Assembly (NCBI RefSeq): GCF_000143415.4
Contig: NW_003314285.1
Coordinates: 1,205,370-1,269,369 of the forward strand
DNA length: 64,000 nucleotides
Origin: Selaginella moellendorffii
Taxonomy: Eukaryota > Plantae > Lycopodiophyta
Direction of reading: 5' to 3'
Shown: positions 1-64,000 of the stretch, piece by piece
Position numbering within the stretch: the stretch's first letter is position 1
How the letters are laid out: the number at the start of each line of letters is the position of its first letter
The notes under the pieces: generated by a model
Databases searched by the model: none
What the model was told of the DNA's origin: nothing
The model's input: the letters and a program-made list of their open reading frames with translations, nothing else
Position numbers and translations under genes: made by a program

Positions 1-2151
1 CACGGAAGCGGTGTAGGTCGCGCTGGGATTTCCCACATTGGTCACTGTCCTCTCCACCGTCTTGCTGGATCCATCCAAGAGGACTGCGATGGAGGGATAG
101 TTGAGGCTGAAAGAGGTGTCGTTCTTGGGGCATTTGCTGCTACTGTCGCCTGTGATGTTTTGGATTTGCTTGGAGGTATAGCCCGAGTTACAGAGATAGG
201 TGATATAGTCGAGAGGATCAGTGTCGTAGACTAGTCCTGGATCGACTGCTTTTGCTGGTTGGATCTCACCGTTTCCAACGTCGAAAACAGTCGCTGCCTT
301 GTTAGTGCTTGGATCGACGATTGTTTTGTTGGTGTTGTCTTTGGTGATAGCTGCCAAGAACACTCTTGAGTCTCCAGTTTTATTTTGTTTTCTCTCGACT
401 TACCTGTGGTCATGACTGCTGATTTGATCGCCGCAGGACTCCATGTTGGGTGAATGGATTTCAAGTAAGCGATGGTGCCACTGACGTGAGGGCACGCCAT
501 GGAAGTTCCAGAGAGAAAAGTGTACTCCACGAACACTTCCTTTCCATTGTCAGTGTCGGGGATATTGCTTGGCCAAGCTGCTAAGATCTCGACTCCTGGA
601 GCGGTAACGTCCGGCTGCAACGCGAGATAAGTCACAAGCTTCATGGTATGTCTTTCGAGTACCTTGATGATATCCGGACTGATTGTGTGTGGACCTCTTG
701 ACGAAAACTCCGCTACGACAGGTGCTGGCTTGTAAGGAATCGTTGTTCCTCTGAGAATTCGTGATTTACGACTGCACAGAAACCACGAGGCCAAGAGTAA
801 GTTTCCATCACCTTTTGATCATCTGTTATACTTACTTGGCTGCTATTTTAGCATCCTCGTTGATCTCCCTGTCGATTGTACTGGCACCGACTGTGAAGAT
901 CCAGGGAGCACCGTTGGACACCGATCCAGTAAATGGTCCAGAGTTTCCACCAGCGCAAGAGACCATGATCCCTCTTTCGACGGCGTGATAGGCACCAATC
1001 GCAATGACGTCTACGCTGTAAACTGCGGGATAGCCTCCGAGTGAGATGGACAGGACATCCACGCCGTCGTTGATGGCATCGTCGAAACCCGCAGCGATGT
1101 CAACCTCCTCGCAGCTATCCGTCCAGCAGACTTTGTACATGGCGATCCGAGCATTTGGAGCTCCTCCTCGGGCCGTGCCAGGAGCGAGTCCTCTCTTACT
1201 CGCGTGCGGAACCAGGCTCCCAGCAGCTGTCGACGACGTATGAGTTCCATGTCCAACCGAGTCTCTCGAGTTCTTGTATGGACCCGTCGAGACTTTCGCT
1301 CCGTTATAGTATCTGGCTCCAACGAGCTTCCTGGTAAGGAGTTCATTCATCACTTTAGTCTTTTCTTCTGGCAAACTATAACACGTACTTGTTGCAGTTG
1401 ACAGTCTCATTGGCTTTGGTGCCTGGTGGATTGACGCAAGTTCCTTTCCAACGAGCTGGCACAGGTCCCATGTCGGTGTCCTTGAAACTCTCCGACTCCG
1501 GCCAGATTCCTACGCACAGAACAAGTAAGCACATCGAGCTTTTTCGGGCGAGCTTTGTGAAGTTACCTGTGTCCAGAAGCCCGACGATCACGTCAGTGGG
1601 AGCACTTGGAGATCCAGCGTGACTGCTTTTGGCTGGCATGGCCATGCCGAGGAAATCCCACGAGTGTGTTGTCAGTGGATGGAGCGTTTTGCTGGGATAG
1701 ATGTTGAGGACCTCAGGCATTCCTACACAATGGTAACGATCGGTTTGTACTTTTCATGTGTTAAGCAATGACTAACTGGAGATTGTTTCGGCCTCTTGTT
1801 CGGTCAGGTATGCCGAGAATCCACTGAAGGCGTACTTGTAACTGAAGATGATGGACGAGCGAGCATTCTCGATGCTGCAAGACAAATTCTCGGAAGCGTG
1901 AGCCTCGCCAAGACACAAAGGGAATCGATCAAACCTTCCAACAGCTCTTGCAAGTATGTCATGGTGGATCAAGGTGAGCTCGCTCGATTCCACTCCTTTG
2001 CTAGTTCCCAGATATGCGATATAGGCCTGGAAGTTTTTCCACTTTCAAGCTTAAGCACGCTGGAAATCATTCTCACCTTCTTTGTAGGAGACCCGAGAAT
2101 CGCTTGGCACTGGAAGAGCAAGCAAGCAAGAAGTAGAAGCTGGAAAACCAT
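1..2151 (-). CDS. Subtilisin-like serine protease (plant subtilase, S8A), multi-exon, 3' end runs off the window; PA domain absent
   Basis: Signal peptide [18 protein letters not shown]9 propeptide ([13 protein letters not shown]...LTTHSWDFL). Catalytic motifs LLDTG, HGTHT and GTSMACPH, plus SPAAIKSA and NYPSI. Short GT-AG introns. Confidence 0.95.
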
Positions 2152-2457
2152 CTTTGCTTGCTTGCTAGGCTTGAGAAGCTATGGAGGAGAAAATCTTATT
2201 TATACTTGCGATTAAAATTGTCGTTTAGAATGTGTTAGAATGTGGAAGATTCTTTAGCGAAGAACTATTGTGAATGCTACTCAACGTAGGAATTTCTCTG
2301 GGATTGTAAAAGACAGGACATTACTGTCACTATTTCACGTTTGACTTTTTTTGTTTTTACGCGAAAGGGCTTCACAGTTTATTTACTTGTTAATTAATGG
2401 TAGAATCTTAATCTTTTTACAAAGCTCCAAAGAGCTTGGAGCTGTTCTTGTGATTTT

Positions 2458-3364
2458 TTACGCGGCGGTGGCTGGATCTTTGCCGCAACCCATGAGCAAA
2501 TGCGTGATCATCATGTTTCCTCGTCTCACCGATTCGGCCAATCGTCCCACCAGCGGGAGCTTCACTGTGTCTCTCGATTTTAATGGCTGCTTATGCCACC
2601 TGAAAACACGAAGTAAGTCTCTAAACGAAGTAGATCATGGCTTACAAGTCTTGGTGGCTGATCACTTTCCCATTCTCGACCTGATCAAAGAAGAAAGAAT
2701 CGAAAACTGTGAGAGATTCTTCTGACGAAAATGGAAGAGATTCTTCTCAAGCTTTTCTTTAATACCTTGAGCTTGATGAGTGACGGCATGTCGATTTGCC
2801 GGCCCAGAAACTTGTAGTGTTGGACGTTGTCAATGCGAATCTCTCCATTCTCTGGCTCCTCCACAACGCTGTAGTCGTCCGAGATTCGTCCCTCGCTAAA
2901 CACCTTCCAATCCATCGATGCGTTAGAAGCGGAATCACTCGAATTTGTGGACATGGCTTCTCTTCTCTTACCTTGGGAATGGAGTAGAAGGCCGATTTGA
3001 TCTGCGGGACACTGCGCAAGAAAGAAATCACATAGAATGAATCGATCGATCGAGAGAGCGATGCCTTGATACCCGTTTGCGCGCATCAGCGGGTCCTCAA
3101 ACGTGGCATTCGATGCGTAGACATCAAAATCCGCCGCGTTCGCCTTGCAATTGTATCTAAAACCATGAAATCTCGAGGGATTGGCAGCGAAAGCAATCGA
3201 AATGGCGCACTTACAGGTTGAGAATGTGAGGAAGAATGCTCCGCGCGAGCTGACTCAGGCCATCTGGCGCCAAGAACGCGTCAAAACGATACGCCGATCG
3301 ATAATTCGATGGAAATCCTACCTTGTGTCGCGTCGCCCTTGGTTGCCGCCGATGGATCCGCCAT
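2458..3364 (-). CDS. Small NTF2/SnoaL-like family protein (plant AT5G04830-like), multi-exon
   Basis: Manual splicing gives MADPSAATKGDATQ..ILPHILNL YNCKANAADFDVYASNATFEDPLMRANG VPQIKSAFYSIPK VFSEGRI..IDNVQHYKFLGRQIDMPSLIKLK VENGKVISHQDL WHKQPLKSRDTVKLPLVGRLAESVRRGNMMITHLLMGCGKDPATAA*. Family recognised from the FEDPL, QIKSAF and GKDP motifs. Confidence 0.8.
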
Positions 3365-3658
3365 AGCCGACACTCCACAGCTCAAAACCTTGCGTCTACA
3401 AAGAAGGCTACTAGACTGTAGAAACAACGCTTTGGACATTTACGTTTAAACAGTGTTATGGATAATTAGGGTTTACACGTGTCGCGTTTGCATGGCCTAG
3501 TGGATCCGTGGCAATCCTACGGCTGCCCACATGGCGAGCAAGTACCGTGACGCGATCGCGACCGTCCATCGTGGTTAATGGCAAAAGAGAGTAAAGAGAG
3601 ATTCTCATTTTCTTTGAGCTTAATCTTTTGATCGATCGATCGAATTCTTGTCGCGGCG

Positions 3659-5838
3659 ATGGAGGCGAGCTCTAATCTGGCATGGACGCTGATCCGGGAG
3701 GAGAGGTCGCGGATCGCGATCGCCACGGTCGCGGCGCTGGCGCCGCTGGTATGGGGAGGTCTGGTTTGGGTGTCCAGGCTTTCTTTCATCGGGCAGATCA
3801 TCGCCGGGACCGTCATGGGGATGGGAACCATGGGGGCTTTCCATTACCTCGGTGTCTATCGGACGCGCAAGCGAATGCACAAGGTAATTCTTTCTAGAGT
3901 GAGGCCAATCGTTCCAGATGGTTTTTAAATTCTTTCTTCCCGCAGGCTGTGACAATCGCGCAGCTCTCCATTGCTGATGCTCAGGTTCTAAAGAGATTTC
4001 TTCCTATCGAGGCACTGCCAAGCTGGATCCAAAACATCACAGACTTTGAAAAGGTACCGGACGATCACATTAGAACTTCTATCACTTTGTGCTTGACAAA
4101 ACCAACTTAAACAGGTTACTTGGCTCAACAGGGAGCTCGAAGAAGTTTGGCCTTTCTTGGATCAAGCAGCCTCGGAGATGATCAGGATGCAAATCCAACC
4201 AGTGCTGGATCAATACAAGTTTGGGCCGATCCAGAAACTCAACGTAAAGTCCGTTACTCTGGGAAAGGTTGCTCCTATGATCGGAGGTATGTGCGTTCTT
4301 CGTTCCTCTTTTTTTTGTTTTCTCAGCTCAATCGTTGTCCTTTCTTTCACCAGGCATTAAGTTCACTGGCGTAGGGAAGAACGAAGCAATGGTGGAAGTT
4401 GAAGTCGACTGGAGGCATGGTGAAGATCAGAAGTTTACTCTTGAAGTACAGACAACTGGACCGGATTTCACTGTTCAGGTAATGGACTCGTTTGTCTCGC
4501 TTGGAAAGTGTATGTTGTGATTCGCAGGTGAAAGACTTTGTCTTCTATGGAATTCTGAGAGCTGTGCTCAAGCCTCTGACCGACCAGTTGCCGTGCTTTG
4601 GTGCCGCTGTGGTTTCGCTGAGAGAACCTGTAAGTGTGCTCCTTTTTATTGACATCACTCATGTCTTGTTCAATGCACAGCCTACCATAGATTTCAAGAC
4701 TAAGTTCCTCGGCGGTGACCTGCTCCAGCTCCCTGGTCTGGATGGAATGATCGACGTGAGCATAAACTTTTCTTTGGTTTGAAGCTGTGTTTCAACTTTG
4801 CTTTGGTTGGCAGGAAATCATAAGGAACGCGGTGATGGATTTGCTTGTCTGGCCGAATAGGATGGTGATTCCAATACTTCCCGGCGACTACAGGTATCCC
4901 GGAAAGATTGTGTGGATTGTTTTTCTTATCCTGGCCATCCTTGGCTTGCAGCTTTATGGAAATGCGACCTGTCGCTTATCTTGAAGTCCACATCATAGAA
5001 GCCAAGCGTTTGCTCAACAAGGAAACGTTCGGCAAGTCTGATCCCTTCGTCTATGTGTACGTCCGACAAAAGCAAGAGCTCATGCAAAGAACGGCCACCA
5101 AAAGCAACACGAGCAATCCCACTTGGAACGAGCACTTTATCGTCGACGTAAGCAAAGTCTAGATTCTCTTCCACTGCTTAAGTTTCTGTTTCGAAGGTCG
5201 AGGATCCCCAGACCCAGAAGCTAAACCTCAGGGTGATGGACTCGGACCAGATGAACGCTGCTGATTTTCTTGGCTTTGCCGAGATCCCCATTCGAGAGGT
5301 AAAGAAACTTAGAAAGACTCGTCCATTTCCTCACAGACAGAGACACCTTTTCTTTCAGCTGGAACCAAACACCCCGAAGGATATGTGGGTGAAACTCGTC
5401 AAAGATCCTCGAAAGCCTCAAGACGAGAAAAACCGAGGGGAGATCCATCTCGTTGTCGCGTTCAAGCCTCACAAGCGCATGAACGAAGACGAGCATGAGC
5501 TCTTGCCTGCCGTGCCAGAGGGCGCTGGCGTCGCTCCTCCCACCGAGAAAAGCAAAGAAGACGAAGCCAAGAAGAGCGTCTCCACGCCTGAGCAACCGGA
5601 AACCAAGACCGCCACTCCAGCTCAAGAACACGATGGTGGCGGTGGTGATAGAGTAACAGCAGGTGGATTGGTGCTAAACAGGGCTGCGAGACCACCAACC
5701 AATGAGCCCATCGAAGGAACAAATCCAGAAGCTTTACCGGCAGAGAAGAAAGAATCGCTGGCACCATCGACTCCAACCAAAGAAAATGCCAAGGCTGCCG
5801 GGACTGAGACGATGAACCAAGATGGAGCTACCGAATAG
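3659..5838 (+). CDS. Synaptotagmin-like membrane-contact protein (N-terminal TM, SMP domain, one C2 domain, low-complexity tail), about 10 exons
   Basis: Spliced exons read LPSWI..FEKVTWLNRELEEVWPFLDQAAS, LKPLTDQLPCFGAAVVSL, WPNRMVIPI, and the C2 motifs GKSDPFV, NPTWNEHF, VEDPQTQKL and KNRGEIHL. Confidence 0.93.
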
Positions 5839-6305
5839 AGTCTGGAGGAGAGCGGCAATAAAGGTGAGAACTTTGAAGATCACTAGTGCGACGTAGTGTT
5901 TTATTCTCAAGAGTTTCGTTGTTTTTCCACGGAAAAAAAGAACTCTTCGTTCTACGTTACCAGGGGTGGTAGCACACTATGTACATGCCTCTTGAAGATA
6001 GAAAAAGAACTTTCGGAGCTCTTGGCACTCACAAATGTTACCCCCCTGAAAGAATTTTTTCTTTGTTTCCCAGAAACTTGGTCAGTTGATCCAAGCTCTA
6101 TCCTGTTCTAAAAAAAAAGGTTGTCATGAACCTATGAAGCACAGATTGATTGTACACACCTCACCAGGTTCTAACTTACCGGGGCTCCATGCTTTCGAAG
6201 CGACTGTACAAAGCTTTTCTTTCAGGAAACAAAAGGAAGCGAGAGGCCCTTTTCTTCTTCCAGTCGTAGCTTCACTGTCGTCCAGCAGTGTGTTCGTCGT
6301 CGTCG

Positions 6306-8511
6306 TCAAGTCTCGAGAGGTCCACTCACTGCTGCCTTGATCCTGCTGAGAGCCACCCTTACGGGAACGCAAGCAGCCACAGGCCAGTTCTCTTCCTCAA
6401 ACTCACGTCCGTTCCAAGCTCTTCCTCCGCCTGTGTTATTCACTCCTATCCCCGTCCCCTGTAAATGTACACTGGGCCTCTGCTCGCTCGCGATCGACGA
6501 CAGCGTCCTCGTCTTCCTCGACGACGCCACCACCTTCTTCACCAGCCTCTTGGACAGGCTCTCTTTGTGTGGCGGCTTGGCCTTTCTCCGCGAAGAAGAG
6601 CTTCCGGCAATCCCTTCCTGTCTAAAACAGGCATCCTGTTCTTCGTCGGACGTACCGCCCTCGATGGCCTCCACAACCACGGGGTATCCAACTACAGCTC
6701 GCCTGGTCAGTTTGCTCGCTAGTAGAACCATTGGCACCGACGGCTTCTGGACGATGCTGTCTTTCTCCACTGGAACGTCCAGCCATTCCTCCTGGTACCA
6801 TGCGGTTTCCTTCTCGGTCTTGATCTGTCCGAGCCTCGAGGGTGGTCTTTTCGCTGTAACCTGTTCCGTGTCACCCGACGCACCTTCGTCGTGCTCCTGC
6901 TTTACAAGAATCCTTCTCGGTGCTGCCCCTGGAAAACGCAAAACTTCATTGGTTAGCAGCAGCACCACCTTTTTTCACGGCTAAAAGACAGACTAAACCT
7001 TCTTCTCGCAGCTTTCTCAAACACCGTCTCGCCCTCTGGTGATCCGTTTCGTACCCTTTTCGTGCGCTTTCAAATAGTTCCTGAAAAGGACAAGTCAGAA
7101 ATCGCGGGCAGCTGACAAAGAGGCGACTCACATTGCTGAAAAAAAATCTTCCTCTCAGACTTACTTCTTCAGAGGGATGAGATCCATCGCAGCAATCACC
7201 GGTGGCATGACCGGAGAAACTGCAGCAAGTCCTGTCGGCTACACCTGTCGTATTGTTAGAAAAATCCTCTCTGCAACCTTCGGCGACTGAAGAAGTAAAT
7301 TCCACACCCATCCTCTCCAGCCCCCCTACAGCCTGGTTTCCTTCTACAAGAGCATCATCCTCGTCTACTATGTGCATCAGCTCACCGTCACCCGACAGAA
7401 ACTTTGCACTGCTTTCCAAAACCTGCGTAAGCGGCCTCCTGCGGTCACGCTTCCTAAGCGATCCTTCCTCCCCTGCCCCGCCAGCCACAGTTCTCTTCCT
7501 CTTTGTAGTAAACGACGGAACTTTAATGCCATTTAACGTTGAGCCCTTCCCACTCTGAGTCACGCAACTCTGGTGATTCTCTATGTTCTCATCGTAGACA
7601 CTGGCAGACCTTCTCCCTCTTCCGGCTGTTCGAAGTCCGAAGTCCTGCAATCCCCGCATTCTACGGAGTCCTTCCACCTCGTCCTCGTCAGGGTTCCACT
7701 CTTGCTCTTCTTGCCCCCTACCGGAGGAGGAAAGCCCACCAGAGTTATCGTCCTCTTCTGGATAAACTCGAGAATTCCCCGAATCCGTGTCATCGTCTGA
7801 TACTATCGGTTTTACCACCCGTTTTCGTCGTGATCGTGAGCGTGAGCGTGAACGAGTGCCTTCGACAGTGCTTACTTCCCTCTCCCCGTCATACTGTTCC
7901 CTCTTTCTGTATGCCGAGGACTCCACGAACCCGGACGAGCACTCCAGCTGCTGCCTCTCCAACTCCAAAGCATGGAGAATAGCATCCTCTCGCCGTGCAT
8001 ACTTCTCCCTCTTCTTGGTTGGCAATCCTGCTACAGCCTTGGCCTTCTCGATGCACTCCTCAAAATCTCCACAGCGGAAAGGCTTCACCCTCTTTGATTT
8101 CTCAATGTTGTACCAATCGCTGGTAAAGACAAACGGTGAGAACCACCATACTATTCTCAACAAGCAAAGCACCAAAGACCATCCAATATCGACCAAGAAA
8201 ACCACGAAAAACCATCCAAGATTAAATTTTTCCGGGAGATGGCACCTCCAAACCAGAAGGAAAAGAAAGATCATCCAAGCAAGCATGGCAAAGCAAAATG
8301 TAGGTTCTTACACGCTGCCGTCCTCCCTCCCGAGAAGCTTGACGGGAGTCCCCGATCTGGGTGAGAGGAGATTCGCTGTAGAGAGCTCGGAGTCCGAGAT
8401 AATTCTCCCCGGCCACCACGATCCATTCCTGCGCCTCACCCATACAATCGTGCCTACTGCTGTATCTACATTCGTGTAAGAATCCCTGGAAGAGCCACCC
8501 ATTCTGGGCAT
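6306..8511 (-). CDS. PWWP/Tudor-domain protein (At1g51745/At3g21295-like), multi-exon
   Basis: GTIVWVRRRNGSWWPGRI, SPRSGTPVKLLGREDGSV|DWYNIEKSKRVKPFRCG, KYARREDAILHALELE, RMRGLQDFGLR, VGYPVVVE and terminal ACVPVRVALSRI. Confidence 0.9.
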
Positions 8512-8825
8512 GCGTTGGCTTGACCCTTCCCGATCTCTCACCTACAGCGACAATCCCGCCTTGAGATTCCGGAGGAGGCTGAGGAGCTCGTCCAGGCGCT
8601 GGAACTGCATTGAATTGTCGCAAATCCGCGCGCTCTTGCCATGGGGGAGAGAGATCGACAAGGCCCGCGACATGAATTCCCGATCCGGGTCGCGATTCTT
8701 GCGCCACACACCTGCTGCCGCCTTGGCATCGTCGTCAGCGGATTCCGATCCAGCGCCGCGGCGGCGCCACGAGCCAGAACGTCGCAGCGCCCTCACGCGC
8801 CATAGCTAGAGCTCCTTCCGCGCCA

Positions 8826-8840
8826 AAACCCTAACCCTAG
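8826..8840 (+). promoter_or_regulatory. Telo-box-like element (AAACCCTAACCCTAG) upstream of the PWWP gene
   Basis: AAACCCTA motif in a GC-rich 5' region; a common plant promoter/5'UTR element. Confidence 0.4.
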
Positions 8841-9024
8841 AATTGACTTCATCATCGTCAACACCCCACGCGACCTCTCTCCGCCGCTCCGCCGCCGCCA
8901 ATTTTACCTCCACCACCGCCGCCGCCACCAGCGGGGATTCCACGTGGTTGCCCTAATATTTTCTTTTCTTTTTGCCACGTAGTTTTCTATATATATGGGT
9001 TCTTTGCAAATCAAACCTAAGGAA

Positions 9025-9330
9025 ATGGACGAGGATGGGAATGAATACAATCATTTTACTGATGATTCGGAGGATGAAATACATGAGGATGAGGAGGATG
9101 GGGATCTCCTCGCTATGCAATTCGAAGATGCTTATTCCACCCACGACACTGGAGTTACGCTTACAGATCCAACACAAATTCTCCAGCACCAAATTCTAAT
9201 CCTTCAGAATCGCTTGGAAAGCCTTGAGAAATTCGTGGAGCGATTAATTTGGCTGGTCGTTCTTGGCTTGTTAGCCTACATCGTTATAGGTGGGATGTGG
9301 CGCTATATTTCAATCGCTACTCGTGAATAA
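9025..9330 (+). CDS. Putative small orphan protein (acidic N-terminus, short coiled coil, C-terminal TM helix)
   Basis: 101-aa ORF from ATG 9025 with a TATATATA about 30 bp upstream; hydrophobic segment LIWLVVLGLLAYIVIGGMW. No family recognised. Confidence 0.45.
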   Translation: MDEDGNEYNHFTDDSEDEIHEDEEDGDLLAMQFEDAYSTHDTGVTLTDPTQILQHQILILQNRLESLEKFVERLIWLVVLGLLAYIVIGGMWRYISIATRE

Positions 9331-9623
9331 CTATGATTGGGCGATAATTCAATTTATCAAGCTCAACACTTTTCACTTTTGTTCCTAGATTCCTCCTCGT
9401 ACAAGGATGGATTGATGGATGTAGCATGAAGGGTGGCAAGAAGTGAATCTAGATTTACACCTCAACCAGGCAATAAACAATTGTCTCTAAATCCATGGTT
9501 CTAAGAACTCATTAACATGAATGATTAATTAAAAAAAATATTAGATTTAAACTACGCATGTTCGCGGAATATTTTTGCGCTCTTCATAGTTTTAAAAACG
9601 AAGGAAAGGTTTGATAATGAGAA

Positions 9624-12131
9624 ATGGTGGATGCGGTTGTCTACAAGGGCCAGATCGCGTCGGAATCGATCATCGAGCAAGACCGGCTCGCGAGGCTTGT
9701 GAAATCTTGCAAGAATCTCGCAAGCGCCAGGCGAATCCACGCCCAGATCGCCGCGAGCAAGCATGCCAGGGACAATCGTTACCTCGCGAATCTCCTCGTG
9801 GAGATGTATGCCAGGTGTGGGAGCCTGGACGATGCCAGGAACACGTTCCTCGCGATCCGGGAGCCCAATGTCTTCTCCTACAACATCGCCATCGCGGCGC
9901 TCGTCCGGGGCGGCGATCTGGCGGCGGCGCGAGAGATCTTCGACGCGATGCCAGAGAGGGCGACGGCGTCCTTCAACACGATGCTCCAGGGGTACGCGCA
10001 GAGGGGGGAAATCGCGAGCGCGGAGAGATTGTTCGCGGAGATCCCATCGCCGGACATTGTCTCGTGGAATTCGATGATAAGCATGTTTGCACAGGACAGG
10101 GATCTTGAGCGCGCGCAGCGGCTCTTTGACGCGATCCCGGAGAGAGATGCGCTCTCTGCGACGTCGATGATGCTCGCGTACTCCAATTGTGGACAAGTTG
10201 ATCTCGCCGAAGATCTCTACTGCTCTACTCCAGTTTGGGACGTACTAATGGGTAACACCTTAACATCTTGTTATGCCCAACATGAGAAATCTTTAGATGC
10301 TCAAAGAATCTTTGACACTATGCCCGAATGGGACATAATCTCTTGGAACAGCTTACTATCAGCAAATGCCCAAACTGGAAATTTGCTGTGTGCTCTTCAA
10401 AAGTTTGACACTATGCCAAAGCATAACCTAGTAACATGGAACACCCTAATAACCGCTAGTGCGTATTCTGGTAACGTGGAATATGCTGAAGAACTGTTTC
10501 AAAGAATGCCCGAGCGTGACGAGGTAACTTGGAATGCCATGTTATCTGCATATGCTCATAACCGGCATCTGGAAGAAGCAAAACGTTTCTTCGAAGAGAT
10601 GCCCTCAAAGAATGTGGTTGCGTGGAACATCCTCATGCATGCTTACTGCGAAGAGGGTAAGCTCGATGAGGTAAAGGGATTGTTTGAGAGAATGCCGTCT
10701 CGAAATGCCGCTACTTGGACGTGCTTAATCGAAGCAAATGCCGATTATGGGCACCTGGAAGATGCTCAGTCTGTCTTTGACAATATGCCAGAAAGAAACG
10801 TTGTGACATGGACGAGTCTGGTGGCAGGTTATCTATCAAATGGACATTTAGGTGGCGCGAAAAATGTGTTTGATAGCATGCCTGAGAGGAATGAGATCTC
10901 TTGGACAACAATCATAGTAGCGCTTGCCAAGAATGGGCATTTCGATCAGGCCAAGGATCTGTACGACCGGAGCCCGGCCAGAGACCTCGTGGCCCAAAAT
11001 GCGATGGTAGCAGCGTATGCACGGTACGGAAGGCTCGAAGATGCAAAGAAGTTTTTTGATTCAATGCCTGAGAAAGACGTGACAACGTGGAATGCTCTGA
11101 TGTCTGGCTACAAGAAGGAAGGGCTTTTGAAAGAGGCCGAGGAATTGTTTTCGAGAATTCCAAAGGGCGATGGAGTGTCATGGAACTTGATGTTGGCAGC
11201 TTACTCGCAGTGTAAGGGTCTAGACAAGGCAAAGGAGATGTTTGATCGAATGCCCGAGAAAGATCTCTTCTCCTGGAACTCCATGATGGCCGCTTACTCC
11301 CAAAACGCTGGAATCGAAAATGCGAAAGACATCTTTGAGAAGATGCCATGCCGGGACACGGTGTCCTGGAACTGTATGATTCAAGCATATGCTCAAAGAT
11401 CTCAGCTAGAAGAGGCTTGCCAGGTATTTGATGCCATGCCGGAGTTTCTCAAGGACGAGTTCTCGTGGACTTTGATGATCTCTGCGTTCTCCCAAGAAAC
11501 AAAGATTGAGCAGGCCAAGCAAACGTTTGATTCCATGCCAAACAAGAATGTAGTGGCGTGGACGTCAATCGTGGCTGCTTATGCCGACAATGGTCGAGTT
11601 TGCGGGGCCAAGAAACTCTTTGATTCCATGCCTAGAAAGGATTTGTGCTCGTGGAATGTGGTTGCTTCCATGTATGCTCGCTATGGTTTTTGTAGAGAAG
11701 CCATCGAGATCTTTAAGATCATGTGTTTGGAAGGATTTGATCCGGATGGAAAGACTTACGTGATTGTTCTTGCTGCTTGTTCCCACATTGGTCTAGTTCG
11801 CGAGGGTCTGCAAAAGTTTACGTGCATGGAGATGGATCATGGCATTCTAGCGCAAAAGGATCACTACAGAGCGCTTGCTGCGAGCTTTGGACGAGCAGGA
11901 GAGCTGAGGAACGCGGAAGACTTAACGGTGGCCATGGATGATCCCGATGGACAGGCCTGGAGAGCGTTTCTCGGAGCTTGCTCTGTTCACTTTGATGTTC
12001 GGCACGGGGTTTCTGCTGCAAAACATGCGCTTGTGGTAGGACCTGAAGCTGGCTCTGCTTACATTCTTCTTTCAAACACTCTGGCCTTGGAAAACACATT
12101 AAAAACAAGCTATAGAAAAGTTGTATACTAA
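9624..12131 (+). CDS. PLS-class pentatricopeptide repeat protein with a long run of 31-aa motifs and a short E-type end, no DYW
   Basis: Intronless 835-aa ORF with repeated FDxMPxxxxxxWNxMxxAY units and a terminal AWRAFLGACSVH..AYILLSN. Confidence 0.95.
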   Translation: MVDAVVYKGQIASESIIEQDRLARLVKSCKNLASARRIHAQIAASKHARDNRYLANLLVEMYARCGSLDDARNTFLAIREPNVFSYNIAIAALVRGGDLAAAREIFDAMPERATASFNTMLQGYAQRGEIASAERLFAEIPSPDIVSWNSMISMFAQDRDLERAQRLFDAIPERDALSATSMMLAYSNCGQVDLAEDLYCSTPVWDVLMGNTLTSCYAQHEKSLDAQRIFDTMPEWDIISWNSLLSANAQTGNLLCALQKFDTMPKHNLVTWNTLITASAYSGNVEYAEELFQRMPERDEVTWNAMLSAYAHNRHLEEAKRFFEEMPSKNVVAWNILMHAYCEEGKLDEVKGLFERMPSRNAATWTCLIEANADYGHLEDAQSVFDNMPERNVVTWTSLVAGYLSNGHLGGAKNVFDSMPERNEISWTTIIVALAKNGHFDQAKDLYDRSPARDLVAQNAMVAAYARYGRLEDAKKFFDSMPEKDVTTWNALMSGYKKEGLLKEAEELFSRIPKGDGVSWNLMLAAYSQCKGLDKAKEMFDRMPEKDLFSWNSMMAAYSQNAGIENAKDIFEKMPCRDTVSWNCMIQAYAQRSQLEEACQVFDAMPEFLKDEFSWTLMISAFSQETKIEQAKQTFDSMPNKNVVAWTSIVAAYADNGRVCGAKKLFDSMPRKDLCSWNVVASMYARYGFCREAIEIFKIMCLEGFDPDGKTYVIVLAACSHIGLVREGLQKFTCMEMDHGILAQKDHYRALAASFGRAGELRNAEDLTVAMDDPDGQAWRAFLGACSVHFDVRHGVSAAKHALVVGPEAGSAYILLSNTLALENTLKTSYRKVVY

Positions 12132-12167
12132 TTTTAAGTGAATCCATCACAGTTTAGGTTTGTAATC

Positions 12168-13907
12168 ATGGATTTGGGACATGCTCGACTATGGCGAGAG
12201 CTCGAGGATATCGAGAGGGAGCCGCTGGAAGGAATTCGTATCCACATCCATGATGGTAGTAACTTACAGCATATGTGTTTGATTTTATCGCCCATTAGTG
12301 GTCCATTTGCGGGTCACAGGTTTCACTTGGATGTCCGTATTCCGAAATCCTATCCCGATCATCCTCCAAGGGTGACCATGCAATCCATGATCTGCCACCC
12401 TAATATCACCAGTGGCAATGTTCGTTGTGATGGTTTCGATTCGGAGTACACTCCCGCTTATAGGCTCAAGTACTTGTTCCTCCAGCTCTTGTGCTTGGTC
12501 TCGAGTGATTTTATCGCAAAGCGGGAATCGGAACCCTATGACATGGTGGAGTATGCTGCAAAAGATTTGAGCTGGATGAACTGCAAGTACTATTGTGGGA
12601 TTTGTGGGTTTTTCGGTCAGGATCTCCCGGCTTTGAATCCGATAGATACGACTACAAAGGTGGCGGAGGAGAAAGTTGATGGTATTTCAAGTGACCAGGC
12701 AGGAGAATCTGCGCATTCTTTGCTTGAAAAGCTGGATGATGATACTATGAGAGGGGTTTTGAGCAAAGTTAACGACCAGGCCATTATACAGTTGACGGTT
12801 GCATACGGGAGTATGAAAGAGTTTATGGAATCCAACAATGTGTTGCTCGAGAGGAATCTCTTCTGTTCCTACACACGCAAGTCTTTTGAGGAGGACGGGA
12901 CCGTTCTGGGCCTCCGGATGGATTTCGAGAAAAATATTGTCACGGAGTTTGATCCCATCTCCTACGAGGCCTACTTCCAGAAGAACACCGGGAACTTTCT
13001 CCCACTGGCCCTGAGCGAGGCTCATTTCAAGCGAGGAAAGGGGATCCTCGATTACAGCCTCAAGCACTTGAGTGGACGCAACGATTGGAGCCCCGAAACC
13101 GTGCTCGAGAGCATCCCAGTCGTGATGGACGCCATGGCCGGTTCCTTCATATCACTCAAGATCCCATCGTCCCAGAAGTTCCTTAATGTGTTTTTCCTCT
13201 TCTACCATCTCTTATGGAAGCTAACCAAGGAAGATCCGGCCCTGGCTCTCGAAATCCGCTCCAAGATCGACCAATTTACGAAAGATATCAAGTCCCGAGC
13301 AAGAGATTCGAATCCAAACCTGGGAGCCTTCCTCATGTATGCGCTGGTGGATCCGGAGGTGGATTGTAGCAAGCTCGGTGGCCTCGTCCTCAAGGAGATC
13401 CTCACGAGGAGTGCGCTCACATATCTAAAGAAACATCCACACCTCGCGTATGTGGAGCCAGGCGACTATAACTCAGAGATACGACTCCAGCAAACGTTTC
13501 AGGTGTGCTCCGCCACCCTCAAAGCCCTGGTCTTCCAGGTCAACTTTGTTCATCTGGCCAAGACCGTTGACCCCGTGGAGCTGGATCGAAGGTATGGTTT
13601 CCCGGCAGAGGATGTGAGCACCAAGCTCCTCAAGCTCGCGAGAGACGCTGCGGCATTGGAGAGCTGGAGTGATTTCCTCGCGCAGCTGAAAATCCAGGCC
13701 ACCACCCGCAATATTCTCGATCTCTTGAAGGCTACCATGAAGGCGAGCGAGAAGAATGGATACCATCGAGTTCCATACTCGCAGAACGAACTCTATTTGC
13801 TACGGAGTAAAGTGGAGCCGTCTTGTCCGGAGCCGGAGGCGTTCACGAGGCCTCGCAAGGTCTCTCGCAAGAAATACAGCTTCAAGCCGCTCAAACAAAA
13901 GAAGTAG
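12168..13907 (+). CDS. Intronless ~579-aa protein with an N-terminal ubiquitin-conjugating (UBC/E2) fold and a large C-terminal helical region
   Basis: RLWRELEDIE..GPFAGHRFHLDVRIPKSYPDHPPRV..HPNI..C..YTPAYRLKYLFLQL. First ATG at 12168. Confidence 0.85.
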   Translation: MDLGHARLWRELEDIEREPLEGIRIHIHDGSNLQHMCLILSPISGPFAGHRFHLDVRIPKSYPDHPPRVTMQSMICHPNITSGNVRCDGFDSEYTPAYRLKYLFLQLLCLVSSDFIAKRESEPYDMVEYAAKDLSWMNCKYYCGICGFFGQDLPALNPIDTTTKVAEEKVDGISSDQAGESAHSLLEKLDDDTMRGVLSKVNDQAIIQLTVAYGSMKEFMESNNVLLERNLFCSYTRKSFEEDGTVLGLRMDFEKNIVTEFDPISYEAYFQKNTGNFLPLALSEAHFKRGKGILDYSLKHLSGRNDWSPETVLESIPVVMDAMAGSFISLKIPSSQKFLNVFFLFYHLLWKLTKEDPALALEIRSKIDQFTKDIKSRARDSNPNLGAFLMYALVDPEVDCSKLGGLVLKEILTRSALTYLKKHPHLAYVEPGDYNSEIRLQQTFQVCSATLKALVFQVNFVHLAKTVDPVELDRRYGFPAEDVSTKLLKLARDAAALESWSDFLAQLKIQATTRNILDLLKATMKASEKNGYHRVPYSQNELYLLRSKVEPSCPEPEAFTRPRKVSRKKYSFKPLKQKK

Positions 13908-14383
13908 TCATTGCTACAAGGTGAGCTTCCATCAAACTCTCTTTCCTGTTTAATGTTTGCAATCTCATTACCTTACTTCCCATCCTAAACGTGTGATCTC
14001 TATTCTCAAACCAATACGAACCAAGTTTGGCATAAAATGGTTTTTCCGTGTGTCAACTACAGTGGGAAGAATGTTCCTGATAGAAAAACCCAAAGAATGT
14101 CCGGATAGAAGGAAAAAAAAAAAGGTACAGAAGACATATACCGTCAGCGAAAGAGGCGACAATCACCACCAGCACCAGCACCGGAAATTTTTGGACATGC
14201 CAGGTATGAATAGTTTCATCACGTTGCACGAAATATAGTCCGGACAACGTGCCAAGAACAAGTTAGTCTTTTCGCTTTGAGGATTTCCAAGGGATGGCAA
14301 GGAAAAATGGAGAGAGTGGATGCAAAAGTCTAGACATAACAGGAGGAAAATGCGAGCGAGCCTGCCGCCTGTGATCCAGAAAG

Positions 14384-15964
14384 ATGTTCGTTCTAAGCGG
14401 AGCTCTGGAAGAAGAGAGAGCCCCATCACCACTTCGAAGCAAAGATGGAGGAGAAATGTTCAAGGTACCTTTGTTCACCAATCTCTCAGCGCAGCAGCGG
14501 GTCATCTTCTCAGCCAGCAGCAACAGTTCAGCCAGGCGCAGCAGCGAGGCAGCGAGAGTTCTCCTCGGGAATGCAAGTCCTCCACAGCTGCAGGAGGCGA
14601 GTAGCTTTGGTGAGAATCAAAACTTCAAAGCTCCCGGTTCGGTACCTTTCAAGTGGGAAGAACAACCCGGTAAGCCGAAGTCGCCGTCTTCTCTGATCTA
14701 CTCGAGCTCTCCCGGGAGCTCTCCACTGTCGTTCCTCCAGCCACCTCCTTGCCTTTCGATCGGAAGAACTCAGCAGCAGCAGCAGCAGCAGCAGCAAGGA
14801 CTGTCTCCTCGGCTCGCGGAGAGGATCAAAAACATCCTCCAGCTTCGGCTAGCTTCACCACTTCGATCGCCAATCTCGTCACTCTCCAAGGACTCAAACT
14901 CCCCCGGAGAGATGAGATCTTCTCCAGTGAGTATACTCGATGCCAGCGTCTTTGGAGCCAGTCCAGAGTCGTATAGCTCGTCGTCACCGAGTAAACGGTG
15001 TTCGTTGTCCTCAGCAGCGTCCTCGAGGGCTAACTTCCTGGAGCATCACGCCGTGGAGTCTCCGCTGAGCAGTGGAAGATTTAAGAAGCAGCTGAGTCTG
15101 GAGATCTGGGACCGGTCTTTGAGAGAGTCGTCCTCGTCGTCCACTGGCTGTGGTTTCTTCAAGAGCATGTTGGGATGCTGGAAGCTGCAGCACAAGCTCG
15201 TCGACCATGACACTTGTCGTGGTTCTTCGCTGGAGAATTATCGCGAGCAGCACCACCAAGATTTCTCCAGCAGTGATCATGTCTTAGGAGGCGAGTTTGA
15301 GAGCTTCAAGGAGAGATCATACGACGACGACGTCGACTGCGGCGGCGGGAGCTCCGAGTTTGATGACCAAAGCCGGTGTTTCTACGACGAAGTCGAAGCT
15401 CTAGAGATGGCTGAGGCCGAGATCAAGCAGCCGGCCGACGAAGTTCATGCTGTCGACGATGGAAAGTTTGCGACGTTTCCAGTCTCGGCGGCCTTCGTCT
15501 TCTCCAAGCCAGCGTTGAAAAAGAGTGGCGTGGTGGCCGATCGGAAGTTGTCCAAGAGAGTGAGGTTTCTCATCGAGGACTACTCGAGCGACGATAACGA
15601 CGAGCCGCGAGAGAAGAGCGCCAAGAACAAGGCCGACGATATGTTTGACGACGCAATCTCCACCGAGGACGAAGGCTTCCAGCGGCCTGTACGATCAGTC
15701 ATAAGGAGGAGGAGGAAGAAGAACTTGAATTCGTGTACCTCCAAGTTTCTACACTCTCCTCAGAGTCTAGAAGAGATCTCGATATCTCCAGGAGCTCAAG
15801 CAACGTTGGCCAGGTATGGATCGTTCGAGAAAGCCTCGAGGGAGACTTTCCATGCCATCGCCACCTTCGACTTAGATGCTGTGGACTCGTCACCTGATCT
15901 TCAACCCATGAAAGATGTAGCTCAAAGGCCACCTCCCGGTGGTGTTCTTCGATTCACAGGATAA
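14384..15964 (+). CDS. DUF688-like Ser-rich protein
   Basis: Diagnostic SVPFKWEEQPGKPK and LQPPP motifs in a 526-aa ORF; start codon uncertain. Confidence 0.75.
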   Translation: MFVLSGALEEERAPSPLRSKDGGEMFKVPLFTNLSAQQRVIFSASSNSSARRSSEAARVLLGNASPPQLQEASSFGENQNFKAPGSVPFKWEEQPGKPKSPSSLIYSSSPGSSPLSFLQPPPCLSIGRTQQQQQQQQQGLSPRLAERIKNILQLRLASPLRSPISSLSKDSNSPGEMRSSPVSILDASVFGASPESYSSSSPSKRCSLSSAASSRANFLEHHAVESPLSSGRFKKQLSLEIWDRSLRESSSSSTGCGFFKSMLGCWKLQHKLVDHDTCRGSSLENYREQHHQDFSSSDHVLGGEFESFKERSYDDDVDCGGGSSEFDDQSRCFYDEVEALEMAEAEIKQPADEVHAVDDGKFATFPVSAAFVFSKPALKKSGVVADRKLSKRVRFLIEDYSSDDNDEPREKSAKNKADDMFDDAISTEDEGFQRPVRSVIRRRRKKNLNSCTSKFLHSPQSLEEISISPGAQATLARYGSFEKASRETFHAIATFDLDAVDSSPDLQPMKDVAQRPPPGGVLRFTG

Positions 15965-16159
15965 ACATTCGCTACAAGTAAATCATAGTTTCTTGTGTTT
16001 CGACACATGCGTAAGCCTGTGCATGAAACATTATTAGTAACACAGCTGAGAATGATCTTCTCGCCAATATCAAATAAGCAAAAAACTGTATACCCGTCGC
16101 CAATACCAACAAAACTTGAAGCAGACCGAATCTTTGTACAGCTACGCCCTCCCCGAACT

Positions 16160-18056
16160 TCAAACCAGTAATGGCTCGCACGTAGAAACCTGTTTGTTCT
16201 TCCTGTGAGTCACTGCTGCTGTGAAGTTCGAGTGAAAAAGCTTTTCAAGCCGGCAGGAATGAGCTCCAACGAGTTCCGTGACTTGAGGCTCGTCTCGCGG
16301 CACAATCGCGTAGTCATCCCCATACTCGTCAAGGCCTTCTTCCAGGAGTTGCCAGAGCATTGCCCCGGCACACGCTTCTCCGTTTCGTGCCGAGTCGAAG
16401 GCCGCGTCATACATTGCCTTTAAGAGCTCAAGCCGGTGTCTCGTGCTAGATTTCGTTTTGAGCCCAAATTCTGTGACCAGCACCGGCTTTTGCAATCTCA
16501 AAGCACCGTCTTGGACGTGCGTATCAACCCATTTAGAGAATCCTTTGAGCTGTTCCTCGAAGCTCACCTCGGGCATCCTGAAAAAAGCAGGCTACGTGAA
16601 ACTCTGATCAAAGAAAAAGAGAGACAGTCTCACCATATATCCGGATACGCATGAATCGAAGCGAAATCTATAGTCGAGAGAAGGTGGTTGCGTATGAAAT
16701 CCGAGCCAAGGAAATCCGCCCAGTGTCCTGGATTGGCTACTAAGCTGTCGGGACTCCAACTATTGTAGAATCCTTCCAGTCCAACAGTTAGCAGGTGCTT
16801 GCTGTCCAGGGACTTGACGTACACGGACATTTCTTCGATCCAAGTCTGCGTCCAAAACTCTGGTATTTTAAGTGAAACTTTGCAAAAGTAAAGAACCTGT
16901 AGTGTGTTTCCCGAGGGATCAATGATGCAGCGTGGTTCGTTCATGAGCTCCCATGCGAAGATGGCTGGCTCGTCTTTGTAGGCCACCCCGGTAATGCTGT
17001 TCACTCTTGTTAGTATTTTCTGCCACAAGGAAAAACAACAAGATCTCAACGAAACGACTGGCTGCATTGATCTACCTTGACGTGAGATTTGTAGTAGTCT
17101 TTGATGGTTGGATCGGAGAAGAAAGTGTCGTTGCTATAGCCGACGTCGGCATTGGCTTGACGAGCCCAGTAAACGTACTGTCCTTTGCCACCGAATGCTT
17201 CCAGATTATTTGTCAGGCTCAGCAACAACCTGATGTTGCGACGACGGGCTTCAACGATTACATAATCCAGAGCCTGCCTCAAGACAAAGAAGACTCAGGA
17301 TACTTCAAAAGAAAAAAGAGAAAAGTTTTCAATGTAGAAAAACCAAAAACGATCCTAAGAGGGAGAAGAAGAAGAGTTAGTAGGACAATTCTCTTGAAAT
17401 GAAAAGAAACACTTCTATGACGAAAATCCATCCTAAGAAGGAGAAGAAAGAAAGTGCTATGAAAAAAAACCAAAACGAATCCATCCTAAGAACAAGAAGA
17501 GGAAGAAAAGATCAGAAGCTACTTAGAACACTTATCTTGAAATGCAAAGAAACACTTCTATGACGAAAAATCCATCCTAAGAAGAAGAAGGAAAACTATG
17601 ATCCTAAGAAGAAGAAGAAAATCTCACGAGCTACTTAGAACACTTCTCTAGGTAGAAAAAAGAGAAAAAGAAACTTCTAAAGAGCAGCACTACCTATAGT
17701 ACCTTGAAAACGTCCTCGTCGTAGTGGCCAGGAGATCTTTGCAATGCATGGTAGCCAGCATCGTTGAAAGCCCAAGTTCTCACAAGGTTGAGCCCCATGC
17801 CGGCTCCATCGTCGAGGATGGATCTCACATTGGACCGGCTGAGCCACTCCACCCCCTCGCTCATCATCCAGTAGGAATTCCAGCCATTGATGTAGAAAGG
17901 CCGGTCATCCACAAAGAACTGCGTGCCATCCCTTCGCACAAACCCCATCTCCGGGAGCTTGATGGGCAGCCGGATATTGCCATTGAGGATGAGGTATCCA
18001 ATCCCTATAATCCCCAGGATCGCAATCGCTGTGTAGCTCGCATAGTTGTTTACCAT
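16160..18056 (-). CDS. GH5 endo-1,4-beta-mannanase (MAN family), multi-exon, N-terminal membrane anchor
   Basis: [32 protein letters not shown], acid/base motif [26 protein letters not shown] and nucleophile motif VLVTEFG. Confidence 0.95.
17274..17702. repeat. Enlarged mannanase intron 1 (429 bp) built from internally duplicated AG-rich segments
   Basis: Recurrent AAGAAACACTTCTATGACGAAAA and ATCCTAAGAAG units. Confidence 0.6.
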
Positions 18057-18463
18057 GCTCGATCCACCGATCTAGCCCCCGGAATCTGAGAGCTCAAGAG
18101 CTGGAATCCAAAGCTCTTGATCGACCTGCAATACCTGGCCGCGCTTTGTAGAATTCCCTTCCCGGAGAGATGGCGACCTCGCAGCGTACTCGCATTTGAC
18201 TAGTAGAGAGATCGATCGATGCGCGAATGGATCGCGGACGAAAACTTCCCTCGCGATGTTACGTTTCATCAGCAATGAAGAGCGTACGGTGACGGTGTTT
18301 AGTACGAAATAGGAGGTCCAAGGCTCGATTCTCCTTAGCACAGCACTAGGGCAAGTACAAACTGGGTGGTCGTGGTTCGATTCCTGCGAGTAACAAGTAA
18401 ATTTCTAGGGTTCTTCGTGAGGGAGCCGCAAGAGGTGAGTCCGCCGCCTCGCCGATTGGTACA

Positions 18464-20324
18464 ATGGCAGGTCGGGGCAGGATGCGAGTCCCTCAGCAAG
18501 GAGTCGCAATCTTGCGGCCTCACGGCAGGGGCTCCATGGTCGTGCCGCCTCCGCCGATCATCGAGCAGAAGCTTGCGGCCCAGCACCTGGAAATCCAGCG
18601 CCTGCTGACCGAGAACCAGCGATTCGCGGCGACGCACGTCGCGCTGAGGCAGGATGTGGCGCAGCTCCGCCAGATTATCTCCCAGAACGACGCCAAGATG
18701 TCGGCATTGGAGAGGGAGCTGGAGCAGGCGAGGAGCGAAATCAAGACGGTGAATTCGCATCGCCAAGAGCTCCTCCTCCAGGCGCAGCAGATGACACAGG
18801 ATTTGCATCGCGCTCGATCGGATGCGCAGCAAATGGCCGTGATGAGGGCCGAGAATGACACGCTCCGCCAGGAGCTCCAGAGGCTCAAAGCTACTTACGA
18901 GCCAAGCAGTGGCAGCGCTGGCGGTGGTGGTGGCGGTGGTGGTGGAGTTTCTACTTCTGCTAGTGGCAAGGATCATCAAGAACAGCTCTCCAAGGAGGTG
19001 GAGAAGCTCCGCGCAGTGGCAGCATCAGTGAACTATCCAGTGGCTTCTTCCAGCGCTCCATACGTCGCCAATGGGAGTGTGGCCGCCACTCCTTCCAGCG
19101 CTCCTGTGGAGACATGGACGACGCACTACGCTCCAAATGGCTCTCTCTTCTACTACAACACAGTCACGGGTGTGACGCAGTGGGAGAAGCCGGCCTCGCT
19201 CGCCGCAAGCCAGGCCGGGCAGGAGCTCCATTCCAATCCACAAGCCGCGCTTCAGCAAACCATGCACCAAGTTCTCATCCAGCAGCATCAAGCTGCCGCC
19301 GCCGCCGCCGCGTATCAGTTGAGTGGTCACTCCGCCACTCCGGGCCTCCAGCAGCAATTCCCACAGCAGCTGCTCTACGCTCCTCAGCCATCCTCCCAGA
19401 TCACAGGAGCTCCAGGACCAACCAACTTACCCGGTACAAGTCAGCCATCTACAAGCCAAAACCCGTTGGCATTCCTGGCGCGATCCTCAGGTGCGTCTTT
19501 TCTTGTTTTGATTCTCTCTAAGCATCGGCTTCAACCATTTTCAGGAGTCGTCAACCCTTCACTCAAGCCCGACGGTGTTTCTTCACGGCAATCTCCCTCA
19601 GCTGCTAACAGCCCCTCTAGGCCACAAGGTGAGTTCTTTCTGTGAGGATCTAGCTACTTCTCATCCTTTTCGTGTTTTTTCTTCTTTTTCCAGGTGCGAC
19701 GTTGTCAGTGTATGGGATCTCTGCCGACTACCGGGACTCGGACTTGGTGGACCTATTCAAGCCTTACGGGAGTGTTTTATATGCCAAAGTCGCTACCGCC
19801 AAAGAAATGGCTGCGGGCCAGCCGTGTGGTAAGCCAAGCCATTTTTTTCTGTTCTGTAGTTTCTTTTTTTCTCTGTCCTTCATTCATGCGAGCTTCCAGC
19901 TTCTCGACTTTCAGTGTTCTTCTATAGCCACTTTCGTGTCCGTCGTTCGCTTCGCTCTAGCTAGAAATGATCCGAGACGCTTACCTCTATCCGAGCTTGG
20001 CCAAAACCAACGAGCTTTTCCCTTTTTCCCTGACTGAAAGATCCTTGAAACGATTTCCTGCCAAGTGCTTGCAGTTCGCCCTCGTTATTTACTTCTACAG
20101 TACCGATTGATCGCATCAGATTTCTTATTTCTCGTTTGTTTGCAAATCTCCGGTTTACTTCAGGAACTGTGACAATGGACACGAGACGGTCTGCCGAGGC
20201 AGCCATGACTGCCATGAATGGAGTGTCGATCTCTGGCAGTGCACTTGAGATAAAACTCCAGCGTGACCAAGACGTTGATTTTCCTTCCAAACAGAAAAGT
20301 GGTGCTTATCGATCTTCTTACTAA
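18464..20324 (+). CDS. FLX-like coiled coil + WW domain + C-terminal RRM fusion protein (exons 18464-19490, 19545-19628, 19694-19828, 20164-20324)
   Basis: FLX signature EQKLAAQHLEIQRLLTENQRFAATHVALRQ; WW domain WTTHYAPNGSLFYYNTVTGVTQWEKP; RRM GATLSVYGI..LFKPYGSVLYAKV..AEAAMTAMNGVSISGSALEIKLQRD. All three introns are GT-AG and keep the frame. Confidence 0.85.
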
Positions 20325-20460
20325 CGCTCGCGCGATTGTTTCTCTATAATTCTCCTGGCGTCTCCGTTTTTCTTTTCTACGAAGCTAATCCGTTTATCCA
20401 TATTCTTTTGCTACTCTAGTTTTGTGCAGGTCTTGCCTTCTCTGTGATGTTTTTGCTGGT

Positions 20461-20796
20461 TGTCACAGGCTTTCCTTTGCAACAGATGTGAAGTAAAGAT
20501 TCACGTTGGTTTTTAACTTTCGTCTTCTATTAAAGACTCAGGCTCCTGTATTAAAGACTCGGACCGGCTGCAAAACTTAGATAGGGAGGCGCCAGGAGCC
20601 AGAGTCTTGTAATGGAAGCTTCCCATGTTAGAACCTAAGGAAGATTTACTGTGCTGATGCACCAACCTAGAGCCCTCTGTGCCACTGTGAGCACGCTCCA
20701 CCTCCACTGTCCCAAAAAGCCCTTCATTAGTTGTGACGTAAAATAAATTGATTAAACTGGGCTCTAGCTCTATCCCTTCTTCCTCAGCCTGTGACA
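20461..20796. mobile_element. Probable short LTR (336 bp)
   Basis: Perfect 10-bp terminal inverted repeat TGTCACAGGC...GCCTGTGACA, directly next to the 3' end of a decayed integrase. No TSD seen. Confidence 0.5.
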
Positions 20797-20799
20797 TTT

Positions 20800-21850
20800 A
20801 AGAGGATACTTCAAGAGTCATTCCTTATCAAAACATCTTTCAACAGGGTGATATAGAAAATTGGGTGTACTTTCACCCACCTCATTTGGCAACTTCACTT
20901 GGTAAGCCATATATTCAAGACTTGAGTATTTAGGAGACAATTTATCACTTCTCCAGTCTCCTTATGGTTGTATGACTTTGTGATACTGAAAATATCAATT
21001 GCACATAAACCAAATTGCCAACCTTGAACTTTTTAAATGTTTGATACTCATTAGAATACCTCTTAAATCGGTCTTGAGCCACTTGCAAATACATTTAGAA
21101 TTTCATCTAATTCTATAGATAAACTCTTTGATTCATTTTAGATTCTTGAGATCTAAGTAAACTAAGCTCAAAAGCTGTTTTTGGATGATGGCCATATAAA
21201 GTATGTTGCCATGTTAACTATTGTTATAAACAAACTCCACAAGGAATAAAAATTTATCCCACTATCTTTATTGCATATGAACAGTGCATCTTAGCATATC
21301 CTCAACCACCTAATTAACTCACTCAATTGTCCATTTGTTTGAGGATGATTTCTACTACATAGCTTAATGCTAATCTTTATGAATTTCACAAAGCTTCTCC
21401 AAAATTCATTTATGAATTTTGAGTCTCTATCACTTACAATCTTTATTGGCAAACTAAACTGAGGAAAGATATATTTAAGGTATACTGCAACTAAGTTCAC
21501 ATGTTTTGCTACCTTTTTCAAAGGAATCAACTTTAAAAACTTGGTCAATTGATCCACAATGACCCAAGCTTGTTCATTTTAGCTATGTGTTCTTGGAAAA
21601 TATATGATAAAATCTGTGGATATGCTTATCCATCTATCCTCTAGGATAGACAATGGCACCAAATGCCCTATTGGCTTTTCTTTTGGTACCTTCACTTGCT
21701 AATAATTTTTGTCTATCTTACAATACTCAAGAATGTTATTTTTCATGTTCTTCCAAGAGAACTTGTACTTGATCGACTTGTAAGTCTTCATTCTCCCAAA
21801 ATGACTAGCCTCTTGATTGTCATATTATTAATAGAGGACATGGTTGATTA
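20800..21850 (-). pseudogene. Decayed Ty3/Gypsy integrase fragment
   Basis: DQLTK..IVSDRDSKFINEFWRS..HPQTNGQ and a downstream HPIFYITLLK, interrupted by stops and frameshifts. Confidence 0.85.
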
Positions 21851-22709
21851 GTTCATCAATTTTTACCTTTTACCCTATGATGATTTACTAGAGGATATCC
21901 ACAGAGCAAAATATAAACCTTTGGCTATGTGTTCAAAGGCAATGGAGTGGAACTCAGGTTTTAGAGCATGGGGCCACTAAACAAAGGGATGGAGCCAAAC
22001 TCTTGAACATTTAATCAATGAGTAAAGGAATCAAAGCATAGAATGACTTTTGAATGTACAACCCAAGGAGTAACTTAGACTCAATTTACACAAGTTAATT
22101 AGTGGTTATCATGAGTTGTTTTATATACCATAGATAAAAGTAAACCCCCACTAGGCTATAAATGGTAAATAGGCTAGTCTATAGCTATTTAGCATAACAC
22201 TAATAGATCCTTCCTAGGTATGATTATGAGTGGATTAATTAAGACTACAGGGATTAGTCTATTAGTCAAGTTTATTGTTATGCTCTCTTATACATTTTTT
22301 TTAGATTGGACTGAAGGTAGTGCAAATGAAAGTTTGATATATAGTCAAAGTTAAGATAAAAAAGAAAGTCATTAAGGATGAAAGATCAAATAGGAAAATC
22401 ATCTTTTCTTTAAGAGATGATTTGTAACGAATTGTAATATCATTACTCATATTCACATCATACAATCAAAAGTCCTTATTTTGATGTATGTTGGCTATAA
22501 AGGTTTTATAAGTAGTGAGTCGTGGGATGAATAATAATGAAGTGCTAAACCATTTTTCTTAGACTTGCTATTGGAAGGTTTAGATTACAATGCTCAATGC
22601 TTTTTAAAAAACTTTGCTATTGCTCTTTAAGTAGTTTAGTGTTGGATTAATTTTGAGTTTGGTCAGAAGGAAAGTGATATGAGCTTGTTTATATTGTAAA
22701 AGAAGTTAT

Positions 22710-23797
22710 TGTAGCACATGTGGTTTTCACCTTTTATCCTATGGTGATTTACTATAGGATAACCAAACCTAAACCCTTTATATGCCATGTATCACATGCC
22801 AAGTGCCACATGCTACGTGTCCAAAAGACAATAGAGTGAAACCCAAGTCTTATGGCCTTGGGCCACTTAATGAAGGTACAAAGCCAAATTCCCAAGCTTG
22901 TAGTTAAGGAGCAAAGGAACTAGAGCATGGAATAACTCTTAAACGTTCAACCCAAGGAACAAAGGGATTGGAGCATGGAGTGATGTTGGAATAGTTCTAG
23001 AGTTTTCAACATCCCAATGCTAAGACCAGCATGCAAAATAGAGCTAAACAGAGTTTAGTGTTATTTCAGTGTTATTTAATGCAAGGATATAAGTATTCCA
23101 CCAATGTGGAACTTGGGCTTAAACCCAAGTCAAATGCAAAACAAGGACAAACACACAAGTAAGAGCTAGATTATGTATTAGGTTAGTCAACTATGCCTAA
23201 TCTACCCATTATCTTTACTATATATTTGGAATCCTTCTTTTGAGGAATGCATGTTTTGGGCTTTCACCCTTAATCAGCCTTAGTACTAGGAGTTAATCTT
23301 TGGGATTAAATCAAAACTTACTAAATAGCACTAGATTGCAAATTTAGAAAAGGGACCAACACTATTGTATTTAAGACAATCTCTACATTCTGTAAATATA
23401 CCAAAATAGCAAATTTAAATACTTTCCATAATAATAATTGGGACTGAACTGATATAAAGTGCATAATAGCAAGGGTGTTTGACAGACATGATAAGCTATC
23501 ATCTGACAAATATTGAGAGACTAAACTTAATATCGTGGGGGTTCTTAACACTAGCAAATGCAAGTCAACAAATGAGTTTCTCTAACCCAAGTATGTTTAA
23601 CTAATAGCACTAAGGAATTCCGTTGTTATGCTCATTTTGTCAAATGCACATGTGAAGACTAATTTCTCAACTAGCTTAAGCGGAGACTGAAAAAGGGAAC
23701 AAAGATATCAACCTCTTGACATTGTGGCAATAAGGAAAGAATATCTAAAGGACTAGTTAACAGGTAACTTTCAATACCCACAGTCATATTTGCAATA
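22710..23797 (-). mobile_element. LTR family B copy inserted in a decayed family-B internal region (22080-24240)
   Basis: Begins TGTAGCACATGTGGTTTTCACC and ends GTCATATTTGCAATA. The two flanks join collinearly with the reverse complement of ~35000-36000. Confidence 0.7.
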
Positions 23798-24576
23798 GTG
23801 TTGTAAATCTATTTTAGTGGGTTGTGGTATTTATATTGCATTTTGTCAAATTGACTTAGCACTTGACATTTATATAAATTTTTATAATAATGGTAGAAAC
23901 ATTGCTTGTGGTATTGCTTAATTGATGATCAAGTTATTATAATTGTGATATTTATATTATATCTATGTAATCCTAAAAAATATGTTTATAAAGTTACTTT
24001 ATCAAACGATCATCAACCCCAAAGTGGTTGATAGTGAAGCTAGTTCACTTGCATGTAGTAGAATTGTAATAACTTTGACTAAATTATCAAAAGTGATTCA
24101 TTGTGCTAAACTAGTGTTGGTATTTGAGAGTTTGCCTATTGAGGTTTTTGGAAGGGTTATAATATTTATTTGTTATAGTTTATCTTTAGATTTATTAGCA
24201 CTTGAAGTAAATTGTTAAATGGTGAAAGTGTGGGTAAAGGAAATCTAAATTGAAGAAATGAAGGTTCTGACAAACTTCAAAATATTGAAACATGTAAATA
24301 TTTAGGTTAAAAGTTTCTACTAAAATGAGTCATTTAAAAACAAGAACTTATCTTTTCTAAAGCTATATTATTTTACTATGACTACTACTATAGTTGTTAT
24401 ATTTTGATTTGACTATATGTTTTTGACTAATTTTATAGTTGTTATATATTTACATACTTTTCGTTCATTCAAAAGTTTTTTCTAGGGTTCTTAAGAAGAT
24501 GGGAAACAAGGAAAACAAAAAATATATAAATAAAAGTTGTAGTACAAAGGAATGTGAAAATGTTCACTATTATAAT

Positions 24577-25805
24577 TGTCGTGAATATGACTGTGGATAT
24601 CAAGAGTTACCTGTTGGTGAGTCCTTTTAGATATTCTTTCCTTTCTGCCATGATGGTAGGAGGTTGGTATTGCTAGATCCTTTATCAGTCCTTATATTAG
24701 TTGAGTTAACTGCTCATCTAATCTAAGTACACTCAAAATGCCCATAAAGACAAAATTCCTAAATGCTATTAACTAAGCATATATAGCTAGTCATTGTGTC
24801 TTGCACTAATTAGTAATAAAAACCCCTGCATATTAAGACTAGTCGATCAATATTGCTAGATGATAACTTACCATATCTACCAAACACCCTCATTATCATG
24901 CCCTATATGTGTTGGTCATGTTTGGTCCTAATTACTATTTATGGAAAGTGTATAGATTTGTTAATTTGGCATATTTACGAAATATAGAGATTATCTTGAA
25001 CACAATGGTATTTGTCCCATATTCAAATTTGCAATCTATCGCCATTCCATATTTAGTAAGTTTTCACGCTTGTCTTAGAGACTAACTCGTAGTACTAAGG
25101 GCAACTAAGGGTGAAAGCCCAAAATATGCATTCTTCACAAGAGGGGGGGGGGTTTCCAAATGTATAATGGAGCCATTGCAAGCGTCCCAAGATTGGTTTC
25201 CATAGTGCCTAAAAAGAAACCATGTAACAAACTGGTTGATTAACCTAAGGCATAGTTTAGCTCCCATTTGCGTGCCTGTCCTTGTTTTACATTTAGCTTA
25301 GGTTCCAAGTTCCACACCATACTAGTTAGTGGAGTACCTATATCCTCACGTTATGTCACTAGTATGCTGAAATAGCATTCAGCTTGGGTCTAAGCCCAAG
25401 TTCCATACCATACTAGCTGGTGGAATACCCATATCCTCATGTTAGGCTAAAATAGTACCAGACTCTGTTTTACATATTGGTCTTAGCATTGGGATGCTAG
25501 AAGCTTGAGGATTGTTCGAACATCGCTCTGTACTCTATGCTTCTGTCCCTTTGCTCCTTAGGCTGAATGCTTGAGAGTTGTTCCATACTTTGATTCCTTC
25601 ATTCTTTGGCTGCAAGCTTGGGAGTTTAGCTTTGCACCTTCATTTAGTGGACCAAGGCTGTAAAACTTAGGTTCCACTCCACTGTCCTTTGGACACATGG
25701 CATGTGGCTCTTGGTATATGACACATGGCACAAAGAGGGTTTAAGTTCCTGGTTATCTTATGGTAAATCACTATAGGATAAAGGGTGAAAACCACATGCA
25801 CTACA
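24577..25805 (+). mobile_element. LTR family B copy
   Basis: TGTCGTGAATATGACT...AAAACCACATGCACTACA termini; homologous to 36258-37373. Confidence 0.8.
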
Positions 25806-28163
25806 TTTGATATTTATAGTGTATGTGGTTTTCACTTTATCTTATAGTGACTTACTATAGGATAACTACAAAATGCATTACAACTCTTACTTATAGATTT
25901 TTTGTTTTCCTTATTTCCCATCTTCTAAAGAACCCTAGAAAAAACTTTCGAATGAAGGAAAAGTATGTAAATATATAACAGCTGTAAAATTAGTTAAAAT
26001 ATGTAGTCAAATCAAAATATAATAATTGTAGCAATAGTTTTCCTCTAATACCAAATGTAGCATATGTGGTTTTCACCCTTTATCCTTTGGTGCTTTACCA
26101 TAGGATAACCACGAAGCTGAATCTAAACTCTCTATATGCCATGTGTCATATGCCATGTGTCCAAGGATAGTGAAGCAAAACTCGAGTTTTAGGGCCTTAG
26201 GCCACTAAATGAACATATGGAGCTAAACTCTCAAGCTTACAACTAAGAAGTGAAGGAACTCGACTATAGAGCTACTATTGAGCATTTAGTCTAAAGAACA
26301 AAGGGACAGAAGCATAGAGTGACATTAGAACAGTCCTAGAGCTTTTATCGTCCTAATGCTAGGATTAAATGAAGTTTAGTTTTATTACAGCCTAACGAGA
26401 GGATATGGGTACTCTACTAGCTAGTATGATATGAAACTTAGGCTTAGACCTAAGCTGGATACAAAACAAAGAGAAGCATGTAAGTGAGAGTTAAACCATA
26501 CCTTAAATTAGTTAGCCATACCCAATTTACCCACTATCCCTACTATACATCCCCAACCCCCCCCCCCCCCCCCGTTGAGGAATGCACATTTTGGGCTTTC
26601 ACCCTTAGTTACCTTTAGTATCAAGAGTTAGTTAGTCTCTGGGACAAATGTGAAAACTTACTAAATATGGAATAGTGCTAGATTGTGAATTTGGACATAC
26701 CTATAAGCGACTAAATTTTCTATTTTACTTTAGTTAATTAACCACACCTCCAACCACTTGGAGGAGTCTCACTCACAACCTCCATAAATCCTATTTCGGA
26801 CCTAGGGACTTGCTAGCCCCAATAATGGCATCTGTGCCACTCAACCGTTGCACTTGGTCCAAGTGCTCCATGTGTCTAGTCCCATGACTAACACCCCAAG
26901 GTACCACTGACATACTAGCCCGTTATGTTAAGGCCATGCCCATTCACCTTGGTCACACCAGTAGTCAAACACCACCTACATTGCAGTCCCATCTCTCAAA
27001 GACTGGGCCATCCGTTCATGAGTGACTATCCCAGGTCTACTCCTTAGCATCCTTAAGATGCCTGTAGACATGGGGAATAGCCTTCCCCAATATCCCTTTA
27101 AGAGTCCCCACCAAATCCCTTTTTGGTCCATGGCCATGTTCGCCCACACTGCCACTAGGACAAGGCCCATCGGCCTGACCACTAAGTCCCACTGTCCTCT
27201 GGGACTTTCTCATCACATGACCATATCCTTGGTCACCACACTAGAGGACTGCTCCTTTCCATTCTATAGTTTGGGACTTTGGGACAACATTTCGGAACAC
27301 CGTGGTCTTACGCGAGCCTTGTGGGTACTCTTTCTGTTTTCTACCTTTGGGTGCTCTAGCCATGGGCTTAGAGTAAGGTTCTATTGAGCCATGCCAGGTA
27401 TCCAAGTAGGTAGTGCCACCCACACTTGGACTAGGAGCATCGACCATTCGATCTCTCGGGGGGACTAAAGCTGGCTCTTGAACACTTCACCAAGTTACCT
27501 TGTTTGACGGTTCGTATTCACTCTAGCCTTGGACCTCCCAGTGGCTATCCCATCACCCAACACCTGGGTACAGCCTTCCTGGGCCAAATTGGCCTTTCCT
27601 GGCCAAACTGGCTCCACTGGAGTCCTCCCCCTACTATACTTTTGGAGCTCACCAAACCCCCTAGGGTTTGGGAGACGAATGCTTTGGGATTTCACCCTCT
27701 CAGACTTGAACTCAGACTCGGACTTGGACTCAAACTTGGACTCGGGCTTGGGCTCGGTCTCGGCCTCGGCCGCGGTCTCGGTCTCGGTCTCAGTCTCAGT
27801 CCCAGTCCTGGTCTCGATCTCGACTTCAAACATACCAGCCCATTACACTAATGCCATGCCCCTTCACCTTGGTCATACCGGTGGTCCATGCATCGTAGTC
27901 CTGTCTCTCAACGACTGGGCTATCCCTCCAAGAGTGACCATCCAAGGTCCACTCCTTAGCATCCTTAAGATGCCCACACACATGAGGAACCACCTTCCCC
28001 AATATCCCTTTTACAATCCCCACCAAGTCCCTTTTCCATCTATGGCTGAGTTTGCCTACACTGCCACTGGGAGAAGGCCCACCAGCCTAACCACTAAGTC
28101 CCACTGTCTTTTGGGACTTTCTCACCACATGACCATATCCTTGGTCACCACACTAGAGGACTA

Positions 28164-30030
28164 TGTGAGACACAAAATCCCTAAGCCCCAAAGTGGAGCT
28201 GGAAGGGCGCCACATGGTAGTGGCCGAAGCGAGAGCCAAACGAGCGTAACACGTTTGGACCAAAAGCTCCGACTTGAAAAGTCAAGAGCGGGAGTGGAAC
28301 TCCCAATGAAGTGCTCGAGGAACGAGCACGAAGCAAGCAAAAGGCGAGGCTCCAAAAAGGGACCCAAAAGGACCAACACATGACACGTGGGAGTGTCCGA
28401 GATGGAGTCCGAAGTGGAGTCCGAGGTGGACCCGAGATGGACCCGAGTTGGAGTCTGAAGTGGAGTCCGAGATGGAGTCCGAGGTGGACCCGAGATGGAC
28501 CCAAAATGGAGTCCGAGATGGAGTCCGAGATGGACCCGAGATGGAGTCCGAGATGGACCCGAGCTGGAGTCCGAAGTGGAGTCCGAGATGGACCCGAGAT
28601 GGAGTCCGAGATGGAGTCCGAGATGGAGTCCGAGGTGGACCCGAGATGGACCCGAAATGGAGTCCGAGATGGAGTCCGAGATGGACCCGAGATGGAGTCC
28701 GAGATGGACCCGACCTGGAGTCCGAAGTGGAGTCCGAGATGGACCCGAGATGGAGTCCGAGATGGAGTCCGAGATGGAGTCCGAGGTGGACCCGAGATGG
28801 ACCCGAAATGGAGTCCGAGATGGACCCGAGATGGACCCGAGATGGAGTCCGAGATGGAGTCCGAGATGGAGTCCGAGATGGAGTCCGAAGTCGAGACCGA
28901 GACCAGGACCGAGACCGAGACCGAGACCGAGATCGGGACCGAGACCGAGACCGAGGCCGAGGCCGAGACCGAGGCCGAGCCCGAGTCCGAGTCTGAATCT
29001 GAGTCCGAGTCCGAGTCCGAGTCCGGAGCCTGAGAGGGTGAAAGCCCAAAGCGTTCGTCTCCCAGACCCTGGGGGGTTTGGTGAGCTCCAAAAGTATAGT
29101 AGGGGGAGGACTACAGTGGAGCCAGTTTGGCCAGGAAAGGCCAGTTTGGCCCAGGAAAGTCGAACCCAGTGTTGGGTGATGAGCTGCCCACTGGGAAGTC
29201 CAAGACTAGAGTGAACACGGACCGACAAGCGGGGTAGCTTGGTGAAGTGTTCAAGAGCCGGCTCTAGTTCCCCCGGGAGATCGACTGGCCGATGCTCCCA
29301 GTCCAAGTGTGGGTGGCACTACCTACTTGGATACCAGGCGTGGCTCAACGGAACCTCGCTCTAAGCCCATGGCTAGAGCACCTAAGGGCAGAAGGTGAGG
29401 AGAGTACCCAGGTGGCTCGCGTAAGGCCACGGTGTTCCGAAATGTTGCCCCAAAGGCCCAGACTGTGGAAAGGAAGAGGAGCAGTCCTCTGGGGTAGTGA
29501 CCAAGGACACAGTCGTGTGGTGAGGAAGTCCCAGAGGACCGTGGGACATGGGTGGTCGGGCCTGTGGGTCTCGATCCAGTGGCAGTGTTGGCAAACACGG
29601 CCAGGGGCAGAAAGGGACTTAGTGGGGACTGACAGAGGGATATTGGGGAAGGCTATTCCCCTTGTTGGTGGGCATCCTAAGGGTGCTAAGGAGTGGATCT
29701 CAGATGACCACTCACGGATGGTTTGCCTAGTCTTGGAGAGCCAAGACTGTGATGCAAGTGGTAATGGACTACCAGGGTGGCAAAGGTGATTGGGCATGGC
29801 CTTAGCGTAACGGGCCAGTACGTCGGTGATACCTTGGGGTGTCGATCATGGGATCGGACACGTGGAGCACTTGGACCAAGTGCTAAGGTTGAGTGGCATG
29901 GATGCCATTCTCGGGGCTAGCAAGCCCCAAGTCCTGAGTTGGACTTATGGAGGTTGTCAATGAGACTCCTCCAAGTGGTCAGAGGTGTGGTTAAGTGACT
30001 AAAGTAAAATGGAAAATTTAGTCGCTTACA
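28164..30030. mobile_element. Young family-A solo LTR (1867 bp) inserted in opposite orientation into the older family-A copy, TSD GACTA
   Basis: TGTGAGACAC...GTCGCTTACA termini; GACTA at 28159-28163 and 30031-30035. Confidence 0.92.
28395..29030. repeat. Minisatellite of interleaved 12-bp (ATGGAGTCCGAG) and 11-bp (ATGGACCCGAG) units grading into 6-bp CCGAGA/CCGAGT units
   Basis: Directly visible. Shorter or decayed versions at ~27700-27830, 30460-30745, 38985-39370, 41700-41970 and 53845-53975. Confidence 0.95.
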
Positions 30031-31331
30031 GACTACTCCTTTAAATTCTACAGTTTGGGACTTTGGGACAACATTTTGGAACACTGTGGCCTTATGCGAG
30101 CCTTGTGGGTACTCTTCCCACTTTCTACCTTTGGGTGCTCTAGCCATAGGTTTAGAACGAGGTTCCGTTGAGCCACGCCAGGTATCCAAGTAGGTAGTGC
30201 CACCCACATTTGGATCTCTCGGGGGGACTAGAGCTGGCTCTTGAACACTTCACCAAGCTACCCTACTTGACAGTTAGCCTTGGACCTCCCAATGGCTATC
30301 CCATCACCCAACACCTGGGTACAACCTTCCTAGGCGAAATTAGCCTTTCTTGGCCAAACTGGCTTCACTGGAATCCTCCCCTTACTATACTTTTGGAGCT
30401 CACCAAACCCTCCAGGGTCTGGGAGACAAACGCTTTGGGCTTTCACCCTCTCAAACTCGAACTTGGACTTGGACTCGGGCTTGGGCTCGGTCTCGGCCTC
30501 GGCCGTGGTCTCAGTCTCGGTCTCGGTCTCAACTTCAGACTCTGTCTCAGGTCCTTCTTGGACTCCATCTCGAATTCTATCTCGAGTCCATCTCAGACTC
30601 CATCTCGGGTCCATCTCAGACTCCATCTCAGACTCCATCTCGGGTCCATCTCAGACTCCATCTCGGACTCTATCTCAGGTCCATCTTGGGTCCATCTTGG
30701 GTCCATCTCAGACTCCATCTCGGGTCCATCTCAAACTCCATCTTATTGCTCGCTTTATGCTTGTTCCTTGAGCATTTCATTGGGAGTTCCACTCCTACTC
30801 TTGACCTTTCAAGTCGGAGCTTTTAGTCCAAACGTGTTGGCATTCACTTCAGCCACTACCATGTGGCACCCTTTCGGCTCCACTTTTTGGCTTAGGGATT
30901 TGTGTATCACAATACCACCATTGTTTTCAAAACAATATTTACATTCTATAGATATGCCAAATTAGCAAATCTAGACACTTTTCATAAATAGTAATTGGGA
31001 TATAATAGTAAGGGTATTTAGTAGACATGGTAAGCTATCATCTAATGATATTGAGGGACTAATTTTAATATGTGGGGGTTTTTGTCACTAGCTAGTGCAA
31101 GATATAACGAGACAGGAACTCTTTATTGGGCTAAGTATATTAATGACACGTCCATCCTTATGCTTCTCTAGTCTAAGTACACTTGAAATACCTAGTTAAC
31201 TCTATTAGCATAAGAGGGATTGATAAAGGACTTAGCAATACCAACCTCCTACCATTGTGGTAATAAAAAAAGAATATCTGAAAGGACTTGTTGACATATA
31301 ACTTTCAATACTTGTAATCATATTCACAACA

Positions 31332-34300
31332 CTCTCCCTTAGGGAAAATTGATATCCTCATTGATAAGTCTAGAACACTACCAAGTAAACAACTCTAGAA
31401 AAAATTTATGGTATTTACACTTTATGAGAAATGCACCAACTTAAATGAGTTATAAAGCAATTTCTTTCTCTAACACAAATGCATTACAAATCAAACACCT
31501 TCCAACTATCATCGACAAAGAAATGACCAATGGAGCTAGCCACTATTGTTGCTCTAGATGTCACCCAATTTACAAAAGAGTGATATGCCCCTACTTGCAA
31601 TTAGTATAGAGAGAGAAGTCAAAGGCCCCAACCCTCATAAGCAACCAAACCAACCTATCAGTAAAGTTTAGATAGACTACTGTAAATAAGTAGTTAAAGT
31701 TGTTTATATAGTCATACTCTTTGAATGAAATAAGGAATATTGAGAGGGAAGTAGGTTATGTGACTAGTTGATGGTAGCTACCACATGACTAAAGATTTCA
31801 TTATACACACGAAATGCCAAAGCCAATTTACCTATACTAGCCCAAACCCAAAATCAAAAGATGGACAATATCAAGAGTTATAAACAATAATATCTTAGAG
31901 ACTTAATTATTAGTGAATAAATTTTAGATTAGAACACAAAGGTATTCCAAGTAAGTTATCATCCGATAAAATAATATCATAGGAACTACCAAGATCATCA
32001 TAATTGGAAAATATAAGATTCACTATCCAATAAAATTCAATAGCAAGTGTACCATCAAGAATACTCAACAATAAAATTAAACTATCAAAGATTGCAAATA
32101 ATATGCCAAACAATTTATGAAAAATAACTAAAAAAACACAAAGTATCATTGATAGATAAGCAAAGAGCTCATGAATGTATCTCTCAAAAGAAATAACATC
32201 CAAGCTATCAAAATTAACAATAGTAACAATCAACAGAACAAAATGAATGTTGCAAAACCAATAAACACTCATTTATGCCAATTATCACACTAGCTAATCT
32301 GAATAGATCTTAAAGGAACTCAAGTTGCTTAAGCAAGCGTCAGTAACATTCTATTGATATTTCAAACCTAAGAGATTAATCTAGAGCAACCACAAAAAAT
32401 ATGTGGTAATGCGAAAAGCCATAATTTATTTCAAACCATAAAGAATATGTGGTAATGCGAAAAGCCATAATTTATTTCAAACCATAAAGAATATGTGGTA
32501 ATGCGAAAAGCCATAATTTATCAAAGAGAATAACCAACTATTATGAAAGATCAGCAATCATCTCATCAATAGAGAGATATATAATTATTGTTAAGCCGCG
32601 ATAGTTATTAAGCCGCGATAGTTATTAAGCCGCGATAGTTATCATTAAATATTAATAATAATTAAGCAAAACATTTGATAAAGATAATTAACTATCTTAG
32701 ATGATAATCAATCATTACCAATGATTGTTAAATGTAGAAGCTAACTTCAACATCAAAGCTAATAAACTAAAATGCCTTCCCAACAGCTCTTAATAAATGG
32801 AATAATAAACATAAAAATTCAAAGAACCAAAAACTTGAAGAAAACCTTATCTAACACTGATTATGAGTTTTATATGAACTAACTTTAATGCCAAAGAAAA
32901 AATTATAATACAAGTTATAATATTTTCCTTAGCATATCTAGAAGCCAACTTTATAATACAAAAGCTAATGAAGGAACATATCTACATCAATATAAAATCC
33001 AAGAAAAATAAAGCTATACTTAATAAGTGATCACTAAATGATCCTTTATAAATCCATCTCCTATAATAAGATGTAACTCACTTCATAGCAAACATAAAAA
33101 TAATCATTAATAATTAAAATATTTTCAGCTTAAATTCAATAAGAATTCAATCATTTTATTATAGTTCATTAACTCTTTCTTTCGTAAAGTTAACATAGTC
33201 CACTTTTTAAAGAAAAGCCAAAACTTAACCCTTACTAAACAATTTCATCTAGAACACAACTAACTCAAACTTGCCACTCAACTCATTTGAATGCTAATAT
33301 AATTGCTAACTAGCAAATGCACAAATGTTAATAACACAAAGCTACAGCCAAATCATTAACACTATTTACATCTAGACTAATGAAATTCAATATTAATCCT
33401 TATTTCATTTTACTTGAATTTCAACATTAACAATGTCAATGATAAGGCATCACTTCAATGCCATCAACACTAGAACAAAACTAAAAGAAAATAAGAGTGA
33501 ATCACCATTTAAAACTCTTTAGCAACCAAGCTAAGATCAAAGATACTATATTTAGTATCCAAGACCAATCCTTCAACAATACTCAACTATATATAACACA
33601 TCATTGAGGAGTGATTTACCATATTTAAGACTCAATGTAATTTAACACTATGGACCAAACGTAACCAAATGATATCGATAGAGATAGGATTGATATGCTA
33701 ACATGGAAAAATCATGCAAGCCCACGATATGATCTTCTGCAACACCATTTAGTAAAGCAATTCTACCATTGTTAAATCATCATTGAGCGAAAAAAATGTT
33801 AATAGTCCTTAACAAAGTTTACAAATAAACATTAATTGCAAAACAACTACCAATTACTTTTTAACTTGCATTCACAAGACCCAAACACTAAACTCACACT
33901 TCTCCAACAAAAACGTATACATGAGGTACTAAATATAGGAACATAGAAATGACTATTTAAATCCAATTGAACCACAATAAACTCATCAACATGTTTAGCT
34001 AATAGTTTTGAGCACACCTTAAAGAGACTATCTATACATGACTAACACTTAGCCAAAACTAAAGTGAAAACCATGAAATGGACTCATATTTGTACACAAC
34101 TTTTTCATAAACAAAGTTATAATATGGATATTAGCACTTAAACCTTAAACAACTAAGTTGAATCTCACCATCCTCAGTCAAAGAACAAGGCTACCAAGAC
34201 TAAATCAAAATCAGTGAGAGTTCACTACTCTCATAGAGTTTAATGAAATATATGATGTAACCTATCACCAAGTATAACACTACAAAAGAAAGGCACAATA

Positions 34301-36257
34301 TCATGTTTCTAGAAAAGTGCAATAGCCATTTTTGTACCCCAACTCTAAACTTTATCAAACTCAATTGTCTTAACCCCAAAATGTAATCTCTCTTTTAGGC
34401 TATATCATATAAACTACATACTAAGGTCTAAGCTAACTTAAATCAACTCTAACCTTTTCACTAGTTTGTATTAGCTTATGAAAATGAATGGTTTTTAGCC
34501 AAAGTAATAATCAATAGATCAGTCATTACAAAAGTTTAAGAAAATTTGAGAAAACTTTTCATCCAAGAGAAAGAATGACTCTCAATATAGGAATACAAAC
34601 TTTCAAGACTTAACCAACTTCCTCATACTAACAACTTCACAGAGGTTCATCTCAACATAAATTTTTATGACCTAGCAACATATTTAAGTATTGAACACCA
34701 TACCCATATTTTTAACATCTAACACCAACATCTGTAAATGCTAATGAATACCCAAAATATGATTATGAAGACCACATCTTCAAATATCTATATTGCATTT
34801 ACACTCTTCTTCAATCATTTTCAAGTTTTAATACAAAACTAAGATACTAACAAGAAAAATTATGTAAAAATCAAGCTCTAAGGAAAAACTCCTCATCACT
34901 CGAAATAACAATATCACTTCCTCCAACACAAGTAATAGCAATGTCAATGTCTTAACTTCATATTTTTTCCATCTAACAATTTATTCCAAATGTTAACAGA
35001 TTTATTAACAAGCTATAGCAAATAAATGTTATAACTTTTTTCCAACACCTCCATGGGCAAACTTTCAATAACCAAGGTACCATACAAGCTTAGCATAATA
35101 GGCCACCATTAAGAATTTAGTTAAAGCTATTACTATGCTACTTTGTGCAAGTAAACTAGCTTCACTATCAACCACTTTGGGGTTAATCATTATTTAACCA
35201 AGCAACTTCATAAACACATTATTTACGATTATATAGATATGATATAAAAATCATAATGACTTGATCATCAATCAAGTAACAGCATTAGTAAACCCATATT
35301 ATTACCTTAAAGTTATCAAATACCAACTCTATTCGACAAAATATAACATAAATGCCACACCCCACCAATAGAGATTTATAACACTGAACACCACCAACTT
35401 TTTTTACAACATAAACAAGCTCATACCACTCTTTTTCCAACCAAACTCAAACTAATCCAACACCAAATTATTCAAGGAGCAATAGCAAAGTTTCCTAGAA
35501 AATAATTAAGTATTGTAACCCATGTCTTTAATAGCAAGCCTAAACAAAATGGTTTAATGCTTCACCACTATCCATCCCACGACTCACCACTTGTAAAACC
35601 ATTATAATTAACATATATCAAGGTAAAGACTTTTGATTACATGATGTGAACATAAGCAATGAATCATACCTTATTGCAAATTGTCTCTCTAAGAAAAGAA
35701 AATTATTTATATGTTTGATCCTTTGTCCCTAATAACTCTCTTTTCAATTTCAACTTAACTAAACCTTAAACCTATATTCGTACTGCTTTCAGTGTAATTC
35801 AAGAAAATTTTATAAGAGAGCACGACAATGACTACTTGAACCAATAGACTAATCCTTACAGTCTTGATTGATCCACTTATAATCATGCCTAGAAAGGATC
35901 CACTAATGCCGTGCTAAACAATTATAAACTAATCCCACTTATAACAAACCTAGGGAAGGTTTACTTCTTATCCATGGTAATAAGGAACAACCCATGGAAC
36001 CACTGATAGGTTAATATTAATTTTGCCAACTCAAAGTGTAACCTTGAGTTGCTAATATACCTCACTCACAAGCTCAAGCGAAAGCTCATACAATCTAGTA
36101 CGAAAAGGTAACCAAAATTTATACCCAAGGAATAATTGCGAAGTTATAGCACCCAAACGTGTACCTACTTGGATAATCATTTTCATCTCTGTGTATGCAA
36201 CAAGACTAGTTGCCCAATCTCATTGGATAGTACTCACTGAGACTCATTTTTTGATAC
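31332..36257 (-). mobile_element. Heavily decayed internal region of a family-B LTR retrotransposon
   Basis: Collinear in reverse complement with 37740-38750 plus 47125-49520 and with 50570-53600. No long ORFs. Confidence 0.7.
32398..32641. repeat. Two perfect micro-tandem arrays: 46 bp x ~2.7 (32398-32521) and 17 bp x 3 (32591-32641)
   Basis: Units AATATGTGGTAATGCGAAAAGCCATAATTTATTTCAAACCATAAAG and TTAAGCCGCGATAGTTA. Confidence 0.9.
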
Positions 36258-39200
36258 TGTCGTAAATGTGACTATGGGTATCGAAAGTTATTTGTTGGTT
36301 AGTCCTCTTAGATATTCTTTTCTTACTACCACGATAGTAGAAGGTTGGTATTGCTAAACTTTTTATCAGTCTCCACTTAAGATAGTTGAGAAATTGATCA
36401 TCACATGTGCACTTAGACTAGAAGGGCACTAAGGAAGGAAATCTTAAGTTGTTATTTAGTCAAATATGCTTAACATAGTGATAAGAAACTCATATTGTTG
36501 ACTTACACTTGCTAGTGTTGAGAACCCCTGTAATATTGAGCTTGGTCCTTCAATATTTGCTAGATTATAACTTACAGTGTTTGCCAAACACACTCACTAT
36601 CATGCCCTTATTTGGTTCTATTGGCTATTTATAAAAAGTGTTTAAATTTGCTAATTTGGCATATTTATGGAATGTAAAGATTGTCTTGATGGTCCTATAT
36701 CCAAATTTGCAATTTAAAGACATTCCATATTTAATAAGTTTCAAACTTATCCCAAAAACTAACTCCTAGTACTAAGGGTGGCTAAGGGTGAAAGCCCAAA
36801 GCATGTGTTCCTCGAGAAGAGGAGAGGGGGTGGGGGGTGTTATGGGGGGTTCTAAATATACGATAAGGATAGTGGGTAGGTCAGGCATGGTTGACCAACT
36901 TGAGGCATAGTTTGGTTTTTGCTTATATGGTTGGCCTTGTTCGGTGTCTGACTTGGGTCTAAGCCTATATTCCACACCATGCTAGTTGGTGGAGTACTTA
37001 TATCCTTATATTAGACCATTGATATGTTAAAATAGTGCTAAACTCCATTTGACTCTATTTTGTATTTTGGTCTTGGCATTGGGATATTAAAAGTTCTAGG
37101 ATTGTTCCAACATCATTGTGTACTCCTATCCCTTCGCTCCTTGGGCTCAACACTCAAGAATCACTCTATGGTTCAATTCCTTCACTCCTTTACTCTTTTG
37201 CTATAAGCTTGGGAGTTTAGCATTGTACCTTCATTTATTGGCCTAAGGTCTTAAAACTCGGGTTCCACCCCAATGTCCTTGGACATGTGGCACAATTAGG
37301 GTTTAGGTTCCACTTTATGATTATCCTATGGTAAGTCACTATAAGATAAAGGGTGAAAACCACATGCTCTACATTTGGTATTAGAGACTTGGTGGAGACT
37401 GATAAAGTTCTTATTATAATCACTAGAACTAATTCTTTGGTTTTCAGTGTAAGGTTGGATGGTACCATATGGATTGTGTTGGGTTTTCAAACAATGAAGC
37501 ACTTGATGAGGTCATCTTCTACTGTCAACAATGTCTAGCTATAATGGCACAATCTTGGAAGTGATACAAAGCAAGGCAAGGACTAAAAATGGTAATCTAT
37601 CATAACAACGTATATTGAAAATTTGTTCCATGCAGAGGTGGCAGAGATGAGATGTAATCAAAGAGTGTAACTCTGTACTTCTTCCTAGAAAGACAAGCCT
37701 TAATGTTCATGGATGTACATGGTAAAGCTAAAGGATAAAGACTTGATGATCAAGTCATTGTGATACTTATATCATATCTATATGATAATAAGCAATGTAT
37801 TTACGAAGTTGCTTGGTTAAACAAGATTCAATCCCGAAGTGGTTGATAGTGAAGCTAGTCTATTTGAATAAAGTAGCATAGAAGTAGTTTGACTAAGTTC
37901 TTGATAGTGATCCATTATGCTAAGTTTAAATTGGTACCATAGTTCCTTGAGATTTACCCATAAAGGTTTTGAAAAGAGTTATAGCCTTCACTTTCTATAA
38001 CTTATTGATTTATCCATTAGCACTTGGAGTAGATTGTTGAATAGAAAAGGTGTGAAATTGAGGCATTAACATTTTTAACACTTGTGTTAGTGAAAATGAC
38101 ATTATTGTTTTGAATTATGAGGAATTTTCCTTAGAACTTGATTTTCCATATCATTTTTCTTGTTAGTGTTTTGGCATCACATTGGATTTTGAAGACGATT
38201 GAAGAAAATTGTTAGTGCAATATGAATATCTAAAGATGTGATCTTTGTGATCAAGTTTTGGATATTCAGTTTTGGATATTTAGGATCACATATTGATGGA
38301 AAATAGTGTCGAATGTAAGATATATGGGTATGATGTTTAATGCTTAAGCATATTGTTGGGTCATGAGAACTTATATTACAAATAAACTTATATAAGAGGA
38401 AGTGGGTTAAGTATTGAGAATTTGTATTCCTAAACTAAAAGTCATTCTTTCTCTTGGATGGAAATTTTCTACAAATTTTTTTAAGCATTTTCAATAGCTG
38501 ATTTATTAATCATTTTGCTTGAAAACCATTCTATTTTTAAAAGCCATTACAAACTAATGAAGGGGTTAGAGTTGACTTTGGTTAGCTTAGACCTTAGTAG
38601 ATAATTTATATGATGTGGCCTGAAAGGGATGTTAACTTTTAAGGCTAAGACAATTGAGTTGGATAGAGTTTAGAGTTAGTGTAGAAAATTGGGTGTTACG
38701 CTTTTCTAGAAAGGTGACCCTTACACCTTTTTTTTGTAGTGTTATATTTGGTGGCTATGAGACACAAATCCCTAAGCCCCAAAATGGAGCCAAAAGGGTG
38801 CCACATGGTAGTGGCCAAAGCGAAAGCCAAACAAGCGTAACAGGTTTAAACTAAAAGCTCTAACTTGAAAGGTCGAGAGCGGGAGTGGAACTCCCAACAG
38901 AATGCTCGAGGAACAAGCATGAAACATGCAATAAGTGAGTCTCTAGAAAAAGGACACGAGAGGACTAACACATGACACATGGAAGTGTCCGAGATGGAGA
39001 TCGAAAGAGACTGAGCTAGAGTCCGAGATGGACCTGAGATGGAGTCCAAAATGGACCGAGATGGAGTTCGAGATGGACCCGAGATGGAGTCCGAGATGGA
39101 GTCGGAGATGGACCCGAGATGGAGTCCAAGATGGAGTCCGAGATGGACCCAAGATAGACCTGAGATAGAGTTTGAGATGGACCTGAGATGGAGTCTGAGA

Positions 39201-39929
39201 TGGACCCGAGATGGAAACCAAGATGGAGTCTGAGAAGGACCCGAGACGAAGTCCAAAGTCGAGACCGAGACCGAGACCGGGGCCGAGGCCGAGACTGAGC
39301 CCAAGCCCAAGTCCAAGTCCGAGTCCGAGTCCGAGTCCAAGTCCTAGTCCGAGTTCGAGTTCGAGTCTGAGAGGGTGAAAACCCAAAGTGTTCGTCTCCC
39401 AGACCCTGGGGGGTTTGGTGAGCTCCAAAAAAGTATAGTAGGGGGAAGACTCCAGTGGAGCCAGTTTAGCCAAGAAAGGCCAGTTTGGCCCAGGAAGGCT
39501 GTACCCTGGTGTTGGGTGACGGGATAACCACTGTCAAGACCCCCAACAAGATCAAGACTGGAAAATGCTAAAGACAAAGAGAAAAAGCTAGTGAAAACAA
39601 AGAAGAAGCCTTAGACTGGTGTTGATTCAGATTGTGGAGAAATGGAACAAGGCTAACCTATATATACTATAGGTTGATGAAGCTCCACCACTCTTGGATC
39701 GAGGACAGCCTAAATACAGCTGAGGTCGAGGAGGCGCCACATCATCATCAGGAATGTGGCTCGAGACTCAAGAATCGGGAAGTGTCTCGAGAGTCAGGAA
39801 TAGGGAAGTGTCTCGAGAGTCAGGAATAGAGAAGTGTCTCGAGAGTCAGGAATGTGGTCTGCAGGTCAGGAATCCGGCGAGAGTCAGGAATGTGGCAAGA
39901 ATTGGGGGATTCCTGACAGCACCCCCTCC

Positions 39930-40911
39930 TCAAGAACGAGTGGAACGAGGATGTGAACGAGAACGAAGAGGAGGATGAGATGAGCGGCGAGGGATGGGAG
40001 ATGGAGAAAAAGAATGAGGACTGGGACGAGAAGGATAGCGGCGGTGGAAGTCCTGAACAAGGTCAGGAGAATGAATCAGGTTGTCCGCAGGTTCCCAAGT
40101 GCGTTCCTCAGGTCCGTAACCCTTCCAGTCCACCAGATAGTAGAGTTTAGATCGTGAAATCTTGGAATCAAGGATGTCCTGAACCTCGTACTCAGACCCA
40201 TCCTCGAGCTGCACTGGTGGAGGCGGAGGAATGACCCGATTTGGAATAGGACTGGGAATATAAGGCTCAAGGAGAGAGGAGTGAAAAACGGGGTGAATTT
40301 GATATGAGGAGGGAAGTGCAAGGCGATAAGTGACAGGATTAATGATGGCAGTGATAGGGAAAGGACCAAGGCGTTTGCAATCGAGTTTTGGACAGGGCCT
40401 GGTGGTGGAGATATTTCGCCTGAGGAGCCAGACTTTATCCCCGATATTGTAAGGGGGACAATCCTGACGATGGACATTGGCAAATGTTTTATGAGATTCC
40501 TGAGCACGATGGAGGTGGAAGGAGATGGAGTTGTGGATTTCCTGAAAGTTGGAGAGAAATGATTCAGAGCGGGGATTTGAACGAGAGGATTCAGATGGAG
40601 AAGGAAGTGAGAGATTGAATCGGGGATTTCGGCCAGAGTTCGCAAAGAAGGGGGAAACTCGAAGAGAGGAGTGAACAGAGTTGTTATAGGAGAACTCAGC
40701 AAGGGGAAGGATATCGAACCAGTTATCCTGATGATAGTTGATGAAGCACCTCAAGAATTGTTCCAATGTCTGAATCGTTCGCTCGAACTGCCCATCAGTT
40801 TGAGGATGATATGCCGAAGAGAGGTTGGCCTTCACTCCAAGCAACTGCAAAAACCGTTGCCAGAAATGAGAGATGAACTGAGGCCCCCGATCCGAAACCA
40901 CATCTGTAAGA
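39930..40911 (-). pseudogene. pol: Pol 3' part: integrase core, GPF motif and chromodomain, cut off by the solo-LTR insertion
   Basis: SDRGPQF, YHPQTDGQ, LGPF, HPVFHSSLL and YEVQDILDS..YYLVDWKGYGPEERTWEP. Confidence 0.93.
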
Positions 40912-42060
40912 TGTAAGCCACAAATTTTTCCTTTCCACTTTGCCAACTTACCTCGCCTATCCGTCCAACACTGCCTTGGCTTTTTGCTAAGTTCCCTCGC
41001 CAAGGTTCTCGCCTATGGTACCAGCTCCTACTTGGTTTCAGCTACTCACTGCACGAGCAACGGAGTGTTAGCCATCCTTCCATGGATTCCCAAATCACTC
41101 CCAATCCCCCTCCCCGGGTTAGACTGGACTTAAGGTTTGGCTACACTCCCCGCAAGCACAAGCAGCCAAGCACACCAAGCTTCCAGGTTCCTAACATCCC
41201 TTGGTACCACAAGACTTGATCATGGGACCCTCTAAATCCCAAGTCTTGAGTGCAACACTTGCTTCGGGACGCCGGGGCGAAACACCGTGGCCTAGCGGCC
41301 CGGTATGGGTACCTCTCGCCCCCCACTTCCATCCCGAAGGAAGGCCCAAGCCCCTAGGAAGGGCGAGGACCAATGAGCCGCATGGTACTCAAGTGGGGCA
41401 CCACTCCACATGAGCCGGGAGCACCGCAATCGGTTTCCCTTTCGGGAGTGGGAGCTGCTCTTGAGCACTTCCTTGGATGGCCCCTCCGGCACCAGCCAAG
41501 TCCATGCTCACTCCCACCCAAGGCCCCTCGATCCCAGTCCCAACCTCAAGTCGGTTTGGAAGCCCAACTGGAGAGTCCCTTCAAAACTGGTTCCTGGACC
41601 TCACTATCCCTACTATACTTTTGGAACCCCCTGCAGCCCCCCCCCCCCTGGGAGACGCACGCTTTGGGCTTTCACCCCTTGACCCGTATTAGTATTTGGA
41701 CTTAGTCTCTGGCTCGATCTCGGACCCGATTTCGGATCCGACTTTGGATTCGGGTTCGGACTCGATCACGGACTCGATCTCGGACCCGATCTCGGACCCG
41801 ACCTCGGACTCGACCTCGGACTCGGTCTCGGACCTGATTTTGGATCCGGACTCCGTCTCGAACTCGGTCTCGAACTCGGACTCGAACTCGGTCCCCGAGT
41901 CGGTCTCGGACTCGATTCCGGACTCTATCTCGAACTCGGTCCTAGAGTCGGTCTTGGACTCGATCCTCGACTTGGTCCCATCCGATGAACTCTTTGTCAC
42001 TTCGGTCAAGCTTTTGGGGATCCTTTAGCCTACGACATCTCGGGGAGTCGGTTCCTTACA
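40912..42060. mobile_element. Solo LTR (1149 bp, family A-related) inserted in the integrase core; TSD TAAGA/TAGGA
   Basis: TGTAAG...CTTACA termini. Removing the insert and one TSD copy restores RLHGIPTDVVSDRG. Confidence 0.9.
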
Positions 42061-44857
42061 TAGGAATCCCATGAAGTCGGAAAATTTCCCTGAATACCAG
42101 TTTTGCCATGTCCTCGCCCGAAAACTCCTTGGTACATGGCAAGAAGTGCGCCATCTTTGTGAAGCGATCCACCACGACTAAAATGCTGTTGAAGCCTCCA
42201 GAACTCGGAAGATCACTCAAGAAATCCATGGAGATGGATTCCCAAGGACCTGAAGGGACCGGAAGGGAACGAAGCAAACCTGAAGGAAGGTGGCGAGGTA
42301 CCTTATTCTGGGCACAAGTGTCACAGGAGGTAACAAAAGCTTTGATGTAGTCGTCCATGTGAGGCCACCAAAAGTCCCGTGCAACTAGCTCATAGGTTTT
42401 CGCAATGCTGAAGTGACCAGCAGTCGGGCTATCGTGGCACGCCATCAGGATCAACCTTCGAGCATCACCTTCAGGAACGTAAAGCTGCTCCCCACGGTAC
42501 AATAAGCCATCTAAGAACTCGAACTCGTCAAATCGCCGGCAGTCGGGAGTCACTGGGTGTCCAGCCTGAAGATGGGGAAAAATGTCGCTAGCGAGATCAT
42601 CGGATTGAAGATCGTTTCTGATTGCATCCATCAAGGAGGAGTCCTGAGGGGCCAGGGAAATTGCCATAACTTGAAGCCGATCAGGACCGAGGATAACTTG
42701 ATCCTGTTGATCGAAGGCAGGATTACCAGGCCTGAGACTGAGATAGGAGTGCCTTGAAAGAGCATCAGGAAGGCCTTGAAACTTTCCAGGTCTGTACTTG
42801 ATAACAAAGTCAAACCGACTCAGGAATTGTGCCCACCTTGCTTGACGACGGCTTAAAACTCGGGAAGTGGCAAAGTACTCGAGATTTTTGTGATCCGTCC
42901 AGACTGTTGTTTGATGGCTCGCCCCCTCCAAGAAACGGCGCCACTCTCCAAAGGAATCCACGATGGCAAGAAGCTCCTTGTCGTGGATTTCGTAATTGAT
43001 CTCCGCAGGCTGGAATTTCCGAGAATGGAAAGCGACCGGATGAAGTTCGTGATCCGCTCCGAGTTGAGATAGCACAGCACCAATGGCAAAGTCGGAGGCG
43101 TCAGCCTCGATGAAGAAAGGTTGTGAGGAATCAGCATGGATCAAGACAGGAGCAGAACTGAAGGCCGCCTTGAGTGTGTCGAAAGCCTGCTGGGCAGCAG
43201 CAGACCAAGAGAAGGGAACATCCTTGCGAGTGAGATGTGTGAGAGGAAGGACAATGTCAGAGTAGTGATCAATGAATTTGCGGTAGAAGTTGGCGAAGCC
43301 AAGGAAAACCTGAACGTCTGACATTGATTGTGGAGGCTCCCATTCGAGAATAGTCTTGACTTTTGCAGGATCCATCGTGATACCCTCAGGAGTGACAATG
43401 TACCCAAGGAACTCCACAGACTGCTGATCAAAGGAACATTTCTCAAGCTTCGTGTATAGGCCGTGTTCTCGCAGCTTTGCTAGCACCTTGCGAACATGTT
43501 CGTCATGCTCCTCCTGAGTTTTTGAGTAGATGAGGATGTCATCGAGGTAGACGATCACCATCTGATCAAGAAACTCCCGAAAAACGTCGTTCGCCATGTG
43601 TTGGAAAACCGCTGGAGCATTTGTCAAGCCAAATGGCATGACAGTGTACTCGAAGTGGCCATAGCGGGTTCGGAACGCAGTCTTCCATTCATCACCAGGC
43701 CGGATCCGGATCAGGTTGTATGCTCCACGGAGGTCGATCTTGGTGAAGAAGCGGGCACCGCCGAGGCGTTCCAACAGGTCCGAGATCAGGGGCAGTGGAT
43801 AACGGTTCCGAACAGTCACCTTGTTCAAACCTCGGTAGTCGATGACTAGCCGCAAGCTCCCATCCTTCTTCTTGACAAAGAAGACAGGCGCTCCAGCCGG
43901 GGACTGCGAATGCTGAATGTAGCCCGAGGCAAGGTTCTCATCCACGTACTCTTTGAGGGCCTTAAGCTCGGACGGGGATAACCCGTAGATAGGCCCCCAC
44001 GGAGGTGACGCTCCTTCCTGTAAATCAATGGGACAATCATAAGGCCGATGAACAGGCAGTACACTAGCTTTTTTCTTGTCAAACACATCCCCAAAATCAT
44101 GATACTTCTCAGGAAGACTGACAGGAGAAACATGCAAAGCAAAAAGAAAAAGAAGTTCTTCATGAAGGAGTTCTTTCATAGTGATTGTGGAGATAGGAGG
44201 AGGAGTACGACTAAATGGAATGATGAGACAAGGATACTGTCCAGTGTAATATGGAAGAGAGAGAAAAGAAGAGGATGAAAACTGCGTAGAGTCAGGAACA
44301 GAACCCCGACTTGAGTTTAGGGAACTTTTCCTGATTCGGACTCGATGAACACCAGGGGAAGCCGTGGGAGATGGTGATGTGGGAGAGATGAGCTGTAAGT
44401 CCTTCCAAAAAATCTGAGGCTGATGTAGTTGGAACCAAGGAAGACCGAGCACCACAGAGGAAGACTTGCTGTTGATGATGTTGAAGGCGATATCGGTGAC
44501 GGTGGACCCGATGTGTACTCGAACGGGCAACGTTTCCCTAAGTCCAGAAGATGGAGACACAAAATGCCCGCCGATGCCTTCAACCCTCAGATCCCGTATG
44601 GTAGGAGAAAGAGGAACGTGATGTCGGGCAGCAAAGTCCGTGTCCATGAAGCAGGAAGTTGCACCCGAGTCCAGTAGCGCCAAAGCCTTGAGTCCTGATT
44701 GTCCGGTGAAAGAAAGGAGACATGGGACGCGGAAGTTGCGGGAATTGGTGGTGGCTTTGATGAAAGGTGGTGAGGAGCTTGATAAGGAAGAAAAGTGAGT
44801 TTTATTTGGGGAGTCCAAACAGACAGCTCCTACTCTGTTTGGACAGGGTCGTTTCCC
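42061..44857 (-). CDS. pol: Pol 5' part: protease, reverse transcriptase, RNase H, integrase N-terminus (reached by -1 frameshift)
   Basis: ALLDSGA, FVKKKDGSLRLVIDYRGLN, YLDD, EADASD, YEIHDKELLAI, HDSPTAGH..CDTC and SMDF. Confidence 0.95.
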
Positions 44858-45801
44858 GACTGCAACAGTGGTGGACTTTGAGGCAGAGTGAACTCGAGCA
44901 ATCGGGGAGGCTTCCTGGGACACACAGCTGCTTTGTGATTAGGATCAGCACAGTAGAGGCAAAGATTATGAGATATTCGACGTTGCCTCTCAGCAGGACT
45001 CAACTTCCCTCTAATGAGTCGGGGAGTACCAGAAATATCCATCGGGACCGGAGCAGTAGGTTCAGGACTATGCCCCGAAGACTCAAGCTGGGATTCCTGA
45101 GTCTGGGACGGAAAAACAGCGGCGCGGCGACTTTCCTGACGACGTTCAAAGAGACGATTGTCACATCGAACAGCTTTGTTGATGGCGTCCGACAGGTCCT
45201 TGGGATCCTCCATGGTGAGCAACAAATCCTTGACACCGTTGTTGAGGCCGAAACGAAATTGGTCAATCAGAGCCCGCTCATCCCACTGAGTGTCCAAGGC
45301 AAGGAGTTGGAACTCTGCAGCGTAGATCGAGGCAGGACGAGACCCCTGAGAGAGACGTCTCATCTTTGTGGTAGCAGCCCGAACCCGATCCGTCTCGCCA
45401 AAACATGCTTCGAGCTTCTCTTTGAACAATTGAAGATCCATCAGCTCCGGAACCACGACCCCTTTCATGCTCTTTTCCAGAAGAGGAGAAAACCATGACA
45501 AAGCTGCACCCTCGAGCAACGTCCCAATCGCACCGATTTGAGACTCGGGAGTGGGGTACCGCCGATGTTGAAGTGCAAAGATCAGCTCCATTTGATTCAA
45601 AAATCCACGAAGCTCCGAACGCTTGCCTGAAAATTTCGCCGGGAAACTCACCTTCGGTTCAGGAACTTTGCTGGATCCTTGAGCCGAAAGTGAAGCAAGC
45701 TCCTGCTGCATGCGAAGAAGGGTCGCCTTCAGCTCGGTATTCTCAGACTGGATTTTTGCAAGGACTTCGGCAAAGAAATCAGGATGGCTTGGAGACTCCA
45801 T
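44830..45801 (-). CDS. gag: Retrotransposon Gag with CCHC zinc knuckle
   Basis: PAKFSGKRSELRGFLNQ, LLEGAALSWF, YAAEFQLLA and CLYCADPNHKAAVC. Confidence 0.93.
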   Translation of the reverse strand: MESPSHPDFFAEVLAKIQSENTELKATLLRMQQELASLSAQGSSKVPEPKVSFPAKFSGKRSELRGFLNQMELIFALQHRRYPTPESQIGAIGTLLEGAALSWFSPLLEKSMKGVVVPELMDLQLFKEKLEACFGETDRVRAATTKMRRLSQGSRPASIYAAEFQLLALDTQWDERALIDQFRFGLNNGVKDLLLTMEDPKDLSDAINKAVRCDNRLFERRQESRRAAVFPSQTQESQLESSGHSPEPTAPVPMDISGTPRLIRGKLSPAERQRRISHNLCLYCADPNHKAAVCPRKPPRLLEFTLPQSPPLLQSGNDPVQTE

Positions 45802-48800
45802 TGGCAAGAAGAAAGAAAAGAAAGGGGGGAAAAGACAAAGGCAATCAAATAATCAAAACAAGCTAAAAGAAAAGCAAAAAGCACAATCTGAATCAAACTG
45901 TCAAGACCCCCAACAAGATCAAGACTGGAAAATGCTAAAGACAAAGAGAAAAAGCTAGTGAAAACAAAGAAGAGGCCTTAGACTGGTGTTGATTCAGATT
46001 GTGGAGAAATGGAACAAGGCTAACCTATATATACTATAGGTTGATGAAGCTCCACCACTCTTGGATCGAGGACAGCCTAAATACAGCTGAGGTCGAGGAG
46101 GCGCCACATCATCATCAGGAATGTGGCTCGAGACTCAGGAATCGGGAAGTGTCTCGAGAGTCAGGAATAGGGAAGTGTCTCGAGAGTCAGGAATAGAGAA
46201 GTGTCTCGAGAGTCAGGAATGTGGTTTGCAGGTCAAGAATCCGGCGAGAGTCAGGAATGTGGCAAGAATTGGGGGATTCCTGACAACCACTGGGAGGTCC
46301 AAGGCTAGAGTGAATACAGACTGTCAGGTAGGGTAGCTTGGTGAAGTGTTCAAGAGTCGGCTCTAGTTCCCTCGAGAGATCGAATGGTCGATGCTCCCAG
46401 TCCAAGTGTGGGTAGCACTACCTACTTGGATACCTAGTGTGACTCAACGGAAACTCGCTTTAAGCCCATGGCTAGAGCACCCAAAGGCAAAAAGCGAGAA
46501 GAGTATCCACAAGGTTCGCATAAGGCCACGGTGTTCCGAAATATTGTCCTAAAATCCCAGACTGTAGGATGGAAAGGAGCAGTCCTCTAGTGTGGTGACC
46601 AAGGATACGGTCATGTGGTGAGAAAGTCCTAGAGGACAGTGGGACATAGTGGTCAGGCCAGTGGGCCTTGTCCCAGTGACAGTGTAGGCAAACTCAGCCA
46701 TAGACGGGAAAGGGACTTGGTGGGGATTGTAAAAGGGATATTGGGGAAGGCGGTTCCCCATGTGTGTGGGCATCTTAAGGATGCTAAGGAGTGGATCTTG
46801 GATGGTCATTCTTGGACAGATGGCCCACTCGTTGAGAGACGAGACTACGATGCATGGACCACCGATATGACCAAGGTGAAGGGGCATGGCCTTAGCATAA
46901 CAGGCTGGTATATCAGTGGTACTTGGGGTGTCAGTCTTGGGACCAGACATATGGAGCACTTGGACTAAGTGCAAAGGAGGAGTGGCATGAATGCCATTCT
47001 CGGGGCTAGCAAGTCCCAAGTCCTGAATTGGACTTAAGGAGGTTGTGAATGAGACTCCTCTAAATGGTCAGAGGTGTGGTTAAGTGATTAAAGTAGAATG
47101 GAAAAATTAGTCGCTTACAGTGGCAAATTATATTTTGCATTTCATTAAATTCTATGAGAGTAGTGAACTTTTATTAATCTTGACTTAGTCTTGGTAGCTT
47201 TGCACCCTAGCTGAAGATAGTGATGTCTAACTTAGTTGTTTGAAGTTGAGGTGTTAGTACCTATTCTATAGCTTTCTATATAAGGAGGCTGTGTACTAAT
47301 ATAAGTTCATCTTATGGTCTTCACTTTAGTTTCAACTAAGTGTTGGTCATGCATAACTAACCTCTTTAAGGCATGCTTAGAGTTGCTGGCTAGACATGTT
47401 GGTGAGCTTATTACAGCTTGATTAAATTTGAGTGGTCATTTAATTTGTGCTTGTCCATGAACCTTTATCCTATACTTAGGGTATTACTTTCATGTTGGAC
47501 AATTATATGATTTAATGACAAGAGTTAGTGTTTGGGTCTTGTGAAGGCGAGTTAACAAATGATTATTAATTGTTTTGCAACTAGTAATTGCTTATAGACT
47601 TTGTCAAAAATTGTTGAAATTTGCTTCACTTAATGATGATTTAGGAGTGATAGACTCACTTTACTGGATGGTGTTACAAAGGATCATATCATGGGCTTGC
47701 ATTTTTTTTCTTCATGTTAGCATGTGAATTCCATCTTTGTTGATATCATTTGGTTGCATTTAGTTTGTGGTGTTAGATTACATTGAGTTTTGGATATGGT
47801 GATTCACTCCTTAATGATGTGTTATTTATAGCTAAGTATTGCTAAAGAATTTGTCTTAGATACTAAGTAAGGTATTTTTAACTTTGGTTCACTTGGTTAT
47901 TAAAGAGTTTTGAGTAGTGATCCACTTATACTTTCTTTTAGCTTTGTTCTAGTGTTGATAGTATTGAAGTGATGCTCTATCATTTACATTGTTAAAATTA
48001 AAAGTAGAGTGAAATAAGAAGCTTCTAGATGTGTTAAAGAGAATATTGTGGGTTGTACCATGATTTTCTCTTTAGTATTGAAGTTAGTTTATGCAAGATT
48101 TGTAATCATTGTTAAGTGAGACTTGACCATAGACTTCTTCAAGCTTTTAGTTCTTTGAGTTTTGTGCTCATTGTTCTATTTATTAAAAGTTGTTAGAGAA
48201 GCATTTTAGCTCATTAGCTTTGATATTGAAATTAACTTTTGCATCTGGCAATCATTAGTGATGATTGATTATTATCTAGGATAGTTGATTATTCTTATTG
48301 AAGATTTTACCTAATTATTATTAATATAAAATAATTTACCATTCTTTAGGATGGTGGATTATTTCTTCAATGATGATTATGCATTTTTCTATTAATAAAA
48401 TGATTGATGATATTTCATGATAGTTGGTAATTTTCTTTAATAGCTTATGGCTTTTTGCATTACCACATATTCTTTATGGTTTACTTTGGATTGGTATCTT
48501 TGTTGTTGACATTTTCTTGAGCAACTCTGGTTCTTTAGTGTTATTGATCAGAATAGTGTAACTATTAGCATGAACAAGTATTTATTCACCTTTATAGCAT
48601 TTACTTTGTTTTGTTGATTGTTGCTAGAGGTTGGTTCTAATAGATTTGTTTGGGTGATACATTTGCAAGTATTTTGTTTACCAATCAATGATACTTTGTG
48701 TTCTTATAGTTGTCTTTCATAAGTTGTTTGGCATACTATCTACACTATTTAATAGTTAAGTTTTATCATTTAGTGTTTTTGATGGTACACTTACTATTGA

Positions 48801-50569
48801 TTTTTGTTAGATAGTGAATCTTATATTTTCCAATTATAATAGTTTTAGTGGTTTTTATACTATAATACTGGTTTATTGGATGATAACTTACTTGGAATAC
48901 TTTTGTGTTCTAATCTAAGATTTATTAACTAATACTTAAATCTCTAAGATATCATTGTCTTTGACTTTGATATTATCCATAGATTGATCTTTGGATTTGG
49001 GCTTATATAGGCAAACTAGCTTTGGCATTTTGTGTGCATGGTAAAATCTTTAGTACTGGGTTAGCTACTATCAAATTGTCACATCACCTGCCTCTCTCTT
49101 GATGTTCCTTATTCTATTAAAAAAGTGTGACTATGTAAAGAACTCTAATTGCTTTTTTACAAAAGTCTATCTAAACTTTACTGACATGTTTAGTTTCTTT
49201 GCTCATGAGGGTTGTGGCCTCTAGCTTTTCTCTTTGTACCACTTGCGAGTAGGGGCTTATCACTTTTTCGTAAACTGGGTGACACTTAGCGCAGCAAGGG
49301 TGGCAAAATCTATTGATCATTTCCTTATTGACAATGGCCAAAAAGTATTTGAGTTGGTAGCACATTTGTGTTAGATAAAGAGGTTATCCAAACTCATTTA
49401 AGTTGGTGCATTTCTCACAAAGTGTAAACACCACAAACGTTTTCTAAAGTTTTTTCCTTAGTGGTAGTCTAAACTAGAGTATGCATAAACGAGGATGCCA
49501 ATCTTCCTTAAGGGGGGAAGAGTGTCACGAATATGACTATGGGTATCAAAAATTGCTTGTCGGTTAATCCTTTTGGATATTCTTTCCTAACCACGACAGT
49601 AGGAGGTCAGTATTACTGGATCTTTTATCAATCTTCACCTAAGCTAGTTGAGAAACTAGTCATCACATATGCACTTAGATTAGAAGGGCACTAAGGAAAG
49701 AAATCCTAAGTTATTATTTAGTCAAACATATTTGATATAGTGATGAAAAATTCATGTTGTTGACTTACATTTGCTAGTGTTGGGAACCCCTATGATATTG
49801 AGTTTGATCCCTTAATATTTGCTAAATGATAGCTTACCATATTTGCTAAACACACTCACTATCATGCCCCTTGTGTTGGTATTGTTTGGTTCCATTGATT
49901 ATTTATGGAAAGTATCTAGATTTGTTAATTTGACATATCTACAGAATGTAAAGATTGTTATGAACACAATGGTGTTGGTTTTGTATCCAAATTCACAATC
50001 CAATGCTATTCCATATTTAGTAAATTTCAAGCTTATTCTAGAGACTAACTCTTGGTACTAAGGTTGGATAAAAGTGAAAGCTCAAAGTATGCATTCCTCA
50101 AGGGAAAGGGGGGCATTATAGTGGGTCCCAAATGTATAGTAGGGATAATAATGGGTAAGTTAGGCATGGCTGACTAACTTAAGGCATAGTTTAGCTCTTA
50201 CTTCCTTGTTTTGCATTTGGCTTAAGTTTAAGCCTAAATTCCATACCATACAGATGGAATACCCATATCCTTAGGTTATGCTACCGATATGTTGAAATAA
50301 CACTAGACTCCATTTGATTCTATTTTCCATGCTAGTTTTGGCATTAGGATGCTAGAAGCTTTAGGACTGTTCTAACATCACTCCATGCTCTTGTCCCCTT
50401 GCTCCTTGGGTTGAATGCTCAAGAGTAATTCCATGCTTTAGTTCTTTTACTCCTTGATTACAAACTTGGGAGTTTGGCTCTATACCTTTATTCAATGGCC
50501 CAAGGCCATGAAACTTACGTTCCACTCCATTGTTCTTGGACGTGTGGCATATAGAAGGTTTAGGTTTAT

Positions 50570-53500
50570 GATTTGTTGATGATTTTGCCCAAAAGCCATT
50601 CCATATTCATGAGTCATTACAAACTAATAAAGGGGTTAGAGTTGATTATAATTAACTTGAACTTTAGCAAGTAGTTTATATGATACAGCTTGAAAGGGAT
50701 GTTGACTTTTGGGGCTAAAGAAATTGATTTATAGAGAAAAGTGGCTATTATGCTTCTTTAAAAATATGATCCTTATGCCTTTCTTCATTAGTGTTATACT
50801 TGGTAGCAAGTTGTATTTTGCATTTTGTTAAATTTTATAAGAGTAATAAGCTCTCACTAATCTTGATTTAGTCTTGGTGGTTCTCTACCTTAGCTAAGGA
50901 TTGTGATATCTAATTTAGTTGTTTAAGGTTGAGATGTTAATACTTAAACTGTAGTTTTATCTATTAAGAAGTTGTGTACTACATGAGTCCATTTTATAGT
51001 CTTCACTTTAGTTTTAGCTAAGTGTCAATCATGCATAGTTAGCCTTTTTTATTATACTCAAAGTTGTTGCCTAGACATATTAGTAAGTTTATTGCTATCC
51101 AATTAGATTTAAGTAGTTATTATTCATACTTGTCCATATTATTATATATTGTACCTATGGTGTTACTTTCTTGTTGGACAAGTATATCACATGATGATGT
51201 GAGTTTAGTGTTTGAGTCTTATAAATGTGATATGTGACCAACACCATATTGTTTAGGACAAGCTCTACATTCTATAGATATTCCATAGTGATTACTAATT
51301 GCTTTGTGACTAGTGATTGCTTATAAACTTTTTCAAAAATTGTTGGCACTTGCTTCACTTAATGATGATTTAACAATTATAGACTTATTTACCAAATGAT
51401 ATTGCGAAGGATTGTGTTCTTAAGATTTCATGATTTTTCCATATTAACATATTGGTTCTATCTTTGTTCATATTATCTAGTTGCATTTAGTTTGTGGTAT
51501 TGGATTGCAATGATATGTTATTTATAATTAAATATTGTTGAAGGATTAGTATTTTAGACCTTGATTAACTTAGTTGCTAAAAGAGTTTTAAGTGGTGGTT
51601 CACTTTTTCTTTCTCTAGCTTTATGGCATTCAAATGATGCTATGATATTAACATTATTAAAGTTCAGATTAGAATGAGATAGGATATTTCTTCATGGGTA
51701 TATTGTGAAAGTTTGACTTTCAAATAGTTAGTGTTTAGGTCTTATTGGAGATTAACATTTTATTCCACTAGTCTCAATGATAATTGTGTTGATAGTTTGG
51801 CTATACCTTTATATTATTGATATTTGTGCATTTGCTAATTAAAAAATATATTGATATTCAAACAAACTAAGTGGCAAGTTGGATTAGTTATATTTTAAAC
51901 AAGTTTATTTACTAAGGGTTGAGCTTTAACTTTTCCTTAAAGAGTGATTTAATCATGGACTATACTAGCTTTGCAAAAGGAAAAGTTAAGGATCGATCAA
52001 AGTTGTGGATCTTTATTGGATTTGAGTTGAGATAATATTGATTATTGATGATTCTTTTTATGTTCATTATGAAGTAAGTTACCTCTTGCTATAGACAAAA
52101 TATTGATTTAACGACCATTTATTAAGTATAATTTTGTTATGTTTGGCTTTTGGATTGATATATATGCTCTTCATTAACTTTTATATTATAAATTTTAGCT
52201 TGTAGATATGTTAAGCAGGATATTGTGGATTGTACTATGATTTCTTTTTTAGCATTGAAGTTAATTTATACGAGACTCATGATCATTGCTAAATAAGACT
52301 TACCTATAAAATTATTTAAGCTTTAATTCTTTGAATTCTTGTACTCAATTTTTTAATTGTTAAAAAGTTGTCAAAGAAGGCATTTTGGCTCATTAGTCCT
52401 GCTTATGAAGTTGGTTTATCCATCTGGTAATCATTGATGATGATTAACTGTCATTTATGATAGTTGATTATCCTTATTAAAGGTCCTACTTGATTATTAT
52501 TACTATTGGATGATTTATCATTCTTTGGGATAATAGATTCTTCTTTAATAATGATTGTGCATCTCTATTGAGGGGATGATTAACAATCTTTTATGATAGT
52601 TAATTGTTATCTTAATAGCTTTTGGTTTTCTACATTACTACATATTCTTTATGGTTTATTTTAGTTTGGTATTTTAGGTTAGAGATATCAGAAGGATGTT
52701 ACTAATACTTACTTTAGCAACTTTGGTTCCATAATTTTGTTGATTGAGATTTATTCAAATTGGCTGGAGTGATAGTTAGTATGAATGAGTATTTATTGGC
52801 CTTCTAACATTTATTTTATTCTATAGATTATTACTAAAGTTGGTTCTAATAGATTAGGATGTTATTTCCTTTAGGTAATATATTCACGAGAAATTTTTTA
52901 TCCAATTAATGATATTTTATATTTTTTTAGTTATCTTTTATAAGTGATTTGGCATGTTATCTGCACTCTTTGGTAATTAAATTTTATCATTGAGCTTTCT
53001 TGATGATATACTTGCTATTAAATATTATTAGATGATTAATCTTATATCTTGAAACTATAGTGATCTTGGTGGTTTTTATACTATACTGGTTTATCAAATA
53101 ATAACTTAATTAGAAAAATCTTATGTTTTAATATAATATTTATTCAATGATAATTTGATATTTTTATCTATGACTTTAATATTATCCATCTATTGACCTT
53201 TGGATTTGGGTTAATATAGGCAAATTAGTTTTAGCACTTTATGTGCATGGTGAAGTCTTTAATCATGGGGTAACTACTATTAATTAGTCATATCACCCAC
53301 CTCTCTCGATGTTAAAAGTGTGTAACTGCATAAACAACTTTTATTACCTATTTACAATAGTCTATTTAAACCTTACCAATAGATTTATTTTGTTTACTTA
53401 TGAGGGTTGGGCCTCTAACTTCTCTTTCTATGTCACTTGCAAGCAAAAGTATATCATCTTTTGTAATTTGGGCAATACTAAGAGTAGCAAAGGTGGTTGA

Positions 53501-53600
53501 TTCTATTGGTTATTTCCTTATCAGTGATGGTTAAAAGGTGTTTAAGTAGTAATGCATTTGTGTTAAATAGAAATGTTTCCATCTAATTCATTTAAGTTGA
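50570..53600 (+). mobile_element. Further decayed copy of the family-B internal region
   Basis: Repeats the sequence of 38500-38750 plus 47125-49410, without the nested insertions. Confidence 0.7.
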
Positions 53601-55610
53601 TGTATTACACAAATCCCTATGTCCCAAAATAGAGTCAAATATAAGTTATATGACAATTGCTAAGGCAAAAATCTAACAAATGTAATACATTGGACCAAAA
53701 GCTCTAACTTGGAAAATCAAGTGCAAAAGTGGAACTTCCAAAGAAGTGCTCAAGTAATAAGTACAAAGTGATCAGTAAACAAGTCTTTAGAAAGGGATAA
53801 AAGAATGACTAACACATAGCAAGTGTCATAACATATGGAAGTGTTAAGATCGAGACTAAAATGAAGTCCAAGATTAGGTACAAGACTAAGTTTAAGATTA
53901 AGTTCAAGACTGAGTTCAATTTCAAGTTTCAAGTTGAGACCAAATTTGTGATTGAGACCAAATCCAAATCTGAGTTCAAGGATGAAAGCCCAAAGTGATC
54001 ATCTGATAAGTTCCTAGAGATAGAAAGGGGGAGAACTTTAGGGGAACTAGTGTGTCTAGGAAAGACTAATATAATTAAGGAAAGCTATAATTATATGGTG
54101 GGTGATGATATGAACACTTAAAAGTCTACGAATAAAGTAAGCATGAATGGATAAATGAAGTGACTTGATGAAGTGTTCAAGAATTAGCTTTAGCTCTTCT
54201 AGGAGATTGAATGGTCAATGCTCCCTAAGTGTGGGTGGTATTACTTATTTGGATACTTTGTATAGCTCATTAAAACCTCACTCTAGCCACATAGTTGAGA
54301 CATCTTTGTGGTAAAAGATGGGGTAGTACCTACATTAAGCTCTAATGTTTTGAAATGTCATCCCAAAGTAACTAACAATGAAAACAAAAAAGAGTAGCCT
54401 TTTTGCTTAGTAATCAAATGTATGGTTATATAGTGTAGGAAGTCCTAAATGTTAATAAGACTTAGTGGTCAAACCTTCAAGCCCTAACCTAATGGCAACG
54501 AGGGTGAACATTGTTGTGGATGAAGTAGGGATTGAAAAAGGGATATTAAAGGATATTGTTCCCTAGCAATATTGTTTCCTAAGAATGCTAAGGAATGGTT
54601 ATAAAATAACCACTTGTGATTGAAAGGTATAGTTTTAGAAAGATAAGACTATGGCATAAAGTTACTAATAAAATATTGAGCCTTACTATAAGAAGTTAAG
54701 ACTTCAATAGTACTTTTGGGTGTCTAAAGTGGGATTGAATATATAACACACTTGGAATAAGTGAAAAGTCGACATGGGCTTGAGATTACCTATGAAAGTT
54801 AACAAGTACCCTAAGTTGGGATGAGAACCTATAAAAGTTGTGAATGTGACTCCTTTAAATGGTTTAAGGTGTGATTAAGTGACTAAAGTATAATGAAAAC
54901 TTTAATCATTTACAATTGATTTTAACTCCTTTGAAAGATTGGATGGTTTATGTTCCCAATCCAAATATAAGTGGCACTACCTATTTAGATACTTTGTGTT
55001 AGTCACCAGAACCTCATTCTAACCATATAGCCAAAGCACTCTAGTGGCAAAAAGTGGGGAGAGTACCTCAGGACTCATGATATTTCGAAATATCATCTTA
55101 AAACCTTAAATGGCAAAAAGGAAGAAGAGTGGTCCTTTTGCTTAGTAACCAAGGGTATGGTTATATGATAAGGAAATTCTAAAGGTCAATAGGGTTTAGT
55201 GGACAATCTTTCAAACTCTAAACTATTGACGAGCACTACCATAAATAAAGAGGGATTTGTTGGGGATTAAAGAAAGGATATTGAAAGATAATATTCCCCC
55301 ATGTTTTAGGGCATTCTAAAGATGCTAAGAAGTGGTTATAAAATGACCATAGTTAGAATGGATGGCTTAGTTTTGGAGAGACAGGTATGTGGTATAAATG
55401 GTTTTGAATTACATTTGAGACAATGTGAATGGATAAAGCTTTAGAGGCTAAGATACCTTTAAATGTGTTTAATAGCCTTAAACATATAGAACATTTAGAG
55501 AAGTGTGAAGGCAACATTTTAGAGACCACCTTTAGGGTTTTGGTTATGAGTGAAACTTTTTCAAGTGGTCAAAAGTGTAGTTAAGCAATGAAAGTAGAAT
55601 GGAAAGTTTA
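53601..55610. mobile_element. Strongly AT-eroded family-A LTR (53601-54914) followed by a second partial copy
   Basis: TGTATTACACAAATCCCTA...ATCATTTACA; collinear with 28164-30030. Confidence 0.7.
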
Positions 55611-56454
55611 AGAATTAGGGAAAAAAACATAGGTGAAAGCAAATCCAAATTGGGCAAATGTAAGAAGTGATACATTCAAGAAGATATCTCATAAGATCAA
55701 GTGAAGATCATCAGTAATAAAGTATAATAGGGTTAGCATGCCACCTCCCTATCCCCCTTAGAGAATCTTATGTTTATATAGGATTTAGAGACTAAAGAAG
55801 ATCTCATAGCCTACTAGTGGTAACACAACTTGTGTGAGGGCTATCTAGTGGCAACACTAGCTTTAAGACTTTAATTTTCAATATAAATGTGTACTCCCTT
55901 ATGTTTCTCTTGGAAAGTCTCATAGCAATAGCTTCTAGGTGCATAGGGATTATTCCCAAAAGTTTCCCCATGATCTACATGTTCTAAAGTGCTTTAGAGT
56001 GCTGGGTGCAAAGATCTCTCATAGGCCCATAAATGCCTGCAGTAGAAATATCTAAAATAGAGAACTAGTGATTGGAGTAGTAATTCAAAAAACAAACAAA
56101 AAATGTATAGAGCAATGAAGTAAGGTGAGAGCTTTGGAGGAAGTTGCTAACTGGCACCATATAGCCCTATGGGGACAAGTTCGTCTATTCCACTTTGTTG
56201 AATGGCACATGCCAAGCATTAGAAATAACACACCTTACTTTAGCTACACTCTATTTTTGTAGCTTTTGTAACATATTGTTATATAAGGAGCAAGCTAGGT
56301 GAATAGCCATGGTTATTTTGGCTTTAGCAACATATAAGACATTATATTCTTCTTAGTTTTTGGACTATTGCATCCATCCTAGATGGTTCAAGTTTAATTG
56401 GATTGAAAATATATATACATACAATTTTATTCGTTTTATTAACAAATATTGAAA

Positions 56455-57447
56455 ATGAATGCTTTTCTAGTTTATGCTTTATTTGTGCTTTATATTTTAC
56501 CAGATCAAATTTATTCATGTACTCTCGATTCACAATGTCCTAGTGGTTATAGATGTAAGAAATATATTTGCAAAAGAACATGTTTTCCAGGTGATTTTTA
56601 AATTTTTTATCTTAGATTTAAGTAATTTTTCAACAGGTGATGCAGTATTACAACTTTATAATGGAAATAAAAAACAAATGAAAAATATTTCTATAGGAGA
56701 TAAGGTTTTTATTTAAAATCATTTTCATCTTTTTGTATATAACATTAAATTTTAAGTTCTTTTCTAGGTTGCAGTTCGAACTAAAAATGGTGAAATACAT
56801 TATTCTGATATATATGCTTTTGGGCATCAAGATTATGATGCTTATGAAAATTTTATTCATATTGATATTGAAAATAATAAAAGCATTGAATTATCCCCTT
56901 TTCACTTTATACCAATAGTATCAAAAACAGGTAATAGTATTATGATGAAAATCTTAAATTACTCAATTATATTTTAGGCTCAATCATCTATAAATATGCT
57001 AATGATATTACTAAAAATGATTTATTACTATCTCTAGATGAAAAATTAGGAAAAGTTTTAACTTATAATATAACTGGTAAGTGATATAAATAAATAGTTT
57101 AACTCACTATTTTTATTTTTATAGGTTTTTATACTTTAAAAAAGCATGGACTGTATAACCCATTCACACTATTTGGGGATTTAATTGTTAATGATATTAT
57201 TGTATCACCTCATAGTGATTGGTTTTTAGATGATTTATTTAATTTTTTTAAGTTAAGTTACATATTACCTTATGTATATCATATTATCTTATTTCCTATT
57301 CAAGTTATATACATGAATTTAAATTTTAAAATTTATCTTTATTTATATAAATATTTTACAAGAAACATATTAATGATTAACCATATCATTGAAGTGGGAA
57401 TATTATGGACATTTATCTATAAAATAAAATGTTTTATTAAAGAATAA
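56455..57447 (+). CDS. Secreted Hog-domain (Hedgehog-type Hint + sterol-recognition-like region) protein, 262 aa; exons 56455-56590, 56637-56704, 56768-56930, 56978-57076, 57125-57447
   Basis: Four GT-AG introns of 46-63 bp splice to a stop-free 789-nt frame: MNAFLVYALFVLYILPDQIYS-CTLDSQCPSGYRCKKYICKRT-CFPGDAVLQLYNGNKKQMKNISIGDKVAV..YSDIYAFGHQD..IELSPFHFI..YANDITKNDLL..GLYNPFTLFGDLIVNDIIVSPHSDWF..YHIILFPIQVIY..*. Confidence 0.92.
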
Positions 57448-57622
57448 TATTTTGGCATAAGAATACTCAAACTATTATGAATAAATTTAACTATATTAAA
57501 ATTTTATCACTTTGAATAAAAATAATTAAAATTCAAGATTTAAATACTTAATCCATATTTTTAGGGCAAGAGTTTCTTTTAGTTCCAAAAATGTAGTTAT
57601 CTAACTAACCATTTTGTTGGAG

Positions 57623-58952
57623 ATGGTGTTGCCGGCTGCAATCGTGTGCCTATTCTTCGTGGTCCTTGTGCTTGCCATTTGCAACCAACAAGGACACCCA
57701 GTGCTCTTCCCGGTTGTGGCCAACACAAGAGCAGCGAGCTCGGTCAGAAAAGCAGCACTCCCAAGAGATCAACACACCGGTAGTGATTTGGATCAACAAG
57801 CTCACCTAGAGGACGACTTCTTCTCACTTGCCCCGGACATCAGTGAGAATAGTCACACTCACTTCCCAGCAGTAGCAGGCAAGAACGTTGATCGTGAGCG
57901 TCAGGATCGAGTGACACCATCAACACCATTAACAGCACCACCATCTCCAATGCTAGCAGTAACACCATCGCCACTCCTATCGCCTGCGTGGGAAGGAAAC
58001 CATCCCACTAGCAACTTCTCCTGGAAGCAAGACAATGACGATGGCGACAATCAGACATCTCTCGAGTCCACCCTCACGTCGGCATCCATGGAGAACAAGA
58101 CCATCCTCGTCACCGAGCTCAACAAAGCATGGGCCGTGGGGGGAATGTTCGACTTGTTTTTGCGCAGCTTCCACACCGGCGAAGGAATCCTCCACCTCTT
58201 GGATCACCTCCTCGTTGCCACGCTCGACCGGGAGGCATCCGCCGTGTGCAAATCCAAGCGCCTTCATTGCTTCCGCCTGAAAACCCCCAGGCTGGATCTC
58301 TCCACGGAGAACAATTACAACACCCCAAACTATCTCGAGACCAACAAGCTCAAGATCCAGTTCCTGGGCAATGTTCTCAAGCTTGGATTCAACTTCCTCT
58401 ACACAGTAAGAGAGAGATATTCTTCGATCTTTGTTCCACCACCTTTCTCCTTGACGTGCACAGGACGCTGATATACTCTGGTTTCGCGCTCCATTCCAGC
58501 ACTTCTCGCGAGAATCCGACCTCGACGTCTCTTGCAACCACGATTTCAATGGAAACTCGTCCGACATTGCGAACCACATCAACACGGGCATCCTCCATGT
58601 TCGATCAAACCAGCGGACCATCAAGCTCTTCGACCTGTGGTTCGAGCAGCAGGAAACTTCCCCGGACAAGAACGACCAGGACGTGTTCGAGGCCATGAAA
58701 GAGACGCCTGATTTTGCCAGCATTGGATTGAAGCTCAAGTACATCCCAACCGAGTACTTGAGCGGCTACTGCCACATGAACACCGACTTTGAGAAGATTT
58801 GCGCCATTCACGCCATCTGCTGCATTAGTCAGGAAGTAAAGCTCGCCGCTCTCAAGCAATCTCTAGAAGATTGGCTCCTGTACAAAACCATCACTCCCCA
58901 GGAGAGTAGAGAGATTGATTTCCAATTTACCGTCCCAGAGTGCTCGATGTAG
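57623..58952 (+). CDS. Nucleotide-diphospho-sugar transferase family protein (GT77-like, At4g15970-like); exons 57623-58405 and 58464-58952
   Basis: Type II TM anchor. ASMENKTILVTELNKAW, DLFLRSFHTGEG, LGFNFLYT|DADILWFRAPF (DxD motif), NTGI, DQDVF and HAICC. Confidence 0.9.
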
Positions 58953-59225
58953 ATAGCAGCTGCGATGAAAAAAAAGAGAGACTGTTCTCGATCTAAATTT
59001 ACGAAAGCACTCACCTGTGTAGCCTTTCGTGATTGCAAACGAAAAGCAAAAGGTCTACCTCAAACCTCCGGCATGGCAACAGTTAAAACTGGTCTCGTTT
59101 ATATAAGAAAATGTAGCATGCAGTTGGCATTTCTTTCGCAAGATCCTGCCAAACAGAACAATTCAGTCAAGGTTTCAAAACCAAGAACGCAATGAATTCG
59201 TGGGAGAAGAAATCCACCTTGAGAC

Positions 59226-60257
59226 TTATTTGTTGCAAAACTCCCGACTAGAAACGTTGGTGCCATCTACGAGAGGAACGCGTTGATCCGGACGAAGAAT
59301 GCTCCAGTTGGGAGAAGCTGCAGCTCGAAGCCACCGGAAGTCGTCAACTTTCTCCCACAATCCAGTCTCCTCGGCCAAGTTCGCTGCCTTGAGATGATCC
59401 TCAATCCCTTGGTAGTGGAAAGCGTAGGGAGCAAACCGGACTCCACTAACATGCTCCACGATCGGGCGACTCCGGACCCGGAGATAAAAATCCGTGTTGG
59501 TGGTGGAGTGGATTCTAATCTGGTGGGACGCGAGCATGAAAATGCAGCTGTCGATCTCCTCCAGAAGAATGGATCCCGTGACTGCGCTCACGTAGACATG
59601 GCAGTTCTTGAGCTTGTGGAAGAACATGGCGCGGAAGATCCCCCTCAAGAACACCGTGCAGTGCGTCAAGTTGGAGAGCGTCACCTCTGTCTCGCTGGAT
59701 TCACCCGAGTCGTGGACGATGGTGGAGTTCTTGGCGTCGCGAATGGAGTGGAGCTTGGCAGCTCGATCAGCCATGAACGATGGAGTCTCATCTTCTTCTT
59801 CCTCGTTTTTCACCGCTGGTGGCGTTACCGTTTCTTTCGGTGACGAGGAAGAGTTCTTGGCCCGGAAGGAGAATTTCTTCTTGGGGATGACCTCCGCGAT
59901 GGCGCTCTCGAGCGATTGCTTGAGCCTGTCCACCACCGATCGAGAGCTCTGGACGTCGTAAGGCGGGAGGAAGTAGCTCGCATCCGACACCATCTTGTCC
60001 ATGGCCGCGAGCTGGACCGCGACGGCATCCATGTCGGCCTTGCCGGATGCGCTGCCGGACTGGCGGATGCGACTGAGCGATTCCTCCACGACCTTGCGCT
60101 GCTCGTCGAAGGCGCCCTGGAACGCACCTGTGGATTCCAGTGGATTCGCGGATGCCGCTGCGTCGTGGCGCCGGGCCTCCGCCTGGCGCGCCCGCTCGCT
60201 GTCCAGCGCCGCCAATCGCTCCAGCATTGCAGCATAGCGCCCATCCTTGGCCTCCAT
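59226..60257 (-). CDS. TFCC: Tubulin-folding cofactor C
   Basis: SYFLPPYD, PKKKFSF, ASHQIRIH, YLRVRSRPIVE, FAPY and VDDFRWLRAAASPNW. Confidence 0.95.
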   Translation of the reverse strand: MEAKDGRYAAMLERLAALDSERARQAEARRHDAAASANPLESTGAFQGAFDEQRKVVEESLSRIRQSGSASGKADMDAVAVQLAAMDKMVSDASYFLPPYDVQSSRSVVDRLKQSLESAIAEVIPKKKFSFRAKNSSSSPKETVTPPAVKNEEEEDETPSFMADRAAKLHSIRDAKNSTIVHDSGESSETEVTLSNLTHCTVFLRGIFRAMFFHKLKNCHVYVSAVTGSILLEEIDSCIFMLASHQIRIHSTTNTDFYLRVRSRPIVEHVSGVRFAPYAFHYQGIEDHLKAANLAEETGLWEKVDDFRWLRAAASPNWSILRPDQRVPLVDGTNVSSREFCNK

Positions 60258-60396
60258 CGCTAGGGTATTTGCTAGTTTGCTAGAGTGAAACTAGGAGATG
60301 GATTGGAATTCCAGGGCCATCGCGGAGATGGATCGCGATTCCAGGTATTGCGTGAAATCCAGCTGCTAGACAGCGAGCTAGAATGCGTCGCCAAGA

Positions 60397-62529
60397 ATGG
60401 CCGGGGTGGGAGGAACAGGAAATTCATCCAAGAACAGGGAGATAGTTGTGAGGTTCCAAGACGCTGGATCCAAGCCCAGCGTGGCGCTCATCCTCGCGGC
60501 TCTCAAGGCATGTAGCAAATCCAGGAATGAGAAACTGGGTAGAGAGATCCACGCCGCGGCTCGCGAGAGTGGATTCATGGCGAATTCTTTCGTGGCGAGC
60601 TCTCTCATCGACATGTACGCCAAGTGTGGGAGGATGGCCGACGCGAGCAGTGTCTTCCACGGGATGGAGATCCACAGCATTGTCTCGTGGAATTCCCTCA
60701 TCCTTGGCTACGCCGAGAATCACCAGCCAGAGAGAGCGCTCCACCTCTACGATCGAATGCTGCGAGAGGAAAGCCTGGCTCCAAATCACGTCACGGATCT
60801 CGCTGCTCTCAAGGCCTGCGTGGTTCTCGCCAGGGAAGAAGACGCGCAGATCATCCATGGCCAGCCAGTGAAGATGAAAACTCTGGAGATAGTGATGAGG
60901 ATCCACTCTCGAGCTGCTAGAGCTGGATCAAGCGGGCAAGAAGAACTCCACATCTTCCTCGCCAACTTTTTGGTGGACGTTTACTCGAGGTGTGGCAGCG
61001 CGGGTGATTCTCGACGAGTTTTCGATGCGATCCAACACCGCAGTGTGGTTTCATGGACCTCGATGATTCTCGGCTATGCTGACAACCATCGCGGAGAGCT
61101 GGGCTTGGAGCTCTTCGAAGAGATGCGTCGCGCCGGCTGCTCGCAAAACCAAGTAACTTTTATCGCTGCGTTGAAAGCCTGCTCGAGCATGGCGGAGAGA
61201 GATCCCGGCGCGCTCGTCCACGGCAAGCTTGTCAAGCTCCAGGCCTTGGAAACTGGGATGAGTCTCCACTCTCGAGCCCAAGCAGCGGGACTTTGCAAGG
61301 ACTCGGTGGTGGCCAACACTTTGATCGACATGTACGCGAAGTGTGGAAGCATGGAGGATTCACGCAGAGTTTTCGACGCCATGCCGAGGAAGTGTGTCAT
61401 CTCCTGGACCGGGATGATCATGGGGTATGCTCTAAACGGTGACGGCGAGGTAGCTCTCGAGTTCGTCCGGCAAATGGACGATCATCACTGCCAGTCGAAT
61501 TACGTCACAGTTCTCGCTGCGATCAAGGCCTGTGTGTCTTTGGCGGAGAATGAGGCCGGGACGATGATCTTGGGCAGGATGGTGAAGACGAGTTCGTTGG
61601 AGATCGGACGAACTCTACACCGGCAAGCTCGAGAAAACGGTCACGAGAAAGAGATCTTCGTTGCCAACGCTCTCATCGACATGTACTCCAAGTGTGGCAG
61701 CCTCGAGGACGCGTTTAAGATGTTTTGGAGCATCCGTAGGCGAGACTCGGTGTCTTGGAGCTCGATCATCCAGGCCTGTGCTGACAATGGCGAGGACGAG
61801 CAAGCGCTCCATCTCTTTTCGACGATCCAGCGCGAGAAGAGAGTTGTGAGCCCCGCGATCTTTGTGGCGGCTCTAAAGTCCTGTGGAAATCTGGGAGCTC
61901 TCGAACGCGGAAGAACTCTCGAGCTAGAAATCACAAACGCGGGCCTCGCGAGAAATCCCATGGTGGCAAACTCTCTCGTTGGGGTGTACGGTCGGTGTGG
62001 CAGTACGGCCGACGCCCAGCGAGTGTTCGACTCCCTTCCGCCCCAATGCCGCGACCTGGTGACGTGGAATGCCCTCGTGGACGCGTACGGCCGCCACGGC
62101 GACACGGCCCAAGTAATGTCCATGTTTCACGCGATGCAGCACAGCCACGACCGTACGCTGTGGCCCAATTCCGTAACTTTCTTGCTTGCCTTGAGCGCTT
62201 GCTGCCATGCTGGCCTTGTGGACGAGGGCAAGACGCTCCTGGCCGCGATGATTCAAGAGAATCGAGTGATTCCGTCGATCAAGCACTATACCTGCGTGAT
62301 CGACCTGTTGGGCCGAGCTAATCGCTTGGAGGAGGCCGTGGAATTGGTGGAGCGATTGCCCTTCGAAGCGGATGCGGTGATCTGGACGTGTTTGATGGAT
62401 GCCGCGCACAAATTTGGGGATGATGGCGTTGGGAGGAGAGCATTTGATGCCGTGGCGAAGCTGGAGGCGCGATCGGCAACGTACGTGATGATGTCCAACA
62501 TCGTAGGAGCGGCAGCGCAAGAGCCCTAA
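60397..62529 (+). CDS. PLS-class PPR protein with a short E-type end, no DYW
   Basis: Repeated SLIDMYAKCG / VSWNSLI / AALKAC triplets; terminal HYTCVIDLLGRA..WTCLM..TYVMMSN. Confidence 0.95.
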   Translation: MAGVGGTGNSSKNREIVVRFQDAGSKPSVALILAALKACSKSRNEKLGREIHAAARESGFMANSFVASSLIDMYAKCGRMADASSVFHGMEIHSIVSWNSLILGYAENHQPERALHLYDRMLREESLAPNHVTDLAALKACVVLAREEDAQIIHGQPVKMKTLEIVMRIHSRAARAGSSGQEELHIFLANFLVDVYSRCGSAGDSRRVFDAIQHRSVVSWTSMILGYADNHRGELGLELFEEMRRAGCSQNQVTFIAALKACSSMAERDPGALVHGKLVKLQALETGMSLHSRAQAAGLCKDSVVANTLIDMYAKCGSMEDSRRVFDAMPRKCVISWTGMIMGYALNGDGEVALEFVRQMDDHHCQSNYVTVLAAIKACVSLAENEAGTMILGRMVKTSSLEIGRTLHRQARENGHEKEIFVANALIDMYSKCGSLEDAFKMFWSIRRRDSVSWSSIIQACADNGEDEQALHLFSTIQREKRVVSPAIFVAALKSCGNLGALERGRTLELEITNAGLARNPMVANSLVGVYGRCGSTADAQRVFDSLPPQCRDLVTWNALVDAYGRHGDTAQVMSMFHAMQHSHDRTLWPNSVTFLLALSACCHAGLVDEGKTLLAAMIQENRVIPSIKHYTCVIDLLGRANRLEEAVELVERLPFEADAVIWTCLMDAAHKFGDDGVGRRAFDAVAKLEARSATYVMMSNIVGAAAQEP

Positions 62530-62644
62530 ACAAGCTCTGTTTTTCCCGCTCGGGTTTGAATTTTAGGGTGGATATTCTGGCCGTTAGATTGGAGGGGATC
62601 CAAGGGTGATAACATCCCAGGGTTTTAGAAGCGTCTAGAGAGAA

Positions 62645-63854
62645 ATGGCTGCAGCTATGGCGCCCTCGTCGTTGATCGCCGCGAGGTCTTCCGCAATTCA
62701 GCTCAACGCGCCTTCTACTTCCACAAAAGTAAGCATTTTTATTGATTTCTCGCTCTTTGGCTTCTGGAGCATTCATAGATCTACTTTTTCTTGATTTTAC
62801 TGAGCTACATTCTATAAACTATGCTAGAAATCAAAAATTTTGTTCTCTTTGTTTGCTAATTCTTAGAGTTTTTCGTTTCCTTTCCTGATAAAATCGGATT
62901 TTTTCAGCTTATCTCGAGGAGCTGGACAGGCCTTCACATGGAAGCCGGAAGTTCATTGTCTGTGACAATTTCATCGCCCCACGCTACGAGGATAAGGAGT
63001 GGTTCTGTCCAAGTTAGAGCAGGAGTTACCGCAACAGCACCATCAAAGGTAAGAGAATTTGTCAAAACTTCCTCTCTTTTTTAATTCCTTTGGGGTTTTG
63101 CAGTTCAAGACTCTAAAACCTCTTGGAGATCGAGTGCTTGTCAAGATCCAAAAAGCAAATGAAACGACACCAGGTGGAATTTTACTGCCAGTGACATCAC
63201 AAACCAAGCCTCAGGGTGGAGAAGTTGTAGCAGTCGGATCAGGCAAGACCATTGCCGACAAGAAAATCGATCCTTGTGTCTCGGTAAAAAATGTTTTCGT
63301 TGGTGTTGCTGGTTTGTAACTTTGATCACAGATTGGTGACATGGTTGTCTACTCCAAGTACGCTGGAACCGAGGTCCAATTCGATGATGCCGAGCACGTC
63401 TTGCTCAAGGAGGACGACCTCATTGGTTTCTTGTCGACCGACGATATCAAAGACTTGAAGCCACTCAACGAGAGAGTCTTGATCAAGGTATGGAAGAACT
63501 TTTGGTATTTAAACCGCTAGAGCCTTTTTCTGTTCCTTCTTTACAGATAGCAGAGGCCGAGGACAAGACGTCCGGAGGTATCATCCTCACCGAAAATGCC
63601 AAAGAGAAGCCCGTCACTGGCACGGTACCAAACTGTCGTTTATCTTCTAGCTGGGGATTGATGCGAGCTTGTGTGTTTAGGCTGTCGCCGTTGGATCTGG
63701 AGCTTTCGGAGAGGATGGGGTGAAAAAGCCGCTAGATATTGCTCCAGGGAACTCGGTCATGTATTCCAAGTATGCTGGAAACGAGTTTAAGAGCAAAGAC
63801 GGGAGCGAGTATGTTGTGATCCGTGCATCGGACATTCTCGCAGTTTTGCCATAG
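62645..63854 (+). CDS. CPN20: Chloroplast 20 kDa co-chaperonin (tandem GroES domains), multi-exon
   Basis: Transit-peptide-like N-terminus. [37 protein letters not shown], then a second domain [38 protein letters not shown]. Confidence 0.93.
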
Positions 63855-64000
63855 CTAGCTCCCAAGGATTGAAACAAAAACCAATCAATTTTATTCTGGG
63901 AAAAAAAACAACTAGAATCAAGAGGTAAAAGTCTTGTTCCATTTACAACGATGCTAGATCTTCGTCTACGTAAATACACCCGAAACAGTAGCAAACTAGG

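Follow-up and report, generated by a model that had tools for sequence, protein, structure and literature searches.

To our knowledge, animal Hedgehog is regarded as the only case in which a protein is covalently linked to a sterol. Hog proteins have been reported in Selaginella moellendorffii, S. lepidophylla and Physcomitrella (Burglin 2008, PMC2362128), and the same work describes the nematode Hogs Shog1 and Shog2 of Xiphinema and Xhog3 of Trichinella, with predicted N-terminal peptides of 15, 25 and 34 residues that have no known function. Our literature searches for functional studies of any plant Hog found nothing beyond that report. In Drosophila Hedgehog (Hh), the D46H (= D303H) mutant, available as structure 6TYY, keeps its structure and its sterol-transfer activity and accepts more sterols (PMC9163320). 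Finally, the DPY module of Dumpy (PF21164) is a small, autonomous two-disulfide unit with the spacing Cx5Cx5Cx4C (bioRxiv 10.1101/2025.09.16.676614; structure 1OIG).

We analysed a stretch of 64,000 nucleotides of S. moellendorffii (contig NW_003314285.1, forward strand), hereafter called the window, in which positions 56455-57447 of the + strand hold an intact five-exon Hog gene of 262 amino acids (aa). The initial annotation had suggested that the 21 residues encoded at 56518-56580 could be a peptide of a class with which it was not familiar from plants. A new class is not at issue, as plant Hogs, and nematode Hogs with N-peptides of 15-34 residues, were already described in PMC2362128. The gene, itself unannotated, adds a member to an established family, and its cargo is a minimal form of a four-cysteine type that recurs there. 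These 21 residues are probably the entire N-terminal cargo of a Hog of seed-free land plants, released by predicted Hint autoprocessing. The gene is organised as follows:

56455-56590, + strand: exon 1
56591-56636, + strand: intron 1, 46 nt, GT..AG
56637-56704, + strand: exon 2
56705-56767, + strand: intron 2, 63 nt, GT..AG
56768-56930, + strand: exon 3
56931-56977, + strand: intron 3, 47 nt, GT..AG
56978-57076, + strand: exon 4
57077-57124, + strand: intron 4, 48 nt, GT..AG
57125-57447, + strand: exon 5
56455-56517, + strand: predicted signal peptide MNAFLVYALFVLYILPDQIYS, residues 1-21 (hydrophobic core, (-3,-1) rule)
56518-56580, + strand: cargo CTLDSQCPSGYRCKKYICKRT, residues 22-42, 63 bases within exon 1
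56581-57228, + strand: Hint module, residues 43-190, exons 1-5 (Pfam PF01079)
57229-57363, + strand: helical segment resembling a sterol-recognition region (SRR-like), residues 191-235, after the family motif HSDWFLD
57364-57447, + strand: hydrophobic C-terminal tail (Kyte-Doolittle), residues 236-262, and stop codon

Translation of 56455-56590 gives MNAFLVYALFVLYILPDQIYS, CTLDSQCPSGYRCKKYICKRT and CFPG in that order, and the cargo coordinates proposed in the initial annotation are exact, residue 22 beginning at 56518 and residue 42 finishing at 56580. The leader, for which AF2 models a helix at residues 2-14, has a hydrophobic core of 12 residues, FLVYALFVLYIL, and ends in P-D-Q-I-Y-S. Judged by the (-3,-1) rule alone, S21|C22 would be its only good cleavage site, with P at -6, I at -3 and S at -1. 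An in-frame TAA lies at 56440, 15 nt 5' of the ATG, with no AG between the two, so that an additional upstream coding exon is unlikely; a different N-terminal exon, which had been named as a way in which the gene model could fall, is thus improbable, and the closest paralogue has the same signal peptide.

The whole N-terminal cargo of this Hog precursor is supported as a basic four-cysteine 21-mer. As stated in the initial annotation, translation places 21 residues between signal peptide and Hint, spaced C-x5-C-x5-C-x4-C, with 5 K/R and 1 D; the reduced peptide has a mass of 2454 Da, a pI of 9.2 and a net charge of about +3.7. Cysteines account for 4 of its 21 residues and for only 2 of the 241 residues in the remaining protein (Fisher p = 4e-4). 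The Hint Cys1 downstream of the cargo is also real (Pfam PF01079, E = 5e-25, residues 41-187). AF2, run with 101 relatives, gives the cargo a pLDDT of about 50, and thus no modelled disulfide pairing. The suggestion that the mature peptide would start with Cys stands for this gene and its AT-rich neighbour; it does not extend to the paralogues of normal GC content, in which 4-5 residues precede the first Cys.

The best structural analogue of this cargo, rather than a homologue, would be the DPY module. The two agree exactly in register (Cx5Cx5Cx4C) and span about 21 residues per unit, and the elements CxxxS-x-CPS and C-VNQ-x-C are common to DPY, to the cargo and to its closest paralogue; since the register equals that of an autonomous two-disulfide fold, a folded mini-module is plausible. 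DPY differs in being repeated in tandem, hundreds of times, within a matrix protein of insects, whereas here a single peptide lies upstream of Hint. In profile searches, the cargo of the window is not listed for PF21164 and that of the paralogue reaches 16.7 against a cut-off of 27 bits, while PDB 1oig is matched with E = 0.31. All profile matches of the cargos to DPY, EB, Lustrin, Dickkopf_N and Nodulin_late fall below their cut-offs, and none of the curated families is matched by the window cargo. The resemblance that the initial annotation saw to nodule cysteine-rich (NCR) peptides is not upheld: Nodulin_late (PF07127) gives no match for the window cargo and 16.4 against 30.4 bits for the cargo of the paralogue P0166, and NCR peptides are stand-alone genes composed of signal peptide and peptide, whereas the present peptide is fused to a Hog domain. 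An atlas feature search on exon 1 returned only generic look-alikes in which a leader precedes a small Cys-rich peptide (NCR, toxins, LEAP-2), all scoring under 0.8, which is chance level.

PF01079 scores 88.8 bits (cut-off 29.7) over residues 41-187, the family profile matches Drosophila Hh-C (6tyy) at 1.6e-33, and the AF2 model, with a pLDDT above 93 for residues 41-230, retrieves with Foldseek Drosophila Hh-C 6TYY and 1AT0 as best structures (TM 0.96, rmsd 1.1 A). Like animal Hedgehog, the protein is a secretory precursor with a Hint fold, Cys1 in CF(P/T), the His of the TXXH motif (here S111-P-F-H114) and a C-terminal helical region; among the 101 relatives, C43, F44 and P45 are near-invariant and H114 is invariant. 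Unlike animal Hedgehog, it has no Hedge domain (no Pfam HH_signal match, and only 21 residues between signal peptide and Hint), and the residue at -1 to Hint Cys1 is Thr, not Gly. The motif-J cysteine of the SCYA loop (Hh C143/C400) is absent, the window protein having S183-P-H-S, and it is also replaced in moss and red-algal Hogs (PMC2362128). The general-base Asp (Drosophila D303 / D46) is likewise missing: H88, within Y-A-F-G-H, falls on D303 in the profile alignment and is His in 99% of the family. Given the reported activity of the Drosophila D303H variant, it is thus a base of another kind; it is the natural equivalent of the engineered D46H in Drosophila Hh.

AF2 places helices at residues 191-235, where Hh has its sterol-recognition region, and W188, L190, D191, Y207 and P213 hardly vary across the family; compared with the family consensus, the window copy carries Q208H, R215Q and G222N in this SRR-like part. 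The hydrophobic tail, modelled by AF2 with low confidence, has a 19-residue Kyte-Doolittle peak of 1.39, compared with 1.5-2.0 in relatives, and may act as a membrane anchor or GPI signal. Across the family, the tail that follows K-Y-G-G-S resembles a GPI-attachment or tail-anchor signal.

We propose the following route of release. The precursor would enter the ER, where the signal peptide would be cut after S21, and the four cysteines would form two disulfides in a mini-module resembling DPY or an EGF subdomain. Hint would then make a thioester at T42-C43, to be resolved by a hydroxyl nucleophile placed by H88, either a plant sterol held on the SRR-like helices or water. A basic peptide of 2.45 kDa would thereby be freed from a membrane-tethered Hog-C, with or without a C-terminal lipid ester. 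The broader proposition, that seed-free land plants make sterol- or lipid-esterified two-disulfide mini-peptides by Hog autoprocessing, with a His base tolerant of plant sterols, is offered as a tentative and rather unlikely extension. More speculatively, the last cargo Cys, at a distance of 3-5 residues from Hint Cys1, could pair with it in a disulfide that acts as a redox gate on release.

The gene and its relatives constitute a very small and chemically tractable test of sterylation by a plant Hint, the 21-mer being accessible to synthesis. The Hint adjoining this cargo naturally carries the Asp-to-His swap of the general base that is active and sterol-tolerant in Drosophila. Transfer of a plant sterol, if true, would mean that this chemistry predates animals, would provide the first case of protein sterylation in a non-animal organism and would define a new kind of lipidated plant peptide, as membrane-anchored ligand or as defence peptide. 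If Hint only hydrolyses, the system would be a self-cleaving pro-peptide.

An exhaustive protein search returned 3081 relatives, the best being S. moellendorffii EFJ13329 (76% identity to a model of 130 aa), while a word-indexed search gave a single distant match with the whole window protein and none with exon 5. All the named organisms among the relatives looked up (Selaginella, Diphasiastrum, Ceratodon, Marchantia, Adiantum) are seed-free land plants. The Hogs of seed-free land plants (in S. moellendorffii e.g. P0166 and P0154, among XP_/EFJ entries with automatic names such as 'warthog protein 4/6' and 'indian hedgehog B') share with the window protein the signal peptide, a short cargo, a Hint of CFPGDA type, the motifs FGH and HS-x-WFLD, the helical segment and the hydrophobic tail, at a Hint identity of 36-41%. 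Unlike them, the window copy and its neighbour have a GC content of 23% and group apart on a long branch, and this AT-rich pair has the shortest four-cysteine cargo (21-23 residues), with the first Cys directly after the predicted signal cleavage. The nematode short-cargo Hogs resemble the window protein in predicted N-peptide length and belong to another kingdom and another Hog subfamily.

The check on paralogues proposed in the initial annotation came out positive: the Hog domain is conserved among them and the cargo varies, and the closest relative retains the cysteine register. At least a dozen short Hog genes occur in S. moellendorffii; behind a canonical signal site, their cargos are of the following kinds:

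P0166: four-cysteine cargo TNIVSCTTTADCTTAGLTGFTCNNGICQNPG, C-x5-C-x9-C-x4-C, GC-normal, longer loops
P0154: four-cysteine cargo QSGEACLPIPDNCTAGFKCRKIVVNGMKTFACIADG, C-x6-C-x5-C-x11-C, GC-normal, longer loops
P0008, P0159, P0168 and P0169: Pro-rich cargos of 28-70 residues
P0170, P0171, P0048 and P0167: cargos of 4-6 residues (TNTNNS, TNTS, TNTTG)
P0174: large cargo

The Pro-rich cargos are extensin/AGP-like, and an N-glycosylation sequon occurs within the cargos of 4-6 residues (locus L003 10001-11019, P0170, P0171, P0048, P0167). The cargos of P0166 and P0154 have G-[FY]-x-C in common, and the pattern C-x5/6-C-...-G-[FY]-x-C-...-C-x3/4-|CFPG joins them to the window peptide. At least three lineages of Selaginella Hogs have a four-cysteine module directly 5' of Hint Cys1, and the last half of this module is also present in a moss Hog, Ceratodon P0003, in which a long Cys-rich region ends in TGFCNQGECKLQA before CFPG. 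The last two cargo Cys stand just before Hint Cys1 in 34 of 127 relatives, with 2-6 residues from the final Cys to Cys1. Two relatives from transcript assemblies, P0009 and P0161, carry a single hevein cargo (Chitin_bind_1, 36 bits). They resemble the window protein in having a signal peptide and one small disulfide-rich domain on the same Hog subfamily (34-35% identity), and differ in that this domain is a recognisable eight-cysteine Chitin_bind_1. Because these relatives carry a chitin-binding cargo, a defence role is plausible, by analogy, for the released peptide.

The locus of EFJ13329 lies on S. moellendorffii GL377634.1 (designated L002), with genes for B3, DUF308, Cpn10, PPR and TBCC. 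Window positions 58794-64000 are 96.7% identical to L002 21157-15956, as befits S. moellendorffii or a nearly identical genome, and by gene order the window Hog lies in opposite orientation just beyond the point where L002 ends. The two AT-rich Hog genes have only 77% DNA identity and 71% overall protein identity. Given this gap between flanks and genes, together with the gene order, EFJ13329 was rejected as an orthologue; on sequence grounds, the two genes are paralogues in inverted orientation on either side of a block of about 10 kb. The conservation of cysteine spacing, which the initial annotation had proposed to follow in orthologues, is consequently compared here between paralogues. Between the two lies a degenerate third AT-rich Hog copy, with fragments like exons 2, 3 and 4 at L002 13079-13195 and 14383-14560 (- strand), between the B3 and DUF308 genes.

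The 130-aa EFJ13329 is a mis-annotated, truncated model of a full gene of 262 aa: its first exon is false and derives from an upstream repeat, and the true exons 1 and 5 are missing. The annotation is hereby corrected. The corrected exons of this gene, hereafter paralogue A, are:

L002 10220-10361: exon 1
L002 10427-10494: exon 2
L002 10562-10724: exon 3
L002 10773-10871: exon 4
L002 10923-11239: exon 5

Paralogue A has 23.6% GC, and all four intron positions are those of the window gene. Its leader is MKSFIFYILFVLYVLPNQIYS and its cargo CLINSQCLSGYKCVNQICKKSKK; in pairwise alignment with the window protein, by which cargo and tail were compared, the cargo has the same Cys register and two additional residues before Hint Cys1. 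In the dispersed or tandem repeat 5' of the real gene (L002 9300-10200 and 10001-10060), ggattctagttataata.agacataaagtggctcac recurs several times.

Nei-Gojobori estimates between the window gene and paralogue A gave the following dN/dS values:

Hint: 0.24
C-terminal part: 0.44
Cargo: 1.09, from 13.2 non-synonymous and 2.8 synonymous differences, which are small numbers

Nucleotide identity is 78-88% in exons, 52-62% in introns and about 45% in flanks (shuffled sequence: about 40%). Purifying selection has thus acted on the coding sequence ever since the gene was duplicated, as indicated by the ratios for Hint and the C-terminal part and by exons that are kept while introns and flanks are near saturation. 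Within the cargo, the cysteines and an S-G-Y-x-C core are fixed, and the loops change freely around them.

The cargo ratio of about 1.1, against 0.24 for Hint, would also fit a peptide that is a dispensable stub, inactive by itself both as a signal and as an antimicrobial, with selection acting on the Hog domain, on the membrane-tethered C-terminal product or on any short leader or adduct carrier. We regard this as possible but unlikely. Rapid change between fixed cysteines is usual for secreted cysteine-rich peptides, and all four Cys and the S-G-Y-x-C core are kept between the paralogues; at the non-synonymous divergence of the cargo, we estimate the probability of retaining all four Cys roughly at 0.04. 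The stub reading draws on the fact that one genome has 4-6-residue, Pro-rich and four-cysteine cargos on the same Hog domain, and that the tree nests tiny and Pro-rich forms next to four-cysteine forms, P0154 and P0166 being sister to them; yet the four-cysteine arrangement survives in these two proteins despite Hint sequences only about 40% identical to that of the window. Nematode Hogs offer it a parallel, with N-peptides of 15-34 residues likewise without known function (PMC2362128).

Against the peptide as an actual cargo, which we favour, weigh the absent motif-J cysteine, the Thr at -1, the longer branch and lost consensus residues described below, and the RNA data. Three RNA-seq runs of about 9 million records each have zero reads over 55500-58313, the neighbouring gene being covered, and the coding exons were not found in any RNA run of the index; the read retrieval may silently lose reads, and few conditions were sampled. 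The only RNA contig near the gene (57455-57622) is small, lies just 3' of the stop codon and comes from a doubtful RNA run. The window copy could accordingly be a silent duplicate, recently inactivated or silenced in heterochromatin, that yields no peptide and whose frame is left over from past selection. This is a reading to which we give little credence. It fits a gene of 23% GC in an AT-rich block of eroded repeats beside genes of 50% GC, the degenerate third copy nearby (L002 13079-14560), and a branch of 0.31 for the window copy against 0.08 for the paralogue, with three consensus residues lost; the tree flags compositional bias for the AT-rich pair and leaves it as a long unresolved branch. 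The frame itself argues otherwise: neither stop, frameshift nor loss of a splice site is seen over 262 codons and four introns, at a base composition that makes stops frequent and gives an open frame of 262 codons a chance of about 1e-11; the Hint ratio is 0.24, and none of the near-invariant residues of Hint, catalytic or structural, has been lost. Moreover, the sister gene is equally AT-rich and intact, so that the compositional shift is old, having occurred before or along with the duplication, and compatible with function, the gene not being destroyed by it.

A foreign origin, whether as contaminant or by horizontal transfer, with a nematode, protist or fungus as source, might at first sight be suggested by the 23% GC coding sequence, the introns of 46-63 nt and the NCBI paralogue names 'warthog' and 'indian hedgehog', but it is highly improbable, since the region is collinear with S. 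moellendorffii GL377634.1, which has a paralogue of the same composition, all named relatives looked up are seed-free land plants, expressed genes of the host have introns of 55 and 72 nt, and DNA runs of S. moellendorffii contain part of the gene (22-27% of its sampled words, which fits a divergent individual). Nematode or protist contamination and a fungal RIP-type genome were rejected on the same collinearity, host introns and land-plant relatives.

The short host introns were seen in RNA contigs and reads over window positions 58506-59294 (- strand), with GT..AG junctions at 58959/59015 and 59144/59217; introns of this length in an expressed neighbour are thus normal for the host. From these junctions, the transcript of the 343-aa TBCC-like ORF (59226-60257, - strand) has two more exons than the single-exon L002 model.

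Finally, several compositional features of the region were recorded. The low-GC islands (about 23%) in which both frames remain intact extend over window positions 56340-57600 and L002 10200-11280, among neighbouring genes of about 50% GC, and the Hog protein of the AT-rich pair is rich in I, L, Y, K, F and N, matching this composition. Long blocks of low GC (26-35%) occupy window positions 21000-26000, 31000-39000 and 47000-56300. Their skew is strand-specific, with G>C and T>A at 47-53 kb and the opposite at 32-36 kb, and they resemble repeats eroded by C-to-T change on one strand. These AT-rich blocks have a repeat of about 480 bp in common with L003 19235-19732.

What the first reader, a model, noticed from the sequence alone, without database searches (positions are those of the whole stretch)
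56455..57447. Hidden intact Hedgehog-like (Hog/Hint) autoprocessing gene in a land plant
Seen: five short, very AT-rich exons with canonical introns splice to an uninterrupted 262-aa protein: signal peptide, tiny N-terminal domain, Hint, hydrophobic tail. The ORF track shows only a fragment of exon 2. The motifs match Hedgehog C-terminal domains in order: CFPG, MxxLxxGDxV-like (MKNISIGDKV), SxVxxFxH/D-like (SDIYAFGHQD), L[T/S]xxH, AxxVxxGD-like (ANDITKND), GxYxPxTxxGxIxVN (GLYNPFTLFGDLIVN) and an amphipathic HxxxxP segment typical of the sterol-recognition region. Established: Hog domains cleave themselves at Cys1 by an N-S acyl shift and, in Hedgehog, ligate cholesterol to the released N-terminal part. 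As I recall, Hog genes are unknown from flowering plants and were noted only sporadically in algae, protists and non-seed plants, without a function. Inference: this is the precursor of a self-processing, possibly phytosterol-anchored secreted peptide.
Basis: partly seen in the sequence, partly recalled or inferred. Interest (0 to 1): 0.96.

Follow-up and report, generated by a model that had tools for sequence, protein, structure and literature searches.

The report
Unannotated AT-rich spikemoss Hog gene
This is a real, intact but unannotated and apparently silent spikemoss (Selaginella moellendorffii) gene that joins a tiny four-cysteine secreted peptide to a Hedgehog-type self-cleaving domain. 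It is one more, unusually AT-rich, copy of a plant gene family first reported in 2008 whose function is still unknown.

Summary
Five exons (56455-57447, +) with four GT..AG introns of 46-63 nt splice to a 262-aa ORF. It encodes a signal peptide, a 21-residue cationic 4-Cys peptide, a Hint domain starting at Cys43, and a conserved helical C-terminal region.

The window is S. moellendorffii scaffold GL377589.1, and no gene is called at this locus. The spliced protein aligns colinearly over residues 43-230 with Pfam-Hint proteins of mosses, liverworts, lycophytes and ferns (up to 172 bits). It shares three of its four intron positions and phases with an annotated Selaginella Hog gene. It is therefore a vertical paralogue, not a foreign insert.

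Catalytic audit: Cys1, the S/TxxH motif and a His at the Hedgehog D46 position are present. Hedgehog's essential Cys143 is Pro, Gly-1 is Thr, and homology to the sterol-recognition region is not detectable.

Purifying selection is clear (omega 0.11-0.22 in Hint). However, three RNA-seq runs gave zero reads, the DNA carries a methylation-decay signature (GC3 12%, CpG o/e 0.17), and the allele on the other haplotype has lost its start codon and signal peptide.

Plant Hog genes were published in 2008 (PMC2362128) and paralogues are annotated. This scan has already noted similar AT-rich copies elsewhere in this genome. Verdict: new member of a known kind. Sterol anchoring remains speculation.

The parts
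56410..56417 (+). TATA-like box (TATATATA), 38-45 nt upstream of the ATG; putative promoter element
   Evidence: Read from the sequence; inference only. It lies inside the 144-bp segment missing from the other haplotype.
56379..56522 (+). Segment deleted in the allele on haplotype scaffold GL377634.1. It contains the TATA-like box, the ATG and codons 1-23.
   Evidence: blastn gives window 56309-56378 = L003 13850-13781 and window 56523-57572 = L003 13779-12708. Paralogue HogB keeps this segment, so the deletion is derived.
56455..56590 (+). Exon 1: signal peptide (residues 1-21, 56455-56517), 4-Cys cargo peptide (residues 22-42, 56518-56580), Cys43 codon (56581-56583), and the start of the CFPG motif
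   Evidence: The N-terminal 19-residue Kyte-Doolittle mean is 1.5. The cargo has net charge +4 and four Cys.
56591..56636 (+). Intron 1 (46 nt, GT..AG, phase 1, in the Gly codon of CFPG)
   Evidence: Same position and phase as intron 1 of the annotated Selaginella Hog P0154.
56637..56704 (+). Exon 2 (residues 46-68), ending in the IGDK motif
56705..56767 (+). Intron 2 (63 nt, GT..AG, phase 0)
   Evidence: Same position and phase as in P0154.
56768..56930 (+). Exon 3 (residues 69-123). Holds His88 (56825-56827, the Hedgehog D46 position), Ser111 (56894-56896) and His114 (56903-56905), which form the S/TxxH motif.
   Evidence: Pfam Hint positions 44-88, E 2e-4. Ungapped alignment to Drosophila Hh-C residues 30-76 in PDB 6TYY and 1AT0.
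56931..56977 (+). Intron 3 (47 nt, GT..AG, phase 1); absent from P0154
56978..57076 (+). Exon 4 (residues 123-156)
57077..57124 (+). Intron 4 (48 nt, GT..AG, phase 1)
   Evidence: Same position and phase as intron 3 of P0154.
57125..57447 (+). Exon 5 (residues 156-262 plus stop). Holds the end of the Hint domain (GLYNPFTLFGDLIVN), Pro184 (57208-57210) at the Hedgehog Cys143 position, and then the conserved helical C-terminal region (~57220-57444).
   Evidence: Pfam Hint positions 135-162, E 1.6e-3. 240 relatives at E<1e-3 in 1.84 billion representatives. Column audit.
57480..57485 (+). AATAAA, a possible polyadenylation signal 33 nt after the stop codon
   Evidence: Read from the sequence; inference only.

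Best explanation
The stretch is an intact, unannotated paralogue ('HogA') of the land-plant Hog family in Selaginella moellendorffii. Selection maintained it until at least recently, and it is probably expressed only in a narrow tissue or condition.

The precursor has three parts: a cleavable signal peptide (residues 1-21), a 21-residue cationic peptide with two probable disulfides (residues 22-42), and a Hedgehog-type Hint domain followed by a plant-conserved helical C-terminal region (residues 43-262).

Inferred mechanism: in the secretory pathway, Cys43 attacks the Thr42 carbonyl in an N-to-S acyl shift, helped by Ser111 and His114. This forms a thioester, which a second nucleophile resolves to release the mini-peptide. 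Whether that nucleophile is water or a lipid or sterol hydroxyl activated by His88 is unknown. I put self-cleavage at about 0.6-0.7 and sterol or lipid transfer at about 0.15-0.2.

Shown here: gene structure, family membership, residue inventory, purifying selection and lack of annotation. Inferred: secretion, cleavage and the fate of the peptide.
For: - The five-exon ORF is intact, with a chance probability of about 1e-11.
- The window is identical to GL377589.1 of GCA_000143415.2, and no gene is called at the locus.
- blastp of the spliced protein covers residues 43-230 colinearly: Ceratodon P0011 (172 bits), Diphasiastrum P0004 (41% identity), and S. moellendorffii P0022 and P0154 (40% and 35%). 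All of these are Pfam Hint positives at E 1e-25 to 1e-28.
- The exon 3 and exon 5 pieces hit Pfam Hint colinearly.
- A profile of the plant family matches Drosophila Hh-C structures at E 1e-27. An AlphaFold model of paralogue P0022 superposes on 6TYY and 1AT0 with TM 0.8.
- Cys43, His88, Ser111 and His114 occupy the C1, D46, T69 and H72 positions. D46H Hedgehog still autoprocesses (PMC12054796).
- Purifying selection: omega is 0.22 for Hint against paralogue HogB (p=2e-7) and 0.11 against the other-haplotype allele (p=2e-5). Exons are 95.7% identical with no indels, while introns are 88% identical with 28 gap positions.
- Introns 1, 2 and 4 share position and phase with the annotated gene P0154.
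- In the tree, HogA and HogB fall within the land-plant Hog group.
- The G-[FY]-x-C-x4-C cargo motif is shared with annotated Selaginella and moss Hogs.
Against: - Three RNA-seq runs gave no read on 55500-58313 (about 9.2 million records read from each), while the neighbouring TBCC gene was covered at depth 2-20 with spliced reads. About 20 further transcriptome contig sets of this species hold none of the stretch's words.
- GC3 is 12% and CpG o/e is 0.17, like the surrounding CpG-depleted AT-rich blocks. Neighbouring genes have GC3 ~70% and CpG o/e ~1. This is the signature of long-term germline methylation.
- The allele on the other haplotype lacks the promoter-proximal DNA, the ATG and the signal peptide, so the gene is individually dispensable.
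- Cys143, essential in Hedgehog, is Pro184, and residue -1 is Thr rather than Gly.
- The C-terminal region does not align to the Hedgehog SRR.
- No whole-protein Pfam or structure run was possible for the spliced protein itself.
Confidence: 0.6

Rival explanations
1. It is a silenced relic on its way to becoming a pseudogene. The ORF is still open, but the gene sits in methylated, transposon-rich chromatin, is no longer transcribed, and will decay like its neighbouring copies.
For: - Zero reads in three RNA-seq runs while the neighbour is expressed.
- The gene shares the CpG depletion and 22% GC of the 10-kb AT-rich block it lies in.
- The other haplotype's allele carries a 144-bp deletion of the start.
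- Decayed Hog fragments lie nearby: L001 14981-15181, L003 3350-4886.
- Earlier scan notes report dead copies in the same cluster.
Against: - omega of 0.11-0.22 in Hint, with no indel or stop in 239 shared codons, despite dS of 0.13-0.41. Introns in the same DNA accumulated indels.
- In 22%-GC DNA an unconstrained ORF would acquire stops quickly (stop probability 0.09 per codon).
- AT-richness predates the HogA/HogB split, yet both kept ORFs of 262 codons.
- Only one study's samples were read.
Confidence: 0.33
2. It is foreign DNA: a contaminant or a horizontally acquired gene from an AT-rich eukaryote with short introns, such as a nematode or a protist.
For: The gene has 22% GC against ~55% in flanking genes. 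The introns are very short (46-63 nt) with T-rich acceptor ends. The closest database protein is only ~40% identical.
Against: - The locus is present, syntenic and diverged on both haplotype scaffolds, next to the same TBCC and PPR genes.
- Three introns share position and phase with a GC-normal Selaginella Hog, whose own introns are 49-65 nt.
- The tree places it among lycophyte, fern, moss and liverwort Hogs.
- The composition matches the host's own CpG-depleted AT-rich blocks elsewhere in the window.
Confidence: 0.03
3. It self-cleaves but is not a lipid transferase. The Hog module simply releases the peptide by hydrolysis, or it is itself the functional membrane-associated product. This rivals only the sterol-anchor part of the reading.
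For: - Cys143, which carries the branched thioester attacked by cholesterol in Hedgehog, is absent. C143A and C143D abolish Hedgehog processing (column audit).
- No detectable homology to the Hedgehog SRR beyond Pfam position ~162 of 213, or beyond chain residue 401 of 6TD6.
Against: A ~75-residue C-terminal region is conserved across land-plant Hogs and is confidently predicted as helical in paralogue P0022. Its omega is 0.23-0.46. It occupies the place of the SRR, and His at the general-base position is invariant in all 74 relatives examined. Burglin reports SRR motif K in moss Hogs.
Confidence: 0.45

Closest known systems
Land-plant Hog proteins: pSm, pSl and pPp Hog of Burglin 2008 (PMC2362128). 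Also the annotated S. moellendorffii paralogues XP_002985754.2 ('indian hedgehog B protein', P0154), XP_024535844.1 ('warthog protein 4', P0022) and 'warthog protein 6' (P0173).
   Same: - Same species and family.
- Same architecture: signal peptide, short Cys-rich upstream module with G-[FY]-x-C-x4-C, CFPG cleavage motif, Hint domain, conserved helical C-terminal region.
- His at the D46 position and no Cys in motif J.
- Three shared intron positions and phases.

   Different: - Only 35-40% protein identity.
- 22% GC with GC3 of 12%, against 43.5% GC for P0154.
- An extra intron.
- An ~11-residue deletion in the C-terminal region.
- Thr instead of Gly, Ala or Ser before the catalytic Cys.
- No gene model and no detected transcript.

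Hedgehog C-terminal autoprocessing domain (Drosophila Hh-C, PDB 1AT0; D46H mutant, 6TYY)
   Same: Hint fold family. Cys1-Phe2 start, ungapped alignment over Hh-C residues 1-76, the TxxH-type motif, and the GxxxPxTxxGxIxVN motif. The natural His88 equals the engineered, still active D46H variant.
   Different: No Hedge signalling domain; the cargo is 21 residues. Cys143 is Pro, Gly-1 is Thr, and the SRR is not alignable. No evidence of sterol transfer or of any receptor pathway.
Nematode Hog proteins (warthog, groundhog, quahog), described in PMC2362128 and PMC1636047
   Same: A Hog domain fused to non-Hedge, Cys-containing secreted N-terminal domains, in multigene families.
   Different: Different cargo domains. 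RefSeq's 'warthog' names for the Selaginella proteins are automatic similarity labels, not orthology. HogA groups with plant sequences. I did not compare it directly with nematode sequences.
Inteins and bacterial intein-like (BIL) domains
   Same: Shared Hint fold and the first N-S acyl-shift step. They are second-tier structural matches for the plant paralogue model.
   Different: No C-extein and no C+1 nucleophile, and sequence similarity is far lower (10-20% identity). The domain is C-terminal, so it can cleave but cannot splice.

Membership tests
Hog/Hint autoprocessing domain (Pfam PF01079) | Significant sequence match to the Hint profile | tested here: met
   The exon 3 piece scores 21.5 bits (profile positions 44-88) and the exon 5 piece 18.5 bits (positions 135-162). 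The two hits are colinear, and their rough sum of 40 bits exceeds the 29.7-bit cut-off. The whole spliced protein scores 120-172 bits by blastp against proteins that pass PF01079 at 1e-25 to 1e-28. The whole spliced protein could not be submitted to Pfam because it has no reference.
Hog/Hint autoprocessing domain (Pfam PF01079) | Nucleophilic Cys as first residue of the domain (CF motif) | tested here: met
   Cys43-Phe44 in CFPG. This column is Cys in 67 of 74 relatives and a gap in the other 7.
Hog/Hint autoprocessing domain (Pfam PF01079) | TxxH motif (T69/H72 of Hh-C) | tested here: met
   Ser111-Pro-Phe-His114. His is invariant, and Ser occurs at this position in 28 of 74 relatives.
Hog/Hint autoprocessing domain (Pfam PF01079) | Hint fold | tested here: met
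   Tested by proxy only. The AlphaFold model of paralogue P0022 (40% identical, pLDDT >90 over the Hint part) matches 6TYY and 1AT0 with TM 0.80-0.81. HogA itself could not be folded because it has no reference.
Hog/Hint autoprocessing domain (Pfam PF01079) | Self-cleavage at the residue-1/Cys1 bond | not testable with these tools
   This needs a biochemical assay with a C43A control.
Hedgehog-type cholesterolysis (Hh-C mechanism) | General base Asp46 | tested here: inconclusive
   The residue is His88, as in all 73 relatives that have a residue in this column. Engineered D46H Hedgehog still autoprocesses (PMC12054796 Fig. 1C), and PDB 6TYY is the best structural and sequence match.
Hedgehog-type cholesterolysis (Hh-C mechanism) | Cys143 (branched thioester intermediate; essential in Hh) | tested here: not met
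   Pro184 aligns with Cys143. Only 9 of 74 relatives have Cys there. C143A and C143D abolish Hedgehog processing. Burglin also noted loss of this Cys in moss Hogs.
Hedgehog-type cholesterolysis (Hh-C mechanism) | Gly at position -1 | tested here: not met
   Thr42 in HogA and Lys in HogB. Most plant Hogs in the alignment have Gly there, and some have Ala or Ser.
Hedgehog-type cholesterolysis (Hh-C mechanism) | Sterol-recognition region homologous to that of Hedgehog | tested here: inconclusive
   Pfam matches of plant Hogs stop at profile position ~162 of 213. The plant profile aligns to full-length Hedgehog only up to chain residue 401 of 471. A conserved helical region does occupy the same place, and motif K was reported in moss Hogs.
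Hedgehog proper (Hedge + Hog) | N-terminal Hedge signalling domain | tested here: not met
   Only 21 residues lie between the signal peptide and Cys43, and no Hedge hit was found.
Land-plant Hog family (Burglin 2008) | Phylogenetic grouping with bryophyte, lycophyte and fern Hogs | tested here: met
   HogA and HogB fall within the group holding Diphasiastrum, Adiantum, Marchantia, Ceratodon and the S. moellendorffii clade. Support is moderate (SH-aLRT 85), the branch is long and the composition is biased.
Land-plant Hog family (Burglin 2008) | Shared gene structure with a Selaginella Hog | tested here: met
   Introns 1, 2 and 4 have the same codon position and phase as the three introns of P0154.
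WAP four-disulfide core (PF00095), for the cargo peptide | Eight-Cys core domain scoring above the curated cut-off | tested here: not met
   The score is 21.1 bits against a 20.8-bit cut-off, but the match covers only profile positions 15-39 of 41 and includes the Hint Cys43. The cargo has four Cys, not eight. I treat it as a generic small Cys-rich resemblance.

The most novel reading that the evidence does not exclude
The AT-rich mini-Hog subfamily produces a C-terminally sterol- or lipid-esterified cationic two-disulfide peptide of about 21 residues. This would be made by a Cys143-independent, His-based variant of Hedgehog chemistry. It would be the first autocatalytically lipidated secreted peptide in plants, acting as a signal or antimicrobial, and expressed only in an unsampled stage such as reproductive tissue, gametophyte or infection.
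Probability: 0.12. Interest if true: 0.8.

Novelty: new member of a known kind. Interest (0 to 1): 0.3.

Why it matters
No plant Hog protein has a known function. If any of them is active, it would show whether Hedgehog-style self-cleavage and lipid transfer operates outside animals, as Burglin proposed in 2008 for an ancestral 'Ur-Hog'.

This copy adds three modest points:
- Gene finders miss an entire AT-rich, CpG-depleted subfamily in Selaginella.
- The subfamily is under purifying selection even though its composition looks heterochromatic.
- Its cargo is reduced to a 21-residue cationic 4-Cys peptide, which makes it a compact substrate for a biochemical test of plant Hog chemistry without Cys143.

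It does not reveal a new kind of system.

Tried and rejected
- **The search for homologous proteins with the exon 5 piece:** no candidate. The tool's length filter (58-185 aa) makes this blank uninformative about full-length proteins.
- **PDB sequence search with the exon 5 piece:** nothing.
- **Exact look-up of P0019:** not on record. P0154 was used instead.
- **Exact look-ups of the PPR and TBCC neighbours:** these returned only this scaffold. The other haplotype was reached through cluster members.
- **Whole-protein Pfam, structure prediction, atlas and exact look-up for the spliced 262-aa protein:** not run, because a spliced sequence has no reference and long letters must not be typed. 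Instead, exon pieces were used by reference and the spliced protein was analysed locally (blastp, MAFFT, IQ-TREE, Nei-Gojobori) in run_python.
- **Foreign origin or contamination:** rejected.
- **Chance ORF:** rejected.
- **WAP-domain identity of the cargo:** rejected as marginal and partial.
- **A second in-window Hog copy:** none found by tblastn.
- **A shuffling simulation:** timed out and was replaced by an analytic estimate.
- **The claim in earlier notes that HogB's copy on this haplotype is dead:** could not be checked. It lies beyond the DNA I could fetch (L001 ends at window-equivalent 72529).

Full report
**Observation**

- They join to 789 nt, which is 262 codons plus TAA. The four introns are 46, 63, 47 and 48 nt, all GT..AG.
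- Exons have 20-29% GC and introns 16-17%.
- At this composition a stop codon is expected about every 11 codons. An open frame of 262 codons therefore has probability about 1e-11, and exon 5 alone about 4e-5.
- All quoted motifs are present, and the catalytic Cys is residue 43.

**Source and annotation status**

An exact look-up of the neighbouring PPR protein places the window on scaffold GL377589.1 of assembly GCA_000143415.2. The fetched locus is base-for-base identical to window 50397-64000.
- The allelic proteins on the second haplotype scaffold carry Selaginella moellendorffii names.
- The gene calls on record list a 223-aa gene, TBCC, PPR, Cpn10 and DUF308. Nothing is called at the Hog locus.
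- A full HMMER scan of 1.84 billion representatives with the exon 5 piece found 240 relatives at E<1e-3. None was more than about 50% identical, so no annotated version of this protein exists in that collection.
- 'Hidden' is therefore correct.

**What it is**

- The spliced protein aligns colinearly from Cys43 to about residue 230 with Hint-domain proteins. Examples are Ceratodon (172 bits), Diphasiastrum (41% identity), and S. moellendorffii 'warthog protein 4' (40%) and 'indian hedgehog B protein' (35%). All of these pass Pfam PF01079 at E 1e-25 to 1e-28.
- The exon 3 and exon 5 pieces hit PF01079 on their own, in colinear order.
- A profile of the plant family matches Drosophila Hedgehog C-domain structures at E 1e-27.
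- An AlphaFold model of paralogue P0022 superposes on PDB 6TYY and 1AT0 with TM 0.8, with inteins and BIL domains as the next tier.
- The tree places HogA and its sister HogB as a long-branch pair within the group that holds lycophyte, fern (Adiantum), liverwort (Marchantia), moss and Selaginella Hogs. Support is moderate.
- Introns 1, 2 and 4 have exactly the codon position and phase of the three introns of the GC-normal annotated gene P0154, whose own introns are also 49-65 nt.
- Together with synteny on both haplotypes, this rules out contamination or horizontal acquisition.

**Anatomy**

- Residues 1-21 form a hydrophobic signal-peptide-like segment.
- Residues 22-42 are a 21-residue peptide with four Cys and net charge +4. 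Its G-[FY]-x-C-x4-C motif recurs just before the cleavage site in annotated Selaginella and moss Hogs. The mini-cargo is therefore a trimmed version of the family's conserved upstream region (Burglin's Figure 14). The Pfam WAP hit is marginal and partial.
- Residues 43-187 are the Hint domain.
- Residues 188-262 are the plant-conserved C-terminal region (WFLD..F......LP..Y...L.P). This region is predicted as helices in the paralogue.

**Catalytic audit against Hedgehog**

The Hedgehog active site is C1, D46, T69, H72 and C143 (PMC12054796).
- Cys43 corresponds to C1, Ser111 to T69 and His114 to H72 (ungapped alignment).
- The D46 position is His88. It is His in every relative that has a residue in that column. 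The best PDB match is the D46H mutant, which still autoprocesses.
- C143 is Pro184 in HogA, and only 9 of 74 relatives have Cys there. In Hedgehog, C143A and C143D abolish processing.
- Residue -1 is Thr, not Gly.
- Neither Pfam nor the plant profile extends into the Hedgehog SRR.
- The first step (thioester formation) is therefore well supported by residues. The Hedgehog-specific second step is not.

**Evolution and state of the locus**

- On the other haplotype scaffold (GL377634.1, locus L003) the allele is 95.7% identical in exons with no indel. Introns are 88% identical with 28 gap positions. omega is 0.20 overall and 0.11 in Hint, p=2e-5.
- That allele also carries a clean 144-bp deletion (window 56379-56522). 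The deletion removes the TATA-like box, the ATG and codons 1-23.
- About 12 kb away on that haplotype, in the opposite orientation, lies a paralogue, HogB (L003 546-1565). It has five exons and 262 aa, is 70% identical to HogA, has 23% GC, and is annotated only as a 130-aa fragment.
- omega between HogA and HogB is 0.22 in Hint (p=2e-7), 0.46 in the C-terminal region, and about 1 in the cargo with all four Cys kept. The cargo estimate rests on few sites.
- Decayed Hog fragments lie between the two genes.
- The gene's composition (GC3 12%, CpG o/e 0.17) matches the window's other AT-rich blocks (CpG o/e 0.12-0.26). The GC-rich gene blocks have CpG o/e of about 0.7-1.0, and the neighbouring genes have GC3 ~70%. 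I read this as long-term cytosine methylation and deamination, not foreign origin.

**Expression**

- None of the roughly 20 transcriptome contig sets of this species holds the coding stretch.
- In three raw RNA-seq runs (about 9.2 million records read from each) no read lay on 55500-58313. TBCC, 1.8 kb downstream on the minus strand, was covered at depth 2-20 with spliced reads.
- One 168-nt low-depth contig of uncertain library type covers 57455-57622, just after the stop codon. It cannot be interpreted.
- All three raw-read runs come from a single study, so silence elsewhere is not shown.

**Interpretation**

- Best reading (0.6): a selection-maintained, narrowly expressed gene for a secreted precursor that cleaves itself at Thr42|Cys43.
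- Main rival (0.33): a recently silenced copy drifting towards pseudogene status, as its allele and neighbouring copies already show.
- Whether cleavage transfers the peptide to a sterol or lipid is open. I give it 0.15-0.2, because Cys143 and a recognisable SRR are missing, although the invariant His and the conserved helical region keep it possible.

**Novelty**

- Burglin (2008, PMC2362128) reported Hog genes in S. moellendorffii, S. lepidophylla and Physcomitrella. He noted their signal peptides, the conserved upstream region and the lost motif-J cysteine. [quoted passage not shown]
- A dozen or more S. moellendorffii paralogues are annotated.
- My literature searches found no functional study of plant Hogs.
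- Earlier notes of this scan describe several similar AT-rich 4-Cys Hog copies elsewhere in this genome. One follow-up reached the same conclusion on other DNA.
- This is a new, unannotated member of a known family.

**Limits**

The spliced protein has no reference. Whole-protein Pfam, structure prediction and exact look-ups were therefore replaced by exon-piece searches, local analyses and a paralogue model. The state of HogB on this haplotype was not verified.

Noticed in passing
window 21000-26000, 31000-39000, 47000-57600 versus 1-20000 and 57650-62700: The window is a mosaic. AT-rich blocks (27-35% GC) are strongly CpG-depleted (o/e 0.12-0.26). GC-rich gene blocks (~50-55% GC) have CpG o/e of about 0.9-1.0. 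GpC is normal in these blocks, so this looks like methylation-driven decay of repeat-rich DNA.
   Followed up: partly
window 57623-58952 (+): The annotated 223-aa gene just downstream of the Hog gene matches only the first third of a Nucleotid_trans (PF03407) domain. It had no RNA reads over its 5' part. Its 3' part is overlapped by minus-strand spliced reads (introns 58960-59014 and 59145-59216) that look like the TBCC 3' UTR. It is possibly a truncated or spurious model.
   Followed up: partly
window 39933-45000 (-): A Ty3/gypsy chromovirus-type LTR retrotransposon with long open frames (protease, RT, RNase H, integrase, chromodomain).
   Followed up: partly
L003 546-1565 (GL377634.1, other haplotype): Intact five-exon paralogue HogB (262 aa, 23% GC). 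It is annotated only as a 130-aa Hint fragment, so the AT-rich subfamily is systematically mis-annotated.
   Followed up: yes
L001 14981-15181 (window-equivalent 65377-65577); L003 3350-3656 and 4709-4886: Short, decayed Hog-like fragments between HogA and HogB on both haplotypes. These are remains of further copies in a local cluster.
   Followed up: partly
window 56523-57572 versus L003 13779-12708: Allelic divergence at this locus is high: dS is about 0.13 and overall identity 91% with many indels. That is unexpectedly high for two haplotypes of one individual, and may reflect a high mutation rate in methylated DNA or old haplotypes.
   Followed up: no
window 57455-57622: A 168-nt, low-depth contig from a run of uncertain type (possibly RNA) covers only the stretch between the Hog stop codon and the next gene's ATG. 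It has no coverage of either coding region.
   Followed up: no
alignment of 74 Hog relatives: Every non-gapped close relative recovered (mostly non-animal or metagenomic) has His at the Hedgehog Asp46 position, and most lack Cys143. The 'His-type, Cys143-less' Hog appears to be a widespread natural variant whose chemistry has not been studied.
   Followed up: partly
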